IMG/VR virus record: IMGVR_UViG_2562617087_000022
DNA: 23,278 nt
DNA from: a virus
Taxonomy: Duplodnaviria > Heunggongvirae > Uroviricota > Caudoviricetes
Direction: 5' to 3' (one strand)
Part shown: positions 1 to 23,278 of the stretch, piece after piece
How the letters are laid out: each line of letters opens with the position of its first letter
How positions within the stretch are numbered: the stretch's first letter is position 1
The notes under the pieces: generated by a model
What the model was told of the DNA's origin: nothing
Seen by the model: the letters and a program-made list of their open reading frames with translations, nothing else
The model's database searches: none
Translations under genes and position numbers: made by a program

Positions 1-549
1 ATGCAATTTAATATCCCTACGTTGCTTACACTGTTCCGTGTCATCCTTATCCCATTCTTTGTATTGGTCTTTTATCTGCCTGTCACTTGGTCGCCGTTTG
101 CCGCCGCGCTCATTTTCTGCGTCGCGGCGGTGACTGACTGGTTCGATGGTTTTCTGGCACGCCGCTGGAACCAGAGTACCCGGTTTGGTGCTTTCCTTGA
201 CCCTGTAGCAGATAAAGTTCTCGTGGCTATCGCCATGGTGCTGGTAACCGAGCATTACCACAGCTGGTGGGTGACCTTACCGGCGGCAACGATGATCGCC
301 CGTGAAATTATTATTTCTGCGCTACGCGAATGGATGGCGGAGTTGGGTAAACGCAGTAGCGTGGCTGTCTCCTGGATTGGGAAAGTGAAAACCACTGCCC
401 AGATGGTGGCGTTGGCATGGCTGCTGTGGCGTCCGAACATTTGGGTTGAGTACGCCGGTATTGCACTTTTCTTTGTGGCTGCGGTACTGACTCTGTGGTC
501 AATGTTGCAATATTTGAGCGCTGCGCGTGCAGATTTGCTTGATCAGTGA
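1..549 (+). CDS. pgsA: Phosphatidylglycerophosphate synthase (CDP-diacylglycerol--glycerol-3-phosphate 3-phosphatidyltransferase)
   Basis: Full 182-aa ORF recognised as E. coli PgsA; hydrophobic membrane protein; sits directly upstream of the glyW-cysT-leuZ tRNA cluster as in E. coli. Confidence 0.93.
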
Positions 550-599
550 TCGTTTCGGCGCAATTTTCAGCAAACGATCAAAAGTGGTGAAAAATATCG

Positions 600-627
600 T
601 TGACTCATCGCGCCAGGTAAGTAGAAT
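600..627 (+). promoter_or_regulatory. Putative sigma70 promoter of the tRNA operon
   Basis: TTGACT (600-605), 16-bp spacer, TAGAAT (622-627), GC-rich stretch downstream; about 70 nt upstream of tRNA-Gly. Confidence 0.4.
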
Positions 628-700
628 GCAACGCATCGAACGGCGGCACTGATTGCCAGACGATAATAAAATCAAGTGATTAACTGATTGCTTGATGAAT

Positions 701-776
<76 letters not shown>

Positions 777-829
777 GTTTAAAAGACATCGGCGTCAGCG
801 GATGTCTGGCTGAAAGGCCTGAAGAATTT

Positions 830-903
830 GGCGCGTTAACAAAGCGGTTATGTAGCGGATTGCAAATCCGTCTAGTCCGGTTCGACTCCGGAACGCGCCT
901 CCA
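830..903 (+). tRNA. cysT: tRNA-Cys (anticodon GCA)
   Basis: 74-nt sequence GGCGCGTTAACAAAGCGGT...GGTTCGACTCCGGAACGCGCCTCCA; GCA anticodon. Confidence 0.95.
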
Positions 904-915
904 CTTTCTTCCCGA

Positions 916-1002
916 GCCCGGATGGTGGAATCGGTAGACACAAGGGATTTAAAATCCCTCGGCGTTCGCGCTGTGCGGGTTCAAGTCCCGCTCCGGGTAC
1001 CA
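916..1002 (+). tRNA. leuZ: tRNA-Leu (anticodon UAA), long variable arm
   Basis: 87-nt sequence GCCCGGATGGTGGAATCGGTAGACACAAGGGATTTAAAATCCC...GGGTTCAAGTCCCGCTCCGGGTACCA. Confidence 0.95.
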
Positions 1003-1046
1003 TGGGAAAGCTAAGAATAAAATCAAAGCAATAAGCAGTGTCGTGA

Positions 1047-1069
1047 AACCACCTTCGGGTGGTTTTTTC
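1047..1069 (+). terminator. Rho-independent terminator of the tRNA operon
   Basis: Stem AACCACC / GGTGGTT with UUCG tetraloop followed by a T6 run. Confidence 0.8.
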
Positions 1070-1540
1070 GTATTTGTATTTTGTGCAATGGCGGTAGAGT
1101 GGCGATGGTGTGGCGATATGCAGAAACAATGGTAGTGCACGTGCTGTTTAAACTCTAAGGATGAAGCAGAATTCTTCTGCAGCTCCTCCGTATTTCGCAT
1201 AGTGAACCAGGACCTCTGTTAAACAAAAATTTTTCTGGGATTTTTCCACTCGACTTTATTTTTCCTCCTGCAATCCACCAACAGGTACCTGCGCTAATCT
1301 ATCTTTTTAATCTGACAACATCTTGGGAAAAGGCAAATTCGTCAGATTTACTGTTTTTCTGCTGCCTCGAATGCCGATGTCTGAAGCACTGATAAGAGTT
1401 CTATCTCTTTGATATAGATCTTTTTTTTGATGAATTGCACGACATATTATCGTTATGACACCTTCTTGTTAAAGGTATTGTGCTCCTCATCTCGATTTTA
1501 TGATGTGGGCTATGATTGGTTAGTAATTGAGTGTATCGGT

Positions 1541-1822
1541 ATGCGATGTGGTTTATTAATGGCAATCTGCCTTTGTTTAGTATCTTTTAGTGGATATGCA
1601 GCAACAGGAAAGTCTGATGCTCAGATCAAAAAAGAAATAATTAAAGAATCCATTGAATCTTATCCAGGCAATTGTGCGTGTCCTTATAATCATGCAAGGA
1701 ATGGTAGTAGATGTGGTGGACGCAGTGCATATAGCCGTAATGGAGGGTATGACGTGGTATGTTATGAGGGTGATGTTACCGATGAAATGATCCGGCAATG
1801 GAAGCAGGAGAATGCTGAGTAA
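1541..1822 (+). CDS. Hypothetical small secreted protein (signal peptide, 5 Cys in mature part)
   Basis: ATG at 1541 inside the 1427..1822 ORF gives MRCGLLMAICLCLVSFSGYAA signal-like N-terminus; AT-rich DNA; weak RBS; function unknown. Confidence 0.4.
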   Translation: MRCGLLMAICLCLVSFSGYAATGKSDAQIKKEIIKESIESYPGNCACPYNHARNGSRCGGRSAYSRNGGYDVVCYEGDVTDEMIRQWKQENAE

Positions 1823-2005
1823 TCTCTTTTAACAGGTTTGTTGTGCGAGCATTATGTGCCGTTAACGGTTCACATCCCGAAAATCTGCGCTTCTGGCTGA
1901 AAGCCTGTCCGGTGGTCCTTCGTGAGCGATTTCATCAACAATGTAAGTGTAGATTCAATTGGTCAACGCAACAGTTATGTGAAAACATGGGGTTGCGGAG
2001 GTTTG

Positions 2006-2146
2006 GAACTATGGAAGAACGGAACAGGCTTCAGTGAAATAGCGAATATCCTGGGTTCAAAACCCGGAACGATCTTCACTATGTTAAGGGATACTGGCGG
2101 CATAAAACCCCATGAGCGTAAGCGGGCTGTAGCTCACCTGACACTG
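2006..2146 (+). pseudogene. insI: IS30 transposase, N-terminal fragment (start codon region missing, cut by IS629)
   Basis: Translates ELWKNGTGFSEIANILGSKPGTIFTMLRDTGGIKPHERKRAVAHLTL matching InsI residues about 15-60; the canonical MRRTFTAEEKASVF N-terminus is absent. Confidence 0.8.
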
Positions 2147-2188
2147 TGAACCGCCCCGGTTTTCCTGGAGAGTGTTTTATCTGTGAAC

Positions 2189-3076
2189 TCAGGCTGCCAG
2201 ATCATCGTTTCTGATGGAAGCATAATAAGCTTTTTCTGCTTCTGCCGGAGGGATATGACCCAGCCTTCCCAGCAATCGTCGATTGTTATACCAGTCCACC
2301 CACGTGAGTGTGGCCAGTTCCACTTCTGCACGGTTTTTCCAGCTCTTACGGTGTATTACCTCCGCTTTGTAAAGACCATTGATGCTCTCCGCCATCGCGT
2401 TGTCATACGAGTCACCTGTACTCCCTGTTGATGCCAGCAGTTTTGCTTCTTTTAGTCGCTCCGTATAGGCCAGTGATATATACTGAGAACCTTTATCACT
2501 GTGATGGACTGTGCCGGACGGCCGACGGGCCCACAACGCCTGCTCCAGTGCATCCAGCACGAATGTCGTTTCCATAGACGATGAGACTCGCCACCCCACG
2601 ATACATCCGGCAAACACATCAATGATGAACGCCACATAGACGAAGCCCTGCCATGTGCTGACGTAAGTAAAATCAGCCACCCACAGCTGGTCAGGACGTT
2701 CTGCCACGAACTGACGGTTTACGCGGTCGCCTGCGGAAACGGCTTTCCGGCTGACGGTAGTACGGACCTTTTTACCCCGGAGAACACCGGCAAGTCCCAT
2801 AACCGCCATGAGGCGCGCCACTGTACATCTGGCCACCCTGATACCTTCGCGTAACAACTGGCGCCAGACTTTACGCACACCGTACACCTGATGATTTTCA
2901 TCGTATACGCGCTGTATCTCTCTCTTCAGCCAGTCATCGCGCTGAGCACGGGCACTGCGTTTATCAGGATGATGTCGCTGTTGCTGACAGTGGTAATACG
3001 TTGACGGGGCAATATGCAGTTCACTGCATACCGGTCCGACCCCGTACTGCTCACGCAGCTTATCCAGCAGCGGCAT
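2189..3076 (-). CDS. IS629 transposase OrfB (DDE integrase domain)
   Basis: 295-aa [18 protein letters not shown]...; recognised as IS629/IS1203 OrfB; a second, truncated copy is at 12118..12795. Confidence 0.9.
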   Translation of the reverse strand: MPLLDKLREQYGVGPVCSELHIAPSTYYHCQQQRHHPDKRSARAQRDDWLKREIQRVYDENHQVYGVRKVWRQLLREGIRVARCTVARLMAVMGLAGVLRGKKVRTTVSRKAVSAGDRVNRQFVAERPDQLWVADFTYVSTWQGFVYVAFIIDVFAGCIVGWRVSSSMETTFVLDALEQALWARRPSGTVHHSDKGSQYISLAYTERLKEAKLLASTGSTGDSYDNAMAESINGLYKAEVIHRKSWKNRAEVELATLTWVDWYNNRRLLGRLGHIPPAEAEKAYYASIRNDDLAA

Positions 3077-3402
3077 TATTTTTTCCAGAGGCGGTCGAAC
3101 TCCGCCTTCGCAAAATAAGCGGAAGCCTGGCGAAGGATATCGTTACTGCGGCGCAGTTCACGATTTTCACGTTCCAGCTCTTTCAGACGCTGACGTTCAG
3201 CGGTGGTGAGTCCACCATCACCACTCCCGGTATCCCGCTCATGCTGACGAACCCACACACGCAGAGTCTCTGGTGTACAGCCAATCTTTGGGGCAATGGA
3301 ACAAATTGCCGCCCATTGTGAGTCATATTCGCCCTGACTTTCCAGAACCATACGAACTGCTCGTTGACGGACCTCGGGGGAAAAACGTGTATTTTTAGTC
3401 AT
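3076..3402 (-). CDS. IS629 OrfA (HTH transposase subunit)
   Basis: 108-aa [29 protein letters not shown]...; the copy at 11792..12118 differs by one residue. Confidence 0.9.
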
Positions 3403-3456
3403 CCTGTTTACCTCTTTCTCAGGGAGTTTAGTCTCCAGGATTCCCGGGGCGGTTCA

Positions 3457-4428
3457 CTGTCTGAGCGCGAGGAGATACGAGCTGGTTTGTCAGCCAAAAT
3501 GAGCATTCGTGCGATAGCTACTGCGCTGAATCGCAGTCCTTCGACGATCTCACGTGAAGTTCAGCGTAATCGGGGCAGACGCTATTACAAAGCTGTTGAT
3601 GCTAATAACCGAGCCAACAGAATGGCGAAAAGGCCAAAACCGTGCTTACTGGATCAAAATTTACCATTGCGAAAGCTTGTTCTGGAAAAGCTGGAGATGA
3701 AATGGTCTCCAGAGCAAATATCAGGATGGTTAAGGCGAACAAAACCACGTCAAAAAACGCTGCGAATATCACCTGAGACAATTTATAAAACGCTGTACTT
3801 TCGTAGCCGTGAAGCGCTACACCACCTGAATATACAGCATCTGCGACGGTCGCATAGCCTTCGCCATGGCAGGCGTCATACCCGCAAAGGCGAAAGAGGT
3901 ACGATTAACATAGTGAACGGAACACCAATTCACGAACGTTCCCGAAATATCGATAACAGACGCTCTCTAGGGCATTGGGAGGGCGATTTAGTCTCAGGTA
4001 CAAAAAACTCTCATATAGCCACACTTGTAGACCGAAAATCACGTTATACGATCATCCTCAGACTCAGGGGCAAAGATTCTGTCTCAGTAAATCAGGCTCT
4101 TACCGACAAATTCCTGAGTTTACCGTCAGAACTCAGAAAATCACTGACATGGGACAGAGGAATGGAACTGGCCAGACATCTAGAATTTACTGTCAGCACC
4201 GGCGTTAAAGTTTACTTCTGCGATCCTCAGAGTCCTTGGCAGCGGGGAACAAATGAGAACACAAATGGGCTAATTCGGCAGTACTTTCCTAAAAAGACAT
4301 GTCTTGCCCAATATACTCAACATGAACTAGATCTGGTTGCTGCTCAGCTAAACAACAGACCGAGAAAGACACTGAAGTTCAAAACACCGAAAGAGATAAT
4401 TGAAAGGGGTGTTGCATTGACAGATTGA
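3457..4428 (+). pseudogene. insI: IS30 transposase, C-terminal portion (disrupted by IS629)
   Basis: From LSEREEIRAGLSAKMSIRAIATALNRSPSTISREV... to ...KEIIERGVALTD stop; colinear with InsI after the IS629 insertion point. Confidence 0.88.
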
Positions 4429-4433
4429 ATCTA

Positions 4434-4703
4434 CAAGTGCCTTTTTTCTGTCAGCGGTTCTCCTTTCCAGCCAATGAGAACCGTCAGGCGCGCGCCCCGT
4501 GGCGGTAGCTGCAACTGACCATCTGCATCATCCAGCGTGATGGTGAGCTGGTCCGCCTCAAATCCCCGGTTGTCGGTCAGTGACAGGCTCATCAGGCGCT
4601 CTGCCACGCCTGACAGCGTTTTACCCTCCGCGAGAATATCAAAATCCGGCACTTTCACGTGGTCTGTGCCCTGACTGAGCAATTGCATGGTGGTGTCGGT
4701 CAT
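4434..4703 (-). pseudogene. Phage tail protein D-like (Phage_GPD family), N-terminal fragment
   Basis: RBS AGGGAGG then ATG at 4703; ...LSLTDNRGFEADQLTITLDDADGQLQLPPRGARLTVLIGWKG resembles the N-terminal motif of P2 gpD-type proteins; only about 90 codons remain; the stop codon is supplied by the IS30 terminus. Confidence 0.5.
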
Positions 4704-4860
4704 CTGTTCCCTCCCTGTGCGGCATGGTCGCATGTGCGTGCGGAGGGGGTTACTGCTTTTTGTTGTCGCCGTGGCGGGAGAACGGCGCAGGGGTGAGATT
4801 ACGCGCGTGGTGGGTGATGATTGTTGCCGAATCATTTAACGGATACAAGGGGCTGAAGCT

Positions 4861-6045
4861 ATGAGTGAAACTCGTTTTCATGGTGCCCGTGTTACGGAAA
4901 GTACCGACCTGGTAACAGCGATTAATGATGTTGATTCCAGTGTTATCGGTATCGTGGCAACGGCAGATGATGCGGACGCGGAGCTGTTCCCGCTGAACAA
5001 GCCCACACTGCTGACCCGCGTCAATGACGTGCTGGGAAAATGCGGGACTACGGGGACGCTTTATCGTGCGCTTAAGGCTATCGCAGACCAGGTGAGCACA
5101 AAAGTGATCGTCGTTCGCGTGGCTGAACACAAAGAAGAAGGCGGTAAGACGCAGGATCAACTGGTTATCGGTGGTTCTGAATCTGACGGCAGCTATACGG
5201 GGATGTATGCGCTGCTTGTTGCAGAGCAGGATGAAAGCATCGGATACCGTCCGCGTATTCTGGCCGCGCCGGAGCTGGACACGGAGGCGGTAACAAAATC
5301 CCTGTGCGTGATTGCGGGTAAACTGCGCGCGTTTGTGTATGCCACATGTCATGGTTGTAACACGATGGCTGAGGCGATTACCTACCGCCAGAAATTCAAC
5401 GAACGTGAGGTGATGCTCTTATGGCCTGACTTCATCGCCTACAACCTGAAAAGTGGCAAAAACGAAACGTTCCCCGCGCCTGCTTATGCGTGCGGCCTTC
5501 GTGCGTACATTGACCATGAGCAGGGCTGGCACAAATCGCTGTCCAACGTTCCGGTTAAAAATGTGCTTGGGATGTCGAGGCATGTGTTCTGGTCGTTGCA
5601 GGCCGAAGACAGTGATGCCAACAGCCTCAACAACAAAGAAATCACGACCATTATTCGTCGCAACGGGTTCCGCTTCTGGGGCAACCGCACACCGGAAACG
5701 AACGCCTACATCTTTGAGGTGTATACCCGAACCGCACAGGTGCTGGCTGATTCAATTGCGGAAGCGCAGTTTGAAACCATCGACAGTCCACTGACACCTG
5801 CGAACGTGAAGGATGTTATCAGTGCCATCAGGGCAAAACTGGATTCACTGGTTACTGCCGGGAAACTGATTGGCGCGGAGTGCTGGTATGACATCGAGGA
5901 TAACAGCACCACGAATTTACGTCAGGGGCGTGTGCGTATTCGCTACAAATATACGCCCGTTCCTCCGCTGGAAGACATGGAGCTTTACCAGTCGTTTACT
6001 GATGAATTCTTTGGTCCCGCATTTGCGGTGCTGGGAGGTGCCTGA
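4861..6045 (+). CDS. Contractile tail sheath protein (P2 FI-like)
   Basis: 394-aa ORF with RBS AAGGGG; recognisable similarity to the P2 FI sheath (e.g. ...LWPDF..., ...GFRFWGNRT..., ...YTPVPPLE...). Confidence 0.9.
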   Translation: MSETRFHGARVTESTDLVTAINDVDSSVIGIVATADDADAELFPLNKPTLLTRVNDVLGKCGTTGTLYRALKAIADQVSTKVIVVRVAEHKEEGGKTQDQLVIGGSESDGSYTGMYALLVAEQDESIGYRPRILAAPELDTEAVTKSLCVIAGKLRAFVYATCHGCNTMAEAITYRQKFNEREVMLLWPDFIAYNLKSGKNETFPAPAYACGLRAYIDHEQGWHKSLSNVPVKNVLGMSRHVFWSLQAEDSDANSLNNKEITTIIRRNGFRFWGNRTPETNAYIFEVYTRTAQVLADSIAEAQFETIDSPLTPANVKDVISAIRAKLDSLVTAGKLIGAECWYDIEDNSTTNLRQGRVRIRYKYTPVPPLEDMELYQSFTDEFFGPAFAVLGGA

Positions 6046-6557
6046 TGGCTGTACCAAAACATCTTCGCTTTTTTACGCTGTTTGTGGATGGTGAAAACGA
6101 AGTGGGTAAGGTGACGTCCGTCACCCTGCCTAAACTGACGCGCAAAACCGACAGCTACCGGGGTGGTGGCATGATGGGTGCGGTAAGTATTGACCTCGGC
6201 CTGGACGACTCCGCGCTTGATGCGAGCTTTGTCATGGGGGGCGCAGTTCGTGAGCTGTTCCTGAAGTATGGCGGCACGATTGACGGCACGCTACTGCGTT
6301 TTGCGGGGGAATACTACACCGATGATGAAAGCGACCTGTATGAAGTCGAAATGCGCGGACGTGTGACGGAAATTGATATGGGGGAAGCCAAACAGGGCGA
6401 AGCCACATCACACACTTACGCCATTAAAAACACCTACTACAAGCTGAGTGTTAACGATCGCCCGTTGTGGGAGATTGACCTGCTGAACTTCATTTACCGG
6501 AAGGACGGCAAGGACATTGTGCCCGATCGCATCCGTTCCGCGCTTGGGCTTGGCTGA
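6045..6557 (+). CDS. Tail tube protein (P2 FII-like)
   Basis: 170-aa ORF, start overlaps FI stop (TGATG); ...LPKLTRK...YRGGGM...LRFAG... pattern as in P2 FII. Confidence 0.88.
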   Translation: MAVPKHLRFFTLFVDGENEVGKVTSVTLPKLTRKTDSYRGGGMMGAVSIDLGLDDSALDASFVMGGAVRELFLKYGGTIDGTLLRFAGEYYTDDESDLYEVEMRGRVTEIDMGEAKQGEATSHTYAIKNTYYKLSVNDRPLWEIDLLNFIYRKDGKDIVPDRIRSALGLG

Positions 6558-6611
6558 TAAGTAATATGCAGGCGGCGCAGTGCGTCGCCTCTGACTGAAA
6601 GGAGTTTCCTG

Positions 6612-6977
6612 ATGAAAGAGACGAAAAACATCGATACCGAAAACACGGTAGTTACTGACACTGTGAAAGAAACCAGTGAGCGTGGTGTAAAACTTACCCA
6701 ACCAATTGAGCGAGGCGGCGAAAAAATCACGTATGTGGAGATCACCGGGGCTATTGAGCAGGCTGGATCTCTGCGAGATTTGTCGCTGTCTGATGTGCTG
6801 AATCTGAAAGCGGAATCCATGTTTACGCTGCTGTCACGCGTGACATCACCGCGACTGGATGAAGTGACGATCAAAAAAATGGCATCCCGTGACTTTATTC
6901 AGTTATGTGTGGTTGCCGTAAATTTTTTGAGCGGTGCGGACTCTGGCGGGAAGAACGAACAGGCGACGGAAGCCTGA
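6612..6977 (+). CDS. Tail assembly chaperone (P2 gpE-like)
   Basis: 121-aa ORF with RBS AAGGAG; position between tube and tape measure; contains a TTTTTTG slippery site near the 3' end. Confidence 0.75.
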   Translation: MKETKNIDTENTVVTDTVKETSERGVKLTQPIERGGEKITYVEITGAIEQAGSLRDLSLSDVLNLKAESMFTLLSRVTSPRLDEVTIKKMASRDFIQLCVVAVNFLSGADSGGKNEQATEA

Positions 6978-7141
6978 TCACGGTTGTGTGCTTTGAGCAC
7001 ATAGAAGACTTTGTGGCAGATATTGCCGTTATTTTTAACTGGTCGCCCGCCGAAATCTTCATGATGACGCCCGGCGAAGTGGTTAGCTGGCGTGAGCGGG
7101 CGGCACTTCGCAGCGGGAATGCAGACAATGAAGACTCTTGA
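6612..7141 (+). CDS. Tail assembly chaperone E+E' (predicted -1 frameshift extension product)
   Basis: The -1 frame ORF 6905..7141 overlaps the 3' end of E and ends inside the start of T, as in P2 E/E' (analogous to lambda G/GT). Confidence 0.55.
6923..6929 (+). promoter_or_regulatory. Putative -1 programmed ribosomal frameshift slippery heptamer T-TTT-TTG
   Basis: Heptamer in the E reading frame (codons AAT TTT TTG), upstream of the E stop and inside the overlapping -1 ORF. Confidence 0.5.
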
Positions 7142-9931
7142 TATCCGGGTCGCTTTCAGCGCCGTTGACAGGCTGACCCGACCTGCCGAAAACGCACGCC
7201 GCCTGATGGGGCAGTTTGGTGACTCCATCCAGCGAACGCAGGGGGCGATCAAAAATCTCGAGCGTCAGGCGCGATCATTTGAGCGCGCCCGCGACGCTGT
7301 CAGTAAAGCGGATGCTGGCATCGTGAAAGCACGACGCCAGCTTAACGCCCTTAATCAGTTACAACGCACGGGTACAGTGCTCAGCGAAAAACAACAAAAG
7401 CTGATGCAGCAGTTAAGCACCCGGCTTGAACGCCTGAATGAATCGCGCACACGGGAAATTCAGAAAATGAGGGAACTTGGCGGAGAGCTGAAACGCCACG
7501 GCATTTCCCTGACAGGCAGCGATAACACCATTCAGCAGGCCATCAGACGCACCGAACAATACAACAACCAGCTTGAACGCGAACGGCAGGCGCTTGCGCG
7601 TGTAACGCAGGCGCGTGAGCGGTATTCGCACGCGCAGGAAACCGCGGGAAAACTGAAAACAGGTGGTGCGCTGGCAATTGGTGCGGCAGCGGCGGGCGGC
7701 TATGCTGCCGGGCGTTTTTTGCAGCCTGCGATCGGGTTCGGCAAAGAGATGTCCCGCGTTCAGGCACTGACGCGAATCGACAAAAACAGCCCGCAGTTTA
7801 AGGCGCTGCGTGAGCAGGCGTTAAAACTTGCTGAAACACAGTTTACTGCGAGTGATGCCGCCAGTGGGCAGAGCTTTCTGGCAATGGCTGGTTTTACTCC
7901 GCAGGCCATTCAGGCCGCATTGCCCGGTGTTCTTAATATGGCGCTGGCAGGTGGCGTCGAACTCGGCGAGACGGCTGATATAGGCTCCAATATCCTCACA
8001 CAGTTCAACCTGACAGCCGATCAAATGGACCGGGTGGGCGATACGCTGACAGCAGCATTTACCCGGACCAATACTGATTTACGCGCGCTGGGCGAAACCA
8101 TGAAGTATACCGGTCCGGTTGCCGCAAAACTTGGTATCAGTCTTGAAGAAGCGGCGGCCATGGCCGGGATGCTTGCCAATAATGGTCTTCGCGGAAGCGA
8201 TGCTGGCACGGCCATGCGCGCAAGTCTGTCCCGCCTTGCATCACCGCCAAAAGCTGCGGCTGATGCACTGAAAGAGCTGGGGGTGTCAGTTGCTGACGCC
8301 AGAGGCAAAATGCGCCCGATGGAGGATGTGCTGCTTGATCTCTATAAGGCGACACAAAAATACGGACAGGTGGACCAGGTCTCCTTCTTCAAGGACATCG
8401 CCGGAGAAGAGGCGTTCGTTGGTTTGCAGACGCTTGTTGCGGCGGCTGGTTCAGGAGAGCTGCAAAAACTGACCAGAGAATTGCAGGGGGCAAGGGGAGA
8501 GGCCGATCGCGTCGCAAAAGTAATGGCTGATAATCTTGATGGGGACCTGAAAAATCTCGACAGCGCATGGGAAGGTCTTCGTATTCGCATCAGTGATCTG
8601 GTTGACGGTCCGCTGCGTTCTGTCACGCAGTGGCTCACGCGGGTGCTTGAAAAAATCACCTCGCTGGCGCAGGCCCATCCGGTACTGACGCGCCAGCTAC
8701 TGATAGCAGGCGGTGCGTTGCTGGCAATGACTGCAACGATTGGCTCGTTGTCGCTGGTTATTGGGGTGCTTTACGGGAAGCTGGCCACCCTGCGTCTTGG
8801 TTTTGACATTCTTACCCGGTCAATGAATGTCGTCAGGGTGTTACCTGCGCTATGGGGAATGGTGACGGGTTCCGTTTCTTTACTGGGAGGCGTTATCGGG
8901 GCGTTGTTCAGTCCGGTTGGTCTTATCGTGGCTGCGCTTGCCGGAGCTGCCGTTCTTATCTGGAAATACTGGGATCCTATCAGGGCTTTCTTTGCCGGGG
9001 TGTTCAGCGGGATTATGGAAAGGCTGACCCCGTTGCGCGACACCTTTGAACGGTTTGGCCCTGTTTTTGACGTAATCGGAAGCGGTTCAGCCAGGTGTTT
9101 AACTGGTTTAAATCGCTGCTGTCACCGATGGAGTCCAGCAAGGAAACGCTGGATAAATGTACCAGTGCTGGCGAGGTATTCGGTAACGTTCTTGGTGGTG
9201 CGTTACAGCTTGTTCTGACGCCTGCAAAAATGTTGCTGGATACGCTGGCGTGGATACTTGAAAAACTCGGTGTGCTTCCGGATGAAGCGGAAAGGGCGCG
9301 CAAGAAAATCGAAGACGCACAACGTGCGGCCATTCTTCAGGACAAGGTTGCTCTGTTTCAGGGAGACATTGCGAAAATCAATCCGCCGAAGTCTGCGGGA
9401 AATAGCAATGGCACCGGAGATGATAAACCCAAAGACAACAAACCTCTCACAGACAGCAATACCGGCACGCTACGCAGACTCAGCAAAATTGCTGATAACA
9501 CAGGTAAGCTGGTTGATGAGACAAAAAAACGCATTGGCCCCGGCGATATTGTCTTTAAGAACCTGCCCCGCGCACTTGCTGTTCGTGGGGAGTGGCAGGA
9601 GCGGAAGATTGCGCAGGTCAGTAAGCCTGCCCCCGCAATTAATATCACACCCGTGGTCCCGGCTCCGCTGCCTCCGGCGCTGGTCCCTGTTGTTGCGGCC
9701 AGCTCCCGCCCGGTGGTGGAGGCCATACGATCGCCAGTGGCATCAGTTCCTGCAACTTCCCGTAACCGGGAGCCTGTTGCCTCCGGATTTGGCGGTGAAA
9801 TTCATGTTCATCTGCATAACGTTGTTACGCAGAATCCCCGCGAACTGGCGAAACTGGTCGGCGAAATGGTCAGGGCAGAAATGGAACGGCGCGCCCGTGC
9901 CAGGCGTGGCAGTTTTTACGATAAAGATTGA
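7119..9931 (+). pseudogene. Tail tape measure protein (P2 gpT-like), apparently frameshifted near 9071-9095
   Basis: Coiled-coil and Gly/Ala-rich tape-measure-like sequence in frame 0 up to about 9080, then protein-like sequence continues in another frame (ORF 9095..9931); a 1-nt change in the short T run near 9086 would restore one roughly 937-aa ORF. Confidence 0.72.
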
Positions 9932-9937
9932 GGAGTC

Positions 9938-10432
9938 ATGGCCATGATGATGATCTACGGCATGTTTGTTTTTGAGCTGCGCACGTTGCCGCATCAGCAG
10001 TTACAGCAAAACAAAAGCTGGCGACATGTGAAAAATGAACGCGTTAACCGTTCAGCAAGCTGGCAGTATATCGGTGCAGGTGATGATCGCATCGTTCTTT
10101 CTGGTGTTCTTTATCCTGAGATTACTGGTGGCGAAGTGTCGCTGTCGTTGTTGACCACGCAGGCATATACAGGACGTCCTTGGCCTTTGATTGATGGCGT
10201 CGGGCAGATTTACGGCATGTATGTCCTGACCGGAACGAATACGACCCGCTCCGAGTTTGATCGCTACGGTAAGGCGAAAAAGATAGAATTTTCACTGACT
10301 CTTGAACGCTGTGATGAGGATTTGCGGGAGCGCCTGCAATCCTCATCGTTCAGCGATATGCTGTCCGGCTTCAAAGATAAGGTGACATCATCCCTTAATA
10401 GCGCGGCCAGCTCAGTTAAGGGGCTGCTCTGA
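9938..10432 (+). CDS. Tail protein (P2 gpU-like)
   Basis: 164-aa ORF with RBS GGAG; N-terminus MAMMMIYGMFVFELRT... and WPLIDG motif resemble P2 gpU; follows T. Confidence 0.8.
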   Translation: MAMMMIYGMFVFELRTLPHQQLQQNKSWRHVKNERVNRSASWQYIGAGDDRIVLSGVLYPEITGGEVSLSLLTTQAYTGRPWPLIDGVGQIYGMYVLTGTNTTRSEFDRYGKAKKIEFSLTLERCDEDLRERLQSSSFSDMLSGFKDKVTSSLNSAASSVKGLL

Positions 10433-10508
10433 TTTAACGTATGTCGCCAATTTCCTGATGAAGGTGACTGGCGACTTGCTGTTGTATGTCCTTCTCAGAA
10501 AATTGTTT

Positions 10509-10537
10509 TTGAATAACAAATAACAGGATTTTATAAT
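10509..10537 (+). promoter_or_regulatory. Putative sigma70 promoter of the acetyltransferase moron
   Basis: TTGAAT (10509-10514), 17-bp spacer, perfect TATAAT (10532-10537), in AT-rich DNA about 50 nt upstream of the RBS. Confidence 0.45.
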
Positions 10538-10588
10538 CTCTTAACCTTATAACATGTGTGGTCTGAAATAATAATTAAGGAGATTATC

Positions 10589-11161
10589 GTGCTATCTTAC
10601 TTAATGGCAATTCACTTTGTTTTATTTGGAAACTCTACTAATTTAAAAAACTTCTGGAAACATGAAGTAATTCGGCGGAAACGTATGGATATCTGGAGGC
10701 TTTTAAGAGAGAAAAAGCAGCGTAACCGGAATTTCCTTTTCTGGTGGCGGTTGGCTAACGAAATGTATATTAATGGTAATAAATTACATAAGAAAGCAGC
10801 CAAAAAGTTAAACAGTAAAATAATTAACAAGTTTGGTTGTGAAATAGGATTGGGCGCAAATATTGGAAAAGGGTTGACAATTCCCCATCATGCTGGAATT
10901 GTTGTTCATTTTGCTGTTGATGCGGGTGAAAATCTGGTATTACGACAGAATACTACCATTGGACAGATAGATGGTGATATGCCTAGTTCAAGAGTAAAAA
11001 TTGGTAGTAACGTTGATATCGGAGCTAATTGTTGCATCATTGGATTATCACGTAAAATTGGGGATAATGTAAAAATAGGTGCAATGTCTTTTATAAATAA
11101 AGATATACCATCAAACTGCACATATATAACTAAAAAGAGTGGTGTTGTATTGTATAAATAG
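10589..11161 (+). CDS. Hexapeptide-repeat O-acetyltransferase (CysE/WcaB-like, left-handed beta-helix)
   Basis: GTG start at 10589 behind a strong AAGGAG RBS (alternative ATG at 10604); ...GCEIGLGANIGKGLTIPHHAGIVVHFAVDAGENLVL...IGSNVDIGANCCIIG... hexapeptide repeats; AT-rich; own promoter and terminator. Confidence 0.75.
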   Translation: MLSYLMAIHFVLFGNSTNLKNFWKHEVIRRKRMDIWRLLREKKQRNRNFLFWWRLANEMYINGNKLHKKAAKKLNSKIINKFGCEIGLGANIGKGLTIPHHAGIVVHFAVDAGENLVLRQNTTIGQIDGDMPSSRVKIGSNVDIGANCCIIGLSRKIGDNVKIGAMSFINKDIPSNCTYITKKSGVVLYK

Positions 11162-11170
11162 AGTACATAA

Positions 11171-11209
11171 AGCCATCGATATTTCTGTCGATGGCTTTTT
11201 CTTTTTATT
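11171..11209. terminator. Bidirectional intrinsic terminator between convergent acetyltransferase and tfa genes
   Basis: Perfect 9-bp stem AGCCATCGA / TCGATGGCT with 8-nt loop, followed by TTTTCTTTTTATT on the + strand. Confidence 0.65.
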
Positions 11210-11737
11210 GTGGGGCGACTGGCCACTCAACATCCGCTGCTACTGTTGTATCAACACGATTCAACAATACCCGATATGTCTTCCATGCAGCCAGTAACGA
11301 TGCCTCTTCCTCCGTCGCAATATCCAAATCTACGGCATCCTGAAGTGGCGCAATATGCTCACTGGCTACCTGCATCAGGCTGTTTTTTGTTTCTTCTGCC
11401 TCCCGTACCCGAAACAGTTTTTCTGCTTCTGCATCTTTCGCCCAGGATGTGCCGTTCCACTTCTGACACTCTCCATCCGGCGACAACCAGGTAACATTTT
11501 CCGGTAACGGACCGAGTTCAGAAATAAATAACGCGTCGCCGGAAGCCACGTCATAAACCGTTTTACCCCGATGATCTTCAACGAGATGCCACGATGCCTC
11601 ATTACTGTTGAAAACAGCCACGAAGCCAGCCGGAATATCTGGCGGTGCAATATCGGTACTGTTTGCTGGCAGACCTGTATGAGGCGGAATGTATGCGTCA
11701 CCTTCACCAATAAATTCATTAGTTCCGGCCAGCAGAT
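11205..11737 (-). pseudogene. Tail fibre assembly protein (lambda Tfa / P2 G family), 5'-truncated by IS629
   Basis: Reading frame continues upstream of the listed ORF to the IS629 end: [51 protein letters not shown]...; about the first 16 codons are missing. Confidence 0.85.
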
Positions 11738-11791
11738 TGAACCGCCCCGGGAATCCTGGAGACTAAACTCCCTGAGAAAGAGGTAAACAGG

Positions 11792-12118
11792 ATGACTAAA
11801 AATACACGTTTTTCCCCCGAGGTCCGTCAACGGGCAGTCCGTATGGTTCTGGAAAGTCAGGGCGAATATGACTCACAATGGGCGGCAATTTGTTCCATTG
11901 CCCCAAAGATTGGCTGTACACCAGAGACTCTGCGTGTGTGGGTTCGTCAGCATGAGCGGGATACCGGGGGCGGTGATGGTGGACTCACCACCGCTGAACG
12001 TCAGCGTCTGAAAGAGCTGGAACGTGAAAATCGTGAACTGCGCCGCAGTAACGATATCCTTCGCCAGGCTTCCGCTTATTTTGCGAAGGCGGAGTTCGAC
12101 CGCCTCTGGAAAAAATAA
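11792..12118 (+). CDS. IS629 OrfA (second copy)
   Basis: 108-aa ORF, one substitution relative to the copy at 3076..3402. Confidence 0.85.
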
Positions 12119-12795
12119 TGCCGCTGCTGGATAAGCTGCGTGAGCAGTACGGGGTCGGACCGGTATGCAGTGAACTGCATATTGCCCCGTCAACGTATTA
12201 CCACTGTCAGCAACAGCGACATCATCCGGATAAACGCAGTGCCCGTGCGCAGCGCGATGACTGGCTGAAGAGAGAGATACAGCGCGTATACGATGAAAAT
12301 CATCAGGTGTACGGTGTGCGTAAAGTCTGGCGCCAGTTGTTACGCGAAGGTATCAGGGTGGCCAGATGTACAGTGGCGCGCCTCATGGCGGTTATGGGAC
12401 TTGCCGGTGTTCTCCGGGGTAAAAAGGTCCGTACTACCGTCAGCCGGAAAGCCGTTTCCGCAGGCGACCGCGTAAACCGTCAGTTCGTGGCAGAACGTCC
12501 TGACCAGCTGTGGGTGGCTGATTTTACTTACGTCAGCACATGGCAGGGCTTCGTCTATGTGGCGTTCATCATTGATGTGTTTTCCGGATGTATCGTGGGG
12601 TGGCGAGTCTCATCGTCTATGGAAACGACATTCGTGCTGGATGCACTGGAGCAGGCGTTGTGGGCCCGTCGGCCGTCCGGCACAGTCCATCACAGTGATA
12701 AAGGTTCTCAGTATGTATCACTGGCCTATACGGAGCGACTAAAAGAAGCAAAACTGCTGGCATCAACAGGGAGTACAGGTGACTCGTATGACAAT
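12118..12795 (+). pseudogene. IS629 OrfB, C-terminally truncated
   Basis: Matches the first OrfB copy through ...STGSTGDSYDN, then non-homologous codons and a stop; the DDE domain is incomplete. Confidence 0.85.
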
Positions 12796-12826
12796 GTATT
12801 TTATTAGTTCACATACAATTATCAGA

Positions 12827-13141
12827 TTATTCTGGGAATAAGGTCTGAATATTCTTTTTTATTTTATAAAAATTGCATTCAACTCCGCTAGGCTGATTAG
12901 CCTGGTATGTTTCCTTGATGCTAACGGTATTGAAGGGGAGGTTGTCCTCTGGCCATTCGGCCATCCAGTAGGCAAATGCTGGGTTGCGCTTTATGAGTGC
13001 TAGCCCAGCCAGAAAGGCCGCGCGTTGCGCGCGGCTGCGTTCGGAGGCTGGCAGGCTATCGAGGTAATTGCACGCCTCCTGTTCACTCTTGACGGCGGCG
13101 GGCTTCAGATAGAAACTTATCCGTCTGGTTGGTGTCGTCAT
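12827..13141 (-). CDS. parR: ParR/StbB-like ribbon-helix-helix centromere-binding protein
   Basis: 104-aa ORF 4 nt downstream of parM; N-terminal ...DSLPASERSRAQRAAFLAGLAL... resembles R1 ParR; the C-terminal third is AT-rich and divergent. Confidence 0.65.
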   Translation of the reverse strand: MTTPTRRISFYLKPAAVKSEQEACNYLDSLPASERSRAQRAAFLAGLALIKRNPAFAYWMAEWPEDNLPFNTVSIKETYQANQPSGVECNFYKIKKNIQTLFPE

Positions 13142-13145
13142 TGGT

Positions 13146-14105
13146 TTACTCCTTGTTCATTGCGTACAACCCATTAACCAGAGCAAACTGTGGCACCCCG
13201 TCCGCGATGAAAGTCGCATTAACTCCGCAGGCTTCGCGGATAGCGGTTGCCACAATCTCCGCCCCGCCACCGACAACCATCACCCGCCCGTAACCCGAAA
13301 AAACCGCCAGCGCGCGGATCACGCGTTGTTTCAGTGTTTCTTCCTTTTCACGAATAACCGCCATCAGGCTGGCGTAATGCGCGTCATTGTGGATGTGCTG
13401 GCGCAGCCAGGCTTCATCATGGCGATGTTCGATAATGGTATTGGCGATGTGGTGACTGGTGCGCATACCGTTAGTGGCCATCACCGACAGTACGGCATCG
13501 GCCATCAGAGAAACGCCTACGTGTGGATCGCAAAACACCTGGCTGATACCTGCCAGTTGCCCCTGAACCTTTGCCACATCCAGCGTGGTTCCGCCCAAAT
13601 CCACAATCAGCAGGGATTCAAACGGACTCATGTCAGCCAGTGCCTTAAAGCCAGCAGGAATGGATTCAGGCATAACCCGTACGTTACGGATAGTGAATGC
13701 TTCGCCGTTCTGGTACTCCACCGGGCGCATGACGTTCGCTTTTTTGCGGTTGATGTTGGCCATGTCCGGCTGTGCGTTTGTATCGAAATACTCGCTCAGT
13801 GGCAGGGTGACAACCACATCCACTTCCTGTGGTGTGATGCCTGATTTGACCAGCGCGTGATGAATGGCAATTACATTCACATCGCTGTACTGGTATTGCG
13901 TGTCGGTCGTCTGGACAAAGCGATCGCTGACCGGATCAAAACCATAGCGCACGCCATCAAGCATGTAGTTCGCGGGCTGCGTGCCACCGAATGGCGCAGA
14001 CCATTCCGACTTGAAGCTGTTCGGGCTGATGGCGTTGCGGCGTTCGCCGTTCTCAGTCCATGCCAGCTTGATGTTGGTGGAGCCGTCGTCGATACAAATT
14101 TTCAT
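13146..14105 (-). CDS. parM: ParM/StbA actin-like plasmid segregation ATPase
   Basis: 319-aa ORF; clear colinear similarity to R1 ParM (MK.CIDDGSTNIKL..., ...YSDVNVIAIHHAL..., ...VMPESIPAG..., ...DLGGTTLD..., ...GGGAEI...). Confidence 0.9.
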   Translation of the reverse strand: MKICIDDGSTNIKLAWTENGERRNAISPNSFKSEWSAPFGGTQPANYMLDGVRYGFDPVSDRFVQTTDTQYQYSDVNVIAIHHALVKSGITPQEVDVVVTLPLSEYFDTNAQPDMANINRKKANVMRPVEYQNGEAFTIRNVRVMPESIPAGFKALADMSPFESLLIVDLGGTTLDVAKVQGQLAGISQVFCDPHVGVSLMADAVLSVMATNGMRTSHHIANTIIEHRHDEAWLRQHIHNDAHYASLMAVIREKEETLKQRVIRALAVFSGYGRVMVVGGGAEIVATAIREACGVNATFIADGVPQFALVNGLYAMNKE

Positions 14106-14133
14106 GTCGCTTTTCCTTATGTTGATTAATTAA

Positions 14134-14252
14134 TCGGTTACAGGATTTTTAAATCCCGCTTTTGCCTGTTTTGTGCGCGCTTCATATATCGCGGCGCGTT
14201 TTTTGCTCATTTACGGGATTTGTGAGTCCCGTTTCTGTCTGTTTTTTGTTTC
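14134..14252. repeat. Two imperfect direct repeats of about 36 bp (iteron-like), straddling the 3' end of gene A upstream of parM
   Basis: ACAGGATTTTTAAATCCCGCTTTTGCCTGTTTTGTG (14134-) and ACGGGATTTGTGAGTCCCGTTTCTGTCTGTTTTTTG (14213-); each has an internal short inverted repeat. Confidence 0.35.
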
Positions 14253-17004
14253 CACTGGTCAGGCCACCCCGCAGCAGGTCTGCTTTGCGGCTGGCGCGTT
14301 CAGTGGTTTCACTGATTCTCTGTGCGTGCTCTGCGTCGCGGATGGCGCGCAGCATGTCAGAAAGCACGGTAACGGGTGTTTTCATGGTGTTCTGGTCCTG
14401 CTGAAGTGTGGATGCCAGGCGTGCGGCGGCTTCAGGGTCTGATGCCCCCAGCTGTGCCAGATAGCTGGCGACCGGGTTATGGCGGATCTCCGTGCTGCTT
14501 ACGCCATGATTACGGCTCAGGCGCTGCCAGAGCTGCGTGATTCGGCTGTCCGGGCGGGTATCCGGTTTGCGTACAATTTCAAATCCCTGCGGTGCAATGA
14601 TGCTGCCGTCAACGTACAGACTGCCGCCCCGTAACAGGTGCTGCATCTGTTGTTCACCGATATGCAGGCCGAGAGATTCAGCAGACTCCCGCCATTCTTT
14701 AGCGAGTAATTCGTGGTTATCAGGCAAAGGCCGCTGCTGTTTGCGGCTCTGTGTCCAGCTCTGCATTTCATCACTGCTGTTTTTTGCCTGTTTGTCACGA
14801 AGCGAACGCATCAGCGCCCGGCGTTCGTGCCGTTTCAGTGAGCGCATCCATTCGTTCACGTCAACGCCGTCAGGAAGCTGCGGCCACGGTGCTGGCCGTT
14901 CTTCCGGCTGTTCTGTCCCGTTGTTGTCCGTTTCCTGTACACGGGGACAGTTATTGCCACGAGTCCAAGGGGCGGCAGGGCCGCCCTGAAGGTCAAAACC
15001 ATTTTCGCGGGCGCTGTCTTCTACTCCCGGTTTACGTCTTACCAGCTTCCAGTTATCCGGGTGCGTGCACACACGGGAGGATTCCCCGATGAGTGGTGAC
15101 CAGATCCCGTAAATCTGTACGCTCTGTTCGCCGTAATCGTTCAGCTCATCTGCGAGGTCGTAGGCGGTGCGAATCAGGTAGTCCTTGCGTGGAACAAGTA
15201 CGCCTCCCTGTTTCTCAATGTAGGTGGTAAAACATCCGGCATCAGCGGCAGCAAGAACCGCATCCATTGCGTCATCCTTCAGCCGTTGCGGGCCTTCCGG
15301 GTTGCGTGCCATCTGGCTGGCAAGGCGACGCAGTTCACGCCACACCTGACGGGAGGGGATGCCAAAGAACTGGAACTGGCGGACCCGGTGAAGGCGCGCC
15401 CAGCCAATGGCGCGTTCCACGCTCTCGGTCATTGATTTTCCGGTTTCGTGGTCAACGCGTGGTTTGCCTGTTTTCGGGTCGATGCCATCCACGGCGCGGC
15501 TGTCCAGGTTTTTTCCGATGTAGGTGGCGATGTAGCTGGTTGGCGTGCCTTTTGAGCCGTCGACATACTCCGCCTTAAAGCGCGGAGTAATATCATCGCC
15601 CAGCTCGTGACGATCTTCCTGAATGGCAATATCGCGGGTGTGGGACACAATGGTGTCGATTTCTTCCGGATGAGCAAAGACCATCATATGCCAGTGCACG
15701 GTGCCGTCATGGTGAGGCTCCACCGTGCGGATGCCATACCAGCGCAGGCCGTCGCGGTTCAGTTTCTTGCGGACCGCCGCAAAAAACGTGTTAACCAGGT
15801 AATCGCTGGAGTCGCGCATGGTGGCCCCGTTCCATTTGGGATTCGGATGACCGTTCTCTGTTGTAGCGTGGTATTTTGACGGGCAGGTGACAGTCAGAAA
15901 CACCGCTTTGTCGCCACGGGCTTCGGCCAGAAGTTCCAGCCCCTTCATGGTGGCCATCATTTCTGCCTTACGGTGAACCGGGTTACTTACTCCCGCGTAA
16001 TACACTGTCTCGAGATCAATCGTGAACCCGTCTTCGTTTTCCAGCATGAAACTTTTCAGGAAATCGCGTGTTTTCTCGCGCTGTGCGCGAAACTCGCTTA
16101 ACGCGTCCTGGCTCAGATAGGGCGATGTTTTTCTGGAAACCAGACAGGCGGCGCGGAGTTGTTCTTCTCTCCACTCGCAACGTAACAGCCACAGTTTGCG
16201 TTTCCACCATTCCGCACAGGTCAGGCGAAGGATTGCGCCCGGCAGCAGCTCCGTGTCCGGTTCGTTCCTCCGGTCTTTGTCTGTTGTCAGTGCGTCATAA
16301 TGTGGAGGCATGGCGTGCAGGTGTAACGCCATGCGGGCCAGCATCTGATACGCCTTCAGCGTTACATCCATGGTCAGTTCGCCATCGGTCGCGCCAAAGC
16401 CATCGCAGAGTTTTTCGAAGGTGCTGCTGAACATCGCCGCCGTCATGGTGGCCAGCGTCTGTATCTGGTGTTTGTTGAGCTGCGGCAGGTAAAGCAAATC
16501 GTCCAGGCGTTCGCGTCCGGCAAGGGAGCGATAACCCTGTGTCAGCCAGCGGTGATCGGTGCGCTCCAGACGTTCGAATATTTTGCGCAGGTTTCCGCGC
16601 GCGTAGCGTTCAGCCTGCCAGCTCTTTTTGCCTTTCTGACGATCGGCTTCCTGTTTTTTGCGCAGGAAGGAGAGGTGGCGAATAAGCGGATCGCGCAGAT
16701 AGGACGGCAGCAGGCGCAGCGAGGCCATGGCTTCATCCACCGCACCGCGTGCCTGTTTTCTGGCGTCTCCTGCCAGTGTGATGGTTTTGTCCTGTTTTTC
16801 CTGTGCGTCCAGGCTTTTATTAATCAGGTTGCCCAGCGGCGTTGCGGAGAACGCCGCATCAGCCATTTCCTGGCGGCGCTCGTTCTCTACCCGGTAGGCA
16901 TCCAGCCAGGAGGAAAGCGCGGATTCAGGAGCGGGGATCCCCGTTCCTTCACGCCCCACTGCGTGGCGCGGTTGTTGCCAGTCCCTGATGTACTCTGCCG
17001 TCAT
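14182..17004 (-). CDS. Rolling-circle replication initiation endonuclease (P2 gpA-like)
   Basis: 940-aa ORF; HUH-type motif ...EPHHDGTVHWHMMVF... and tyrosine motif ...TSYIATYIGKNL... typical of P2/186 A proteins. Confidence 0.9.
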   Translation of the reverse strand: MTAEYIRDWQQPRHAVGREGTGIPAPESALSSWLDAYRVENERRQEMADAAFSATPLGNLINKSLDAQEKQDKTITLAGDARKQARGAVDEAMASLRLLPSYLRDPLIRHLSFLRKKQEADRQKGKKSWQAERYARGNLRKIFERLERTDHRWLTQGYRSLAGRERLDDLLYLPQLNKHQIQTLATMTAAMFSSTFEKLCDGFGATDGELTMDVTLKAYQMLARMALHLHAMPPHYDALTTDKDRRNEPDTELLPGAILRLTCAEWWKRKLWLLRCEWREEQLRAACLVSRKTSPYLSQDALSEFRAQREKTRDFLKSFMLENEDGFTIDLETVYYAGVSNPVHRKAEMMATMKGLELLAEARGDKAVFLTVTCPSKYHATTENGHPNPKWNGATMRDSSDYLVNTFFAAVRKKLNRDGLRWYGIRTVEPHHDGTVHWHMMVFAHPEEIDTIVSHTRDIAIQEDRHELGDDITPRFKAEYVDGSKGTPTSYIATYIGKNLDSRAVDGIDPKTGKPRVDHETGKSMTESVERAIGWARLHRVRQFQFFGIPSRQVWRELRRLASQMARNPEGPQRLKDDAMDAVLAAADAGCFTTYIEKQGGVLVPRKDYLIRTAYDLADELNDYGEQSVQIYGIWSPLIGESSRVCTHPDNWKLVRRKPGVEDSARENGFDLQGGPAAPWTRGNNCPRVQETDNNGTEQPEERPAPWPQLPDGVDVNEWMRSLKRHERRALMRSLRDKQAKNSSDEMQSWTQSRKQQRPLPDNHELLAKEWRESAESLGLHIGEQQMQHLLRGGSLYVDGSIIAPQGFEIVRKPDTRPDSRITQLWQRLSRNHGVSSTEIRHNPVASYLAQLGASDPEAAARLASTLQQDQNTMKTPVTVLSDMLRAIRDAEHAQRISETTERASRKADLLRGGLTSGNKKQTETGLTNPVNEQKTRRDI

Positions 17005-17010
17005 AGTGAT

Positions 17011-17376
17011 TTACTTCGTCATGCCATTCAGGGTGTCGCGGCAGGCTGTAGCCAGCCGCTGAATTTCCAGCACGGTGTCTTCTGTGTCGGCATGGCGATG
17101 TGTGATGCGGATGCTGTCGGCAATCACATCGACGATTGCAGAGGATGGGCGCTGGTAAATGCCAATAACGGACGGGGTGCCACCTTCAATGCGGTAAAGC
17201 CTGTAATTTCCCTCGTGGCTGTCAATCATGTAGCGACCATCAATAACAATCTTTCCGTCAGCGAGCTGCGGTACAGGCAGGGATTTCAGGTACATGTCAT
17301 AACGATCACGCACGCGAGCGGCAAGATCACGTTCTGTGTTGAGCAGGTATTCAAGAAAGTCGTTGGCGAGAATCAT
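17011..17376 (-). CDS. Hypothetical phage early protein
   Basis: 121-aa ORF with RBS AAGAGGA; ends 7 nt before gene A; protein-like composition. Confidence 0.55.
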   Translation of the reverse strand: MILANDFLEYLLNTERDLAARVRDRYDMYLKSLPVPQLADGKIVIDGRYMIDSHEGNYRLYRIEGGTPSVIGIYQRPSSAIVDVIADSIRITHRHADTEDTVLEIQRLATACRDTLNGMTK

Positions 17377-17448
17377 TGCGGCAATCCTCTTGTTACAGAT
17401 GTGCGAAGGCCTCCCGCCGCAAGGTGCAGGAAAGGCCCGGAACAGGAA

Positions 17449-17679
17449 TTAATGGAGTTTGTTTTGCTGCTGGATGAGCTGTTGAAACTCGTGCAGATCA
17501 TCCGCCAGATAGCTGAAAACAGAGGCGGAATAAATGTTTGATAGTGCGTGGCTGCGCTCATGCAGCATATTGATGTGCATGATTTGCGCGACGCGTGATG
17601 CGCGGGAAAGTCTGCGGTTGATTTCAGTCTGGATGTGACGACGCTCCGCGATAGCGCGGTGCTGTTTGCGGTCTGCCAT
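17449..17679 (-). CDS. Hypothetical small basic protein
   Basis: 76-aa ORF with GAGG RBS; first gene after the structured non-coding island. Confidence 0.5.
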   Translation of the reverse strand: MADRKQHRAIAERRHIQTEINRRLSRASRVAQIMHINMLHERSHALSNIYSASVFSYLADDLHEFQQLIQQQNKLH

Positions 17680-17848
17680 GGTGTGGCCTCTTTGCTCGGT
17701 GATAGAAATAACTCACCATCCAGAGTTGAGAATCTCGGGGTGGCGAGACGTACAGGGTTCTCAACACCGGAGAGCAAAGAATCCGGCCCGACCGAAGTCG
17801 GCCCCGTACGCCCCGCCATAATTCTGACGCGAAAAAGACGTGGCAATA

Positions 17849-17870
17849 CAGTACGCACAAAAAAACCGCT
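17849..17870 (-). terminator. Candidate intrinsic terminator (minus-strand transcript)
   Basis: Short GC stem AACCGC / GCGGTT with 4-nt loop, then 7 U on the minus strand; weak stem. Confidence 0.4.
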
Positions 17871-17941
17871 AGCGCGGTTATGCGCTTTGCTCTGTATCGG
17901 GTTGAGAATCCCGGCACCCGTTTTATGAGGTGCAGCGGAAA

Positions 17942-17970
17942 TGTAACCTGACCGATTGCGGCATGGCAAG
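17942..17970 (+). terminator. Candidate intrinsic terminator (plus-strand transcript)
   Basis: Stem CCGATTGC / GCAAGCGG (one mismatch) with 6-nt loop, followed by T7. Confidence 0.45.
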
Positions 17971-18001
17971 CGGTTTTTTTGTGTGTGCATGTTCTGGTTT
18001 C

Positions 18002-18301
18002 TTACTGGTTCAGAAAAAAATCAAAAACGTTATCGATGCGTTGCAGCAGCTCTTGCTGCATTGCTTCCGGCGTTTCCGGTTCGCCAGGTGCCCCCAGCGT
18101 TGCGCAGAAATCAGCGATTTCATGATGGAGCGTGAGGCGAATGGCAGGAGCCGTGGTTCTGGCGTGCTCCAGCTGATCCAGCAGTGCCAGCACAGCAGAC
18201 GGCGAGAGCATTGCGCGAAATGCCAGTAATTTTTGAGGCGTTGCCATTCGTTGCAGGGCAAATGCCAGTTCGCGTAGCTTCTGGTGGTTGATGGTGCTCA
18301 T
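18002..18301 (-). CDS. Hypothetical phage early protein
   Basis: 99-aa ORF; start overlaps the stop of the upstream gene (ATGA), indicating translational coupling. Confidence 0.5.
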   Translation of the reverse strand: MSTINHQKLRELAFALQRMATPQKLLAFRAMLSPSAVLALLDQLEHARTTAPAIRLTLHHEIADFCATLGAPGEPETPEAMQQELLQRIDNVFDFFLNQ

Positions 18302-18564
18302 GCTCTGGCTTCCTTCAGTAGCTGGTTAAACATGTGAGTAAGTGGATTGCTACACCCGAACGGCATCGGGTTTACGTGGTAAGAAGCCTGGCCTCCTGTT
18401 TTGCGAGCGCGACCACCTGTGCTGCGGTTTGTTCTGATGACTAAGCCGCCGCGCCAAAGTCGGCGTAACTCAGCATTAATGGCTGTGGTTGGGGTATTCA
18501 GTGCTGCGGCGATCTCTCCGCCGCTACACCCCGGATGAGTAGCGATGTAGTCCAGAATGGTCAT
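18298..18564 (-). CDS. Hypothetical protein, possible winged-helix DNA-binding fold
   Basis: 88-aa ORF, overlaps neighbours by 4 nt; ...GGEIAAALNTPTTAINAELRRLWRGGLV... looks HTH-like. Confidence 0.5.
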   Translation of the reverse strand: MTILDYIATHPGCSGGEIAAALNTPTTAINAELRRLWRGGLVIRTNRSTGGRARKTGGQASYHVNPMPFGCSNPLTHMFNQLLKEARA

Positions 18565-18764
18565 CTGCGTGGCTCCTGTACCTGTCGGATAAGATTTACT
18601 CGCGCCACGTTGGTGGCGCAGAAGTAAGTGCCGTCAGTGAGGTAGATGTGGTGTGCATCCTTTTCCGAACGATGTTTGTCGATAGTGGTAATCAGGCGTT
18701 CGTCGACCTCGTATTCGCGCCCTCTGGAGGTAAAGCGAACGACGGGAAAATGCTTAATTGCCAT
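18561..18764 (-). CDS. Hypothetical small protein
   Basis: 67-aa ORF in the coupled three-gene run. Confidence 0.45.
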   Translation of the reverse strand: MAIKHFPVVRFTSRGREYEVDERLITTIDKHRSEKDAHHIYLTDGTYFCATNVARVNLIRQVQEPRR

Positions 18765-18787
18765 TGCGCCCCCTTTGTCCAGTAACC

Positions 18788-19204
18788 CTATGCGTTAAAT
18801 ACGGCACGTTGCGCGTCATCAATGAATACAGCTTGAGAGCGTTCTATCAGGCGGAGATTTGTCAGAAGCTCTGACTCTTTTGTGTGGTAAGGCGTTATCA
18901 GGTATTTGCCGTGCAGTTCGGCAATAATGGTGTATTGCAGCATCATTGCTGAACCAAGAATATAAATGCAGCGTCCAATGCTGGACGGATTCATGGCTGC
19001 AACTGTTGACTGTGTTTTAAGAGTGTCGATTTCTTTGCTCTGTTCCTCAATAACTTTGGCTGCTTCAGGGGTGGCTATTGCGATGGTCAGTGCGTAAAGC
19101 GCTGCCATATGTTGATTATCTTTCTGGGCTGCCCTGGACAGCTTGTCTTGCTCTGCTGACACTATTTTTAATGTATTGATAATATTTTTTTCTTTTGCGT
19201 TCAT
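18788..19204 (-). CDS. Hypothetical protein
   Basis: 138-aa ORF with RBS ACGGAGA; AT-richer than its neighbours. Confidence 0.5.
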   Translation of the reverse strand: MNAKEKNIINTLKIVSAEQDKLSRAAQKDNQHMAALYALTIAIATPEAAKVIEEQSKEIDTLKTQSTVAAMNPSSIGRCIYILGSAMMLQYTIIAELHGKYLITPYHTKESELLTNLRLIERSQAVFIDDAQRAVFNA

Positions 19205-19317
19205 TTTATATCTCCGTTATTTACGTGTGCGAATACCTCCGCGAATGCGGATAGTTTTCAGGTTTTCGGGTTTAATCTGGTGTTCTGTTTAAGCTGTTAT
19301 TTGTCAGTGAAAAAGCG

Positions 19318-19410
19318 TTCAATCTTTTTTACTGAATGAATAATTCGCATAATCCCAATGGCGCAGGCCACCGAAATAATCAGAACAAGCCATGAGATAA
19401 ATATACTCAT
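19318..19410 (-). CDS. Putative 30-aa hydrophobic membrane peptide (not in the ORF track)
   Basis: MSIFISWLVLIISVACAIGIMRIIHSVKKI; ATG overlaps the stop of the upstream gene (ATGA); GGGGA 7 nt upstream. Confidence 0.3.
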
Positions 19411-19649
19411 GCGATATTCCCCAGCTTATATGGTTCAATGTGTTCCCCGCATTCTGCGGCACAGATCAGCTCGGAAAGTTCGTTAAGTGCATCCAGATCA
19501 TCAGCGTAAAAAGCAACGTCATACAAACTCCGGATTGCCCTGGTCAATGAGTCACGGGCTGCACGTTCAGCATGAGCGCCTGATGCACTTAAGCGAAAAT
19601 AAAATCGTTCAGGTGCTTTGTTAATGAGAGTTTTATATTCTTTGCCCAT
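19407..19649 (-). CDS. Hypothetical protein
   Basis: 80-aa ORF in the early operon. Confidence 0.5.
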   Translation of the reverse strand: MGKEYKTLINKAPERFYFRLSASGAHAERAARDSLTRAIRSLYDVAFYADDLDALNELSELICAAECGEHIEPYKLGNIA

Positions 19650-19660
19650 CGCAACGCCCT

Positions 19661-19939
19661 TTAATCTGCTTTCTGAATTTCAGCTTCTGAATCCATACAA
19701 ATAATTTCGATATAGGGTTCATCGCCATTAACCTGACGAGCCTTTTCAGCTTCGCTAATGATTTCTCGTACGGTCTGGTACGGAAGCTCCACAGTCAGGC
19801 GCGTACCGTTCAGATAAACGTAAGTAGCTGCGTTTTTTTCGGATGGAACAATTCCGTCAATGGCTGATGCGCGTAATAACAGTTCACCGCGAAAATCAAT
19901 AAAACGGATAAATACACCTTGTGCATGCTCTTTGGTCAT
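19661..19939 (-). CDS. Hypothetical protein
   Basis: Likely start at the internal ATG (MTKEHAQGVF...), 92 aa, giving a 10-bp gap to the upstream gene. Confidence 0.45.
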   Translation of the reverse strand: MTKEHAQGVFIRFIDFRGELLLRASAIDGIVPSEKNAATYVYLNGTRLTVELPYQTVREIISEAEKARQVNGDEPYIEIICMDSEAEIQKAD

Positions 19940-19949
19940 AAAGCACCTG

Positions 19950-20300
19950 TTATAAATCAGCCTGTTTAATAAAACTTTGCCCGCGAAGCAGACGATCAAC
20001 CGTGCGAAGTGCTTCGTATAATGTGAAATCCTGCCCGAAGTGATTGTCGCCGCAGTTCAATGCAAAAATGCGGTTCCCGGTAAACGGATTGCGTGGGCAT
20101 TTGTGGACCACGATTCCAGCTTTCTCAATCAGCCAGGCATGTTCGCCGATTTGTTTTACAGCGTGGCCATCCGGTGTTGCATGCGTCTCGTTCAGGTTAT
20201 AGCGACTGTTACTACGTGATGCACTGGTAGCGACGTGGTGTACATGGCGTTCTACGCCATTACGAAATTTGGAGTATGGATTATTAGCGTTTTTTTTCAT
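19950..20300 (-). CDS. Hypothetical protein
   Basis: 116-aa ORF in the early operon. Confidence 0.5.
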   Translation of the reverse strand: MKKNANNPYSKFRNGVERHVHHVATSASRSNSRYNLNETHATPDGHAVKQIGEHAWLIEKAGIVVHKCPRNPFTGNRIFALNCGDNHFGQDFTLYEALRTVDRLLRGQSFIKQADL

Positions 20301-20321
20301 GATGGTGCTCTGTTCATTGTT

Positions 20322-20525
20322 TTAGCTGTTAGCCAAAGCGTCTTTTAACATCGCCACAAGGTTTACTTCAGGCTTTTCCATTTTGGCGCGTTTGGGGCGG
20401 ATAATAATTCGACCGTCAGCCAACATCTTTTTGCATGTATTAAGAGGGATACCTGTTATCTCTGCATATTTCTGCAGGGATACATAGGGGGCATTCACAT
20501 TGATATTGATGGTTATACCTGACAT
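20322..20525 (-). CDS. Putative Cox/Apl/excisionase-like DNA-binding protein
   Basis: 67-aa ORF; ...YVSLQKYAEITGIPLNTCKKMLADGRI... helix-turn-helix-like; second gene of the leftward operon. Confidence 0.4.
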   Translation of the reverse strand: MSGITININVNAPYVSLQKYAEITGIPLNTCKKMLADGRIIIRPKRAKMEKPEVNLVAMLKDALANS

Positions 20526-20541
20526 CCCACTAGCCTCCTGA

Positions 20542-20748
20542 TCAGGAAGATTTGTTTTGTTCTTTCTGGGTTAGCTCTAGGCCGCGAAGGGAGATCATGC
20601 GCGCCATGTTAGAGGATGAGCGTTGTTCTTTAGCTGCCATTTCATCAATGACGGCTCGCTCCTCGAGGGACAGCCGAAGTGCCAGTCTTGGACCTGTGGC
20701 GGTGTTACGCGGAATGCGTGATCTGGTATCGTGAAGAACTTGTTTCAT
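20542..20748 (-). CDS. Putative ribbon-helix-helix regulator (Cro-like position)
   Basis: 68-aa ORF, first gene leftward of the divergent control region; ...RLALRLSLEERAVIDEMAAKEQRSSSNMARMISLRG... looks RHH-like. Confidence 0.4.
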   Translation of the reverse strand: MKQVLHDTRSRIPRNTATGPRLALRLSLEERAVIDEMAAKEQRSSSNMARMISLRGLELTQKEQNKSS

Positions 20749-20790
20749 AGTGGTATATTGTGATCATCTAATAGCTCGTGAAATCATTTT

Positions 20791-20808
20791 GGTATCAAAA
20801 AAGATACC
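20791..20808. promoter_or_regulatory. Palindromic operator candidate GGTATC-N6-GATACC in the divergent control region
   Basis: Perfect inverted repeat overlapping the spacer of a leftward TTGACA-N17-CAAAAT promoter candidate. Confidence 0.45.
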
Positions 20809-20823
20809 TGTCAAGGTTTTTGT

Positions 20824-21228
20824 ATGAAAAATGATATTGGTCGGCGGTTGCGTGAGGAAAGGGAAAGATTGGGACTTAGTCAAGTTGCCATGAGCGACAT
20901 TGGTGGAGTCAAAAAGCTAACTCAGCTTAGATATGAGAAAGGAGATAGCTTTCCTGATGCTGCGTATTTGGCAGCGCTGTCTCGTTTTGGCCTTGATGTT
21001 CAGTATGTTGTGTTGGGAATTCACTCACCTGAAACTTATAACGATGATGAGCAGGAATTGATTACTCGCTTTCGAGCAGCTTCGTTAGATGTGAAAAACG
21101 CGGTGATTGGGGCTTTAAAAGGTGCGATCAGTGAAAAGGAAACTCAGCCATCAGGACGTGAGTTAAATATTTCTGGTGGTAATAACCGTATCGCTGGTCG
21201 TGACTATAACGAAACTAAGGGTAGGTGA
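20824..21228 (+). CDS. CI-like immunity repressor (XRE-family HTH)
   Basis: 134-aa ORF; N-terminal ...RLREERERLGLSQVAMSDIGGVKKLTQLRYEKGDSFPDAAYLAALSRFG... HTH; divergent from the early operon and co-directional with the integrase. Confidence 0.8.
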   Translation: MKNDIGRRLREERERLGLSQVAMSDIGGVKKLTQLRYEKGDSFPDAAYLAALSRFGLDVQYVVLGIHSPETYNDDEQELITRFRAASLDVKNAVIGALKGAISEKETQPSGRELNISGGNNRIAGRDYNETKGR

Positions 21229-21243
21229 TAGTAGGGAGGTGAC

Positions 21244-21894
21244 ATGGCCGTCAACTCAAACGGTTCAAACAATCGCGTTGCTGGGCGTGATTTTCACGAA
21301 AAGAATATTCAGATAGAGCGATATGATGGTTCTCATACCGTCAATATCGCAATCCCTTCGAATAATGATGATGACGATCGCCCTTTGCTTAAGGCTCAGC
21401 GTAAGGAGCTAAATAGCTTGGTTGCTGCTATTGCAGAAGCTAGCAATACTGAAGCGTTTATTATTTGGCAAAAAGTACATGCGGAGATTGGTGTAGCTGG
21501 TATTGATGATATGACAGTAAATCAATATAAAACAGCGGAGAGTTTTCTGCATGCAATGCTTGAGCGATGTAAAGATCATGATGCCTGTAAGGCTCTTGTA
21601 AGTTTATTACTACGTAACAGTGAAGACTGTGGACTTCGACAAAAACTTCTGCGGTATTGCCATATCAATTTCGGTACAGGACGTTTAAACGATCTTACTC
21701 GTTCTCAGTTACAGTCTGCATTGTCGTGGTTAGAGCAACAATCGGCATCAAGCCACATAGAGAGTTCGACCTTACCAGAAGTCCGACTTCGTGCTTCAGA
21801 ATTAATCCGACTTTATCCAAAAGAAATAATATTCTTTATCTGCGTAGGGGTTTTGGTAGGCGGTGTCATTTCTAGGGCGTTTTTTAATTTGTAA
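21244..21894 (+). CDS. Hypothetical membrane-anchored protein (C-terminal TM helix), lysogeny-side cargo
   Basis: 216-aa ORF with strong GGGAGG RBS; AT-rich; C-terminal ...IIFFICVGVLVGGVISRAFFNL; N-terminus shares a motif with the repressor C-terminus. Confidence 0.6.
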   Translation: MAVNSNGSNNRVAGRDFHEKNIQIERYDGSHTVNIAIPSNNDDDDRPLLKAQRKELNSLVAAIAEASNTEAFIIWQKVHAEIGVAGIDDMTVNQYKTAESFLHAMLERCKDHDACKALVSLLLRNSEDCGLRQKLLRYCHINFGTGRLNDLTRSQLQSALSWLEQQSASSHIESSTLPEVRLRASELIRLYPKEIIFFICVGVLVGGVISRAFFNL

Positions 21895-21923
21895 TCTTAC
21901 TTGAGCTAAATTGAGGTAATGAT

Positions 21924-22271
21924 ATGAAAGTAAAAAAGGTTCAACTATTAGTTACTTTTTTATCTATGTTTTCTTTTTCCGCCGTCGCAATGCCTTTTAA
22001 AACTATTGAACGTGAGAGTTTCAATGGGGTATGGCCATTTAATACTGATGAGGTTCAATTACAGTGTCTTGATGGTAATCCTTATGTGATGAATTTTGAC
22101 GATAATAAGTTATATGCACTTACAGGTTTGGCTCGAATAAAAGGTAAAACATTTGGTGCGTTACCGTTAGATAACAATAATCCATTTTGGCTAGATAATG
22201 ATGCCGCCCCAGGGTTAAAAAAGAGTCTGGGGGATGTCACTAAGGCTGCATTTGATTTATGTGATAAGTAA
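21924..22271 (+). CDS. Hypothetical secreted/periplasmic protein (signal peptide)
   Basis: 115-aa ORF with GAGGT RBS; N-terminal MKVKKVQLLVTFLSMFSFSAVA; two Cys; AT-rich. Confidence 0.6.
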   Translation: MKVKKVQLLVTFLSMFSFSAVAMPFKTIERESFNGVWPFNTDEVQLQCLDGNPYVMNFDDNKLYALTGLARIKGKTFGALPLDNNNPFWLDNDAAPGLKKSLGDVTKAAFDLCDK

Positions 22272-22276
22272 CTAAA

Positions 22277-23278
22277 ATGTCGGTTCGTAAGATTCCATCA
22301 GGTAAATGGCTTTGTGAATGTTATCCCTACGGGGCATCGGGAAAACGCATTCGTAAACAGTTTGCGACAAAAAGTGAGGCGCTCTCTTATGAGCGCCGTT
22401 TAATGAATAGTAGAGTTGGAGACGAGTTTCAAGATGGTTCTGGTCCTCGTCTTTCTGAGTTGATTGCTCGTTGGTTTGAGATGTACGGTAAAACCTTGTC
22501 CTCTGGTGCAGAGCGCAAAGTCAAACTTGAGGCGATTTGTTCCAGGCTGGGAGATCCATTTGCTTCTCAGTTTGACAAAAATATGTTTGCTACTTATCGG
22601 GAAAGAAGGCTATCAGGAGAATGGAATCCCAAGGGGAAGAAAAAACTTAGTGAAGCAACCGTTAATCGCGAGCAGTCATATCTACATGCTGTTTTTGCCG
22701 AACTGAAGCGCCTTGGGGAGTGGTCTGGTGAAAACCCCCTGACTGGTATTCGCAAGTTTCGTGAGGAAGAAAAGGAACTGGCGTTTCTGTATGTAGATGA
22801 GATTGAACGCCTTCTGATTGCGTGTGATGAGTCACGGAATAAAGATTTGGGGGTTGTTGTCCGTATTGGGCTTGCGACTGGTGCTCGGTGGAGTGAAGCA
22901 GAAGGATTAAAGCAATCTCAAGTACTGCCCGGTCGAATCACATTTGTTAAAACTAAAGGAAAGAAGAACCGCACTGTACCGATTTCACCTCAATTGCAAG
23001 CTATGCTTCCTAAAAAACGAGGAGCGCTATTTTCACCATGTTATGAGGCTTTTGACGCTGCAATTAAGAGAGCGAAGATCGAGCTTCCTGATGGGCAATT
23101 AACTCATGTGCTACGTCACACGTTTGCCAGTCATTTTATGATGCGGGGTGGAAATATTCTTGTGTTGCAAAAAATACTGGGGCATAGCGATATAAAAATG
23201 ACTATGCGTTATGCGCATTTTGCTCCAGGTCATTTAGAGGCTGCTGTTGAATTGAACCCTTTTGACAATAGAGGGTAA
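22277..23278 (+). CDS. int: Tyrosine integrase (P2-family site-specific recombinase)
   Basis: 333-aa ORF; catalytic pattern ...RIGLATGARWSEA..., ...HVLRHTFASHFMMRGGNILVLQKILGHSDIKMTMRYAHF...; reads toward the right window edge. Confidence 0.92.
   Translation: MSVRKIPSGKWLCECYPYGASGKRIRKQFATKSEALSYERRLMNSRVGDEFQDGSGPRLSELIARWFEMYGKTLSSGAERKVKLEAICSRLGDPFASQFDKNMFATYRERRLSGEWNPKGKKKLSEATVNREQSYLHAVFAELKRLGEWSGENPLTGIRKFREEEKELAFLYVDEIERLLIACDESRNKDLGVVVRIGLATGARWSEAEGLKQSQVLPGRITFVKTKGKKNRTVPISPQLQAMLPKKRGALFSPCYEAFDAAIKRAKIELPDGQLTHVLRHTFASHFMMRGGNILVLQKILGHSDIKMTMRYAHFAPGHLEAAVELNPFDNRG

Follow-up and report, generated by a model that had tools for sequence, protein, structure and literature searches.

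Genomic context of the prophage

The window (the whole stretch of DNA analysed, 23,278 nt) is 100% identical at the nucleotide level to E. coli O157:H7 chromosomes, and at least 80% of it is present in one place in 262 complete genomes. It holds a decayed P88-like (Xuanwuvirus-type) prophage of the P2 family, which is 22.4 kb in size, defective, and sited in tRNA-Leu of E. coli O157:H7. The attL-side repeat (948-1084) overlaps the 3' part of tRNA-Leu(taa) at 916-1002. Using the locus extended past the window (L001), we found that it is a 137-nt direct repeat, 94% identical to its partner at a spacing of 22,436 nt. The partner copy is located just past the right end of the window, 107 nt after int. 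To the right of about position 4430, TW14359 RefSeq coordinates are the window coordinates minus 1.

The RefSeq annotation of the identical O157:H7 sequence has a complete IS3-family element (IS629-like) on the minus strand at 2189-3402 (ORFs 2189-3076 and 3076-3402), followed on the plus strand by an IS30 transposase fragment without its N-terminus (3454-4428); IS30 matches stop at about 4435-4447. Homology to intact phages starts only at 4435, so three-quarters of D (its 3' part), ogr, and the attL-side cargo have given way to this IS block. Another IS3-family (IS629-like) copy, partial and frameshifted, was located on the plus strand at 11739-12795 (RefSeq). Comparison with the map of P88_4B11 revealed that it stands in place of H, the baseplate, lysis, head, and packaging genes, and cos.

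The prophage continues with its early and lysogeny region (12827-23278), in which parR and parM, A (14182-17004, Pfam Phage_GPA), and small early genes lie on the minus strand, and the repressor region and int (22277-23278, from the ORF list and RefSeq) on the plus strand. Positions 12996-18775 of this region are 95.4% identical in nucleotide sequence to P88_4B11. Unlike P88_4B11, the window prophage lies in tRNA-Leu and encodes an integrase only about 40% identical to its counterpart.

We infer that this prophage is Sp13 of O157:H7 Sakai, which we take to be CP-933T in EDL933. The passages on Sp13 in PMC2669165 describe it as the sole P2-like prophage of O157 Sakai, without most morphogenetic genes and ogr, and with a P4 epsilon-like gene, and make no mention of how its tail block is oriented. 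The window prophage resembles Sp13: it is also from O157:H7, the same functions are missing, and RefSeq lists a gene for a 'derepression protein'.

Tail genes and their neighbours

Pfam matches and identity to P2 revealed that homologues of FI, FII, T, U, and D are clustered in the window, as in P2-family contractile-tail clusters. The plus-strand block starts with the tail sheath gene FI (4861-6045; PF04984, PF22671, PF17482), whose product is 45% identical to P2 FI and 98% identical to that of P88_4B11, and the tail tube gene FII (6045-6557; PF04985, E = 1e-47). The putative tail assembly chaperone pair, E and E' (6612-6977 and 6986-7141, +), which in P2-family clusters is expressed by a programmed frameshift, consists of two ORFs at the expected place between tube and tape measure, in the same positions as gp27/gp26 of P88_4B11. 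RefSeq names their products 'tail protein' and 'GpE family phage tail protein', and E had zero Pfam or NCBIfam matches. The tape measure gene T (7128-9931, +; PF10145) is a pseudogene, marked 'frameshifted' in RefSeq; in an alignment with four intact relatives (L005, L012, L014, L050), it has lost 1 nt at about 9083-9086, which shifts the frame into a stop at 9218. The block closes with U (9944-10432, +; PF06995), which encodes a tail protein 46% identical to P2 U.

Both flanking genes are on the minus strand and are truncated. The D fragment, D' (4431-4703), comprises the first 87 codons of D, after which the translation runs through 3 codons of foreign origin to a stop. It matches residues 1-87 of P88_4B11 D at 98% identity and P2 D at 59%. 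On the other side, tfa' (11205-11738; PF02413, Caudo_TAP) is a tail fibre assembly gene with no initiator in its translation. It is cut by the IS629 end at about 11739, and homology to L014, L012, and L050 ends at 11738.

The trait specific to this copy is decay. Compared with P88, D and tfa are truncated by IS elements, T is frameshifted, and ogr, H, the baseplate, lysis, and head genes, and cos are missing; tfa, H, and all baseplate and head genes are IS-truncated or IS-deleted. With D cut after codon 87, ogr gone, and the 1-nt deletion in T, the tail block of this copy is non-functional.

The cargo slot between U and tfa contains a low-GC moron (10509-11198, +). It is made up of a predicted sigma70-like promoter (10509-10537, +), a gene for a hexapeptide-repeat O-acetyltransferase (10589-11161, +), and a predicted bidirectional terminator with a 13-bp stem (11169-11198). 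The same gene is found in the same slot in the relatives L012, L014, L050, and L043; in P88, the corresponding place has a DNA invertase and an invertible H/tfa segment. The acetyltransferase fell below every NCBIfam cut-off, and its sequence suggests an assignment at the family level only, as a CysE/WcaB/EpsC-like hexapeptide acetyltransferase. A role as a known defence gene was rejected on these scores and on zero PADLOC matches. A first-pass annotation of this DNA had reasoned that undoing an inversion would put the gene in the Z/fun position, and it does occupy the variable slot adjoining tfa, which in P2 holds Z/fun. The sole nearby inverted-repeat pair (10449-10468 and 11697-11716; 20 nt, 85%) brackets the acetyltransferase and tfa rather than the tail block.

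Orientation of the tail block

The first-pass annotation had also proposed that FI through U lie on the plus strand, opposite to A, tfa, and the D fragment on the minus strand, with the D start divergent from the FI start. The genes and strands were confirmed by Pfam, ORFs, and RefSeq, with int on the plus strand, and the two start codons diverge across 4704-4860 (157 nt). Its reference layout was also correct: G/tfa, FI..U, D, ogr/B, and A are co-oriented in P2 and 186, with int opposite. Because the tail genes of P2 and 186 are co-oriented with D, tfa, and A, the window block is inverted relative to these phages. The P2 F and 186 J operons match the window block in gene content (six or seven genes) and in the succession of these genes. 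However, they run in the direction of G/tfa, D, and ogr/B and finish with D, whose start overlaps the end of U, whereas in the window D starts back to back with FI. Canonical P2/186 synteny, in which FI..U share a strand with tfa, D, ogr, and A and D comes right after U, was therefore not what we observed.

The arrangement is P88-type, as judged from collinear alignments to P88_4B11 and L014 and from maps of P88, P88_4B11, and ST16-OXA48phi5.4: D-ogr is divergent from FI over about 140-185 nt, and U is convergent with tfa/H over the cargo slot. P88 and P88_4B11 (Peduoviridae, Xuanwuvirus; NC_026014 and NC_049391) have the same order and orientation of D, FI, FII, E, E', T, U, tfa, parR/parM, and A as the window. 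P88 forms plaques and has contractile tails (PMC5285337). The intact P88_4B11 matched window positions 4435-10438, covering D' and FI..U, in one blastn alignment of 6,028 nt at 91.6% identity. Similarly, a 36.5-kb viral contig (L014) matched 4435-11738 in one alignment of 7,329 nt at 92.4% identity. D-ogr is divergent from FI-U in P88, P88_4B11, the Klebsiella Reipivirus ST16-OXA48phi5.4, and Serratia phage KSP20, so intact relatives natively have the same orientation. The earlier suspicion of a rearrangement or misassembly at this locus does not agree with these data, as both breakpoints are crossed by uninterrupted homology to full-length relatives.

Distribution and phylogeny of the gene order

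We found that gene order follows sheath identity. All IMG/VR loci with FI 54-100% identical have ogr(-) D(-) / FI..U(+) / tfa(-) H(-) I(-), and all those with FI 49-50% identical have the P2 order. In species-representative genomes, the P88-type order was present at 23/23 loci with FI identity of at least 58%, from 13 Enterobacterales genera, and the P2-type order at 50/50 loci with FI identity of 51% or less. Overall, the order switches between sheath identities of at least 54% (P88-type) and at most 51% (canonical, including P2 and 186). Neighbour-joining trees of FI, D, U, and FII each have one branch that divides the two types (68 vs 10 loci), and the window tail proteins group with the P88-order loci in these trees. 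Among 5,426 complete E. coli genomes, a contiguous D|FI junction was detected in 1,342 (about a quarter).

Since the order is common to intact relatives, follows the phylogeny, and has a frequent junction, the inversion relative to P2/186 is ancient and clade-defining. We conclude, with a probability of roughly 0.95, that the flipped-looking tail block is the native, inherited order of the P88-like branch and that a local inversion did not occur; being native to that branch, the order is ordinary and not a local rearrangement. The first-pass annotation had proposed a single inversion that would restore a native P2-like order. One inversion does separate this order from that of P2/186, but it is not an event at this locus, and the P2/186 order is not native here. 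The inverted segment is FI-U with its promoter; one breakpoint falls between FI and the cargo slot on the tfa side, the other between U and D. What sets this branch apart from P2/186 is a single ancient inversion of FI-U together with a predicted Ogr-type late promoter. It became established in the ancestor shared by a large group of Enterobacterales prophages, and in this branch transcription of FI-FII-E-E'-T-U natively leads away from D-ogr and converges with that of the tail fibre genes.

This gene order is already known from deposited annotated genomes. It is on these genomes that its known status rests, because our search of the literature on P88, Xuanwuvirus, and Peduoviridae inversions found no explicit account of an inverted F block. 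The inversions mentioned in that literature concern the tail-fibre segment. Our results call for caution, as P2 and 186 are not a synteny reference for all P2-family prophages: the sheath-to-U operon is inverted in a large Enterobacterales branch, among whose members are Xuanwuvirus, Reipivirus, Serratia KSP20, and prophages from no fewer than 13 genera. With the inverted order this frequent in complete E. coli genomes, scans for departures from the P2 order will give repeated false alarms.

Alternative explanations

It is highly unlikely that FI-U was inverted locally, in this prophage or the O157:H7 lineage, from a P2/186-like ancestor. The orientation differs from that of P2 and 186 and the prophage is otherwise heavily IS-rearranged, but homology to intact IS-free relatives runs unbroken over both breakpoints and the same order is found in all relatives down to 54% FI identity. 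The breakpoints also have no inverted repeats; as noted in the first pass, none links 4704-4860 and 10433-10500. An assembly artefact that mis-oriented the block has a negligible probability. Nothing but the departure from the P2 order speaks for it, while the arrangement is identical over the whole window in the 262 complete genomes, which were independently assembled, the D|FI junction is present in more than a thousand (the 1,342 above), and separately sequenced phage genomes have the same order. An inversion mediated by IS elements was rejected, since those at 2189-4428 and 11739-12795 lie outside the breakpoints and 4435-11738 is collinear with IS-free relatives.

We consider it improbable that the tail block and the early/replication block came from two phages and were joined by flanking IS copies. 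This would fit the IS elements on both sides of the tail segment (2189-4428 and 11739-12795), the different identities to P88_4B11 (tail 91.6%, early region 95.4%), and the divergent integrase. However, such phages commonly show mosaic identity and exchanged integrases, and the whole arrangement lies between one pair of att repeats. Moreover, the order D'(-), FI..U(+), cargo, tfa'(-), a gap, parR, parM, A(-), and so on to int(+) fits two internal deletions of a single P88-type genome, and even a two-phage origin would leave the native D|FI and U|tfa junctions unaccounted for. A reversible recombinase switch of FI-U, or a flip between the inverted IS629 copies, is highly unlikely. The Mu G/Gin, P1 C/Cin, and P88 H/tfa switches likewise have a tail block in opposite orientation, a serine invertase often directly adjoins U in P88-type phages, and the two IS629 copies of the window are in opposite orientation. 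Unlike those switches, the window has no invertase gene and no crossover sites at the block edges. A search for a Gin/Cin/Hin-type invertible segment found no inverted repeat at 4704-4860 or 10433-10500, and the gix-like sites of P88_4B11 flank only H/tfa (L005, 21518-21547 and 24200-24229), and neither edge of FI-U has one. There was also no orientation polymorphism among the surveyed relatives (IMG/VR and species-representative genomes). A flip between the IS629 copies would have turned D' and tfa' round relative to A; both are still in the native orientation, and this reading was rejected.

The D|FI intergenic region

Under the native P88-type order, the region between D and FI (4704-4860) is a native divergent intergenic region. 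Its 157-nt spacer has the same length and the same motif in P88 and P88_4B11, and the length is common to 25 close relatives. We identified in it a single copy of a TGT-N12-AGA element, TGTCGCCGTGGCGGGAGA (4764-4781), with its centre 88.5 nt from the FI ATG. In each of the 62 distinct intergenic sequences of relatives, a TGT-N12-A(G/C)A motif occurs once, centred 76.5-89.5 nt upstream of the FI ATG; simple arithmetic gives a chance expectation of about 0.07 per sequence. The activator site of Ogr/B/Delta proteins is a TGT-N12-ACA-like partial dyad whose centre precedes the transcription start by about 55 nt. Mapped activator sites are 82.5 nt (P2 pF) and 81.5 nt (186 pJ) upstream of the sheath ATG, and the element upstream of FI is a predicted Ogr/B/Delta-type activator site at a P2/186-like distance.

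Weak -10-like hexamers were found on the FI side (GATGAT, 4816-4821, +) and on the D side (GACCAT, 4729-4724, -), each 43.5 nt from the element centre. This suggests that the single central motif may drive both FI-U and D(-ogr), like the activator site shared by pP and pO of P2. P2 pP/pO has one annotated activator site (3057-3087) midway between divergent late starts at 3016 and 3127, and D|FI similarly combines a single conserved dyad-like site with -10-like hexamers at about 43 nt on both flanks. In contrast to the experimentally mapped pP/pO, the D|FI case is read from sequence, and in the P88 subgroup the D side leaves little room before the start codon. There, only 69.5 nt separate the D ATG from the centre of the motif (D start codons in more distant relatives are estimates). 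Were the D-side hexamer a true -10, the D leader would measure about 14 nt; this and the weakness of that hexamer in the window (GACCAT) argue against a shared promoter. On balance, we regard it as possible, at somewhat less than even odds, that the inversion split D (with ogr) from the F operon and set it back to back with pF, so that one Ogr-type site would serve two divergent late promoters.

If so, a bidirectional late promoter would serve P88-type phages both for expression of the tail-completion gene D and for feedback on ogr. The pP/pO design would then be repeated at a second place in the genome, where we found no such promoter described in the searched literature. With one activator-like site in a conserved spacer of 140-185 nt, the D|FI region is a candidate for a compact bidirectional late promoter.

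Orientation of the FI-U block in P88-type phages

Pfam matches and protein comparisons confirmed the gene identities and strands proposed in the first-pass annotation. FI (4861-6045), FII (6045-6557), T (from 7128) and U (9944-10432) were recognized by Pfam on the plus strand, and tfa (11205-11738) and A (14182-17004) on the minus strand. The minus-strand ORF ending at 4703 encodes the N-terminal 87 residues of D (D'), with 98% identity to the D protein of phage P88_4B11 and 59% to that of P2. FI and U of the window each share 45-46% identity with the corresponding P2 protein. The proposed boundaries were also correct: a 157-nt spacer (4704-4860) separates D from FI, and U ends at 10432. In P2 and 186, G/tfa, FI through U, D, ogr/B and A all have one orientation and int has the opposite one, indicating that the block is inverted relative to those phages.

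The comparison with P2/186 therefore stands, but the anomaly implied in the first-pass annotation was refuted by the very observation it had named for this purpose: intact relatives carry the same order natively. P88_4B11 (genus Xuanwuvirus) is annotated as H(+), tfa(+), an invertible segment, invertase(+), U, T, E', E, FII and FI (all -), D(+) and ogr(+), followed further on by int(-) and then A(+). The same map is found in the type phage P88, a plaque-forming, contractile-tailed phage induced from E. coli K88 (PMC5285337). An active phage of Citrobacter rodentium, phiSM, has been called P88-like (PMC6456863). Outside Xuanwuvirus, we found the order of the window in Klebsiella phage ST16-OXA48phi5.4 (genus Reipivirus) and Serratia phage KSP20. 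The gene order is thus already known, as annotated reference phages in the databases plainly show it; our literature searches found no paper explicitly discussing the inverted block or its promoter arrangement.

To what extent the order arose in this prophage itself can be judged from the two junctions. Positions 4435-10438 gave a single collinear blastn alignment with P88_4B11 (6,028 nt, 91.6% identity), running from inside D' across the spacer to the end of U. Similarly, 4435-11738 aligned in one piece (7,329 nt, 92.4%) with L014, part of a 36.5-kb IMG/VR contig, where U is followed by the same acetyltransferase and tfa, and then by H and I. These unbroken alignments show that both proposed breakpoints are native junctions, which excludes a local inversion of FI-U; homology ends exactly at the IS boundaries 4435 and 11738. 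Misassembly is excluded by 262 complete E. coli genomes that carry at least 80% of the window in one place, and by a search of 5,426 complete E. coli genomes with a 701-nt probe over IS30'/D'/spacer/FI, in which the D-spacer-FI part was contiguous in 1,342, O111:H8 and ST131 strains among them.

A switch of FI-U by a recombinase is likewise excluded: no inverted repeats joining the two boundaries of the block were found in the window, the gix-like crossover sites of P88_4B11 enclose the H/tfa segment alone, and the IMG/VR relatives showed no orientation polymorphism. As for the early region, a chimera of two elements is formally conceivable: identities differ between regions, and the integrase shares only about 40% identity with its P88_4B11 counterpart. 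Such a chimera would still have no effect on the D|FI and U-end junctions.

Extent of the inversion and the cargo slot

P2-type relatives in which an invertase adjoins FI (loci L073, L074, L076 and L081) have the order I, H, tfa, further genes, invertase, FI through U, D, ogr, all on the plus strand. P88-type genomes have I, H, tfa, further genes, invertase(+), U through FI(-), D(+), ogr(+). The orientation of FI-U is the only difference between them. The variable cargo slot remained on the tfa side. In P2 it is filled by Z/fun, in some relatives by an invertase, in the Klebsiella phage by a DUF262 protein, and in the window by an acetyltransferase. The earlier remark on the Z/fun position was apt to this extent.

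The acetyltransferase unit (10509-11198, between U and tfa) encodes a hexapeptide-repeat O-acetyltransferase, has a low GC content (about 38%), and carries a sigma70-like promoter and a strong bidirectional terminator. The protein reached none of the NCBIfam cut-offs (best EpsC, 76 bits against 150), and PADLOC gave no match. It occupies the same slot in the related loci L012, L014 and L050 with 98-99% amino-acid identity. It also occurs at 71% identity in the slot of L043, a much more distant phage whose FI is only 73% identical, indicating that it moves as a moron within the cargo slot.

A 20-nt inverted repeat (85%; 10449-10468 and 11697-11716) flanks the acetyltransferase gene and tfa', and its second arm falls within the sequence encoding the N-terminal part of tfa. 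The repeat may be left over from an ancestral invertible segment with an alternative tfa copy, or may be due to chance. Directly downstream of A, ParR-like and ParM-like plasmid partition genes (12827-14105) are present as in P88 and P88_4B11; they gave no PADLOC match.

Distribution of the two gene orders

We retrieved 80 IMG/VR loci by sheath alignment. All loci with FI 54-100% identical to that of the window had the order ogr(-) D(-), FI FII T U (+), cargo, tfa(-) H(-) I(-), and all those at 49-50%, the distance of P2 itself, had the P2 order. Among 80 loci from species-representative bacterial genomes, the P88 type was found in 23/23 with FI identity of at least 58%, and the P2 type in 50/50 with at most 51%. 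The 23 loci came from Salmonella, Citrobacter, Edwardsiella, Enterobacter, Kosakonia, Symbiopectobacterium, Mixta, Erwinia, Pantoea, Trabulsiella, Izhakiella, Klebsiella and Pectobacterium. In the phage collection, FI identity was at least 60% in 44 records and below 60% in 360. In neighbour-joining trees built separately for FI, D, U and FII, a single branch divided the two gene orders in every case (68 versus 10 loci). One ancient inversion event is the economical reading.

Two sets of loci had unusual contexts. In L102 (Trabulsiella odontotermitis NZ_JNGH01000101.1), D(-) and FI through U(+) are P88-like, but I and H lie on the plus strand downstream of U, owing either to additional rearrangement or to a second element next to it. 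Contigs L090 and L142, from an assembly labelled Vagococcus sp. WN89Y, carry one prophage of the P88 type, whose FI shares 97% identity with that of E. coli, and one of the P2 type. Since Vagococcus is a Gram-positive genus, this assembly is likely contaminated with enterobacterial DNA.

A candidate late promoter in the D|FI spacer

The late promoter would have travelled with the inverted FI-U block. Each of 62/62 distinct P88-type spacers contains exactly one TGT-N12-A(G/C)A element, against about 0.07 per spacer expected by chance from our own arithmetic, with its centre 76.5-89.5 nt upstream of the FI start. The element of the window, TGTCGCCGTGGCGGGAGA (4764-4781), is centred 88.5 nt upstream. 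Measured from the sheath start, the centres of the annotated P2 pF activator site and of the 186 pJ B-protein site lie 82.5 and about 82 nt upstream, respectively; both sites hold TGT-N12-CCA.

When the sequences were anchored on the motif, conserved -10-like hexamers appeared to either side, about 42-44 nt away from its centre. Those facing FI are GATGAT or GATTAT, and those facing D are GTGAAATCAT in many relatives and GCGACCAT in the P88 subgroup. This layout resembles the divergent P2 pP/pO, where one annotated activator site lies midway between two mapped starts. From one motif with hexamers on both sides, we tentatively infer that a single Ogr-type site would activate FI-U and D(-ogr) alike. 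This comes with two caveats: for the P88 subgroup, a distance of only 69.5 nt separates the motif centre from the D start, and the hexamer on the D side is weak. Of all these results, only the possible bidirectional late promoter is a mildly new lead.

Identity and decay of the prophage

The window matches E. coli O157:H7 chromosomes (e.g. TW14359, EC4115) at 100% identity, with pgsA and three tRNA genes at one end and a phage integrase adjoining yecA at the other. At 23,278 nt, compared with 23,277 nt in the TW14359 RefSeq record, the window has one extra base at about 4430, and rightwards of the IS30/D' junction the RefSeq feature coordinates are shifted by 1. The attachment sites are marked by a direct repeat of 137 nt (94% identical). 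One copy (948-1084) overlaps the 3' part of tRNA-Leu(taa), and its partner lies outside the window, at about 23384-23520 in window numbering and 107 nt past the integrase gene, giving a prophage length of 22.4 kb.

Sp13 is reported as the single P2-like prophage of O157 Sakai (PMC2669165), with most morphogenetic genes and ogr missing and a P4 epsilon-like gene present. The window has a 'derepression protein' gene and no ogr, which fits this description. From this match, we infer that the prophage is the equivalent of Sp13, an already described element.

What distinguishes this copy is its decay rather than the inversion. An IS30 fragment adjoining a complete IS629-like element truncates D after codon 87, and ogr and the cargo beside attL are lost. 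T is a pseudogene (7128-9931), in which a 1-nt deletion at about 9083-9086 relative to the intact genes of P88_4B11, L012, L014 and L050 leads to a stop at 9218. The tfa gene has no start and abuts a partial IS629-like copy, which stands in place of H, the baseplate, lysis, head and packaging genes, and cos. The surviving order and orientation are those expected of a single integrated P88-type genome that underwent two internal deletions.

In IMG/VR locus L028 (IMGVR_UViG_2537562015_000005, 3-8759), the integrase that comes directly after D and FI through U shares 100% identity with int of the window; this locus appears to be a more heavily deleted version of the same prophage. The two IS629-like copies of the window (2189-3402 and 11739-12795) are mutually inverted and bracket the tail remnant. 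The segment between them is unflipped in the window, and recombination between the copies could invert 3403-11738 in some strains.

Follow-up and report, generated by a model that had tools for sequence, protein, structure and literature searches.

A gene of a P2-like prophage in Escherichia coli O157:H7 that the databases uniformly present as a serine acetyltransferase, i.e. as an enzyme of cysteine biosynthesis, appears from its sequence to be mislabelled. The encoded protein is probably a soluble acetyl-CoA-dependent O-acetyltransferase belonging to the CysE/WcaB branch of the left-handed beta-helix superfamily and forming a trimer. There is good reason to expect that its acceptor is an envelope glycan in the general sense. 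The more precise reading favoured here, O-acetylation of the nascent LPS core with a role in lysogenic conversion or receptor masking, is held tentatively, doubt slightly outweighing confidence.

The prophage and its acetyltransferase gene

The window (the whole stretch of DNA analysed, 23,278 nucleotides) is 100% identical to the chromosome of E. coli O157:H7 (TW14359, EC4115 and many other strains), where it lies between pgsA with tRNA-Gly/Cys/Leu on one side and yecA on the other. It is a P2-like prophage remnant of the Sp13 type; Sp13 is the name used in the strain Sakai for the P2-like remnant, which is said to be devoid of most morphogenetic genes (PMC2669165). The RefSeq annotation begins with an IS3 element and an IS30 fragment, followed by a truncated gpD (-) and the genes FI, FII, E, E', a frameshifted T and U (+). 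Next come the "serine O-acetyltransferase" gene (+), a tail-fibre assembly gene (tfa, -) cut by an IS3 fragment, StbB, ParM, gpA, the early genes and the integrase. The decay is located at 2189-4835 (IS3 element and IS30 fragment beside the truncated gpD), at 7092-9931 (frameshift in the tape-measure gene T) and at 11735-12807, where the 5' end of tfa and the whole series of genes from H to Q have been lost to an IS3-family fragment. None of this decay affects the acetyltransferase gene. The plasmid-partition pair ParM/StbB (12827-14105, -) adjoins the replication gene gpA (14182-17004), at the site of the P2 gpA-gpQ accessory hotspot where partition systems were also found by Rousset et al.; the pair could have a connection with the replication that has been reported for excised Sp13. 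Other AT-rich stretches (GC 0.33-0.38) are present at the prophage ends (1200-1800 and 21244-22271), with small open reading frames that have no Pfam match and, beside the integrase, a DUF2511 gene in RefSeq; these are possibly further morons.

The features of the acetyltransferase gene and of its two neighbours are listed in Table 1. A CysE/WcaB-like acetyltransferase between U and tfa, with a lower GC content than the flanking tail genes and a strong ribosome-binding site before a GTG start, had been proposed in the first-pass annotation, and all these points are borne out.

Table 1. Features of the acetyltransferase locus (window coordinates)
Feature	Position	Strand	Evidence or remark
gpU tail gene, upstream neighbour	9938..10432	+	Pfam Phage_P2_GpU, 131 bits
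Sigma-70 promoter-like site, TTGAAT-17 nt-TATAAT	10509..10537	+	10/12 consensus positions; putative function
Shine-Dalgarno AAGGAG, 5 nt before GTG	10578..10583	+	Read directly; kept in all P2-like alleles
Left-handed beta-helix acetyltransferase, 190 aa (WP_000954203.1; phrog_2154)	10589..11161	+	Catalytic His100, Glu85
13-bp hairpin common to the two convergent genes	11169..11208 (hairpin 11169-11198)		Folding compared with shuffles
Tail-fibre assembly gene (P2 G / lambda Tfa type), convergent	11205..~11734	-	Pfam Caudo_TAP, 138 bits; RefSeq

The mechanically defined open reading frame spans 10556-11161 (+), and the RefSeq start is the GTG at 10589. In the family alignment the homologues begin at this same position, which is occupied by ATG in the P1-like alleles. 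The GC content falls to 0.34-0.37 over 10401-11200, against 0.50-0.58 on each side, the gene itself being at 34%.

Concerning the promoter, the scan of the region recovered 4 sites of this type where 3.4 are expected in shuffled sequences, and the match alone is therefore not significant. However, promoter, ribosome-binding site and start are base-for-base the same in a 71%-identical allele (L004), the coding centre of which has diverged to 47-62% nucleotide identity. The -10 box is weaker in the alleles of L163 and L154. The near-consensus promoter announced in the first-pass annotation thus stands as a conserved match, but not as a match above chance. The same applies in part to its bidirectional terminator. 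The hairpin folds strongly on both strands (-18.3 kcal/mol, z -5.8 on the + strand; -16.1 kcal/mol, z -5.4 on the - strand) and is bidirectional in this sense, whereas a canonical U-run (U5CU5) follows it only for the acetyltransferase gene, with a weak U tract on the other strand. No terminator was found between U and the acetyltransferase gene, the hairpin at 10408-10426 being no better than shuffles, so that read-through from the late F operon (FI-U) is possible. From these sequence features, the gene appears to be a self-contained, AT-rich, one-gene moron with its own putative promoter, ribosome-binding site and terminator.

Position in the P2-like genome

In P2, the genes V W J I H G are followed by a terminator, by fun(Z) on the other strand and by FI FII E T U D ogr. 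In the window, and in other E. coli whose intact P2-like prophages have the 71%-identical allele (L004-L007), the order is D (-), FI FII E E' T U (+), acetyltransferase (+), tfa/G H I J W V (-). The block FI-FII-E-E'-T-U (4431-10432 in the window, and also in L004-L007) is inverted relative to P2 and separated from D. Because of this inversion, the gene sits in this lineage between U and G and not between G and FI, and two late operons run towards each other at the moron site. With respect to G, the gene is placed convergently, at the same position and in the same orientation as fun(Z) in P2. The assignment of the gene to the variable G-FI (Z/fun) interval, made in the first-pass annotation, is consequently right with respect to G and has to be amended on the other flank, which is U. 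An O157-specific rearrangement was ruled out as the cause of the adjacency to U, as the intact prophages of other E. coli share the layout. Downstream of the gene, the O157:H7 strain PV15-279 retains tfa, a macro-domain gene and the genes H, I, J, W and V; the macro-domain protein (300 aa; Pfam Macro, 68 bits; L001 15493-16395) is encoded between H and tfa, within the tail-fibre operon.

The G-proximal site was named "moron position 2" by Wiles et al., who described there, in strain CFT073, an AT-rich and oppositely oriented acyltransferase gene (PMC3573123). The window gene has the characteristics of an occupant of this fun(Z) locus, i.e. it is a single accessory gene downstream of G and convergent with it, with its own signals and an atypical composition. 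The P2 gene fun(Z) and the CFT073 gene neaT share with it the AT-rich composition, the convergence with G and the possession of their own signals. However, fun(Z) encodes an unrelated protein of 528 amino acids, and NeaT is a membrane enzyme of the Acyl_transf_3 family (PF01757) with another fold and topology.

P1-like plasmids match the window from ~10712 to 11731 with 88-100% nucleotide identity, and the acetyltransferase gene and tfa travel as one cassette. In L004, the region beside the acetyltransferase gene (6617-8244) contains a tfa fragment, a moron encoding a SAM-dependent methyltransferase (222 aa) and a full tfa, an arrangement which suggests that morons were inserted serially by recombination within tfa.

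Analysis of the serine acetyltransferase label

The name serine acetyltransferase is used in RefSeq and in phage records. It is favoured by the best PDB matches, which are serine acetyltransferases both in sequence and in fold, and by the nearest relatives outside the family, which include short CysE genes of Firmicutes or archaea adjoining cysS and cysK. The prophage protein possesses the CysE-type left-handed beta-helix and the N-terminal helical domain, and the CysE catalytic pair His158/Asp143 aligns to its residues His100/Glu85. In contrast, the DP loop (Asp92-Pro93 in CysE) is missing, Asp157 is replaced by Pro99, and Arg192-His193 by Ser134-Arg135. Only the catalytic acid (Glu85) and the histidine (His100) remain in the prophage protein and in ten family members, as is the case in WcaB. 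In the family, the position of Asp157 is occupied by Pro, Leu, Ile, Gly or Ala, the positions of Arg192-His193 are variable, and the DP loop is missing.

A control set was composed of distant relatives detected in a scan of genome contigs, which are mostly distant true serine acetyltransferases and not family members. Cysteinyl-tRNA synthetase is encoded beside 15 of them, and CysK-type PLP enzymes, Rrf2 regulators or PAPS reductase beside others; given the neighbours of the cysS/cysK type, these relatives were taken as genuine serine acetyltransferases. All of the residues Asp92-Pro93, Asp157 and Arg192-His193 are kept in 11 of the 12 SAT-like relatives compared (many of them located by cysS or cysK), the exception being L033, which has neither Asp92-Pro93 nor Asp157. 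In the joint alignment, Asp157-His158 and Gly184 are also among the residues kept in the control set. The prophage protein scores 62.3 bits with the cysE model TIGR01172 (cut-off 210.65) and ends with GVVLYK shortly after the helix, without the C-terminal Ile tail that binds CysK. No cys gene was found beside family members in the neighbourhoods examined.

The missing serine-binding residues and CysK tail leave the name serine acetyltransferase unsupported, whereas acetyl-CoA-dependent O-acetylation with the histidine as general base is supported. A canonical serine acetyltransferase is ruled out by the active-site residues, the missing tail, the model scores and the gene context; on these same grounds, it is highly improbable that the gene is an auxiliary metabolic gene for a genuine serine O-acetyltransferase, raising the O-acetylserine/cysteine supply or triggering CysB signalling for the phage or the host.

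The closest characterized models are WcaB and WcaF, the colanic-acid O-acetyltransferases of E. coli, which are likewise small soluble left-handed beta-helix enzymes with a short helical N-terminus. WcaB has the same E...H catalytic pair and, like the prophage protein, is without the serine-binding residues of CysE. However, the identity to WcaB is only 31-35%, the score with the WcaB model TIGR04016 is 54.1 bits for a cut-off of 194.65, and the prophage protein has ~30 additional N-terminal residues with the family motif FWWRLANE. The family is carried by phages and plasmids and was never found in a wca cluster, the gene of the window being in a prophage. Xenobiotic (Vat/CatB) and maltose/galactoside acetyltransferases were also rejected: matches to Maa and LacA are weak, and there is no XAT model among the NCBIfam matches. 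Among the three classes considered in the first-pass annotation, the enzyme is read as a sugar-type acetyltransferase and not as a serine or xenobiotic one.

A small family under purifying selection

The protein matches the profile phrog_2154 ("unknown function") over residues 13-190 (E 2.9e-87, 292 bits). A search with the profile among 1.84 billion cluster representatives recovered 75 sequences at E <= 1e-30, against 8,871 at 1e-10, a threshold that takes in the wider superfamily. Scores between members range from 92 to 230 bits, while those of members with WcaB and CysE are of 46-72 and 41-60 bits, respectively. The members of phrog_2154 form a small coherent family. One sequence (P0121, 944 aa) matches the family profile in six separate stretches, possibly as a tandem fusion or through an artefact of assembly.

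Of 5426 complete E. coli genomes, 530 carry at least 80% of the gene, annotated as intact, on the chromosome or on P1-like plasmids of ~90-100 kb. Hundreds of O157 genomes share the intact open reading frame at 100% identity. Unsaturated pairwise comparisons across alleles give dN/dS values of 0.11-0.19, indicating purifying selection; with the intact open reading frames, these values rule out a decayed pseudogene. The GC content of all family genes is 29-43% in every host, the copy in the Leminorella waa operon being no exception, and this host-independent low GC echoes the "unameliorated" composition described for neaT.

The alignment of window 10510-11290 with L004 5900-6700 shows a mosaic. 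The promoter, the 5' and 3' ends of the gene, the terminator and the 3' end of tfa are 95-97% identical, while the centre of the gene (~10810-11047), with the codons for the catalytic coils, reaches only 47-62% identity. The variable central segment of the protein covers residues ~75-155. Conserved ends around a divergent centre suggest that the substrate-facing segment has been exchanged by recombination.

Genomic contexts of the family members

Family members are convergent with tail-fibre or tail-fibre assembly genes in P2-like prophages, in the P1-like JL22 and Ro157c2YLVW, in the Citrobacter phage phiNP (where sat faces tfa and the tail fibre), in the Hafnia phage yong2 and in a Xenorhabdus prophage. 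The same placement occurs in most of the more divergent viral contigs, the proteins of which are 45-86% identical to that of the window. In JL22, 602-nt inverted repeats (L002 5401-6002 and 10263-10864, 99% complementary) bracket S-U-sat-tfa, which indicates that the gene flips with the cin-invertible tail-fibre segment in P1-like phage-plasmids. The authors of the JL22 study called the presence of the acetyltransferase gene unexplained.

Other members are found at prophage ends beside integrase, hok/gef or Abi genes. Plasmid copies are located after bfp/per on the EAF plasmid of EPEC and on a ParA/umuDC plasmid. Lone chromosomal insertions were detected in Obesumbacterium, Rahnella, Orbus and Pantoea (in an island), and the copy of Intestinirhabdus is a chromosomal insertion adjoining ugd and arn.

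Several members are associated with genes of LPS-core synthesis. Leminorella grimontii has its member at the end of waaG-P-B-I-Y-Z, convergent with waaL. The calls of WaaP, WaaB, WaaI and WaaL are above the NCBIfam cut-offs, that of WaaZ is above the TIGR04437 cut-off and that of WaaY above the Pfam cut-off, whereas "WaaG" is a generic GT4 glycosyltransferase named by its position. With 57% identity to the protein of phiNP and 54% to that of the Xenorhabdus prophage, the Leminorella protein shows that the copies in core clusters and the copies in phages constitute one family. In Halopseudomonas oceani and one Pseudomonas genome, the member adjoins hldE-msbA, with a gene for a Kdo/WaaP-family kinase nearby. 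In the Xenorhabdus prophage, it is followed by a co-directional gene for a GT25 glycosyltransferase and is convergent with the tail fibre. In the viral contigs L170 and L171, a gene HtrL_YibB faces the member. These associations concern a minority: the close chromosomal homologues are in LPS clusters in only 3 of 6 cases, the window copy and most other members are outside waa or hldE-msbA clusters, and most members are orphans with uninformative neighbours or are plasmid-borne.

Proposed function

The waa, hldE-msbA, GT25 and HtrL genes found with family members direct attention to the LPS core. As members occur as orphans and irrespective of the host, a conserved acceptor is favoured over an O-unit specific to one serotype, and a soluble beta-helix enzyme has access to a glycan only during its assembly on the cytoplasmic face. 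We therefore propose, from gene context, that the acceptor would be a sugar of the nascent LPS core on lipid A-core, which would receive its acetyl group on the cytoplasmic side of the inner membrane, ahead of export and flipping by MsbA. The model for this proposal is given by WcaB/WcaF, which, as indicated by their K-12 product names, act on Und-PP-linked colanic-acid units at the cytoplasmic face. Expression in the lysogen would come from the gene's own putative promoter, with a predicted start near 10544, or possibly also by read-through of the F operon (FI-U). The acetylated core would be an altered receptor for LPS-binding tail fibres of the P1, P2 and phiNP type and a changed antigenic surface, with lysogenic conversion, exclusion of related phages and possibly modified host interactions as consequences.

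P1 and P2 both adsorb to the LPS core. The receptor of phiNP is the outer-core residue GlcII of LPS, as established by knockout and complementation of waaO (PMC6456863). A further-reaching version of the proposal, in which the family is a phage-disseminated LPS-core O-acetyltransferase carried by core-binding P1-, P2- and phiNP-like myoviruses beside their tail-fibre modules and masking their own receptor, is possible but doubtful. The recurrence of the family beside tail-fibre genes may be due to nothing more than a site that permits recombination. The first-pass annotation had suggested the modification of a surface polysaccharide or phage receptor by lysogenic conversion. The gene context agrees with this suggestion (LPS-core clusters in three genera, GT25, HtrL and phiNP), but no paper showing the substrate or the expression was found. 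A literature search on the protein, on prophage-borne serine acetyltransferases and on core O-acetylation gave no functional study; two papers mention the gene in passing, without assigning it a purpose. O-acetylation of the O157 R3 core was not encountered in a shallow search.

Three other readings have to be weighed. Instead of the LPS core, the target may be an envelope glycan assembled on undecaprenyl phosphate, such as O-antigen, colanic acid, ECA or capsule. This is unlikely, as close alleles occur across hosts with very different O-antigens and capsules (O157, O55, O111, Citrobacter, Salmonella, Hafnia, Xenorhabdus), no family member examined is located in an O-antigen or capsule cluster, and the score with the WcaB model is far below its cut-off.

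A target that is not a glycan (small molecule, antibiotic, nucleotide signal or protein), for a single-gene anti-phage defence, counter-defence or resistance, is decidedly unlikely. This reading draws on the P2 accessory locus itself, the reference occupant of which, fun(Z), blocks T5, on the Abi, hicAB and hok/gef genes that neighbour the family elsewhere, and on the abundance of defence genes in P2 accessory loci (PMC9122126, PMC13586616). However, the described P2 defence hotspot is the gpA-gpQ locus and not the G-proximal site, no Vat/CatB-type model is among the NCBIfam matches, and chromosomal members are in LPS-core operons. A known defence system was rejected, PADLOC-DB giving 0 families at E <= 0.1.

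Finally, it is very unlikely that the gene is a silent or decaying passenger of a dead prophage with no current function in O157:H7. The prophage is indeed heavily decayed (T frameshifted, D and tfa truncated, IS insertions) and the promoter match is not above chance; moreover, AT-rich DNA is commonly silenced, and a gene of 34% GC may be silenced by H-NS. Against this stand the intact and invariant open reading frame in O157 genomes, the low dN/dS values and the conservation of promoter, ribosome-binding site and terminator in the divergent allele. Homology to housekeeping cysE genes or decay of the gene, given in the first-pass annotation as the outcomes that would speak against it, were not observed: the best homologues are not housekeeping cysE genes, the serine-binding residues are missing and the gene is intact.

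Comparison with phage-borne surface acetyltransferases

Returning to acetylation of the LPS core, a parallel is offered by NeuO, the polysialic-acid O-acetyltransferase of prophage CUS-3 in E. coli K1. NeuO is reported to be a prophage-borne beta-helix O-acetyltransferase as well, is encoded beside a receptor-binding tail protein and modifies the receptor glycan of its own phage (PMC3046976). It differs by its 5' tandem heptanucleotide repeats, which are not seen at the window gene; NeuO-like phase variation was rejected, as there are no tandem repeats in 10400-11300. No sequence-level match to the structure 3jqy, used for the comparison with NeuO, was found.

The O-acetyltransferases of the Oac and GtrC types (Sf6, D3 and Salmonella phages) resemble the window enzyme in its proposed role, i.e. 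prophage-encoded acetylation of LPS that alters adsorption and antigenicity. Contrary to these integral-membrane acyltransferase-3 proteins, which act on the O-antigen on the periplasmic side, the window enzyme would be soluble and cytoplasmic, with the core as its likely target.

Significance

The gene was already annotated in every O157 genome, and phage-borne surface acetyltransferases as such were known. The new elements are the evidence for a misannotation, the definition of the family and of its recurrent cassette structure, and a testable link to the LPS core; even without core acetylation, the annotation is corrected and a clean one-gene cassette is defined. The gene is found in ~1/10 of complete E. 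coli genomes, among them essentially all O157:H7, and also in O55:H7, O111 and P1-like phage-plasmids.

If LPS-core acetylation were true, E. coli O157:H7 would possess an unrecognised acetylated R3 core, and core acetylation would extend to roughly 10% of sequenced E. coli. The enzyme would be the first core-directed, non-membrane enzyme of lysogenic conversion, adding a cytoplasmic, core-directed mechanism to a process so far represented mostly by membrane O-antigen acetylases and glucosylases. It would be a common but so far neglected factor in phage host range, with a bearing on phage therapy and typing, and could influence the antigenicity of LPS as well as the innate immune recognition of Shiga-toxin-producing E. 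coli.

Follow-up and report, generated by a model that had tools for sequence, protein, structure and literature searches.

The region at positions 11205–12830 of the window (the whole stretch of 23,278 nucleotides that was analysed) is a deletion scar within Sp13 (CP-933T), a defective P2-like prophage of E. coli O157:H7, and it has already been catalogued. The sequence supports the view that a P2-family prophage has lost DNA from its interior, between a 5′-truncated tfa gene and a truncated copy of IS629, and the preliminary description of the junctions was borne out nearly to the base. That this is a fixed scar in P88-like Sp13 is very probable; most likely IS629 inserted first and a deletion followed, most economically a single non-homologous one.

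Identity of the prophage and its relatives

When the window was aligned with the EC4115 genome, the sole difference was a 1-bp gap in a homopolymer (4441–4447). Its identity to the Sakai genome was 99.97–100%, except for an additional full-length IS629 that is nested in IS30 in the window. This nested copy corresponds to IS.33 of Rump et al. 2011, which is confined to EC4115 and TW14359 (PMC3271280); it is sub-lineage-specific, was present in only 47 genomes, and is absent from Sakai. Otherwise the element is the same as Sakai Sp13 and CP-933T of EDL933, with the same 1057-bp partial IS, the same ATCTGCTGGC flank, and tfa and parR as neighbours. The Sakai record labels the locus ‘prophage Sp13, P2-like phage’, and Sp13 is the sole P2-like prophage of that strain (Asadulghani et al. 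2009, PMC2669165). The integration site is the 3′ end of leuZ, adjoining yecA. A 124-bp att repeat is located at 948–1071 (attR), with a second copy past int, and the order and orientation of the genes from attR to int agree with one P88-like genome.

The closest relatives of Sp13 are P88-like phages of the genus Xuanwuvirus (Peduoviridae) rather than P2 itself. The P88-like set used for comparison comprised P88, P88_4B11, phage 520873, vB_EcoM-569R5, and the 95JB1 prophage. Sp13 shares with them the early arrangement int-C-cox...A-parM-parR, an FI–U tail block that is divergent from D, and 90–97% DNA identity in the retained parts; its yecA/leuZ site is shared with phage 520873. Unlike these intact phages of 33–37.5 kb, Sp13 is devoid of a 14.5–15.1-kb block from H to Q/cos, most of D, and ogr. 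An acetyltransferase gene is common to Sp13 and 95JB1, whereas P88_4B11 and 520873 contain an invertase and an alternative fibre cassette at that place. When the left end of the prophage was aligned globally with phage 520873, little emerged except a hok/mok-like remnant.

Sp13 and P2 share a family of genes, namely int, C, cox, A, FI, FII, E, T, U, and D, as well as a tail fibre chaperone that follows H. In the P2 map, FI-FII-E-T-U-D comes after G and is read the same way, with old/tin at the place taken here by parMR. In Xuanwuvirus, in contrast, FI-FII-E-T-U is natively inverted, located beside tfa and divergent from D, and the Tfa protein is of the lambda Tfa type. The preliminary description used the canonical P2 order as its guide, which predicted the content of the gap correctly; the apt reference is nevertheless a P88-like Xuanwuvirus, with its natively divergent FI–U block. 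The two IS629 copies of the window are inverted relative to each other and FI–U runs opposite to the P2 order, so an IS629-mediated inversion of the tail block was suspected. It was ruled out, as P88-like phages and 95JB1 have the same FI–U orientation without any IS, and the full-length copy is a recent sub-lineage insertion.

Table 1. Features of the Sp13 remnant and their positions in the window
Feature	Coordinates	Strand	Remarks
Full-length IS629, 1310 bp, target duplication CTG	2147..3456	-	Nested in IS30; internal reference copy
Tail block FI (sheath), FII (tube), E/E′, T (tape measure, frameshifted), U	4861..10432	+	RefSeq; far side of tfa
tfa′ (tail fibre assembly, lambda Tfa/Caudo_TAP type)	11205..11737	-	5′-truncated; Pfam PF02413, E=5e-40, and alignments
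Truncated IS629 (IS1203/IS3 family)	11738..12794	+	Nucleotides 1–1057 of 1310; 1057-nt inverted match to full copy
IS629 orfA, intact, 108 aa	11792..12118	+	ORF list; Pfam HTH_Tnp_1
IS629 orfB′	12118..12807	+	225 native residues, then VFY and stop from phage DNA; translations of both copies
Native phage sequence 3′ of parR, 32 bp	12795..12826		Phage and ST131-prophage matches begin exactly at 12795
parR-like partition gene (Plasmid_stab_B)	12827..13141	-	Pfam PF10784, E=8e-29; first gene kept on early side of deletion
parM (StbA), actin-like segregation ATPase	13146..14105	-	Pfam StbA_N, ParM_N; annotation
Replication endonuclease gpA	14182–17004		Follows parM; annotation

Structure of the junctions

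At the left junction, tfa′ was compared by alignment and translation with the intact genes of 95JB1 and Z1323HEC0393. The intact genes match the window as far as 11737/11738, and the left inverted repeat of IS629 (TGAACCGCCCCGGGAATCC) begins at 11738. The intact Tfa of 95JB1 is 192 aa long, and tfa′ retains (N)LLAGTNEF through the stop codon. Fifteen whole codons are lost, and the 16th (Asn) is either cut or completed by the first T of IS629. This is in agreement with the preliminary description, in which tfa was deprived of about its first 16 codons and abutted an intact left end of IS629. The PF02413 domain is complete (profile positions 1–131), and the missing part consists of the N-terminal 15–16 residues with the start codon. 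In RefSeq, the truncated gene is treated as encoding an intact 176-aa protein with a start at 11735.

The truncated IS629 differs from the full copy by 8 mismatches in 1057 positions (0.76%). Its left terminus is intact, because the first mismatch occurs only at position 96, and its left inverted repeat is identical to that of the full copy. At the other end, 253 bp are absent together with the right inverted repeat and the flank that would hold the second half of a 3-bp target duplication; the terminal inverted repeats that delimit IS629 at both ends (TGAACCGCCCCGG...) are thus represented at one end only. The last IS nucleotide is 1057 (12794), so the earlier estimate of about 1058 bp was right. 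The Sakai record lists the copy as ‘IS1203 Family: IS3 partial’, 1057 bp, and in Table S2 of Rump et al. 2011 it appears as IS.14, located in Sp13, ‘truncated’, with the flank ATCTGCTGGC (PMC3271280).

The region of the programmed −1 frameshift between orfA and orfB is annotated in the truncated copy (AL1L pseudoknot). OrfB ends at residue 225+3, without the DD(35)E Glu and the rve_3 region of a complete DDE transposase, and Pfam matches to rve_3 and rve_2 were found in the full copy and not in the truncated one. From the DD(35)E spacing of the IS3 family, the catalytic Glu (AMAES motif) presumably lies 4 codons beyond the break. The truncated IS629 is dead, with its right end gone and a transposase that does not include the catalytic Glu.

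On the right, the deletion ends at 12794/12795. The junction reads ...CGTATGACAA/TGTATTTTATTAG, whereas uninterrupted IS629 would go on as CGCGATGG. In the alignment with phage vB_EcoM-569R5, the two sequences are identical from TGTATTTT on, and the 32-bp 3′ flank of parR, which ends at the parR stop codon at 12827, is identical in vB_EcoM-569R5 and ST131 prophages. IS629 had been described as joined to parR via about 30 bp of AT-rich sequence. The length and composition were right (32 bp, 78% A+T), but the segment is native phage DNA and not filler. Because this linker is the native 3′ flank of parR, IS629 is joined directly to phage DNA. The alignment of the joint with 569R5 and IS629 showed no bases in common to its two sides, and microhomology-mediated joining was dropped for this reason.

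Content of the missing block

The 95JB1 prophage, from an O111 strain, was chosen as the intact reference, as it has the same U–acetyltransferase–tfa module as Sp13 and is collinear with it on either side of the gap. The gene order is the same in P88_4B11 and in phage 520873, the latter also at the yecA site. The gap amounts to 15,088 bp in 95JB1 coordinates and ∼14.5 kb in P88_4B11, so the 15–20 kb proposed previously was of the right order, with the measured size at its lower edge. The structural genes lost are H (tail fibre), I/J/W/V (baseplate), S/R (tail completion), L, M, N, O, the terminase gene P, and the portal gene Q. The lysis cassette, X, accessory ORFs, and the Q–parR interval are also missing. 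The interval would include cos, the loss of which was judged by position alone, since a P2/186-type cos pattern gave no match in the window and none in the intact relative either.

In 95JB1, P88_4B11, and 520873, the lysis and baseplate/fibre genes (X, Y, K, lysB/C, R, S, V, W, J, I, and H) are situated between tfa and parR. Searches of the window with blastn and tblastx revealed no trace of the 15-kb block of 95JB1. The capsid/packaging module (Q, P, O, N, M, and L) was absent from the window when the block of the relative was used in these searches, and the lysis cassette and the baseplate/fibre operon were absent from it by annotation as well as by blastn/tblastx.

Distribution of the junctions

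Three probes were used to trace the scar: 301 bp over the left junction, 221 bp over the right junction, and 3.7 kb over both. Of 5,426 complete E. coli genomes, exactly 264 covered each probe in full, including the finished genomes of Sakai, EC4115, and TW14359. Among the same 5,426 genomes, none had a complete IS629 within tfa alongside the morphogenesis genes, none had a complete copy joined to parR, and none had one junction only; neither junction was found in any non-O157 genome. The scar is fixed in the lineage, and the Sp13 IS629 sites have been reported to be restricted to clonal complex A6 (Rump 2011, PMC3271280).

Origin of the deletion

The anatomy of the scar, the content of the gap, the fixation in the lineage and, as far as the sampling reached, the absence of the lost genes elsewhere are established by these comparisons; how many steps there were, in which order they came, and which enzymes acted is inferred as follows. 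IS629 would first have inserted at codon 16 of tfa. Its right 253 bp, the 46-bp start of tfa, and ∼15 kb of neighbouring phage DNA would have been lost later, the loss extending from H to 32 bp past the parR stop codon and taking in the genes for baseplate, tail completion, lysis, capsid, terminase, and portal, as well as cos. Blunt end joining, with zero common bases, would have completed the process. The most economical route would be a single non-homologous deletion, e.g. one that started from a break in or close to the IS629 right end, with unequal nuclease erosion (253 bp into IS629 and ∼15 kb outward) before the ends were joined. The IS629 insertion, and possibly the deletion, may predate the arrival of the phage in O157, because the truncated copy differs from the full one at 8/1057 positions.

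The loss had been described as IS629-associated. The adjacency is real, but it is positional: the endpoints are IS nucleotide 1057 and 32 bp past parR, and neither an IS terminus nor microhomology, by which IS-adjacent deletions are recognized, was found there. Classical transposase-mediated adjacent deletion fails to explain the structure, because neither endpoint coincides with an IS terminus. Homologous recombination between two direct IS629 copies was ruled out, as it would have left a full-length IS.

Excision of IS629 promoted by the IS-excision enhancer IEE, with adjacent deletions in EHEC, was reportedly part of what Kusumoto described in 2011. IEE and IS629 co-occur in O157, where IS629-adjacent deletions range from a few nt to >40 kb and a break–resection–joining model has been proposed for them (PMC9943667). 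The Sp13 scar resembles these IEE-promoted deletions in EHEC (Calvo 2023, PMC9943667) as a large deletion beside IS629 in an IEE-bearing lineage, and differs from them in its breakpoint 253 bp inside IS629 and a joint without microhomology. The IEE end-joining model predicts microhomology, and extension in vitro required 4–6 nt (Calvo 2023, PMC9943667; Chandler-group preprint). The joint in Sp13 has none, which weighs against the proposed history.

As an alternative to a single non-homologous deletion, a second IS629, nested at nucleotide 1057 or beside parR, might have supplied an active end, which we consider unlikely. Aberrant (‘sloppy’) strand transfer or adjacent deletion would then have cleared the DNA between the copies, and the second copy would have been consumed or later excised cleanly with the aid of IEE. 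IS629 is active and abundant in O157, and a younger full copy entered Sp13 in a sub-lineage. IEE and transposase yield precise excision and deletions to >40 kb beside IS629, and a sloppy strand-transfer model has been proposed (PMC9943667). A transposase-made joint would require no microhomology, consistent with the blunt junction. However, no trace of a second copy, target duplication, or intermediate genome was found in our analysis, and such a route requires more events than one deletion.

It is less probable still that Sp13 is a composite of a 95JB1-like tail side and a 569R5/ST131-like early side, or that the ancestor of O157:H7 acquired it already deleted. The best relatives do differ by flank, as the tail module matches O111 prophages and the parR allele with its 32-bp flank is of the ST131/569R5 type; however, mosaicism is usual in P88-like phages, and a single genome accounts for gene order, orientation, and the attR repeat that recurs past int. 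Acquisition in the deleted state would fit the 0.76% divergence of the truncated IS629 from the resident full copy, and the confinement of the Sp13 sites to clonal complex A6 (PMC3271280) also speaks for a reading of this kind. Against it, both junctions are absent from non-O157 genomes, and it would alter the timing of the scar and not its nature.

Relocation of the missing genes, i.e. an inversion or translocation that broke inside IS629 and placed the head-to-fibre block and the right IS end elsewhere, is very improbable. Large inversions between prophages and IS copies occur in O157. Inversion termini are listed in PMC7430833. However, the 11.2-kb I-to-Q block matched 1,193 records, and O157 genomes occupied 0 of 60 evenly spaced rows, while 11 of 60 rows were of O157 type when a retained segment of Sp13 was sampled in this way; these counts come from sampling of ranked lists, combined with a published statement, and not from an exhaustive scan of single genomes. 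The early region of Sp13 was found at a single location in O157 records, the window contains no remnant of the block, and Sp13, the only P2-like prophage of Sakai, is without head and packaging genes (PMC2669165).

A mis-joining of reads through IS629 repeats, with ∼20 copies per genome a classic cause of mis-assembly, has a virtually negligible probability and is excluded because both junctions occur together, without intermediate forms, in 264 of 5,426 independently assembled complete genomes, finished references included; moreover, IS.14 is listed at identical coordinates in all four reference genomes and was scored strain by strain (Rump 2011, PMC3271280), and repeat collapse would not create a break inside IS629 at nucleotide 1057.

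Retained functions and behaviour of the remnant

On the late side, the FI–U block is present and collinear with P88-like phages, but T carries a frameshift. IS30 interrupts D, of which only ∼340 bp precede its truncation, and Sp13 has no ogr (annotation; PMC2669165). On the early side, annotation and Pfam identified int, the C repressor, cox, and A, followed by parM–parR, and the segment 12795–20267 is 91–97% identical to P88-like phages. The integrase, repressor, replication, and partition genes named in the preliminary description are thus all retained, together with cox.

The same description regarded Sp13 as a non-inducible remnant, which is contradicted by experiments with mitomycin C in Sakai. 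In that strain, excision, circularisation, and replication of Sp13 were observed (Asadulghani et al. 2009, PMC2669165), mitomycin C raised circular Sp13 ∼30-fold, and part of the Sp13 DNA was recovered in DNase-resistant particles (PMC2669165). The element excises and replicates although it was scored as devoid of functions for portal, head, packaging, lysis, and host specificity (PMC2669165). Sp13 cannot form heads, a baseplate, or fibres, nor can it package DNA; unaided, it cannot produce virions or lyse the host.

It is conceivable, if improbable, that the deletion did more than kill a P88-like phage and turned it into an element that responds to SOS, is stably kept and, in the manner of a plasmid, excises, replicates, and partitions. 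In this reading it would carry parMR and tail genes and travel, satellite-like, in the capsids of unrelated prophages, and it would persist through selection and not because the O157:H7 clone is young. A related long shot is that the blunt joint in IS629 may be the fossil of a break made by transposase and IEE and then eroded, i.e. an undescribed class of IS scar.

In summary, the junction is real but ordinary and previously known. The Sakai annotation has included it ever since that genome was finished, and the behaviour of the remnant has already been measured, so the finding carries little weight beyond bookkeeping. Both IS629 sites of Sp13 are of use as markers of lineage: 264/264 Sp13-bearing genomes have the truncated copy, and 47 have the nested full one. 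The loss of virion genes should not be read as non-inducibility, because Sp13 still excises and amplifies upon DNA damage.

Organization of the Sp13 segment

In a sequence search, the 3.7 kb around the deletion scar matched many E. coli O157:H7 chromosomes with 100% identity. Over its whole length the window differs from EC4115 by a single homopolymer base, and it is 99.97–100% identical to Sakai when one extra IS in the window is set aside. The Sakai record names this segment 'prophage Sp13, P2-like phage' (21,120 bp, between yecA and the tRNA-Leu gene leuZ). The sole difference from EC4115 over 23 kb (T6 in the window, T5 in EC4115, at 4441–4447 inside the D fragment) may reflect genuine slippage or an error of sequencing and is without consequence, as D is already truncated. 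Every element reported in the preliminary description, which was made from the sequence alone, is confirmed to be present; its interpretation is right on the deletion and its content, wrong on inducibility and on a 32-bp stretch, and neutral on mechanism.

Features of the Sp13 segment, in window coordinates
Feature	Position	Strand	Remarks
pgsA	1-549	+	
glyW, cysT, leuZ	702-1003	+	
attR repeat	948-1071	.	124 bp including leuZ 3' end; partner beyond int, outside window
Region unmatched in related phages	~1072-1872	.	~800 bp
Tail gene D fragment	1873-1947	-	
IS30	1948-4435	.	holds nested IS629
Full IS629	2147-3456	-	nested in IS30
D 5' part	4436-4703	-	
FI, FII, E, T, U	4861-10432	+	T frameshifted
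Hexapeptide acetyltransferase gene	10589-11161	+	
tfa'	11205-11737	-	5'-truncated
IS629'	11738-12794	+	truncated
Native parR 3' flank	12795-12826	.	32 bp
parR	12827-13141	-	
parM	13146-14105	-	
Replication endonuclease A	14182-17004	-	
Small early genes	17011-20748	mostly -	
Repressor C	20824-21228	+	
Integrase	22277-23278	+	

Anatomy of the two junctions

The truncated tail fibre assembly gene, tfa', aligns without gaps to the intact tfa of two relatives until 11737/11738, where the left inverted repeat of IS629 (TGAACCGCCCCGGGAATCC) begins. The intact Tfa of strain 95JB1 has 192 aa, and the window codes for the part from (N)LLAGTNEF to the C-terminus. The first 15 codons are gone and codon 16 is interrupted; alignment and translation thus bear out the reported absence of about the first 16 codons. 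The truncated element, IS629', corresponds to nucleotides 1–1057 of the full 1310-bp copy in the window, with 8 mismatches. Its left terminus is intact, as had been described, with the earliest mismatch at position 96, and the cut placed after about 1058 bp lies after nucleotide 1057. The right joint reads CGTATGACAA/TGTATTTTATTAG, where an uninterrupted IS629 would go on CGCGATGG. The following 32 bp (78% A+T) run up to the parR stop codon. An AT-rich join of about 30 bp had been noted here correctly, but its nature was misjudged: the parR allele and its 32-bp 3' flank match phage vB_EcoM-569R5 and ST131 prophages, and these matches begin exactly at 12795, so the supposed linker is native phage DNA to which IS629 is joined directly.

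OrfB of IS629' ends ...GDSYDN-VFY-stop, whereas that of the full copy goes on AMAESINGLYK, and comparison of the translations with Pfam indicated that the rve_3 region is missing. We take the catalytic glutamate of the DD(35)E triad, assigned from the IS3-family motif, to lie in AMAESINGLYK and to be lost in IS629'. The element is immobile because it has neither a right end nor a complete transposase. RefSeq (PGAP) treats tfa' as the gene of an intact 'tail fiber assembly protein' of 176 aa (WP_001310336.1, 11205–11735, minus strand), with a non-ATG start codon that abuts the IS629 terminus, and the Sakai record has a shorter 138-aa 'tfaQ'; neither carries a pseudogene flag.

Content and fate of the missing block

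The closest phages belong to the P88-like genus Xuanwuvirus and not to P2, and gene order was compared with P88_4B11, phage 520873 (integrated at the same yecA site) and the prophage of O111 strain 95JB1. In these relatives, the early part runs int, C, cox, ..., A, parM, parR and accessory ORF(s) to the genome ends/cos, followed by Q, P, O, N, M, L, X, holin, endolysin, lysB/C, R, S, V, W, J, I, H and tfa. Beyond tfa lie an invertase cassette or an acetyltransferase gene and then U, T, E, FII and FI on the opposite strand; this U–FI block diverges from D, and ogr and hok are next. The earlier appeal to canonical P2 order was therefore imprecise, but the inferred content of the gap is unchanged. 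The 95JB1 prophage has exactly the same U-acetyltransferase-tfa module as the window (93–96% identity) and is collinear on both sides. Its alignment and the Xuanwuvirus gene order agree with the loss of head, lysis and baseplate genes between tfa and parR. The DNA between the breakpoints measures 15,088 bp in 95JB1 (L005:21440-36527, in the sequence of that prophage) and ~14.5 kb in P88_4B11, compared with the roughly 15–20 kb originally proposed.

The acetyltransferase gene between U and tfa, annotated as a hexapeptide-repeat 'serine O-acetyltransferase', has its own terminator hairpin and a Pfam Hexapep score of 24.4, below the curated cut-off of 27. In P88_4B11 and phage 520873 this position is instead occupied by a DNA invertase with an alternative fibre/chaperone cassette. 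The gene is shared with O111 prophages and could be a lysogenic-conversion moron. An IS-mediated inversion of the tail block, suggested by the inverted IS629 copies and by an FI–U orientation opposite to the P2 map, was dropped, since intact P88-like phages carry the same orientation without any IS; it is the native order of Xuanwuvirus.

The evidence that the block was deleted, and not moved elsewhere in the O157 chromosome, is strong but indirect. No remnant of the 15-kb block was found anywhere in the window by blastn or tblastx, and among 60 evenly stepped rows of the 1,193 records that match the 11.2-kb I-to-Q block none was an O157 genome (0/60). Like sampling of 1,446 records for a retained Sp13 segment gave 11/60 O157-type rows. 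Near-identical O157 genomes would rank next to one another, and even sampling could not have passed over a run of 264 of them. According to Asadulghani 2009 (PMC2669165), Sp13 is also the sole P2-like prophage in Sakai, and they scored the functions for portal, head, DNA packaging, lysis and host specificity as absent from it.

Distribution and published record of the junctions

Probes for the left junction (301 bp), the right junction (221 bp) and both (3.7 kb) were each fully covered in exactly 264 of 5,426 complete E. coli genomes; the two junctions thus always co-occur, with no intermediate state within this collection, in which neither was found in a non-O157 genome. At the site of IS629' the Sakai record has a 1057-bp repeat_region 'IS1203 Family: IS3 partial', and Rump 2011 lists site IS.14 ('Sp 13, truncated', flank ATCTGCTGGC) with 1057-bp intervals in Sakai, EDL933, EC4115 and TW14359 (PMC3271280 Table S2). 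The identical junctions in 264 genomes, the Sakai annotation and the listing of IS.14 in four reference genomes contradict chance or an assembly artefact, the latter raised in the preliminary description. The same table places IS.33 in Sp13 of EC4115 and TW14359 only, and its flanks (GCTCAGACAG/CAGTGTCAGG) are those of the full IS629 nested in IS30. This full copy (1310 bp, target duplication CTG) occurs in 47 of the 264 Sp13-bearing genomes and is absent from Sakai. IS629' is therefore older and lineage-wide, the full copy was inserted later, and the window belongs to an EC4115/TW14359-like sub-lineage.

Mechanism and timing of the deletion

One endpoint of the deletion lies inside IS629, after nucleotide 1057, and the other 32 bp past the parR stop codon; comparison of the sequences at the joint revealed no bases shared between the two ends. 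In the simplest account, IS629 would have inserted into tfa codon 16, and one non-homologous deletion would then have taken the right end of the IS, the start of tfa and ~15 kb. A two-step route via a second, since-vanished IS629 copy fits the sequence equally well, and because the collection contains no intermediate genome, how many steps there were and in which order they came is inferred. A break at the right end of the IS followed by unequal erosion would produce exactly the observed anatomy, and O157 carries the IS-excision enhancer IEE; however, the break-resection-joining model (PMC9943667) expects microhomology, which is absent at the Sp13 joint. Three routes are ruled out: recombination between two IS629 copies, as it would have left a whole IS; a classical transposase-mediated adjacent deletion, as it would have ended at an IS terminus; and microhomology-mediated joining in its simple form, as the ends have no common bases.

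Sp13 IS629 sites occur only in clonal complex A6 (Rump et al.), and IS629' differs from the full copy at 8/1057 positions, so the insertion or the deletion could predate the acquisition of the phage by O157:H7. The confinement of both junctions to O157 genomes in the collection speaks against this earlier date.

Decay elsewhere in the prophage

The tail genes that Sp13 retains have suffered further damage: T carries a frameshift, D is interrupted by IS30 and also cut short beyond it, and ogr is absent. The tape measure gene T (7128–9931, plus strand) is read as two ORFs (7092–9218 and 9095–9931) and is a pseudogene in the EC4115 and Sakai annotations. IS30 (1948–2146 and 3460–4435) is a simple insertion into D: in relatives the two parts of D directly adjoin, overlapping by 2 bp. 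Once the nested IS629 is subtracted, the IS30 copy has a length of ~1175 bp, against 1221 bp for a full IS30, and it is 'IS30 partial' in the Sakai annotation, so it probably has a small internal deletion. At a second deletion boundary, 1872/1873, D ends ~340 bp into the gene (~770 bp missing) and is joined to unrelated sequence. On the phage strand this sequence opens with TGAACCG, which equals bases 1–7 of the terminal repeat of IS629; the match may be fortuitous or a leftover of a further IS end. The ~800 bp from attR to the D fragment gave no blastn match in five P88-like relatives; they contain a 93-aa hypothetical ORF (1542–1823) and, near 1200–1300, a weak resemblance to the right-end hok/mok regulatory region of phage 520873.

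Capabilities of the remnant

Sp13 is unable to make capsids, to package its DNA, to lyse its host or to assemble a baseplate and fibres. The preliminary description correctly listed integrase, repressor, replication and partition genes as kept (int, cox, C, A and parMR are present), but its view of a non-inducible remnant is contradicted by experiments in Sakai, in which mitomycin C raised the DNA and early transcript levels of three prophages, Sp13 among them (PMC2669165). Its circular form was present without induction and increased ~30-fold on induction; part of its DNA was found inside particles that resist DNase, and transfer to K-12 was not observed (PMC2669165). In agreement with this published excision, a second copy of the attR repeat (98% identity) follows the integrase gene, shortly past the end of the window. 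A P4 epsilon-like derepression gene was proposed as a possible explanation of the SOS response (PMC2669165), and inducibility fits this gene together with the retained int, cox, C, A, parMR and att repeats. Going by annotation, our guess for it is a 76-aa 'derepression protein' ORF (17449–17679, minus strand), which is nested, in a different frame, within a 205-aa ORF (17373–17990, minus strand) called 'antirepressor' in the Sakai annotation. In summary, the deletion scar was already known from annotation and the literature and is a case of ordinary prophage decay in O157:H7.

Follow-up and report, generated by a model that had tools for sequence, protein, structure and literature searches.

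The window, a stretch of 23,278 nucleotides, carries CP-933T/Sp13, a defective P2-like prophage found in E. coli O157:H7. In the RefSeq annotation, the prophage lies integrated with a tRNA cluster on one side and yecA on the other (the attB site of this phage adjoins the tRNA cluster), encodes an integrase, and is heavily deleted, with the head genes absent and the tape-measure gene frameshifted. Membership in the P88-like (Xuanwuvirus) P2-family phages was defined by a collinear early region (a 940-aa gpA, then parMR) together with an integrase and tail genes of the P2 type. In gene order the annotated region agrees with P88, having a gpA of 940 aa followed by parMR. Across loci, gpA has a median nucleotide identity of 96.8%, and over its C-terminal 200 aa 14/14 P88-like phage records show 95-99% identity. 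The window is a deleted member of this phage lineage.

Three co-directional genes were found on the minus strand in the order gpA, parM, and parR. The context gene gpA (14182..17004) encodes a replication endonuclease of 940 aa, assigned using Pfam (Phage_GPA, 2.4e-131), PHROG (phrog_91, 'nicking at origin of replication'), and RefSeq ('replication endonuclease'), and ends in a TGA stop codon at 14184-14182. After a gap of 76 nt (14106-14181), for which the 77 bp given in an earlier note on this DNA was essentially right, comes the ATG of parM (13146..14105, minus strand), encoding an actin-like segregation ATPase of 319 aa with matches to Pfam StbA_N (1.8e-82) and the ParM C-terminal domain (3.5e-69). 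The parR gene (12827..13141, minus strand) starts 4 nt beyond the parM stop and encodes a StbB-family adaptor of 104 aa that matches Pfam Plasmid_stab_B (7.7e-29, residues 6-75) and PHROG 2515 'partition protein' (1e-54). The earlier note had read both frames, at these positions and beside a co-directional gene A, as a ParM/ParR cassette, and the Pfam searches confirmed a type II partition pair, placed immediately behind the gpA gene of a P2-family prophage.

ParM was aligned over its full length with R1 ParM (PDB 1mwk; E = 7e-93, ~53% identity), and the nucleotide-binding motifs DDGSTNIK, PESIPAG, DLGGTTLD, and GGGAE are all conserved in this alignment. The protein is 99% identical to that of P88 and 95-99% identical among P88-like phages. 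The parM dN/dS values of 0.01-0.17 indicate that the cassette is under strong purifying selection. ParR gave a weak match to pB171 ParR 2jd3 (E = 0.012) and exists as two domain alleles with a hypervariable linker, whereas ParM is conserved at 95-99%. The allele in the window is the O157-type ('B'), which is 99% identical in phages 705R2, 569R5, and an ST131 P88-like phage and 53% identical to the ParR of P88. The N-terminal MTTPTRRISFYLKP is invariant across alleles, as is the C-terminal motif [KR]NI[QR]xxFP[EK] in 41 distinct full-length ParR sequences, the linkers of which are hypervariable; this motif aligns with the C-terminus of an IncL/M plasmid ParR. In type II systems it is with its C-terminal tail that ParR binds ParM.

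Upstream of parM are two 38-nt direct repeats that share 79% identity and follow each other at an interval of 73 bp. Both contain a palindrome of the form CGGGAyT-N-AATCCyG and are candidate parC sites. Candidate repeat 1 (14211..14248, minus strand; direct-repeat family D1, inverted repeat I1) has the palindromic core ACGGGACTCACAAATCCCGT on the coding strand and sits within the 3' end of gpA, in the last ~22 codons. Candidate repeat 2 (14138..14175, minus strand; palindromic core GCGGGATTTAAAAATCCTGT) is in the spacer between gpA and parM, at a distance of 33 nt from the parM start codon. Two repeats had previously been described between the genes; both copies are real, but only the second is intergenic. 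Comparison of 85 loci showed that the palindrome arms of both candidate repeats are conserved and the central spacers variable, which is the pattern expected of a protein-binding site. The parC region is 98% identical to that of P88. Scans of the coding strand between gpA and parM found no consensus sigma-70 promoter and no terminator, and hexamer candidates selected by eye, such as TTTAAA-N17-ATTAAT, were weak and unconserved in P88.

A truncated IS629 of the IS3 family (11792..12795, plus strand; RefSeq 'IS3 family transposase, frameshifted, incomplete'), with an ALIL pseudoknot at 12073-12189, adjoins parR outside the cassette, as had been noticed from the sequence. The cassette might accordingly be a plasmid fragment captured by IS629, as was also suggested, or a decaying remnant without function in a prophage that is heavily deleted, frameshifted in the tape-measure gene, and missing its head genes. 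Either origin is highly improbable. The stretch from gpA through parC, parM, and parR to 32 nt past parR is collinear with the intact phages P88 and vB_EcoM-705R2, the match to 705R2 stopping at window position 12795, 32 nt past the parR stop, where IS629 starts (12794/12795). The closest true plasmid ParM is ~53% identical to that of the cassette, and this distance and the collinearity together refute capture by IS629. Decay is opposed by the intact open reading frames, by the low dN/dS of parM, and by the presence of the cassette beside gpA in 24% of complete E. coli genomes. The truncated IS629 marks the deletion that took out the hotspot cargo, cos, and head genes.

The cassette was found in 1304/5426 complete E. 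coli genomes (~24%), some of which hold 2-3 copies. These genomes contain 1444 places with the cassette, 1442 chromosomal and 2 on plasmids (>99.8% integrated). gpA is upstream of the cassette in 84/86 loci, and the gpA-parM-parR order was found in P88 and 13 other phage records. ParM matches in phages comprised 14 P2-family records and two others, which are P1-like phage D6; the gpA C-terminal 200 aa were found in the same 14 P2-family records and in no other phage record. Beyond parR, the DNA fell into 22 clusters among 78 loci. The earlier note had placed the cassette in a variable accessory slot; the locus comparison shows that, in the P88-like lineage, gpA and the cassette are conserved together and that the DNA becomes variable downstream of parR. 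The cassette is conserved backbone at the edge of a variable hotspot, not swappable cargo.

The hotspot in question, the gpA-gpQ locus, is a documented defence hotspot (PMC9122126), and a role in exclusion, incompatibility, or defence was considered, in which the ParR/parC of the prophage would disturb incoming related phages or plasmids with the same centromere or the cassette would be an unrecognised anti-phage system. Such a role would fit the location, the two ParR domain alleles with their hypervariable linker beside a conserved ParM, and the multiple copies in some genomes, but it is very unlikely. A defence system of this hotspot would be expected to resemble known defence proteins and to occur as swappable cargo. 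No PADLOC match was obtained at E <= 0.1 for ParM, ParR, or gpA, and the cassette is conserved rather than swapped, with the variability starting after parR. Co-variation of ParR allele with parC sequence was not found, both ParR types pairing with both spacer variants. The DNA-reading N-terminus of ParR and the parC arms do not differ between alleles, and parC variation does not follow ParR type, so that nothing points to a diversification of specificity. The partition system is classed by Rousset et al. under 'other functions' (PMC9122126).

The presence of such a cassette in P2-like phages is in print. About one-quarter of E. coli P2-like phages were reported to have a putative partitioning system that may permit plasmid maintenance (Rousset 2022, PMC9122126), and P88 was listed among candidate phage-plasmids because of its partition cassette (Pfeifer 2021, PMC7969092). 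Both parM and parR are already named in RefSeq and PHROGs, so the statement that the cassette is no described part of P2-family biology does not stand. The cassette is real but not new: it belongs to the ordinary P88-like backbone, and the finding is ordinary because the cassette is conserved, already annotated, already published, and present in about one-quarter of E. coli genomes. With the plasmid-maintenance idea published as well, the observation itself adds nothing new. In the literature searched, no experiments on the cassette were found, nor any on the use of an actin-type segregation machine to a phage that is integrated in >99.8% of sequenced cases.

The same order of gpA (940 aa), parC repeats, parM, and parR is found in P88, where the pair is gp17/gp18, and in other Xuanwuvirus (Peduoviridae). 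The window differs from P88 in the alternative ParR allele and in the truncated IS629 that replaces the downstream hotspot cargo, cos, and head genes. With the ParMRC (StbA/StbB) systems of R1/NR1 and pB171, the cassette shares the ParM fold family and all nucleotide-binding motifs, a ParR of the same Pfam family (N-terminal DNA-binding part, variable linker, and conserved C-terminal tail), and the operon order of a centromere (here a candidate), parM, and parR. The host replicon here is an integrating P2-family phage, whereas R1/NR1 and pB171 are low-copy theta plasmids. The candidate centromere also differs, having just two 38-nt palindrome-bearing repeats upstream of parM, one of them in the gpA coding sequence, with conserved arms and no clear promoter between them, whereas R1 parC consists of ten 11-bp iterons flanking a promoter, and a type II centromere as a rule includes the promoter of the operon. 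Phage-borne segregation modules are likewise present in the phage-plasmids P1/P7 (ParAB), N15 (SopAB), and D6 (StbA-type, with a ParM 48% identical to that of the cassette), which are as a rule kept extrachromosomally; unlike these, the cassette is chromosomal in 1442/1444 cases and its phage encodes an integrase.

As a partition locus, the cassette is of the canonical type II (ParMRC) kind and belongs to the P88-like backbone; the best explanation, and a reasonably probable one, is that it segregates transient phage circles. ParR dimers would bind the two palindromic candidate parC sites, the ParR C-terminal tails would catch the ends of ParM-ATP filaments, and the growing filament would drive the two members of a pair of circular phage genomes apart. 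The gpA-replicated circle, either excised or not yet integrated, would serve as substrate, and fewer elements would be lost in episomal phases such as spontaneous excision, induction, and infection when attB is unavailable. A permanent plasmid lifestyle would not be supported by this system. Expression would probably occur by read-through from the early (gpA) operon, for which the absence of a coding-strand terminator between gpA and parM speaks, possibly assisted by a weak ParR-controlled promoter in parC. Against the segregation reading are the two candidate parC sites compared with ten iterons in R1, the lack of a promoter in the consensus scan, the chromosomal position of 1442/1444 copies, and the lytic-cycle character of P2-type gpA replication.

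An episomal substrate exists. Sp13 spontaneously excises, circularises, and replicates, and under mitomycin C its circles increase ~30-fold and its early genes are induced (PMC2669165). The second instance is the single 34.5-kb circular 'plasmid' record found in PLSDB, which is one whole P88-like genome. Its genotype is also chromosomally integrated in a sister strain (99.9% identical over a 1.3-kb segment), the strain of the record itself being absent from the complete-genome collection, and the circular sequence may have been assembled from induced phage DNA. Segregation of excised, replicating phage circles is the likely role of the cassette, and, of the roles in the earlier note, phage cargo for plasmid-like maintenance of an excised element is the most plausible.

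The circles could also matter in the lytic cycle. P2-family phages package from circles, and ParMR might spread or position the many monomeric circles made by gpA for packaging and have no part in inheritance. With neither a terminator between gpA and parM nor a clear promoter of its own, the cassette probably depends on the early lytic operon for its expression. Its linkage to gpA, including the C-terminal 200 aa specific to the lineage, is strict. Nearly all copies are integrated, so that selection may act in lytic growth. A purely lytic role is nevertheless unlikely, as lytic growth proceeds without ParMR in P2, 186, and most other members of the P2 family, and this ParM is present in just 14 P2-family phage records. 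The defective O157 prophage, moreover, keeps the cassette intact without head genes of its own, though the lineage is clonal.

Beyond the segregation of transient circles, a longer-lived state can be envisaged in which P88-like phages are facultative integrative phage-plasmids, with ParMRC coupled to the lineage-specific gpA and the non-integrated circle segregating as an episome for many generations. The 200-aa C-terminal extension of gpA and its embedded parC site co-occur strictly with parMR. This state is possible but doubtful. Phage-plasmids are recognised by lysogens with an extrachromosomal prophage, a pattern not seen here, with 1442 chromosomal against 2 plasmid places and one circular PLSDB record; since 1442/1444 copies are chromosomal, a stable plasmid state is rare or absent. 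P2-type gpA replication proceeds by a rolling circle, acts in cis, and belongs to the lytic cycle; it is not known to sustain a controlled low-copy plasmid. If true, the facultative state would give P2-type rolling-circle replicons a carrier state not so far described for them, and it could explain why even the head-less Sp13 remnant still circularises, replicates, and is retained.

Proof of either a transient episomal carrier state or a lytic-cycle role would add modestly, but in a real way, to what is known of P2-family phages, because ~24% of complete E. coli genomes carry the cassette and it is under strong purifying selection. Such proof would also bear on the stable persistence of defective prophages in O157:H7. 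A genome-contig scan, which found no more distant phage-linked relatives of the cassette, was extended beyond E. coli and gave three near-identical loci only, in E. albertii, in Salmonella enterica, and in a probably contaminated 'Vagococcus' assembly.

The window is 100% identical to many E. coli O157:H7 chromosomes, where the region is annotated in RefSeq as a defective P2-like prophage (CP-933T in EDL933, Sp13 in Sakai) with the glyW-cysT-leuZ tRNA cluster (tRNAs confirmed) on one side and yecA on the other. On the minus strand, the gene for the 940-aa replication endonuclease gpA (14182-17004) comes first; 76 nt separate it from parM (13146-14105; 319 aa; Pfam StbA_N, 1.8e-82, and ParM C-terminal domain, 3.5e-69), and another 4 nt separate parM from parR (12827-13141; 104 aa; StbB/ParR family, Pfam Plasmid_stab_B, 7.7e-29). 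These genes are named "plasmid segregation protein ParM" and "plasmid partitioning/stability family protein" in RefSeq, and PHROGs has a phage family for each (phrog_691 and phrog_2515, "partition protein"). The alignment to R1 ParM (PDB 1mwk) spans the full length of the window ParM (E = 7e-93), and none of its phosphate-binding or adenosine motifs (DDGSTNIK, PESIPAG, DLGGTTLD, and GGGAE) is disrupted; ParR gave a weak match to the pB171 ParR structure 2jd3. The ORF positions and the Pfam and PDB matches therefore confirm the ParM/ParR pair reported here in the earlier note, and the identity of the cassette as a ParMRC module is secure, with hardly any doubt.

Compared with phage P88, ParM is 99% identical and ParR just 53%. 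The parR gene is a mosaic (12827-13141, minus strand, versus P88 9820-10131): the two versions share codons 1-18 at the start and the last ~8 at the end, and are only ~50% identical in the middle. The flanking parM is 99% identical. The O157-type ParR allele was found again at 99% in phages 705R2 and 569R5 and in an ST131 P88-like phage, and phages that are otherwise nearly identical differ in ParR, with two or more domain alleles and several linker variants in circulation. Among 41 distinct full-length ParR sequences, there were two N-terminal domain types, a hypervariable linker (~residues 65-95), and two invariant parts, N-terminal residues 1-14 (MTTPTRRISFYLKP) and a C-terminal motif, [KR]NI[QR]xxFP[EK]. 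The C-terminal motif aligns with the C-terminus of an IncL/M plasmid ParR (RKNVQHLFPDDD) and, as a lead only, with that of R1 ParR. Such a layout fits what is known of ParR proteins, in which the N-terminus binds DNA, the linker is flexible, and the tail binds ParM; both binding functions are predicted for the window ParR.

Two direct repeats of 38 nt (14138-14175 and 14211-14248; 79% identical, 73 bp apart), each with a palindrome, are the candidate parC. On the coding strand, the upstream repeat (14211-14248) falls inside the 3' end of gpA, within ~22 codons of its stop (14184-14182), and the downstream repeat lies in the gpA-parM spacer, 33 nt 5' of the parM ATG. In the 85 parM loci compared, taken from phages, from IMG/VR, and from the window, the arms of the palindrome (CGGGAT/ATCCCG) are conserved and the central 4-6 nt vary, the pattern that would be expected for a dimer-binding site, and parC is a plausible assignment for the pair. 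The parC of R1 consists of ten 11-bp iterons surrounding the promoter, whereas the window has two palindrome-bearing repeats instead. The parC variants did not track ParR type and therefore gave no sign of diverging centromere specificities. A consensus scan between gpA and parM found neither a sigma-70 promoter nor a coding-strand terminator, so parMR transcription may simply continue from the early operon.

ParM at 95-99% protein identity was found in 14 phage records, namely P88, other Xuanwuvirus (the P88-like lineage), and relatives including vB_EcoM-705R2 and Citrobacter phage phiSM; the next-best phage match was P1-like phage D6 (48%), and true plasmid ParMs reached ~53% at most. In P88 and 705R2, gpA, parM, and parR precede a few small genes, which are followed by portal Q and terminase P. 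The window stays homologous to 705R2, an intact phage, for 32 nt past the parR stop, to 12795, where a 3'-truncated IS629 takes its place (also in the RefSeq annotation). IS629 therefore marks a deletion, in which the hotspot cargo, cos, and head genes were lost, and was not the carrier of the cassette. With the plasmid ParMs this distant and the cassette collinear with 705R2 beyond parR, capture of a plasmid fragment via IS629, one of the origins offered in the earlier note, is refuted. Decay into a functionless remnant is very unlikely. The interpretation in the earlier note holds only in part, plasmid-like maintenance of the excised element being the most plausible role. Upstream, gpA was present in 84 of 86 loci with at least 1 kb of sequence (median nucleotide identity, 96.8%), and the first 600 nt 3' of parR fell into 22 unrelated clusters among 78 loci. 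The parMRC module is thus phage backbone and forms the conserved left boundary of the gpA-gpQ hotspot, which is variable; swappable hotspot cargo was rejected, since variation begins after parR. The gpA C-terminal 200 aa (residues 741-940; 14185-14784, minus strand), which are without a Pfam domain, were found in exactly the 14 phage records carrying the window-type ParM, and the upstream repeat is embedded in this lineage-specific region. The co-occurrence may reflect replication-partition coupling or simply shared lineage.

The 1434-nt cassette was found in 1304 of 5426 complete E. coli genomes (24%), at 1442 chromosomal and 2 plasmid places, with a "replication endonuclease" under the cassette match in every row listed. 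This share agrees with a survey of 18,150 gpA-gpQ loci, in which about a quarter of E. coli P2-like phages had a putative partitioning system (Rousset et al. 2022, PMC9122126). Pairwise dN/dS of parM was 0.01-0.17 among eight alleles. PLSDB held one 34.5-kb circular "plasmid", pZ1323PEC0009-2 (NZ_CP148288.1; 34,461 bp), deposited from a cat E. coli isolate; it comprises an entire P88-like genome, including integrase, cox/C, tail and head genes, parMR, Hok/Gef, and a methyltransferase. Over a 1.3-kb segment, it has 99.9% identity to a copy integrated in the chromosome of another strain of that study series, Z1323HEC0067, and the record may be a genuine episome or may have been assembled from induced phage DNA. 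A stable plasmid state is therefore an exception at best. An enterobacterial parM locus of the P88-like type (97% identical) on a 226-kb contig of a "Vagococcus sp." assembly (NZ_JBQPOM010000071.1) is probably contamination or a mislabeled assembly.

The cassette is a real and common feature that has been annotated and, with the same plasmid-maintenance hypothesis, discussed in print before, P88 having been listed among candidate phage-plasmids owing to its partition and replication genes (Pfeifer et al. 2021, PMC7969092). Sp13 of Sakai, the window's own prophage, excises, circularizes, and replicates spontaneously, and mitomycin C raises this ~30-fold and induces early genes; the partition genes are unmentioned there (Asadulghani et al. 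2009, PMC2669165). We lean slightly toward a role in transient episomal phases. In this reading, dimers of ParR would sit on the two palindromic sites and use their C-terminal tails to capture ParM-ATP filaments, which on growing would move paired phage circles apart; the substrate would be the excised or not-yet-integrated circular genome replicated by gpA. The system would reduce element loss during such phases and would not sustain a permanent plasmid. The main rival, a purely lytic-cycle positioning role, is considered unlikely. An exclusion or defense role finds little support, as PADLOC gave no match and the module is conserved, not swapped. The literature search found no papers testing the function of the cassette, which belongs to a phage that is nearly always integrated.

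Signs of decay elsewhere in the prophage are a frameshifted tape-measure gene (7092-9931, plus strand; ORFs 7092-9218 and 9095-9931) and, at the tRNA-proximal end (2189-4428), a complete IS629 adjoining a truncated IS30 and a truncated late-control D gene. An AT-rich ORF between the tail and tail-fiber-assembly genes (10556-11161, plus strand), annotated as a serine O-acetyltransferase or hexapeptide-repeat transferase, looks like a moron; pZ1323PEC0009-2 has a related "transferase" at the equivalent position. The Rfam candidate sRNA IS009 (191 bits; 11242-11440, minus strand) lies within the tail-fiber-assembly gene (11205-11621). Rfam matches to C4 antisense RNA (78.5 bits; 17736-17823, minus strand) and the Hfq-binding RNA isrK (63 bits; 17859-17933, minus strand) fall in a ~320-nt unannotated gap just 5' of a P4 epsilon-like gene that has been noted for Sp13, the "derepression protein" gene at 17449-17679. 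The arrangement resembles a c4-antirepressor immunity module of the P1/P7 type, here within a P2-family prophage, and may be related to the unusual inducibility by mitomycin C that has been reported for Sp13. The 205-aa ORF at 17373-17990, annotated in phage 705R2, is probably spurious.

Follow-up and report, generated by a model that had tools for sequence, protein, structure and literature searches.

Two dyad boxes upstream of parM as a probable parC-type ParR binding site in P88-like prophages of the P2 family

In our study, a pair of direct repeats located directly upstream of the parM and parR genes of a P2-family prophage was found to carry two dyad boxes of 16–18 bp. The repeats are probably the parC-type ParR binding site of the prophage par cassette, where they would serve as the operator and, probably, as the centromere; the assignment is drawn from the sequence of the prophage and from its comparison with diverged relatives. 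The two 38-nt repeats are real and non-random. The core of the boxes, their spacing and their distance to parM are conserved, and in a handful of lineages the type of box co-varies with ParR and not with the replication gene A.

The prophage, its par cassette and the repeat pair

The window, that is, the whole stretch of 23,278 nucleotides that was analysed, is a P88-type prophage (genus Xuanwuvirus) of the P2 family. Phages of the P2 family integrate into the chromosome, and the ParMRC cassette is a textbook plasmid segregation machine. In the P88-like (Xuanwuvirus) prophages of the P2 family, the parC-parM-parR cassette was located in the accessory region downstream of A. The region 12800–14700 matched many E. 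coli O157:H7 chromosomes at 100% identity, and phage P88 and its relatives at 96–98%. It was present in 1372 of the 5426 complete E. coli genomes (about a quarter), and the location was chromosomal at 1533 of 1535 places. The phage contains an integrase, and the prophage in the O157:H7 window is defective. Automated annotation of these prophages already names ParM and a 'partitioning/stability' protein; a literature search found nothing on the parMR cassette or on its centromere or cis site in P88, Xuanwuvirus, or CP-933T. Among PLSDB plasmids, no ParR of more than about 41% identity was found, except in integrated or whole P88-like phages.

Gene A (14182–17004, minus strand) encodes a rolling-circle replication endonuclease of 940 aa (Pfam Phage_GPA, E 2e-131). 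The parM gene (13146–14105, minus strand) encodes an actin-like segregation ATPase of 319 aa (PF06406 and PF21523; StbA_N, E 2e-82, and ParM C-terminal domain, E 4e-69), with about 52% identity to the plasmid ParMs. The names given to these two genes in an earlier reading of the sequence alone were correct by Pfam. The parR gene (12827–13141, minus strand) encodes a centromere-binding adaptor of 104 aa in the Plasmid_stab_B family (PF10784, E 8e-29), and its N-terminal strand reads TRRISFYLKP. The assignment of ParR to the ribbon-helix-helix adaptor family was based on the Pfam match together with a weak PDB match. The ribosome-binding site of parM, AAGGA, was found at 14114–14118 (minus strand), in a CATAAGGA context that is common to the parM leader of plasmid NR1. 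Just upstream of it, a TTAATCAA motif at 14122–14129 (minus strand) was kept in the window, in the E. coli-type locus L095, in Hafnia L085 and in Plesiomonas L088, and its counterpart in the Hafnia metagenome-assembled genome L102 was TTAATAAA; this motif is possibly part of a -10 region.

The repeat search reported a single direct-repeat family, consisting of a proximal copy at 14138–14175 and a distal, parM-upstream copy at 14211–14248 (both on the minus strand), with a length of 38 nt, 30 of 38 identical positions (79%) and a start-to-start distance of 73. On the gene-sense strand, the distal and proximal copies read CAAAAAACAGACAGAAACGGGACTCACAAATCCCGTAA and CACAAAACAGGCAAAAGCGGGATTTAAAAATCCTGTAA, respectively. 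The sequence-only reading had described two imperfect repeats with about 28 of 36 positions in common, and that pair falls inside the 38-nt pair. In 1000 dinucleotide-preserving shuffles of 13800–14600, scored for the best 38-mer repeat at offsets of 38–200, the mean was 21.9 ± 1.0, the maximum was 28, and none of the shuffles reached 30; shuffles of 14100–14300 gave the same outcome. Among all 38-mer pairs of the window with at least 28 matches at offsets of 38–200, this pair was the only one. Because the shuffles keep the composition, the repeat is not accounted for by T-richness on the plus strand, and the chance likeness in T-rich, low-complexity sequence, which had been named as one outcome that would refute the earlier claim, was not borne out.

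The element is laid out as a box-bearing arm, a spacer of 35 bp and a second box-bearing arm, 111 bp in total. The distal repeat lies within the last 22 codons of A, whose product ends in KKQTETGLTNPVNEQKTRRDI, so the statement that one repeat is inside the A coding sequence holds for this copy. The proximal repeat lies within the 76-bp spacer between A and parM. The 35-nt segment between the repeats (14176–14210, minus strand) contains the stop codon of A (14182–14184) and a GC-rich CGCGC...GATATAT...GCGCG sequence.

An inverted repeat is present within each copy, as had been noticed from the sequence alone; on the gene-sense (minus) strand, it reads CGGGACTCACAAATCCCG in the distal and CGGGATTTAAAAATCCTG in the proximal copy. 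Both follow the pattern CRGGA-N8-TCCYG, which has exactly two perfect matches across the window, at 14141–14158 and 14214–14231. The distal dyad box, CGGGA-N8-TCCCG (14214–14231), is proposed as ParR box 1 from the pattern scan and from its equivalents in the relatives, and its GGG-N10-CCC core occupies 14215–14230, at -125 to -110 from the parM ATG. The proximal dyad box, CGGGA-N8-TCCTG (14141–14158), at -53 to -36 from the parM ATG, is proposed as ParR box 2. The proximal box of the window has CCT where most of the E. coli relatives have CCC.

Conservation of the boxes and their linkage to parMR

The close relatives were nearly identical; therefore, diverged ParM homologues were sought and their genomic contexts were read. 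The P2-family prophages with parMR downstream of A were those of Hafnia L085 (ParM 61% identical), Plesiomonas L088 (62%), Serratia L089 (58%), Enterobacter L090 (54%, and also L097 and L099) and the Hafnia metagenome-assembled genome L102 (94%). The plasmid- or ICE-type loci L092 and L093 and plasmid NR1 (L100) were used as outgroups. A scan of genome contigs with ParM found only three loci, which were near-identical; scans of viral contigs found no locus with the Hafnia ParM and one locus with the Plesiomonas ParM.

Paired GGG-N10-CCC boxes were common to the E. coli type, L102, Hafnia L085 and Plesiomonas. The distal and proximal boxes start at -125 and -52 from the parM ATG in the E. coli type (window and L095), at -124 and -51 in L102, and at -128 and -55 in Hafnia L085, with a spacing of 73 bp in each case; in Plesiomonas L088 they start at -131 and -59, with a spacing of 72 bp. 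The spacing was kept though ParM is only about 60–62% identical among three of the four lineages, and the units outside the boxes were only about 37% identical between lineages. When the GGG and CCC were left out, the two 38-nt units of the same lineage were 75% identical in E. coli and 69% identical in L102; in Hafnia L085 and Plesiomonas the value was 37.5%, which equals the background between lineages. The 36-bp repeat had been taken as the unit, whereas the conserved unit is the dyad box of 16–18 bp, the long A-rich arm belonging to the E. coli-type lineage. Strong concerted evolution of the entire 38-nt unit was also considered and was set aside as partial only, the long A-rich arm being limited to the E. 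coli/L102 lineage.

Among the E. coli-type loci, both boxes were found at identical positions in 61 of 64, and the GG and CC doublets were invariant in those 61. The common polymorphisms of the boxes (minor allele above 10%) are confined to the N8 spacer and to the outer R/Y position, which is symmetric (CAGG or CCTG). No association between the box-spacer variants and the ParR alleles was evident within E. coli, the alleles there being mosaic, with no variation in the recognition strand. One natural variant, L025, contains a 73-bp deletion with the loss of one box. This deletion shows recombination between the copies, as would be expected if the repeat were a functionless scar of tandem duplication, or the repeat might be a chance feature of A/T-rich sequence; we give these explanations almost no weight, since none of the 1000 shuffles reached the observed score and since the boxes and their spacing were retained where the flanks have diverged to about 37% identity. 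Both were rejected on these grounds.

It had been suggested to align the region across homologous prophages and to see whether the repeats co-vary with parMR or with A. This was done, and the boxes were found to follow parMR and not A. In Hafnia L085, an ORF of 167 aa is present between A and parM, and the boxes remain at parM, about 420–510 bp past the end of A and inside an ORF other than A. The ParR strand TRR[IV]SFYL was found in all four of the box-bearing lineages. The strand NRKISFYL was found in Serratia L089 and Enterobacter L090, L097 and L099, all four of which are without the GGG-N10-CCC box and contain instead an inverted repeat of about 19 bp, GGGAACGAtATAGAAAAAT ... ATTTTTCTgTTTCGTTCCC, beside parM. 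In L090, L097 and L099, two other genes stand between A and parMR, and this second type of inverted repeat remains at parM. The plasmid/ICE-type loci L092 and L093 have the ParR strand TRRKI[NM]FYL and 11-bp TCTC iterons. The three types of ParR N-terminal strand go with the three types of repeat.

The phylogeny of A is discordant with the distribution of the boxes. The E. coli A is 52.5% identical to that of Plesiomonas, 46.6% to that of Serratia and 32.3% to that of Hafnia; Hafnia, with the distant A, shares the box type, whereas Serratia, with a closer A, is without it. Similarly, the A proteins of Serratia and Enterobacter are 36.6% identical and their ParR N-termini are 90% identical, and the inverted-repeat type is common to both.

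The upstream ORF runs through the distal box in a way that differs from lineage to lineage. It reads ACG GGA CTC ... in E. coli, with a stop 27 nt later; CGG GAT TCA TGA in L102, with the stop inside the box; and GCG GGA CAA ... in Plesiomonas, with a stop 9 nt later. In Hafnia, the 167-aa ORF reads TAT GGG ATT ... and continues into the proximal box. The differing frames and stops indicate that the conservation is at the level of the DNA, and the 'dual constraint' that had been proposed for the repeat inside A is therefore weak. The tail of A looks like a by-product, overprinted on the DNA element. A repeat at the protein level (KQTETGLTNPV in the tail of A, resembling KQAKAGFKNPV in another frame of the proximal copy) was rejected, as the frames differ among the lineages, and so was an ORF of 26 aa from 14210 to 14130, which is absent elsewhere.

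Origin, terminator and promoter readings

The sequence-only reading had offered, as an alternative, that the repeats are associated with the phage replication origin. In P2, the origin is inside A, and the nick site is annotated at 29892 in NC_001895; its sequence is GCCGCGCC^TCGGAGTCCTGTCAATAACT and its nick motif is GCGCC^TCGGAGTCCTGTCAATAAC. The homologue in the window, which marks the predicted nick-site region of the origin, lies inside A at 14949–14979 (minus strand), outside the repeat element. It reads CCTGCCGCCCCTTGGACTCGTGGCAATAACT, with 23 of 31 DNA matches to P2, and contains ...GGACTCGTGGCAATAACT. Homologues of the nick site were found in all five A genes (the window, Hafnia, Plesiomonas, Serratia and Enterobacter), 336–798 nt before the stop codons. 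The nick sequence of the A protein is absent from the repeats, its best match in the window being the one at 14949–14979; this homologue and the repeats lie about 700 nt apart and have no sequence in common. The reading as a nick site is therefore refuted.

There is still the reading that the repeats are accessory binding sites of the A protein in the 3' part of A, and in E. coli, L102 and Plesiomonas the distal repeat does lie within A. We consider it very unlikely. The distance between the nick-site homologue and the boxes is not fixed, the boxes of Hafnia L085 lie beyond A, and the Serratia A, which is 47–52% identical to the A of E. coli and Plesiomonas, occurs without boxes whereas the Hafnia A, at 32%, occurs with them. 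The association with the origin is thus not supported. The co-variation with ParR, together with the persistence of the boxes at parM where A is separated from it, favours the parC-type reading over the origin.

The hairpins of the boxes might act at the level of RNA or transcription, either as intrinsic terminators of the antisense (plus) strand or as elements of RNA stability or processing between A and parM. The plus strand of 14213–14232 was flagged as terminator-like, with a hairpin followed by a T-rich tail, and the box hairpins of E. coli are stable, with 6–8 bp and -8.7 to -11 kcal/mol. However, the number of terminator-like sites was not above that of the shuffles (2 found, 1.1 ± 1.4 expected), the sense strand has no U-run after the hairpins, and no Rfam match was found. 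The terminator pattern was present on the antisense strand only and in the E. coli type only. Hafnia L085 and Plesiomonas keep only a GGG/CCC stem of 3–4 bp with a loop of 10 nt (-3.3 to -4.9 kcal/mol for the sense strand, with one antisense site reaching -8.2) and have no T-tail. What is conserved is the spaced dyad and not the stem, which is the signature of a double-stranded DNA site read by a symmetric protein. A role as terminator or RNA hairpin was rejected accordingly, and we regard it as highly improbable.

A scan for sigma-70 promoters found none at the threshold on either strand of 13900–14500. Weak promoter-like pairs were ATGAGC-17-TATATG in the spacer and TTTAAA-17-ATTAAT, which overlaps the proximal box. 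The parMR genes may largely be read through from A.

The partition-site reading and its relation to known systems

The element was found in cis, directly upstream of the parM-parR operon with its boxes at -125 and -52, and the cognate adaptor belongs to the ParR family by Pfam. The sequence-only reading had expected a parC-like centromere or promoter for parM at this place. A centromere or operator is favoured by the position of the element and by its co-variation with ParR; the promoter part of that expectation was left without a located promoter. The spacing of 73 bp corresponds to about 7 helical turns, so that both boxes face the same side of the helix. The A-tracts that surround the boxes in the E. 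coli lineage have a phasing of 10.5 bp, a feature also of the curved parC of R1. In the mechanism that we propose, dimers of the phage ParR would use the N-terminal strand TRRISFYL to recognise the two boxes. The ParR-DNA complex would then autoregulate the expression of parMR and would cap ParM filaments, by which the copies of the phage DNA would be driven apart during any extrachromosomal phase.

The parC of plasmid R1 is 159 bp long, with two sets of five 11-bp iterons around a promoter segment of 39 bp; its DNA has an intrinsic curvature, and about one ParR dimer binds to each iteron (PMC2241845). The window element resembles the parC of R1 and NR1 in its position immediately upstream of parM-parR, and resembles that of R1 in having repeat clusters on either side of a central segment of about 35–39 bp, on a smaller scale here. 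Its ParR and the product of the NR1 parR gene share a Pfam family (PF10784) and are 39.7% identical over residues 1–63; the NR1 product is annotated as stbB in related plasmids. The same strand is A-rich, with 45% A and 14% T in the window and 51% and 12% in R1. The AA periodicity at 10.5 bp has a power of 2.09 in the window (shuffles 0.54 ± 0.30, with 0.2% reaching it) and 2.44 in R1; it was also significant in L102 and Serratia, and was not in Hafnia L085 and Plesiomonas. The iterons of NR1 consist of an A-run plus CCC (AAACAAAACCC, AAAAACAACCC, ...), and the 3' halves of the window boxes are AAATCCC or AAAACCC. The leaders of parM read CATAAGGAG in NR1 and CATAAGGAA in the window.

The differences are as follows. 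R1 contains two sets of five direct 11-bp iterons, whereas the window contains two dyad boxes of 16–18 bp within 111 bp, in which discrete 11-bp iterons could not be delimited. A central promoter has been mapped in R1, whereas none was identifiable here by the scan. Unlike in R1 and NR1, the preceding gene runs with its 3' end into the distal box, and the carrier is an integrating P2-family phage instead of a plasmid replicon.

The ParR of pB171 has a ribbon-helix-helix N-terminal domain and binds repeats upstream of parM. Among solved structures, the window ParR matched this protein alone (StbB, PDB 2jd3), marginally and over residues 6–58 (E 0.012). The Serratia and Enterobacter loci (L089, L090, L097 and L099) carry the same cassette in the same phage region, with a repeat that immediately precedes parM and whose left edge (ACAGGCAAAAACGGGAAC) resembles the proximal arm of the window (ACAGGCAAAAGCGGGATT); they differ in having one inverted repeat with arms about 27–30 bp apart and the NRKISFYL strand of ParR. 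The likeness to the origin of P2 is confined to the placement in the 3' part of A, the repeats being unlinked to A and the P2 homologue lying elsewhere in the window. The repeat architectures differ among the parMR loci that were compared, namely A-run iterons of the R1 type, TCTC iterons, the inverted repeat of Serratia and Enterobacter, and the boxes described here.

Several observations weigh against the parC reading. Only two boxes are present, compared with ten iterons in the parC of R1, the best-studied type II centromere (PMC2241845). The negative promoter scan leaves the autoregulation without a defined target. Hafnia L085 and Plesiomonas show neither the phasing of the A-tracts nor the long 38-nt arms, and a single-box variant (L025) exists. 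The need of an integrating phage for a centromere is not obvious, and the O157:H7 prophage of the window is defective and has a CCT proximal box.

The boxes could instead be an operator of ParR and nothing more, with ParR repressing or modulating parMR or the read-through from A, with the cassette being a decaying or repurposed plasmid relic that has no centromere. The finding of just two boxes, the lack of a detected sigma-70-type promoter, the integrase with the almost exclusively chromosomal location, and the single-box variant are all in its favour, and we judge it to be possible and rather unlikely. Against it, ParM is intact at 93–99% identity across thousands of sequences, the C-terminal tail (A/T)(L/F)FPE of ParR is kept among hypervariable alleles, and the cassette is kept in at least four diverged prophage lineages; such retention speaks for selection acting on ParMRC as a whole. 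The two boxes at 7 helical turns and the R1-like phasing of the A-tracts also fit a higher-order complex. We prefer the parC-type reading, with operator and probable centromere combined.

A further step, which we put forward only tentatively and as somewhat doubtful, is that the P88-like phages, which integrate and use rolling-circle replication, nevertheless carry a type II centromere that is fully functional yet unusually minimal, with two dyad boxes separated by 7 helical turns, through which ParM filaments would actively segregate or position the extrachromosomal phage genome. The stage that it served might be a plasmid-like carrier state, transient or stable, or a stage of lytic replication. 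If this were true, a hidden class resembling phage-plasmids would be present in about 25% of the complete E. coli genomes.

The element is compact, consists of two dyad boxes and is borne by a phage, and such an architecture would widen the known range of type II centromeres. For annotation, the element should be treated as travelling with parMR, the last codons of the upstream gene being overprinted on it. ParMRC is carried stably and intact by an integrating prophage in E. coli, with relatives in Hafnia, Plesiomonas, Serratia and Enterobacter, and the cis site, now pinpointed to two boxes, provides a concrete handle on what the system does for the phage.

Elements upstream of parM

The region upstream of parM was found to contain two 38-nt direct repeats, at 14138-14175 and 14211-14248, each bearing one GGG-N10-CCC box. 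In the E. coli prophage L025 (IMG/VR), the region equivalent to window 14138-14248 carried a natural deletion of 73 bp. At the resulting junction the distal repeat contributes its left arm and the proximal repeat its box, and only one box is left. The deletion shows that recombination takes place between the two repeat copies. The A protein of L025 ended in ...KKQTKTGFKNPVTD* after the deletion, and this form was present in one of the 64 E. coli-type loci examined.

An octamer, TTAATCAA, was located on the minus strand at 14122-14129, 17-24 nt 5' of the parM ATG. The E. coli, Hafnia (L085) and Plesiomonas loci all retain this octamer, although the DNA around it was not conserved. A 26-codon ORF (MSKKRAAIYEARTKQAKAGFKNPVTD; 14130-14210, minus strand) begins within the tail of A and covers the spacer and the proximal repeat; this ORF, which was not conserved in the Plesiomonas or Hafnia loci, is probably spurious.

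The prophage parMR loci of the Serratia/Enterobacter type (L089, 4370-4480; L090, 4385-4470; L097; L099) contained a distinct element upstream of parM, consisting of an inverted repeat of about 19 bp (GGGAACGAtATAGAAAAAT / ATTTTTCTgTTTCGTTCCC) around a small GC hairpin, followed by the palindrome TTTAAACGGC. The ParR type with the N-terminal strand NRKISFYL presumably recognises this element as its cognate site.

Variability of ParR and conservation in gene A

Comparison of parR (12827-13141) with its homologues in E. coli P88-like prophages has shown that the C-terminal half of ParR is hypervariable. More than 30 ParR alleles, 52-98% identical, were found in these prophages; the identity of ParM there was 93-99%. 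Two parts were constant across the alleles: the strand TRRISFYLKP at the N-terminus and, at the very end of the C-terminal tail, (A/T)(L/F)FPE. This pattern suggests that the linker region undergoes diversifying or mosaic evolution.

The predicted nick site of the replication origin in gene A, CCTGCCGCCCCTTGGACTCGTGGCAATAACT (14949-14979, minus strand), is the homologue of the annotated P2 nick site, and its DNA was conserved among A genes whose proteins share only about 30% identity. The last ~140 residues of the A protein (940 aa), encoded in the 3' third of A (14182-14800), had no counterpart in the P2 A protein, nor in the A proteins of the Klebsiella, Yersinia and Salmonella P2-like phages of the phage collection. 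Within this collection, the C-terminal extension was limited to P88-like phages.

Defective prophage and a P88-like genome deposited as a plasmid

The prophage of the window was found to be defective, the affected regions being 2189-4428 and 11792-12807. IS3-family transposase genes were present at 2189-3402 (minus strand) and, as a second copy, at 11792-12807 (plus strand), where orfB encodes 229 aa whereas that of the other copy encodes 295 aa. An IS30-like transposase gene was found at 3364-4428. The window was devoid of head, baseplate, lysis, terminase and portal genes, which in P88 are located between the tail cluster and parR; parR here directly adjoins the IS. The A, parM and parR genes were still intact.

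A circular replicon of 34,461 bp, submitted as an E. coli plasmid (NZ_CP148288.1), was found to be a complete P88-like phage genome, containing integrase, cox, A, parM and parR together with the head, tail and lysis genes. Therefore, at least one assembly represents a P88-like phage as an extrachromosomal circle.

Follow-up and report, generated by a model that had tools for sequence, protein, structure and literature searches.

The question raised by this locus is what fills a 320-bp island among minus-strand genes, positions 17680-18001 of the 23,278-nucleotide stretch analysed here (the window), in which RefSeq calls no CDS. The original prediction saw no credible gene there and suggested that the early genes are separated from the genes for replication and parMR by an attenuator or by a regulatory or antisense RNA. 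Both views are borne out: judged by its sequence, the island holds two phage RNA genes of catalogued kinds, one an IsrK/seqA-like leader and the other a C4/CI-type antisense RNA, each scoring above the gathering threshold of its Rfam family. Very probably it represents an antisense-RNA immunity cassette of the P4/P1 type, lying in the early operon of an E. coli O157:H7 prophage that belongs to the P2 family (P88/Xuanwuvirus-like). The cassette is real but ordinary, an RNA immunity switch of a type already known from P4, P1 and Gifsy-1. Along the minus strand the order is a sigma-70-like promoter, the IsrK-like leader carrying a1 and b1, a terminator, C4 carrying a' and b', then a2, b2 and an epsilon-like gene, with the following features.

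17950..17986, no strand assigned: conserved left end of the cassette, with a hairpin and T-run on the plus strand and an A-tract and segment X on the minus strand
17964..17969, minus strand: -35 hexamer TTGCCA of the predicted cassette promoter, from a promoter scan and invariant in 40 distinct P88-like variants
17940..17945, minus strand: -10 hexamer TACATT of the same promoter, from the promoter scan and relatives
17859..17933, minus strand: IsrK / P4 seqA-like leader RNA, with two hairpins at the 5' end and then an intrinsic terminator
17901..17911, minus strand: a1 target (GGAUUCUCAAC), displayed by the loop of IsrK-like hairpin 2
17885..17893, minus strand: b1 target (AGAGCAAAG), a 9/9 complement of the b' loop (repeat I6)
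17859..17879, minus strand: intrinsic terminator ending the IsrK-like RNA, AACCGC-GCUA-GCGGUU and then U7, from a terminator scan
17818..17846, minus strand: promoter-like site TTGCCA-17-AATTAT, 9/12 consensus positions
17736..17823, minus strand: C4 / P4-CI-type antisense RNA gene, from Rfam RF01695, folding and compensatory changes
17771..17780, minus strand: b' recognition loop (UCUUUGCUCU), the 10-nt loop of C4 hairpin 2
17755..17765, minus strand: a' recognition element (GUUGAGAACCC), the unpaired junction 17765-17758 and the first stem bases
17719..17732, minus strand: a2 target (UUCUCAAC, extending to UUCUCAACUCUGGA), repeat I2
17687..17697, minus strand: b2 target (GAGCAAAGA), a 9/9 complement of b' (repeat I5)
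17449..17679, minus strand: putative regulated gene, encoding 76 aa homologous to epsilon, the 'derepression protein' of P4, from Pfam, BLASTP and the RefSeq name

The leader matches the Rfam family of the Hfq-binding RNA isrK (RF01394) over model positions 1-77 with 63.0 bits (gathering score 50, E 1.4e-11) and folds at -24.5 kcal/mol (z -2.4). Compensatory changes were found in 8 of the 13 predicted pairs of its hairpins across 117 unique relatives. The promoter, TTGCCA-18-TACATT at 17969..17940 on the minus strand, predicts a transcription start at about 17933, 7 nt past the -10 hexamer, which coincides with position 1 of the isrK match. At the other end, the minus-strand terminator of the original prediction is present, with a stem at 17879-17864 and a U-run reaching 17859, and is kept in all P88-like variants. 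At the sequence level, then, isrK membership goes together with an upstream promoter of its own and a Rho-independent terminator. The element is filed under isrK despite its a1/b1-type targets, because its match at 17946..17894 to the Rfam c4-a1b1 family (RF03163), the model for the upstream target of P1 and P4, reaches 15.9 bits, below the gathering score of 46.7; P4 scores 44.1 bits against that model, likewise just under the gathering score. The TTGCCA-18-TACATT site had gone unseen in the original prediction, as had a second (b) triple repeat and a 21-nt inverted repeat (I1) that brackets the first RNA gene.

The second RNA gene fits C4 (RF01695) along its full length, model positions 1-87, with 78.5 bits (gathering score 45, E 4e-14). 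Its minimum free energy fold (-47.6 kcal/mol, z -4.9, matched in stability by none of 200 shuffles) reproduces the structure of the model: a 17-bp closing stem, a UUCG-capped hairpin, a second hairpin presenting the b' loop, and a single-stranded junction that holds a'. The UUCG hairpin had been anticipated, and is found at 17801-17788 with its loop at 17796-17793. Compensatory double changes affect 14 of the 28 C4 pairs among 90 unique sequences, and broken pairs are almost absent. The Rfam search and the structure-conservation analysis suggested with the original prediction have thus returned C4 and isrK, both on the minus strand, and base-pair compensation in each. Sub-threshold Rfam matches to CRISPR-DR33, STnc410 and Hrs13 (E 0.2-0.6) were dismissed.

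An internal promoter reading TTGCCA-17-AATTAT had also been proposed. The site exists, at 17846..17818, but it is unlikely to be the C4 promoter and was rejected as such: a start some 7 nt downstream would lie inside the closing stem and remove part of it, and the -35 hexamer is not conserved, reading TCGCCA or TTGCTA in many relatives. Its AAUUAU belongs to the conserved 5' flank of the C4 model, and the promoter at 17969..17940 is the better placed of the two. Since this internal site would start transcription within the closing stem, it hints that C4 may be released by processing.

The original prediction paired the minus-strand terminator with one on the plus strand, as convergent terminators. 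The plus-strand partner is no better than chance: its fold of -11 kcal/mol (z -0.41) was equalled by 62 of 200 shuffles, it was not called by the terminator scan, and as an independent feature it was rejected on stability. This bears on a rival account of the island, that it is plain intergenic punctuation made of convergent terminators and an internal promoter with no trans-acting RNA. The minus-strand terminator and the two promoter-like sites fit such an account, as do the 7 terminator-like sites in the scanned 1.7-kb stretch (1.9 +/- 1.4 in shuffles). We nevertheless give it next to no credence, as the plus-strand terminator is no stabler than shuffled sequence and the Rfam matches (E ~1e-11 to 1e-14), the compensatory stems and a three-way co-variation of recognition sequences are all left unexplained.

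That co-variation involves a triple GTTGAGAA motif, for which long-range pairing had been proposed. Exactly three copies occur in the 23-kb window, against about 0.75 expected, all within 180 nt: at 17725-17732 and 17901-17908 on the plus strand and at 17758-17765 on the minus strand. From their sequence and placement, the three make up a recognition set of the C4 kind, a1 / a' / a2, and the proposed pairing becomes that of an antisense element, a', with its targets a1 and a2, co-varying across relatives. The a' element is the inverted copy of the motif and is complementary to both targets (repeats I2 and I4); a1 is complementary to it at 10 of 11 positions (I4; local duplex -20.8 kcal/mol), and a2 is complementary to 17771-17758 at 12 of 14 positions (-18.4 kcal/mol). 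The second triple repeat, b1 / b' / b2, is written GAGCAAAG. Here the b' core UCUUUGCUC, at 17780-17772 in the minus-strand RNA, is complementary to b1 and b2 (repeats I6 and I5). The b2 core, at 17697-17689, has a duplex energy of -16.3 kcal/mol with b' and overlaps AAGAGG, the Shine-Dalgarno sequence that lies 7 nt ahead of the start codon (ATG at 17679). The RNA combines membership of the C4 family, a loop and a junction complementary to targets both upstream and downstream, and a b2 target at a ribosome-binding site.

Local duplex energies at the recognition sites run from -12.5 to -20.8 kcal/mol, and in the minimum free energy fold of the whole leader the b'-a' region pairs with a2-b2. 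Nested co-folding of C4 with its targets gave -2.4 kcal/mol against -1.0 +/- 1.3 kcal/mol for shuffled sequence; it neither supports nor excludes the pairing, because a nested model cannot represent loop-loop contacts. Most inner coordinates of the original prediction lay about 8-10 nt too low. The repeats placed near 17892 and 17748 are at 17901 and 17758, the terminators given as 17849-17870 (minus strand) and 17942-17970 (plus strand) are at 17879-17859 and 17950-17980, the promoter given as 17836-17808 is at 17846-17818, and the hairpin given as 17774-17795 is at 17801-17788.

Recognition was followed across cassette relatives through a specificity set of 58 distinct a'/b' combinations (21 a', 36 b'), with variants counted by a relaxed C4-core sequence pattern so that the window's own sequence was included. 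A cognate match was an exact complement of at least 7 nt, searched for in the 200 nt upstream and the 80 nt downstream. Upstream, a' found its a1 in 98% of the 58 types and b' its b1 in 90%; downstream, a2 was matched in 95% and b2 in 84%, against 2-5% for non-cognate a'/b' pairs. The spacing is also fixed in relatives: counted from the C4 core, a2 stands at +21..23 nt and b2, ending GGA or AGA, at +52..57 nt. Among the 40 P88-like variants the promoter, terminator and stems are almost invariant; the a and b segments alone vary, and they do so in concert.

Could the conservation instead be that of a protein? An Ash-family gene, intact or decayed, might fill the interval, and three observations invite this reading. 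A 205-aa ORF (17990..17373) has a weak match to Phage_ASH (Pfam PF10554), the stretch is annotated 'similar to ash family protein' in one phage record, and one frame is open through C4 in 131 of 135 unique relatives. The Pfam match, at 18.6 bits, is below the cut-off of 26, however, and the ORF overlaps the entire epsilon-like downstream gene in another frame; RefSeq has no CDS in the interval. The open frame was dropped as a coding test; it merely mirrors conserved GC-rich sequence, so entropy by codon position was used in its place. This was 0.57, 0.69 and 0.65 for the three positions, with no excess variation at the third, and the 205-aa ORF shows no codon periodicity. The open frame leaves a peptide overlapping C4 formally conceivable. 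Relatives also carry frame-breaking 1- and 2-nt indels inside the interval, and a protein would not explain the compensatory stem changes or the concerted variation of a and b. As to an intact gene across the interval in homologues, which had been named as a finding that would count against a regulatory RNA, some records do label the stretch 'ash family', but that Pfam family also matches an obsolete 'cI protein' ORF of P4 that covers its CI RNA gene: that ORF scores 59.7 bits against Phage_ASH, and the immunity factor of P4 is an RNA (PMC4825925). We regard a protein gene here as highly improbable, and read the interval as the C4-type RNA cassette.

The gene that follows b2 encodes a 76-aa protein that RefSeq names 'derepression protein'. 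It matches Pfam PF25738 Derepression with 31.9 bits (cut-off 27) and aligns with P4 epsilon by BLASTP at 32% identity over 50 aa (E 6e-9). The target that P4 epsilon binds or inactivates is the C repressor of P2. Beyond it lie a 121-aa ORF, a replication gene of the P2 gene A type (PF05840, 438 bits) and parMR; the ORFs of the epsilon-like gene, A, parM and parR are intact.

Of the known systems P4 is close in architecture. Its immunity region, running PLE promoter - seqA - cI RNA with seqB - seqC - ... - epsilon - alpha, matches both isrK (60.8 bits) and C4 (74.9 bits), arranged and oriented as in the window. P4 also has a promoter-like site, TTGCCT-18-TATAGT, and a terminator at equivalent positions around its isrK-like hairpins, and two-part recognition sequences upstream of, inside and downstream of the antisense RNA; epsilon and then a replication gene follow, as the epsilon homologue and replication gene do in the window. 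In P4 the CI RNA pairs with seqA and seqC, leading to premature termination, and IsrK is a structural homologue of seqA (PMC4825925). The recognition sequences differ, b' being CCUGUGAA and a' UUCUCAC in P4 whereas the window has the b' core given above and a' GUUGAGAA, and the specificity is therefore different. The spacer between isrK and C4 is shorter in the window, with a1 103 nt before the C4 core compared with 178 nt in P4. In P4 an ATG after b2 opens a leader ORF (kil/eta) that spans about 65 codons and reaches the start of epsilon; translation of this ORF controls termination. No such small leader ORF is found at the downstream target in the window, where b2 and the Shine-Dalgarno sequence are followed directly by the epsilon-like ATG. 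The replication gene of P4 is the alpha primase, whereas the window has the P2-type gene A endonuclease and then parMR; and P4 is a satellite, whereas the window element is a phage of the P2 family that encodes an HTH repressor (20824-21228) and an integrase itself.

The immI region of P1/P7 (c4 - icd - ant) resembles the window in having an RF01695 antisense RNA co-transcribed with its targets; P1 was compared by description. Its target layout is partly as reportedly set out by Citron and Schuster in 1990. By that description P1 has a1/b1 upstream and a2/b2 downstream, b2 at a ribosome-binding site, an anti-repressor-type function under control, and a protein repressor in addition. The two differ in that the upstream target of the window fits isrK (63 bits) and not c4-a1b1 (15.9 bits), in that icd/ant are controlled in P1 and the epsilon homologue in the window, and in that icd follows b2 in P1 whereas the epsilon-like gene follows directly here. 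In P1, C4 RNA and Icd control ant expression (PMC8201110), and both the C4 and c4-a1b1 motifs have been catalogued (PMC2864571). Lambdoid Stx-type phages (among them ArgO145 and ASU11) hold an isrK-C4 tandem about 70% identical over window positions 17686-17932. Both families score above their gathering thresholds there, and the tandem lies directly upstream of a regulatory or anti-repressor gene; unlike in the window, that downstream gene is of the Rha family or an 'antirepressor', and the phage backbone is different.

From these comparisons the most likely mechanism is that the cassette promoter yields a terminated IsrK-like RNA and a read-through transcript, and that C4, acting on a2/b2, silences the anti-repressor-like gene; gene A and parMR are probably kept silent by C4 as well. 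Of the transcripts started at the cassette promoter, most would end at the IsrK-like terminator as the short RNA. Read-through transcripts would carry C4, to be excised as a stable RNA of about 80 nt. In P1 and P4 it is RNase P that makes the 5' end of the C4/CI RNA. Pairing of b'/a' with b2/a2, in cis or in trans, would then block translation of the epsilon-like gene, and the untranslated leader would favour premature, probably Rho-dependent, termination, so that gene A and parMR would stay off in the lysogen. As b2 sits directly on the epsilon-like gene, unlike in P4 and P1, this polarity step may work differently. The a1/b1 targets in the short RNA could provide a second site of C4-enforced termination, as in the P4 model, or could titrate C4, as in the Gifsy-1 model, which would free the ribosome-binding site. 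The a' and b' sequences would set the specificity of immunity.

Gifsy-1 suggests a different arrangement. Its isrK - orf45 (STnc1160) - anrP region, compared here by description (PMC4825925), shares with the window the isrK family, a short terminated RNA and a read-through mRNA from one promoter, a leader complementary to a downstream segment that hides the ribosome-binding site, and an anti-repressor-like gene downstream; downstream of IsrK there is also STnc1160, which is a processed RNA (PMC4825925). There the short IsrK raises translation of the anti-repressor-like gene at least 100-fold (PMC4825925). By analogy, the long transcript of the window would be silent and the short RNA, as the main regulator, would open the epsilon-like gene in trans, with C4 serving mainly as a cis-inhibitory segment. 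The 63-bit isrK match is in keeping with such an activator circuit, as are the leader fold, which hides b2 and the Shine-Dalgarno sequence by cis pairing with b'-a', the activation seen in Gifsy-1 and the likewise anti-repressor type of gene found downstream here. The Gifsy-1 short RNA, however, activates through a 45-codon upstream ORF (orf45) and translational coupling, and in the window the space from C4 to the ATG contains no such ORF. Moreover, its synteny, with epsilon and a replication gene, is that of P4, where the CI RNA represses, and Gifsy-1 is lambdoid with the antiterminator AntQ as its output, unlike the window. We hold the activator circuit to be possible but doubtful. The two models are not exclusive, since titration of C4 by a1/b1 would resemble activation.

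Under the preferred reading, repression by C4, it may still be that the cassette is idle in this strain, since IS elements have cut the prophage and what remains of it is rearranged. It is interrupted by an IS30-type transposase, by an IS009 match and by IS3-family elements, whose ALIL pseudoknots lie at 3005-3121 and 12073-12189, and the tail genes are apart from the early region. These rearrangements favour the view that the cassette is a sequence-intact but functionless relic, unexpressed or regulating nothing. We think this unlikely: all three recognition sets are intact, as are the promoter, the terminator and each stem, and none of them differs from its counterpart in complete phages with this specificity; the ORFs of the epsilon-like gene, A, parM and parR are unbroken, and among the matches listed the region is 100% identical in O157:H7 genomes, with 333 E. 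coli records at 99% or above.

The left end of the cassette has a further property. On the plus strand, 17950-17980 forms an imperfect hairpin with a T-run; the minus strand has an A-tract at 17980-17974, just upstream of the -35 hexamer, and segment X at 17986-17966. A common substitution in relatives changes a C-G pair to U.G on the plus strand and leaves a C.A mismatch on the minus strand. Segment X is complementary at 19 of 21 positions (repeat I1, 90%) to Y (17873-17853), which comprises the 3' arm of the IsrK-like terminator and its U-tract, and in the fold of 18001..17848 an X:Y helix replaces the terminator hairpin. The complement of X is found in all P88-like cassettes and in no P4-like cassette, P4 being without it. 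As X lies just upstream of the cassette promoter, only transcripts from the repressor-controlled early promoter would contain it, and given its complementarity to the terminator such early-operon transcripts could override or reprocess that terminator. This might amount to promoter-dependent anti-termination or to the formation of an RNase III site, while transcripts from the cassette promoter would still terminate. A lineage-specific coupling, through X, of the P4-type RNA cassette to the protein-repressor switch of P88-like phages is a long shot on our estimate. Were it true, the epsilon-like anti-repressor would be a commitment device, and P4-like satellites with matching a'/b' could silence such prophages or be silenced by them.

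The main value of these results is a correction of annotation: where RefSeq shows nothing there are two catalogued RNA genes, which probably decide the expression of anti-repressor-like, replication and partition genes. In some phage records the interval is called 'ash family' or forms part of a CDS named 'antirepressor'. A specialist in P1 or P4 immunity would find nothing surprising here; our literature search found no paper on the cassette in O157:H7 or P88-like phages. A P2-family phage of the helper type shares its immunity RNA and epsilon module with the satellite P4, which bears on the origin of satellite derepression and immunity functions and on possible RNA-level cross-talk between co-resident prophages. 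The region was matched in 1,293 of 5,426 complete E. coli genomes, with at least 80% of it present in 957. Among the matching genomes are O157:H7 strains that have Stx phages as well, and related cassettes occur in those Stx-type phages that were examined.

An Rfam scan of the whole window revealed matches to two described RNA families in the 17680-18001 gap, both on the minus strand: isrK (RF01394) at 17933..17859, with 63 bits against a curated threshold of 50, and the C4 antisense RNA (RF01695) at 17823..17736, with 78.5 bits against a threshold of 45. The island element is a member of two described families, placed as in phage P4, and the original prediction of a regulatory or antisense RNA was right. 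The gap carries no RefSeq annotation in an identical O157:H7 genome. C4 contains two antisense recognition elements, a' and b', with upstream targets a1 and b1 and downstream targets a2 and b2.

Features of the island and its borders, in the order of minus-strand transcription
18004-18002, minus strand, stop codon of the upstream neighbour, a 99-aa ORF
17969-17964, minus-strand RNA, promoter -35 (TTGCCA)
17945-17940, minus-strand RNA, promoter -10 (TACATT), predicted start at about 17933
17933-17914, minus-strand RNA, IsrK-like hairpin 1
17913-17898, minus-strand RNA, IsrK-like hairpin 2, its loop being a1 (17911-17901)
17893-17885, minus-strand RNA, b1 (AGAGCAAAG)
17879-17859, minus-strand RNA, terminator
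17818-17802 with 17757-17741, minus-strand RNA, C4 closing stem (17 bp)
17801-17788, minus-strand RNA, C4 UUCG hairpin
17787-17766, minus-strand RNA, C4 hairpin 2, its loop being b' (17780-17771)
17765-17755, minus-strand RNA, C4 junction, a'
17732-17719, minus-strand RNA, a2
17697-17689, minus-strand RNA, b2, overlapping the Shine-Dalgarno AAGAGG, 7 nt ahead of the ATG (17679)
17679, minus strand, ATG of the downstream neighbour, a 76-aa ORF

The C4 RNA folds at -47.6 kcal/mol (z -4.9), a stability equalled by 0 of 200 shuffles, and the IsrK-like RNA at -24.5 kcal/mol (z -2.4). The observation that led here was real, save for coordinate offsets and two weak sub-features. The listed elements are present, including the minus-strand terminator (17879-17859) and the UUCG hairpin (17801-17788), but the inner coordinates had been set some 8-10 nt too low. 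The triple GTTGAGAA occurs at 17725-17732 (+), 17901-17908 (+) and 17758-17765 (-), and nowhere else in the window; from the positions of the a elements on the minus-strand RNA, these copies are a2, a1 and a', respectively. The TTGCCA-17-AATTAT site, proposed as a promoter, is present at 17846..17818. Three features had been missed: a promoter-like sequence in a better position, TTGCCA-18-TACATT (17969..17940), a second three-copy motif (AGAGCAAAG, UCUUUGCUC and GAGCAAAGA; repeats I5 and I6), and a 21-nt inverted repeat (I1) that flanks the first RNA gene. The suggested plus-strand terminator (17950-17980) folds at -11 kcal/mol, no better than shuffled sequence (z -0.41).

The strongest result for the cassette is the three-way co-variation of the antisense elements with both target sets. 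Relatives were collected as 80 loci encoding close relatives of the 76-aa protein and 120 more from a C4-core pattern scan; they contain 58 distinct a'/b' combinations, built from 21 a' and 36 b' sequences. With an exact complementary stretch of 7 nt or more as the criterion, a cognate match was found in the upstream 200 nt for 98% of combinations with a' and 90% with b', and in the downstream 80 nt for 95% and 84%, respectively, whereas non-cognate pairs matched in 2-5% in all four comparisons. Downstream of the C4 core the targets keep a fixed spacing, +21..23 nt for one and +52..57 nt for the other; the 3' end of b2 is usually GGA or AGA. Compensatory double changes were observed in 14 of 28 pairs of the C4 stems, with unpaired cells almost absent (90 unique sequences), and in 8 of 13 pairs of the IsrK-like RNA (117 unique sequences). 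In a set of 40 distinct P88-like variants, promoter, terminator and stems hardly vary; the differences are confined to the a and b segments, which always change in concert, the pattern that would be expected of heteroimmune variants. Across the C4-core viral contigs (loci L084-L203), b' loops and a' junctions are found in many mixed pairings, one b' occurring with four or more a', which suggests that the two specificity elements are exchanged as modules. Two C4 genes that differ in lineage and specificity lie on one viral contig (L110; 266-463 and 8633-8720), possibly co-resident cassettes: one is P88-like, with the window's a' (GUUGAGAA) and a different b', and the other is P4-like.

The variation in these relatives also bears on whether the interval instead holds a protein-coding gene, a 205-aa ORF (17990..17373) of the Phage_ASH type, which we consider very improbable. 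The ORF scores 18.6 bits against Phage_ASH, under the threshold of 26, one phage record marks the stretch as 'similar to ash family protein', and in 131 of 135 relatives one reading frame runs uninterrupted through C4. However, the ORF overlaps the whole 76-aa gene, relatives carry 1- and 2-nt indels within the interval, and their variation lacks codon periodicity. We read the open frame as a by-product of conserved, GC-rich sequence, a peptide still being formally possible. Moreover, P4 has an old 'cI gene product' ORF that overlies the CI RNA gene and reaches 59.7 bits with Phage_ASH (PF10554), so that this family appears to represent, in part at least, the translated sequence of an RNA gene plus its leader. 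The RefSeq record of P4 (L003) still has a CDS of 137 aa over the CI RNA gene, at 8168-8584, named 'cI gene product / transcriptional repressor'.

Applied to phage P4, the same Rfam search finds both families in the immunity region (C4 74.9 bits, isrK 60.8 bits), in the order seen here and directly upstream of the helper-derepression gene epsilon; a promoter-like sequence and an intrinsic terminator occupy equivalent positions. The 76-aa protein encoded downstream of the island is homologous to epsilon, with 32% identity over 50 aa (E 6e-9). Unlike P4, the window has shorter spacers, no small leader ORF after b2 and a P2-type replication gene followed by parMR; its host element has a full P2-family phage backbone, equipped with an HTH repressor and an integrase of its own. 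Both the C4 and the c4-a1b1 motif appear in the catalogue of Weinberg et al. (PMC2864571), and IsrK is a structural homologue of P4 seqA (PMC4825925). For this phage lineage and strain, neither the annotation nor the literature searched mentions the cassette (P88-like phages, O157:H7). Lambdoid Stx-type phages carry the same tandem immediately upstream of Rha-family or 'antirepressor' genes. In phage ASU11 (L204) the 'putative antirepressor' CDS (2131-2793) covers both the C4 (2548-2635) and isrK (2660-2736) matches, its start codon probably being mis-assigned.

In P4, the CI RNA is cut from an untranslated transcript and pairs with seqA and seqC, leading to premature termination (PMC4825925); in P1, the Ant anti-repressor is controlled by C4 RNA and Icd (PMC8201110). 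In Gifsy-1, a processed RNA, STnc1160, lies downstream of IsrK, and the short form of IsrK is an activator of the downstream gene, with an effect of at least 100-fold (PMC4825925). By analogy with these systems, transcription from the cassette promoter would mostly stop at the terminator, giving an IsrK-like RNA of about 75 nt, while some transcripts would read through and have C4 excised from them. Pairing of the b' loop with b2 and of the a' junction with a2 would then block access to the epsilon-like gene's ribosome-binding site, and we propose that premature termination before gene A and parMR would thereby be favoured. In the minimum free energy structure of the whole leader the b'-a' segment pairs with a2-b2 in cis, consistent with a silent default state. 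The a1/b1 elements of the short RNA may provide a second termination site, as in the P4 model, or a decoy freeing the ribosome-binding site, as in the Gifsy-1 model.

Just upstream of the -35 hexamer, and outside the cassette's own transcript, lies a segment X (17986-17966), which is complementary at 19 of 21 positions to Y (17873-17853); Y comprises the terminator's 3' arm and U-tract in the IsrK-like RNA (repeat I1). X and Y form a 21-nt inverted repeat, 90% complementary, that brackets the IsrK-like gene. In the predicted fold of a transcript from upstream, an X:Y helix replaces the terminator hairpin (z -4.4). All 24 distinct P88-like cassettes have an exact X:Y complement of 11-16 nt (14-16 nt with a single exception), and none of the 94 other cassettes tested, mostly P4-like, has one; one variant lacks one A and one T, lost together across the two arms. 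X could serve promoter-dependent anti-termination, be an RNase III site or a promoter-helping A-tract, or be the originally predicted plus-strand terminator.

The window derives from an E. coli O157:H7 prophage of the P2 family (P88/Xuanwuvirus-like) that adjoins yecA and the Gly-Cys-Leu tRNA cluster. Past the island the gene order is the Pfam 'Derepression protein' (PF25738), a 121-aa ORF, P2-type replication gene A, parM and parR. The gene A endonuclease (14182-17004, minus strand, 940 aa) has a Phage_GPA domain at residues 179-503 only, with long N- and C-terminal extensions beyond it. Directly after it in this integrated prophage come parM and parR (12827-14105, minus strand), plasmid-type actin-like partition genes (Pfam StbA_N/ParM_N and Plasmid_stab_B). 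They belong to the operon that would be under the control of the RNA cassette, and this hints that the element can be maintained in a plasmid-like way, as P4 is. IS elements interrupt the prophage at 2189-4428 and 11242-12807. Two inverted copies of ALIL, the IS3-family frameshift pseudoknot, accompany rve transposase ORFs (3005-3121, minus strand; 12073-12189, plus strand), with an IS30-type transposase at 3364-4428 and an Rfam IS009 match at 11242-11440. Between the IS elements, apart from the early region, lie P2-type tail genes (sheath, tube, tape measure and gpU; 4861-10432).

Follow-up and report, generated by a model that had tools for sequence, protein, structure and literature searches.

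Does the short hydrophobic ORF that overlaps the end of an 80-codon gene in a prophage early operon encode a functional protein and, if so, what might that protein do? The DNA analysed is a viral stretch of 23,278 nucleotides (the window), in which the original prediction had placed an unannotated, translationally coupled ORF of 30 codons on the minus strand. Inspection of the reading frame confirmed its start: the minus-strand ATG lies at 19410-19408, the first 30 codons read MSIFISWLVLIISVACAIGIMRIIHSVKKI, and the 80-codon gene upstream ends in a TGA that overlaps this ATG as ATGA. The extent required revision. Codon 31 is GAA rather than a stop, and the frame adds ERFFTDK before a TAA at 19299-19297; position 19318, taken as the end, falls within an ORF whose true extent is 19297-19410, or 37 codons. 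Similarly, the gap before the next gene, put at 110 bp, measures 92 nt (19205-19296) to the start codon at 19204. The features at the core of this locus are as follows.

19297..19410, minus strand: small ORF, 37 codons plus TAA, MSIFISWLVLIISVACAIGIMRIIHSVKKIERFFTDK; intact in 99/99 sequences, pN/pS 0.23
19407..19410, minus strand: ATGA start/stop overlap with the upstream gene (translational coupling), 88/88 and 99/99 sequences
19417..19422, minus strand: Shine-Dalgarno-like purine tract GGGGAA, 7 nt 5' of the ATG and within the 3' end of the upstream coding sequence
19407..19649, minus strand: upstream gene, 80 aa, DUF4754 (PF15946, phrog_2549)
19205..19296, minus strand: 92-nt intergenic gap from the small ORF to the next gene (18788-19204)

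Nor is the ORF unannotated. It is present in RefSeq (WP_000021655.1, hypothetical protein), in the strain Sakai genome (ECs_5738, 'membrane protein'), in phage P88 (gp07, 'membrane protein', YP_009113050.1), in vB_EcoM-569R5 ('putative membrane protein') and in UniRef ('Prophage membrane protein'). The Sakai tag is out of series, lying between ECs_2625 and ECs_2626, which suggests that the entry was added later. A UniRef-linked look-up found the exact window peptide on at least 1000 contigs. The Shae_phiSM and 520873 records leave the ORF uncalled, yet it is intact in both.

Source prophage and early operon

Many E. coli O157:H7 chromosomes contain the 1.7-kb region around the small ORF at 100% identity. 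In strain Sakai the same region is annotated as "prophage Sp13, P2-like phage" and is located between yecA and the leuZ-cysT-glyW tRNA genes; the layout of the window matches that of Sakai, with tRNAs, tail genes, IS elements and integrase. We take the Sp13 prophage of E. coli O157:H7 to be CP-933T of strain EDL933. The nearest phages in the collection are the P88-like Xuanwuvirus (Peduoviridae), with 85-91% DNA identity. The tRNAs, the integrase and the head of the early operon are located as follows.

701-999 of the window: three tRNAs
22277-23278 of the window: integrase
20786..20814, minus strand: promoter-like site TTGACA-17-CAAAAT, a consensus match only, at the head of the leftward early operon
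20824-21228, plus strand: repressor gene, faced by the promoter-like site

Behind the promoter-like site lies a minus-strand P2-family early operon of typical layout. It begins with an Arc-like gene (a label taken from the annotation of a related phage), a Cox-like gene (phrog_575), DUF4761, a 92-aa gene (phrog_3800), DUF4754 and the small ORF, and continues with a 138-aa gene, a 67-aa gene, a MarR-like regulator and an Ead/Ea22-like gene. The operon ends with a derepression/C4-RNA module, a 121-aa gene and the 940-aa gpA replication nuclease. The small ORF thereby sits between the switch region and the replication genes. The ATGA overlap, together with the gene order from Cox-like to gpA, supports the coupled position inside the early operon that had been proposed, the small ORF being apparently coupled in translation to its upstream gene.

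Gene content varies in this part of the prophage. Some lineages (among L092-L095, L103 and L108) have an unrelated 84-aa gene in place of the middle gene between DUF4761 and DUF4754 (window 19661-19939), and L105 lacks that gene; DUF4761, the 80-aa gene and the small ORF are retained, and the genes further downstream vary. To judge by such comparisons, the early region around the small ORF is a mosaic, and a conserved hairpin that follows the ORF lies at a module boundary.

Several further observations concern the prophage as a whole. Rfam matches to C4 antisense RNA (78.5 bits) and isrK (63 bits) occur at window 17736-17933 on the minus strand, inside a 205-aa ORF (17373-17990) that is labelled antirepressor in Sakai and overlaps the 76-aa 'derepression protein' gene (ORF 17449-17679). 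This region looks like a P1/P4-style RNA immunity module within a P2-like prophage. Two genes labelled in Sakai as plasmid partition genes (stbA and a second) adjoin gpA downstream, at window 12827-14105 on the minus strand. The late region is interrupted by two IS3-family copies and an IS009 RNA match (window 2189-3402, 11792-13100 and 11242-11440), the IS3-family copies having ALIL frameshift pseudoknot matches at 3005-3121 (minus) and 12073-12189 (plus); the prophage in the window is therefore defective. The IS content differs in Sakai's copy of the same prophage, which has IS629 and IS30.

Conservation and coding status

The small ORF was compared across 99 sequences, comprising the window and 98 related loci taken from annotated phage and genome records, IMG/VR contigs and assemblies. 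Addition of three more divergent loci brought the set to 52 distinct DNA haplotypes. The ORF is open, with its ATG at the overlap position, in all 99 sequences, and encodes 37 aa in 88 of them, 45 aa in seven and 41 aa in four. The ATGA was present in all 88 sequences checked for it, and the divergent lineages L103, L105 and L108 retain GCATGA at the junction. In every lineage the ATG is preceded at 7-9 nt by a purine tract (GGGGAA, GGGAA, GAGGAG or GGAGA), which doubles as coding sequence for the end of the upstream protein.

Pairwise comparison of codons 1-33 gave a pN/pS of 0.23 in the ORF's own frame (bootstrap 0.13-0.43); the remaining sense frames gave 1.47 and 1.35. Two of the antisense frames gave 1.10 and 1.33; the third shares wobble positions with the small ORF and is also low, at 0.32. 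This third frame, an antisense ORF on the plus strand, was rejected as the coding frame, having a stop in 74/99 sequences. For the adjoining DUF4754 gene, pN/pS was 0.13. Synonymous divergence across the small ORF is 0.20, and the DNA is therefore free to change. Synonymous codons are found at conserved residues, with three at S6 (TCA/TCC/TCG), four each at S13 and A17, and three at G19. A hand tally from the codon table gave about 47 non-synonymous versus 33 synonymous alleles. As non-synonymous alleles are not rare, the constraint is moderate, and many of the peptide changes are I/V/L/A swaps, tolerable in any hydrophobic helix.

The divergent lineages L103, L105 and L108 offer the strongest argument for a gene. 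In L105 and L108 the upstream 80-aa protein drops to 30-42% identity, and in L105 the precomputed Pfam matches no longer list it as DUF4754. The small peptide in these two lineages keeps 57-74% identity, rising to 62-92% over residues 1-24. The frame is open also in lineages with only 62-76% DNA identity. Conservation of the ORF had been proposed as the check on the original prediction, and its loss in homologues with intact flanks as the observation that would speak against it; we found the ORF intact in 99/99 sequences, with a pN/pS well below the values above 1.3 of the other sense frames, and saw no such loss, the peptide instead outlasting the identity of its upstream neighbour.

It could still be argued that the ORF is open by chance, without being a functional gene, and is conserved because the DNA is young or otherwise constrained. 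Chance alone often produces ORFs of such length (the 4-kb stretch 17500-21500 overlaps 75 that encode 20 aa or more), and the ORF by itself therefore proves nothing. It is conservation that lifts it above chance, since neither youth nor a general constraint on the DNA fits a frame that stays open at this level of synonymous divergence and in such distant lineages, with a pN/pS specific to one frame and a conserved start context. We regard the absence of a gene as very improbable. The gene is real and under purifying selection, and its coupling signals are conserved. The ORF is very probably translated, on the evidence of these comparisons, and we are confident that it is a genuine membrane peptide gene.

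Two interrupted copies were encountered. One (L104; E. coli PEC389, 2001-2050) comes from a badly decayed prophage and has an IS1 within the small ORF and a second IS1 upstream of DUF4754, the rest of the prophage being deleted. The other (L099; phage 503458, NC_049341.1, 125-470) carries frameshifts in both the DUF4754 gene and the small ORF. Decay of the small ORF was rejected as an account of the phage 503458 copy, as DUF4754 is frameshifted in the same record, which points to errors in sequencing or to a prophage in decay, as opposed to a specific loss of the small ORF. Both copies are uninformative on loss of the small ORF. Searched by sequence and by coordinates, the novel-gene tables from Sakai Ribo-seq do not list the small ORF. 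Such an absence from lists compiled on lysogens is what a repressed operon would lead one to expect. We found no proteomic record of the product.

The distribution of the family was examined by several routes. A protein search with the 37-aa peptide, padded with four in-frame upstream residues, returned 70 clusters at 90% identity, every one of them with an Escherichia name; the exact look-up adds the labels Salmonella enterica and "Enterobacteriaceae", and a Citrobacter rodentium phage carries the small ORF as well. A profile search of 1.84 billion representatives gave only 18, all recognisably of the same family and with 41-aa types included, and a scan of genome contigs with DUF4754 gave two loci only. 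The P0128 cluster (the 41-aa type of L103) is found on about 1000 contigs. Small-ORF DNA is present in 1381/5426 complete E. coli genomes, placing the peptide in about a quarter of them. These searches point to a small family, that of P88-like prophages of Escherichia and close relatives. The block also occurs, at 96% protein identity, on a 226-kb contig (NZ_JBQPOM010000071.1) labelled Vagococcus sp. WN89Y, a Firmicute; the label is probably due to contamination or a mislabelled assembly.

No family was matched by the peptide in Pfam (none at an E-value of 0.1 or better), PHROGs, NCBIfam, PADLOC or the PDB sequences, and PADLOC models run against the peptide and its neighbours gave nothing bar one meaningless match at E=0.05. 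A literature search that covered the protein accession and locus tag, the two neighbouring DUFs (DUF4754 and DUF4761) and the fil and dhr genes of phage 186 returned nothing, and two CP-933T papers mention the prophage in passing only.

The conserved hairpin downstream of the ORF

The gap that follows the small ORF is variable over its first ~45 nt and conserved in its second half, where the following feature is located.

19238..19251, minus strand: hairpin UCCGC-AUUC-GCGGA in the operon-sense RNA, with an A-rich tract before it and GG after it

The conserved element as a whole spans window 19228-19262 on the minus strand. The hairpin lies 45-59 nt past the stop codon and is found in all lineages, whatever gene follows. 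Among its 16 distinct versions, 98.8% of cells are paired. In four versions the loop-closing pair changes from CG to UA, a compensatory change, and the loop is variable. Three one-sided changes were observed, all of which give G.U in the sense RNA and C-A mismatches on the other strand. As the G.U variants fit the sense RNA only, the variants favour a hairpin that acts on the sense strand. The hairpin appears in the minimum-free-energy fold, and no Rfam family matches it.

In the sense direction no U-run follows the hairpin; read on the plus strand, it has a T-rich run behind it and a terminator-like score. An assignment as a P2/186-type terminator was rejected, since the terminators that P2 and 186 have at the corresponding place in the operon are different. 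Promoter-like and terminator-like matches near the small ORF occur in the number expected by chance. The hairpin is probably a site of processing, stability or protein binding in the sense RNA. A second candidate structure, a start-codon hairpin pairing CAUGA with UCAUG of the S6-W7 codons, was rejected as a conserved RNA constraint, with a z of -0.05 versus shuffles and a synonymously varying S6 codon.

The presence of this element raises the question of whether the small ORF is mainly a cis-acting translated leader, the translation of which would regulate the genes that follow (through a block on Rho, for instance, or an effect on how the gap hairpin folds), with the peptide itself of little importance. 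The compensatory changes in a hairpin behind the stop codon fit such a leader, as does the constancy of the ORF-plus-hairpin unit where the downstream gene set varies. However, selection acts on the amino acids and leaves synonymous change free, and the stretch of some 45 nt that links stop and hairpin is variable. Furthermore, the frameshifted ORF variants bring the stop 24 nt nearer to a hairpin that is unchanged. We consider a leader function highly unlikely, and the properties of the peptide itself are considered below.

The peptide, its candidate partners and known small proteins

The 37-aa peptide has a GRAVY of 1.16 and a single hydrophobic helix, and can be divided as follows.

19348..19407, minus strand: predicted transmembrane helix, codons 2-21, SIFISWLVLIISVACAIGIM, from hydropathy and AlphaFold2
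19300..19347, minus strand: basic amphipathic tail, codons 22-37, RIIHSVKKIERFFTDK, predicted to be cytoplasmic
19310..19314, minus strand: T5 run, codons 33-34, where a 1-nt difference leads to the 45-aa tail, as placed by sequence comparison

The 19-residue Kyte-Doolittle mean has its maximum of 2.68 at residues 3-21, and the tail contains five K/R versus two D/E, with a net charge of +3 and a hydrophobic moment of 0.72. These values agree with the single predicted transmembrane helix and basic tail of the original prediction. AlphaFold2, run with a 32-sequence alignment, predicts one continuous helix over residues 2-35 (pLDDT 87.5, with 93-96 across residues 1-20). Given the positive tail, and only Met-Ser ahead of the hydrophobic stretch, the positive-inside rule predicts an N-out/C-in topology, with the C-terminus probably in the cytoplasm; the KRRK-type ends of the 41-aa forms agree with this. 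A lipoprotein or cleaved signal peptide was rejected: no basic residue precedes the hydrophobic stretch, and homologues have A, I, S, Y, M or F in place of Cys16.

Four residues (F4, W7, L10, I11) are invariant in the 32-protein alignment, and conservation is at least 90% at S6 and S13. Conservation in the helix is highest at F4, S6, W7, L10, I11, S13, A17, I18 and G19. The hydrophobic face of the tail is conserved at I23, I24, V27, I30 and F34; positions 15, 25, 29, 32 and 36 are variable, as are the last 3-4 residues. The 45-aa variant reads ...KKIERFSLVNNDTNKTSN and is found in 7/99 sequences as well as in many protein clusters and contigs, while 41-aa variants end in KRRK, ERRK or KRHK. 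Short clusters also occur, of 25 aa, of 28 aa (from an internal Met) and, in E. fergusonii, of 30 aa. The last four residues are dispensable on this evidence. The functional core appears to comprise residues 1-30 or so, because the frameshifted 45-aa tails and the 30-aa E. fergusonii form persist on many contigs.

Which partner such a helix might have is suggested in part by the gene order. A DUF4754-type gene precedes the small ORF in all 99 sequences and in L103, L105 and L108. AlphaFold2 models the DUF4754 protein as a three-helix protein (pLDDT 70.5), and a PDB fold search with the model gave generic helical matches only, none with E below 1. The peptide could thus be a membrane anchor or small subunit of the DUF4754-like protein, with coupling providing matched amounts of the two and the basic cytoplasmic tail holding the acidic three-helix protein at the inner membrane, the site at which both would then function jointly. 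The ATGA overlap is indeed present at every locus, even where the 80-aa protein is only 30% identical, and the two families have similarly narrow distributions. The DUF4754 protein is predicted to be soluble and helical and is acidic by residue count, to set against the basic tail of the peptide. However, the peptide helix is far more conserved than DUF4754, and the type of tail does not track DUF4754 divergence: L103 combines an 81%-identical DUF4754 with a 41-aa tail. The dispensability of the last tail residues also argues against this role, which we judge to be unlikely. As the helix changes less than the coupled phage protein, a slow-evolving partner is a likelier source of the constraint than the fast-evolving DUF4754. 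That partner might be a host inner-membrane protein or, through self-association, the peptide itself; relative conservation would suggest a host target.

The original prediction pointed out that small membrane peptides of phage early regions are often host-cell inhibitors or toxins; no direct sign of toxicity emerged for this one. Type I toxins such as Hok, TisB, Fst and the Ldr-type peptides have a small hydrophobic helix and a charged tail. They are described as about 20-50 residues long, with one hydrophobic helix and a charged tail, and are often found on mobile elements (PMC12648545). By analogy, the present peptide might be a membrane-damaging toxin acting in the manner of a type I toxin or holin, which would oligomerise in the inner membrane and dissipate its potential, leading to host shutdown or to the timing of events early in infection. 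The size, the single hydrophobic helix and the charged C-terminal tail resemble those toxins, and the small-xxx-small spacings S13/A17 and A15/G19 in the window peptide could support self-association. On the other hand, no toxin or holin family was matched in Pfam or PHROGs, and no antisense RNA was found: Rfam gave nothing meaningful (no family at threshold on 18700-19800) and the promoter-like matches are at chance level; a novel sRNA would be conceivable. The small ORF is without a separate transcription unit and lies outside any lysis cassette. Finally, all 99 sequences have it intact, and cryptic prophages show no sign that its inactivation has been selected. A damaging toxin is accordingly a doubtful explanation, to which we give little weight.

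The reading that we lean towards, with slightly better than even confidence, is that of an ATGA-coupled early-operon gene of a P88-like (Xuanwuvirus, P2 family) prophage, encoding a single-pass inner-membrane peptide that would bind a conserved partner. Ribosomes ending the DUF4754 gene would reinitiate at the ATGA, aided by the Shine-Dalgarno-like tract. The product would be a 37-residue single-pass inner-membrane peptide with its helix at about residues 2-21 and its basic tail in the cytoplasm, made, if gene position is a guide, only once the early operon of the prophage is derepressed. Its conservation suggests that it may bind by sequence-specific helix-helix contacts to a conserved partner in the inner membrane, which is most likely a host protein, and may thereby play a part in host takeover, for example in envelope or division control.

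A bolder version of this binding model, which we put forward as tentative and possible rather than probable, would make the peptide the founding member of a phage early effector family, with a conserved helix that docks on one specific and conserved E. coli inner-membrane protein. The target might be a divisome, transporter, protease or Sec/YidC component that is switched off or redirected. The peptide would act in the first minutes of P88-like lytic growth, and the hairpin would be a separate RNA control element of the early operon. Little work has gone into small membrane proteins, and phage early genes have already yielded specific inhibitors of host machines; the peptide would be a cheap candidate for an expression and partner screen.

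Comparison with known systems places the peptide as follows. With the type I toxins (Hok/Gef, TisB, Ldr, Fst, ZorO) it shares small size, a hydrophobic helix and a charged tail, but it has no sequence match to them and no transcription unit of its own, the ORF being coupled within an operon. Holins and lysis proteins belong to an endolysin-adjacent cassette, as opposed to a position between switch and replication genes, and no PHROG lysis family matched the peptide.

In other P2-family phages, the comparable early stretch encodes Orf78 and B in P2, and Dhr and Fil in phage 186, where the record for Fil states that "overexpression blocks cell division". Like the peptide, Fil is a small protein from an early lytic operon of a P2-family phage, encoded after the switch genes. 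Its C-terminus, IIRIVHFVIK, is identical to the peptide's IMRIIHSVKK at 6/10 positions (L101 2453-2680; window 19324-19353). Fil differs in being 75 aa long and in having no full hydrophobic helix. BLASTP gave no alignment of Fil with the peptide, and a Smith-Waterman score of 29 corresponds to a shuffle P of about 0.03-0.05 in what is a post-hoc comparison. Homology with Fil is not supported, as there is no BLASTP alignment and the 10-residue likeness is too weak; the likeness serves as a lead only.

AcrZ, MgtS, MgrB and Caulobacter SidA are small single-pass regulators that bind larger membrane proteins. Two of them, AcrZ and MgtS, are treated in bioRxiv 10.64898/2026.09.28.754932. These proteins are chromosomal and stress-regulated, whereas the peptide is phage-borne, early lytic and without sequence similarity to them; by analogy, it would share with them the size class, the single conserved helix and the presumed binding to a larger membrane protein.

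The closest likeness is to the P88 gp07 / ECs_5738 family, to which the peptide belongs, on comparison of sequence and gene order, as the product of an already annotated gene and which falls in no characterised family. Sakai ECs_5738 and RefSeq WP_000021655.1 are identical in sequence to the window peptide, P88 gp07 is 95% identical, and the other Xuanwuvirus phages are 84-95% identical. The P88 gp07 and ECs_5738 records likewise describe 37 aa with one predicted transmembrane helix, under labels that are automatic or curator-given. Throughout the 99 sequences and in L103, L105 and L108, the gene lies directly after a DUF4754-type gene with a 4-nt overlap, and there is no difference of substance between the window peptide and this family.

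Follow-up and report, generated by a model that had tools for sequence, protein, structure and literature searches.

Why does a phage repressor end in the same short peptide with which the product of the next gene begins? The question arises in the P2-like prophage Sp13/CP-933T of E. coli O157:H7, to which the window analysed here (the whole stretch of 23,278 nucleotides) corresponds, and which adjoins yecA (yecA lies downstream of it in O157 genomes). Two small genes, ORF216 and ORF115, are located there between the repressor and the integrase gene int. The original prediction treated them together as an AT-rich cargo module, probably expressed in the lysogen, with a candidate superinfection exclusion, defence or conversion function, and it suggested that the shared peptide may mark a recombination joint or a common interaction or processing site. 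The features concerned are the following.

20322..20525, minus strand: Cox-like excisionase/early regulator of the divergent lytic operon (phrog_575, E=1.2e-27; annotated as 'Cox-like' in phage 520873)
20542..20748, minus strand: Arc-like early repressor, encoded first in the divergent lytic operon (phrog_3431, E=4.3e-27)
20824..21228, plus strand: putative immunity repressor, XRE-type HTH, 134 aa, without a peptidase domain (HTH_31/HTH_3 matches; phrog_8, E=2.6e-14)
21163..21213, plus strand: C-terminal tail motif of the repressor, residues 114-130, LNISGGNNRIAGRDYNE, which aligns with ORF216 residues 3-19
21244..21894, plus strand: ORF216, tail-anchored inner-membrane protein of the Flk_N family, putative repressor partner (phrog_5825, E=8.5e-103), always located directly 3' of a repressor with the matching tail
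21250..21300, plus strand: N-terminal motif of ORF216, residues 3-19, VNSNGSNNRVAGRDFHE, which aligns with the repressor tail
21352..21741, plus strand: Flk_N-type helical cytoplasmic domain of ORF216, residues 37-166
21817..21888, plus strand: C-terminal transmembrane anchor of ORF216, residues ~192-215 (hydrophobic window 187-216; AF2 helix 192-215 with pLDDT 80-90; kept in homologues)
21924..22271, plus strand: ORF115, secreted YebY-like (DUF2511) protein, cargo of a variable slot (PF10709, phrog_2950 and YebY 7n0j matches)
22277..23278, plus strand: tyrosine integrase, final gene of the repressor operon (Int_N and Phage_integrase matches)

The four open reading frames of the repressor, ORF216, ORF115 and int are arranged as first described, all on the plus strand. 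No terminator-like site was found on this strand between them, and a promoter-like site lies on the minus strand, at 20814-20786, at the side of the Arc-like gene. Since ORF216 and ORF115 are located inside the repressor-int operon, both are probably expressed in the lysogen, as had been supposed. The term AT-rich applies mildly: the GC content is 0.38-0.42 over 21200-22400, against 0.44-0.45 in the flanking repressor and int regions and 0.50-0.59 in most of the prophage. The gap between the repressor and ORF216 measures 15 bp, and the two genes share a reading frame in which they are separated only by TGA TAG TAG GGA GGT GAC. Read-through into a repressor-ORF216 fusion was considered and rejected, given the three consecutive stops and a frame relation that is not kept elsewhere. 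Natural fusions of HTH and Flk_N were absent from the 90 representatives found in 1.84 billion proteins, and likewise from the repressor matches listed (120 of 213).

The notion of cargo suits one of the two genes. ORF115 carries a Sec-type signal peptide, which we read from its sequence as MKVKKVQLLVTFLSMFSFSAVA, and two conserved cysteines; it matches PF10709 with 28.4 bits (cut-off 21), and the YebY structure 7n0j over residues 34-113 (E=0.0027). Chromosomal YebY (DUF2511) belongs to a copper-related operon, whereas ORF115 is a copy carried by the prophage, and its variable cargo slot is filled by unrelated genes in the related prophages L004-L007. ORF115 is the only movable cargo of the locus, an exchangeable periplasmic protein outside the pair formed by the repressor and its partner. 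ORF216, by contrast, is kept beside the same repressor type in P2-like prophages of many genera, with equivalents in Mu-like phages. The two-gene cargo module thus holds for ORF115, which sits in a variable slot, but not for ORF216, which is conserved beside the repressor.

For ORF216 we found 194 homologues, and its precomputed family assignment, PF27202, is Flk_N. The family is related to Flk (RflH/Fluke), a protein inhibiting the flagellar type III secretion switch in Salmonella and E. coli, which has a Flk_N helical domain like that of ORF216 and likewise carries its cytoplasmic body on a C-terminal membrane anchor. Flk differs in being chromosomal and longer (~330 aa, representatives 329-416 aa), with two Flk_N stretches, and it begins with MQPxSGP... 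and is devoid of a G/N-rich motif; ORF216 has 216 aa and one Flk_N stretch, and lies in a prophage immunity operon. The model NF007987 matches ORF216 residues 37-166 (E=8.2e-16) at 58.2 bits against a curated cut-off of 353, and ORF216 is therefore not the equivalent of full-length Flk. Because the anchor sits at the C-terminus, the N-terminus of ORF216 is expected to be cytoplasmic. A sequence search of ORF216 against solved structures returned no match, and Pfam matches to zf-P11 and ELYS lay below threshold and were dismissed. In the curated defence models of PADLOC there was no family for ORF216 or ORF115, and the repressor gave weak, HTH-only matches (RmrA, control protein). The suggested role in defence or superinfection exclusion survives solely as one possible rival reading, taken up below.

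The repressor gene lies where P2 has C and points away from the Arc and Cox genes. An HTH protein encoded back to back with the early lytic operon and on one transcript with int has the layout of an immunity repressor; it is on this gene arrangement that we call the present protein a putative one. In the AF2 model the HTH (residues 5-64) exceeds pLDDT 90 and is followed by helices over residues 74-103 and by a tail (residues 104-134) with pLDDT of ~47-51. The motif is followed by a short basic end, TKGR. No match to a Peptidase_S24 domain was found in the repressor, indicating that it is not of the SOS-cleavable LexA/lambda-CI type. The Sp13 repressor has been described as devoid of a peptidase motif, yet Sp13 is inducible, and the mechanism was left unexplained (PMC2669165). 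Inducibility of this kind speaks for the partner model proposed below, but mitomycin C may instead induce Sp13 via its P4-epsilon-like derepression protein.

When the whole proteins are compared, the best local alignment pairs repressor residues 114-130 (LNISGGNNRIAGRDYNE) with ORF216 residues 3-19 (VNSNGSNNRVAGRDFHE). Its BLOSUM62 score of 62 was reached in 1 of 20,000 shuffles of the repressor. The 18 aligned codons of the original prediction contain 10 identical residues, with a nucleotide identity of 32/54, and since 6 of the 10 identical residues use different codons, the claim that the motif is kept at the protein level while the DNA has diverged is correct. ORF216 possibly contains a degenerate second repeat, extending as far as residue ~38 (window position 21357), and clear second repeats are present in relatives, for example at loci L049 and L060. 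In AF2 monomers both motif regions have low confidence (pLDDT about 50 or less, and below 50 over ORF216 residues 1-42) and no secondary structure, a result that is uninformative on the bound state of the motifs.

Both halves of the pair are conserved among relatives. Homologues of ORF216 down to 58% identity retain MxVNSxGxxNRxAGRDFxE, with G7, N10, R11, D16 and E19 invariant across 62 of them, and about 50 repressor homologues terminate in ...SGxGNR[IV]AGRD[YF]NExKK. The two motifs occur together in 5 of 6 loci from other genera, and at the single locus that serves as a negative control a tail-less homologue has no neighbour bearing the motif. Among cultured phages a homologue was found only in phage 520873, where it is broken. 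A search of 2.9 million viral contigs for the exact motif placed it at the N-terminus in 77 cases, at the C-terminus in 36 and elsewhere in 2, so that it is terminal in 113 of 115 occurrences. Looking for the motif in other repressors and cargo proteins had been set as a check on chance similarity, and its presence in homologues of both families does not bear chance out.

In P2-like and Mu-like relatives the motif changes with the phage: the repressor tail differs, and the N-terminus of the downstream product follows it. Near-invariant HTH bodies carry different tails in matched pairs, such as QVFHGDINGQFAGNKIVNN with QEFNGTAQGQFSSRDIINI, GEGQIAGGNIYTT with TAEQIAGRDIYNIT, and NQTFHGSVGQSVAGSITN with SQDFHGEVGQAAGGDINN. 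Twenty-one pairs, picked by hand to span the motif classes, gave a summed cognate score of 917, compared with 535+/-47 under shuffled pairing, and none of 100,000 shuffles reached 917. Forty-six of 57 unique pairs scored above the 99th percentile of shuffled tails. The genes nearly abut, with a gap of at most 35 bp in 56 of the 57 pairs (median 9, range -29 to +84) and several 4-bp overlaps. Charge complementarity between a basic repressor end and an acidic stretch behind the partner motif was rejected: 52 of 53 pairs have a basic end on the repressor, but the partner side is not consistently acidic (mean charge -0.4).

The bodies attached to the motif vary. The same AGRD motif is found on unrelated partner bodies, namely Flk_N with a TM helix, Zn-ribbon with TM helices, and multi-TM proteins. 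Many of the bodies, with a Zn-ribbon and/or TM helices, are very small at 118-150 aa, and of those examined in detail all but that of locus L093 contain one or more hydrophobic segments. Phages of a single host genus, Gilliamella, use three motif classes. Given the unrelated bodies and the three Gilliamella classes, the reader of the motif is neither the partner body nor a constant host factor, and the simplest candidate for that role is the second motif copy. As to the meaning of the shared motif, the candidate interaction site is the part of the original prediction that gains from its conservation and co-variation in these sequences; the recombination joint is rejected because of the synonymous divergence of the DNA and the co-variation of the motif across classes.

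With boundaries picked by eye, the motifs have a mean length of 23-25 residues and are enriched in N (3.1x), G (1.6-2.6x), Q (1.7-1.9x), V (1.5-1.7x) and I (1.2-1.6x), and depleted of K (0.5x), P (0.2x) and L (0.15x). Set against the published description of amyloid signalling, the locus has the terminal motif pair, the short gap or overlap, the length and composition, and the class matching; where that description has an NLR/STAND or TPR sensor with a Bell/HeLo or enzymatic death effector, we find an XRE HTH repressor with a Flk_N tail-anchored protein. Because the motif pair has the defining features of amyloid signalling pairs, its sequence suggests that ORF216 is a dedicated partner of the repressor, not cargo. 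The analogy also suggests that the repressor and ORF216 form an amyloid signalling-like pair.

We propose that the repressor tail and the cytoplasm-facing N-terminus of ORF216, both disordered, would bind each other through their common G/N-rich motif of ~20 residues. The contact would be like with like, in register and of the beta type, as in HET-S/NWD2, BASS and Bab/Agp, and it would either tie the repressor to the inner membrane or turn the tails into an inactive assembly. ORF216 would set or switch the amount of active repressor, and peptidase-less repressors that are not of the LexA type would gain a membrane-linked input to the lysis-lysogeny decision. The motif would serve as a specificity tag, the class of each phage being matched within its own pair. 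To the reading that membrane-anchored ORF216 is a dedicated partner of the repressor via matching motifs in an amyloid-like contact, we assign a probability of about 0.55. The model is based on conservation, terminal position, adjacency, co-variation, composition, low AF2 confidence and the independence of the motif from the partner body; physical binding, the beta or amyloid nature of the contact, the direction and outcome of the signal and an effect on lysogeny are what we infer. The two genes share one operon and a constitutive anti-repressor would seem to oppose lysogeny, and an extra regulatory step must therefore be assumed.

A stronger version of the partner model, which we put forward tentatively and consider possible though not probable, is a prion-like templating switch over the immunity repressor in at least two unrelated phage lineages (P2-like and Mu-like). 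A membrane-anchored partner of the ORF216 type would use its N-terminal motif to nucleate an amyloid-type fold and convert the matching C-terminal repressor tail. The repressor would then leave the DNA in an all-or-none, self-propagating manner, and the prophage would be induced. The interchangeable motif classes would here be private 'immunity types' that block cross-talk among co-resident prophages.

The signal could conceivably run in the opposite direction, and although we consider this unlikely, it is the rival that survives best. The repressor would be the sensor, its tails being clustered or released by a DNA-bound or attacked state, and the membrane protein, physically paired with it in the same way, would be the effector, which once templated would alter the membrane in exclusion of superinfecting phage, abortive infection or lysis timing. 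This comes near to the defence or exclusion module of the original prediction. In known amyloid signalling the membrane-acting protein is indeed the effector, and in the AGRD class it is often the partner, not the repressor, that has two pseudo-repeats, like the effector HET-s. Small hydrophobic partner bodies fit a membrane effector better than an elaborate sensor, and a gene on the same transcript as a repressor often serves exclusion or defence, as in the case of lambda rexAB and P22 sieB. However, in known pairs the effector motif is C-terminal and the sensor motif N-terminal, which is the opposite of the order found here, and the Flk_N body looks like a cytoplasmic protein-binding bundle, not a pore former. 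A repressor sitting on DNA as an oligomer should keep triggering the effector in each lysogen, and the PADLOC result described above offers no model that fits.

It is a good deal less probable that the tail serves self-association for cooperative operator binding, with the N-terminus of ORF216 as a decoy that would join or cap the oligomers, 1:1 or few-mer and free of templating, and so fine-tune repression. Small repressors of the P2/186 type need oligomerisation for cooperativity, the tail is conserved beyond what would be expected of a mere linker, and a common motif is what a competitor of a homotypic contact needs. Neither the membrane anchoring of the decoy nor the amyloid-type composition and length of the motif would be explained in this way, and the proposal overlaps strongly with the partner model, from which it differs in degree only.

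More doubtful still is a third factor (a protease, a chaperone or an adaptor, for example) that would read both termini, the motif being a common degron or processing site. The original prediction had raised a common processing site, and the C-terminal tails of repressors in transposable phages can govern proteolysis, as exemplified by Mu Rep and ClpXP. However, a host factor would be constant within its host, whereas Gilliamella phages have three matched classes; the pair has no further conserved gene beside it, the slot that follows being variable; and degrons at protein ends normally belong to one terminus, N or C, and are not common to both. Similarity devoid of function (chance, a recombination joint, or a scar of gene fission or duplication) can practically be set aside, for although two open reading frames in the same frame could suggest a former fusion, this relation is lost at other loci, chance is ruled out by the shuffle tests and the near-exclusively terminal position of the motif, a joint or recent duplication by the differing codons of 6 of the 10 identical residues, and all of them face conservation across genera and co-variation of the classes.

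The partner model bears on an old problem. In lambda-type phages a self-cleaving repressor domain provides the link to the SOS response; P2-like and Mu-like repressors have no such domain, and by what means they perceive the condition of the host has long been a puzzle. A co-varying tag that would connect them to inner-membrane proteins is a concrete, genetically testable mechanism. In the literature on Flk_N/PF27202/phrog_5825 and on amyloid in connection with a repressor or prophage, we found no description of the pairing, and its recurrence in matched form suggests an undescribed, amyloid signalling-like and membrane-linked control of phage dormancy. If this is true, amyloid-type signalling would be extended from cell-death effectors to gene regulation; if the prion-like version also holds, this would be the first amyloid signalling pair with a transcription factor as its target, and also the first case of membrane-linked induction for repressors beyond the reach of SOS cleavage. 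For annotation, a hypothetical phrog_5825/Flk_N protein beside a repressor would become part of an immunity module instead of a moron. The simple rule that a repressor tail matches the downstream N-terminus finds many pairs in viral metagenomes, and the motif classes could be used as orthogonal interaction tags in synthetic biology.

Several known systems share parts of the proposed arrangement. P2 C, 186 CI and Mu Rep are encoded at the same place in the genome, facing away from the early lytic operon and on one transcript with int, and are equally devoid of a LexA-like peptidase domain; Mu Rep has a flexible C-terminal tail that serves in regulation. They differ in lacking a G/N-rich tail matched to a neighbour, and no membrane partner of theirs is known. 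Qtip of vibriophage VP882 is a small phage protein that inactivates the cI repressor without cleavage and relocates it to where it is inactive, much as proposed for ORF216. However, Qtip binds the N-terminal DNA-binding domain of the repressor, is induced by quorum sensing from a separate promoter, has no motif in common with its target and lacks a membrane anchor. Membrane sequestration, as of Mlc by PtsG or by anti-sigma factors, offers the principle of a membrane protein that keeps a soluble regulator off the DNA, and zinc-binding anti-sigma factors combine a Zn-ribbon with a TM helix, like some of the partners described here; these systems differ in that they rely on binding of folded domains and not on a duplicated terminal peptide.

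The closest systems are the amyloid signalling pairs, represented by fungal HET-S/NWD2, the bacterial BASS1-10 pairs of Bell-domain and NLR proteins, and E. coli Bab/Agp (BASS11), which acts in abortive infection. They have in common with the present pair a motif of ~20-25 residues, rich in N/Q/G/V/I and poor in K/P/L, at the C-terminus of one protein and at the N-terminus encoded by the collinear gene beside it, nearly abutting genes, varied domains on the same motif, one partner at the membrane, several sequence classes matched within each pair, and pseudo-repeats on one side. Compared with many amyloid cores, the AGRD motif carries more charge (R, D, E). The main differences concern the proteins that carry the motifs and their setting: here the C-terminal motif is on a DNA-binding immunity repressor and not on a Bell/HeLo pore former, the N-terminal motif is on a small tail-anchored protein devoid of an NTPase and not on an NLR/TPR sensor, and the context is the lysis-lysogeny switch of temperate phages instead of a cell-death defence island.

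The peptide motif that the original prediction saw in both the tail of the 134-aa repressor and the N-terminus of the neighbouring membrane protein ORF216 was confirmed. The best local alignment places repressor residues 114-130 (LNISGGNNRIAGRDYNE) on ORF216 residues 3-19 (VNSNGSNNRVAGRDFHE), with a score equalled in just 1 of 20,000 shuffles. Over the 18 codons of the original alignment, 10 residues are identical, 6 of them through different codons, with 32/54 nucleotides the same; this bears out the view that the peptide is conserved while the DNA has diverged. The genes concerned are arranged as follows.

20322-20525, minus strand, Cox-like gene
20542-20748, minus strand, Arc-like gene
20824-21228, plus strand, XRE repressor
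21244-21894, plus strand, ORF216
21924-22271, plus strand, ORF115, a signal-peptide protein
22277-23278, plus strand, int

No terminator-like site was found between the four plus strand genes, from the repressor to int, and a single repressor-int operon in the P2-like arrangement is therefore likely. Being co-directional within it, the genes are probably expressed in the lysogen, as had been proposed. In the window, the repressor and ORF216 lie in one reading frame (21226-21243), separated by TGA TAG TAG and then by GGA GGT GAC, a stretch that doubles as the source of the Shine-Dalgarno sequence GGGAGG. This shared frame is not kept at other loci.

The motif was then found in ORF216 homologues and in roughly 50 repressor homologues, and the phenomenon is far broader than the window's sequence by itself could reveal. 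The 194 homologues of ORF216 carry the labels Flk_N (PF27202), "membrane protein" or "flagella biosynthesis regulator". All those aligned, down to 58% identity, begin with MxVNSxGxxNRxAGRDFxE, in which G7, N10, R11, D16 and E19 are invariant, and the repressor homologues end in ...SGxGNR[IV]AGRD[YF]NExKK. P2-like prophages of Rosenbergiella, Mixta, Izhakiella, Enterobacter and Erwinia carry both motifs, arranged as in the window. The interval between ORF216 and int holds a different gene at each of these loci, once a DUF2511 protein and otherwise unrelated genes. ORF216 therefore goes with the repressor, and the occupant of the cargo slot is ORF115, a YebY-like secreted protein of the DUF2511 family. 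Thus the predicted AT-rich two-gene cargo is reduced to ORF115, in a variable slot before int, since ORF216 is conserved with the repressor across genera; the region is AT-rich, but only mildly. In the genome-reducing symbiont Candidatus Symbiopectobacterium (locus L008, 3605-4631), the repressor tail reads AGNNF in place of AGRDF, while the N-terminal motif of the partner is gone; both motifs appear to have decayed jointly in a degenerating prophage copy. The sole deposited phage record with this module is Escherichia phage 520873 (L002, NC_049344, 3479-4519), where tblastn recovers the unannotated ORF216 homologue in three pieces and the integrase annotation is split in two, reflecting either sequencing errors or decay.

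The motif is strongly terminal. When 2.9 million viral contigs were searched for DNA coding N-R-[IV]-A-G-R-D-[YF], 77 of the 115 matches lay no further than 20 residues from a start codon and 36 no further than 12 residues from a stop, the other 2 being elsewhere. N-terminal matches lacking a second exact match were all the same preceded by an XRE repressor that ends in ...VSGSGHRVAGRDYNETKE and stops 6-12 nt ahead of the partner start. Motifs average 23-25 residues; over-represented in them are N (3.1x), G (1.6-2.6x), Q (1.7-1.9x), V (1.5-1.7x) and I (1.2-1.6x), whereas K (0.5x), P (0.2x) and L (0.15x) are under-represented. Partners of this AGRD class often carry two pseudo-repeats (N-termini of L049, L060 and L068; e.g. 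AGRDFHEGNIQV...IGRDVLNITIP), the repressor one. In one Flk_N subgroup (P0282, P0284, P0305, P0309, P0330) the motif is not strictly terminal: an additional N-terminal helix, DERLAKLAELLKDE..., is followed by the G/N-rich stretch KVKGAGNTINVGGTQVNL. A short basic cluster (KK, KKK, RRRKTK, NKKNK) follows the motif in 52 of 53 repressors (the window and L003-L097), TKGR in the window (21214-21225); it may serve to prevent self-aggregation, or to make contact with DNA or the membrane. A consistent opposite charge after the partner motif was looked for and not found.

More distant repressor homologues have a near-invariant HTH body and helix DExELLxxFRAAPLAVKAAA with quite different G/N/Q/V-rich tails; many of their loci belong to Mu-like transposable phages (rve transposase, DUF3102 and Mu-like protease genes). 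We compared these loci and 80 viral contigs, and in nearly every one the N-terminus of the downstream product mirrors its own repressor's tail.

Repressor tails and downstream N-termini at individual loci
L009: tail SQVFHGDINGQFAGNKIVNN; N-terminus RQEFNGTAQGQFSSRDIINI
L010: tail GEGQIAGGNIYTT; N-terminus TAEQIAGRDIYNIT
L012: tail GQQFNGPVGTVTSGDVVNHE; N-terminus NQQFHDRVHQVAAGDIKNFIE
L014: tail NQTFHGSVGQSVAGSITNKSGVTFNV; N-terminus SQDFHGEVGQAAGGDINNYGVNISF
L016: tail KQINVGTNHGQVVEGGLVNH; N-terminus RLDVDSNFGQIAETIENH
L017: tail KQVFNSKVSGQVSAENIYNF; N-terminus EQNFYGQVDQVAANNIYNI
L083: tail VKQVFHGAVSGGVAARDIINN; N-terminus QEFQGNVDGGVAGRDIVNQ

For 21 pairs, hand-picked to span the motif classes, the summed alignment score was 917 in cognate pairing against 535+/-47 in shuffled pairings, a total that 100,000 shuffles never reached. 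Among 57 unique pairs, 46 exceeded the 99th percentile of composition-preserving shuffles, and the intergenic gap was at most 35 bp in 56 (median 9). At the single control locus with a tail-less homologous repressor, the neighbour lacks the motif. Conservation and co-variation together support the predicted interaction site; the alternative suggestion of a recombination joint is contradicted.

Partner bodies vary: Flk_N with a C-terminal TM helix (~200 aa), Zn-ribbon with TM helices (118-146 aa), multi-TM (150-183 aa) and larger single-TM (260-340 aa), the first three of which all occur with the AGRD motif. Minimal partners (L016, L066, L122, L142, L148) run from the motif through a CxxC...CxxC zinc ribbon to one to three TM helices, an architecture reminiscent of zinc-binding anti-sigma factors. 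In the single host genus Gilliamella there are three motif classes, each with a matching partner. Given these varied partner bodies, the constant repressor body and the Gilliamella classes, it is unlikely that the motif is read by either body or by a host factor, and it is simplest that each motif is read by the other copy of the same motif. In-register stacking of like on like needs sequence similarity between binding partners; ordinary heterotypic interfaces do not. AlphaFold2 gave a confident repressor HTH (5-64), two helices (74-103) and a low-confidence tail (104-134); in ORF216, confidence was low for residues 1-42, after which come a helical domain (50-175) and a TM helix (192-215). As ORF216 has a C-terminal anchor and no signal peptide, its N-terminus is cytoplasmic, on the same side as the repressor.

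We infer that repressor tail and partner N-terminus bind directly through a homotypic beta-type, possibly amyloid, contact, which would link the repressor to the inner membrane. There the partner may sequester the repressor or template it into an inactive assembly, giving the lysis-lysogeny switch a membrane-linked input in phages whose repressors are not RecA-cleavable. The main rival keeps the same pairing with reversed flow: the repressor would be the sensor, and the membrane protein would act as effector in exclusion, abortive infection or lysis. Weaker candidates are a plain oligomerisation decoy and a recognition site for a common third party. Chance or a fission scar is contradicted by the cognate-versus-shuffled pairing, the window shuffle and codon comparison, and the terminal motif position.

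Many E. coli O157:H7 chromosomes match the window region at 100% identity, and among 5,426 complete E. coli genomes 521 contain it. The element, a P2-like prophage (Peduoviridae) adjoining yecA, is Sp13 of strain Sakai, alias CP-933T. Sp13 lacks most morphogenetic genes, yet excises spontaneously, with mitomycin C raising excision ~30-fold; a peptidase motif is missing from its repressor, and the authors found this behaviour remarkable and unexplained (PMC2669165). They suspected the "derepression protein" (76 aa, PF25738, P4 epsilon-like; early region, 17449-17679, minus strand) as the cause of the unusual induction (PMC2669165), and it is a suspected alternative or additional path to repressor inactivation. 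A ParM/StbA-type actin-like segregation ATPase (13146-14105, minus strand, E=1.8e-82), beside the P2 gpA replication gene (14182-17004), is unusual for a P2-like prophage that is integrated, a hint that plasmid-like maintenance may be an option. Two islands (10401-11200 and 1201-1600) are strongly AT-rich (GC 0.33-0.37 versus ~0.53 elsewhere); the former holds a 201-aa ORF (10556-11161) with weak hexapeptide-transferase repeats, probably a further cargo gene. An IS-type transposase fragment (HTH_21 + rve, 12118-12807, plus strand) is consistent with a degraded P2-like element.

Bacterial amyloid signalling is recognized by a ~25-residue motif that two proteins share, one at its C-terminus and the other at its N-terminus, their genes being adjacent, collinear and nearly abutting; the motifs fall into several families, are enriched in Q/N/G/V/I and depleted in K/P/L, and sometimes have pseudo-repeats on one side. 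The repressor-partner pairs share all these features of sequence, position, gene order, composition, family and pseudo-repeats. They differ in the defining protein types, as neither protein of this pair is an NLR/TPR sensor, Bell/HeLo effector or NTPase, and the membrane protein bears the N-terminal copy here, the C-terminal one in amyloid signalling. AGRD pairs resemble the two-rung/one-rung arrangement of HET-s/NWD2 with the sides exchanged, two repeats lying on the partner and one on the repressor. The amyloid-signalling mode has been shown by experiment for Bab/Agp, an abortive-infection pair on an E. coli prophage. The literature searched held no description of a repressor-linked motif pair, and repressors or HTH proteins go unmentioned in the papers on BASS and on Bab/Agp, in a detection paper from 2025 and in a review from 2026. 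The body of ORF216 is a relative of Flk's N-terminal domain. Flk is a cytoplasmic protein with a tail anchor that inhibits the switch in flagellar secretion, but ORF216 is not Flk itself: true Flk proteins have 329-416 aa, two Flk_N stretches and no motif. The nearest functional precedent is Qtip of phage VP882, which inactivates a repressor by relocation through a different interface. The repressor-partner pairing looks like amyloid-type signalling in a new form, directed at phage repressors.
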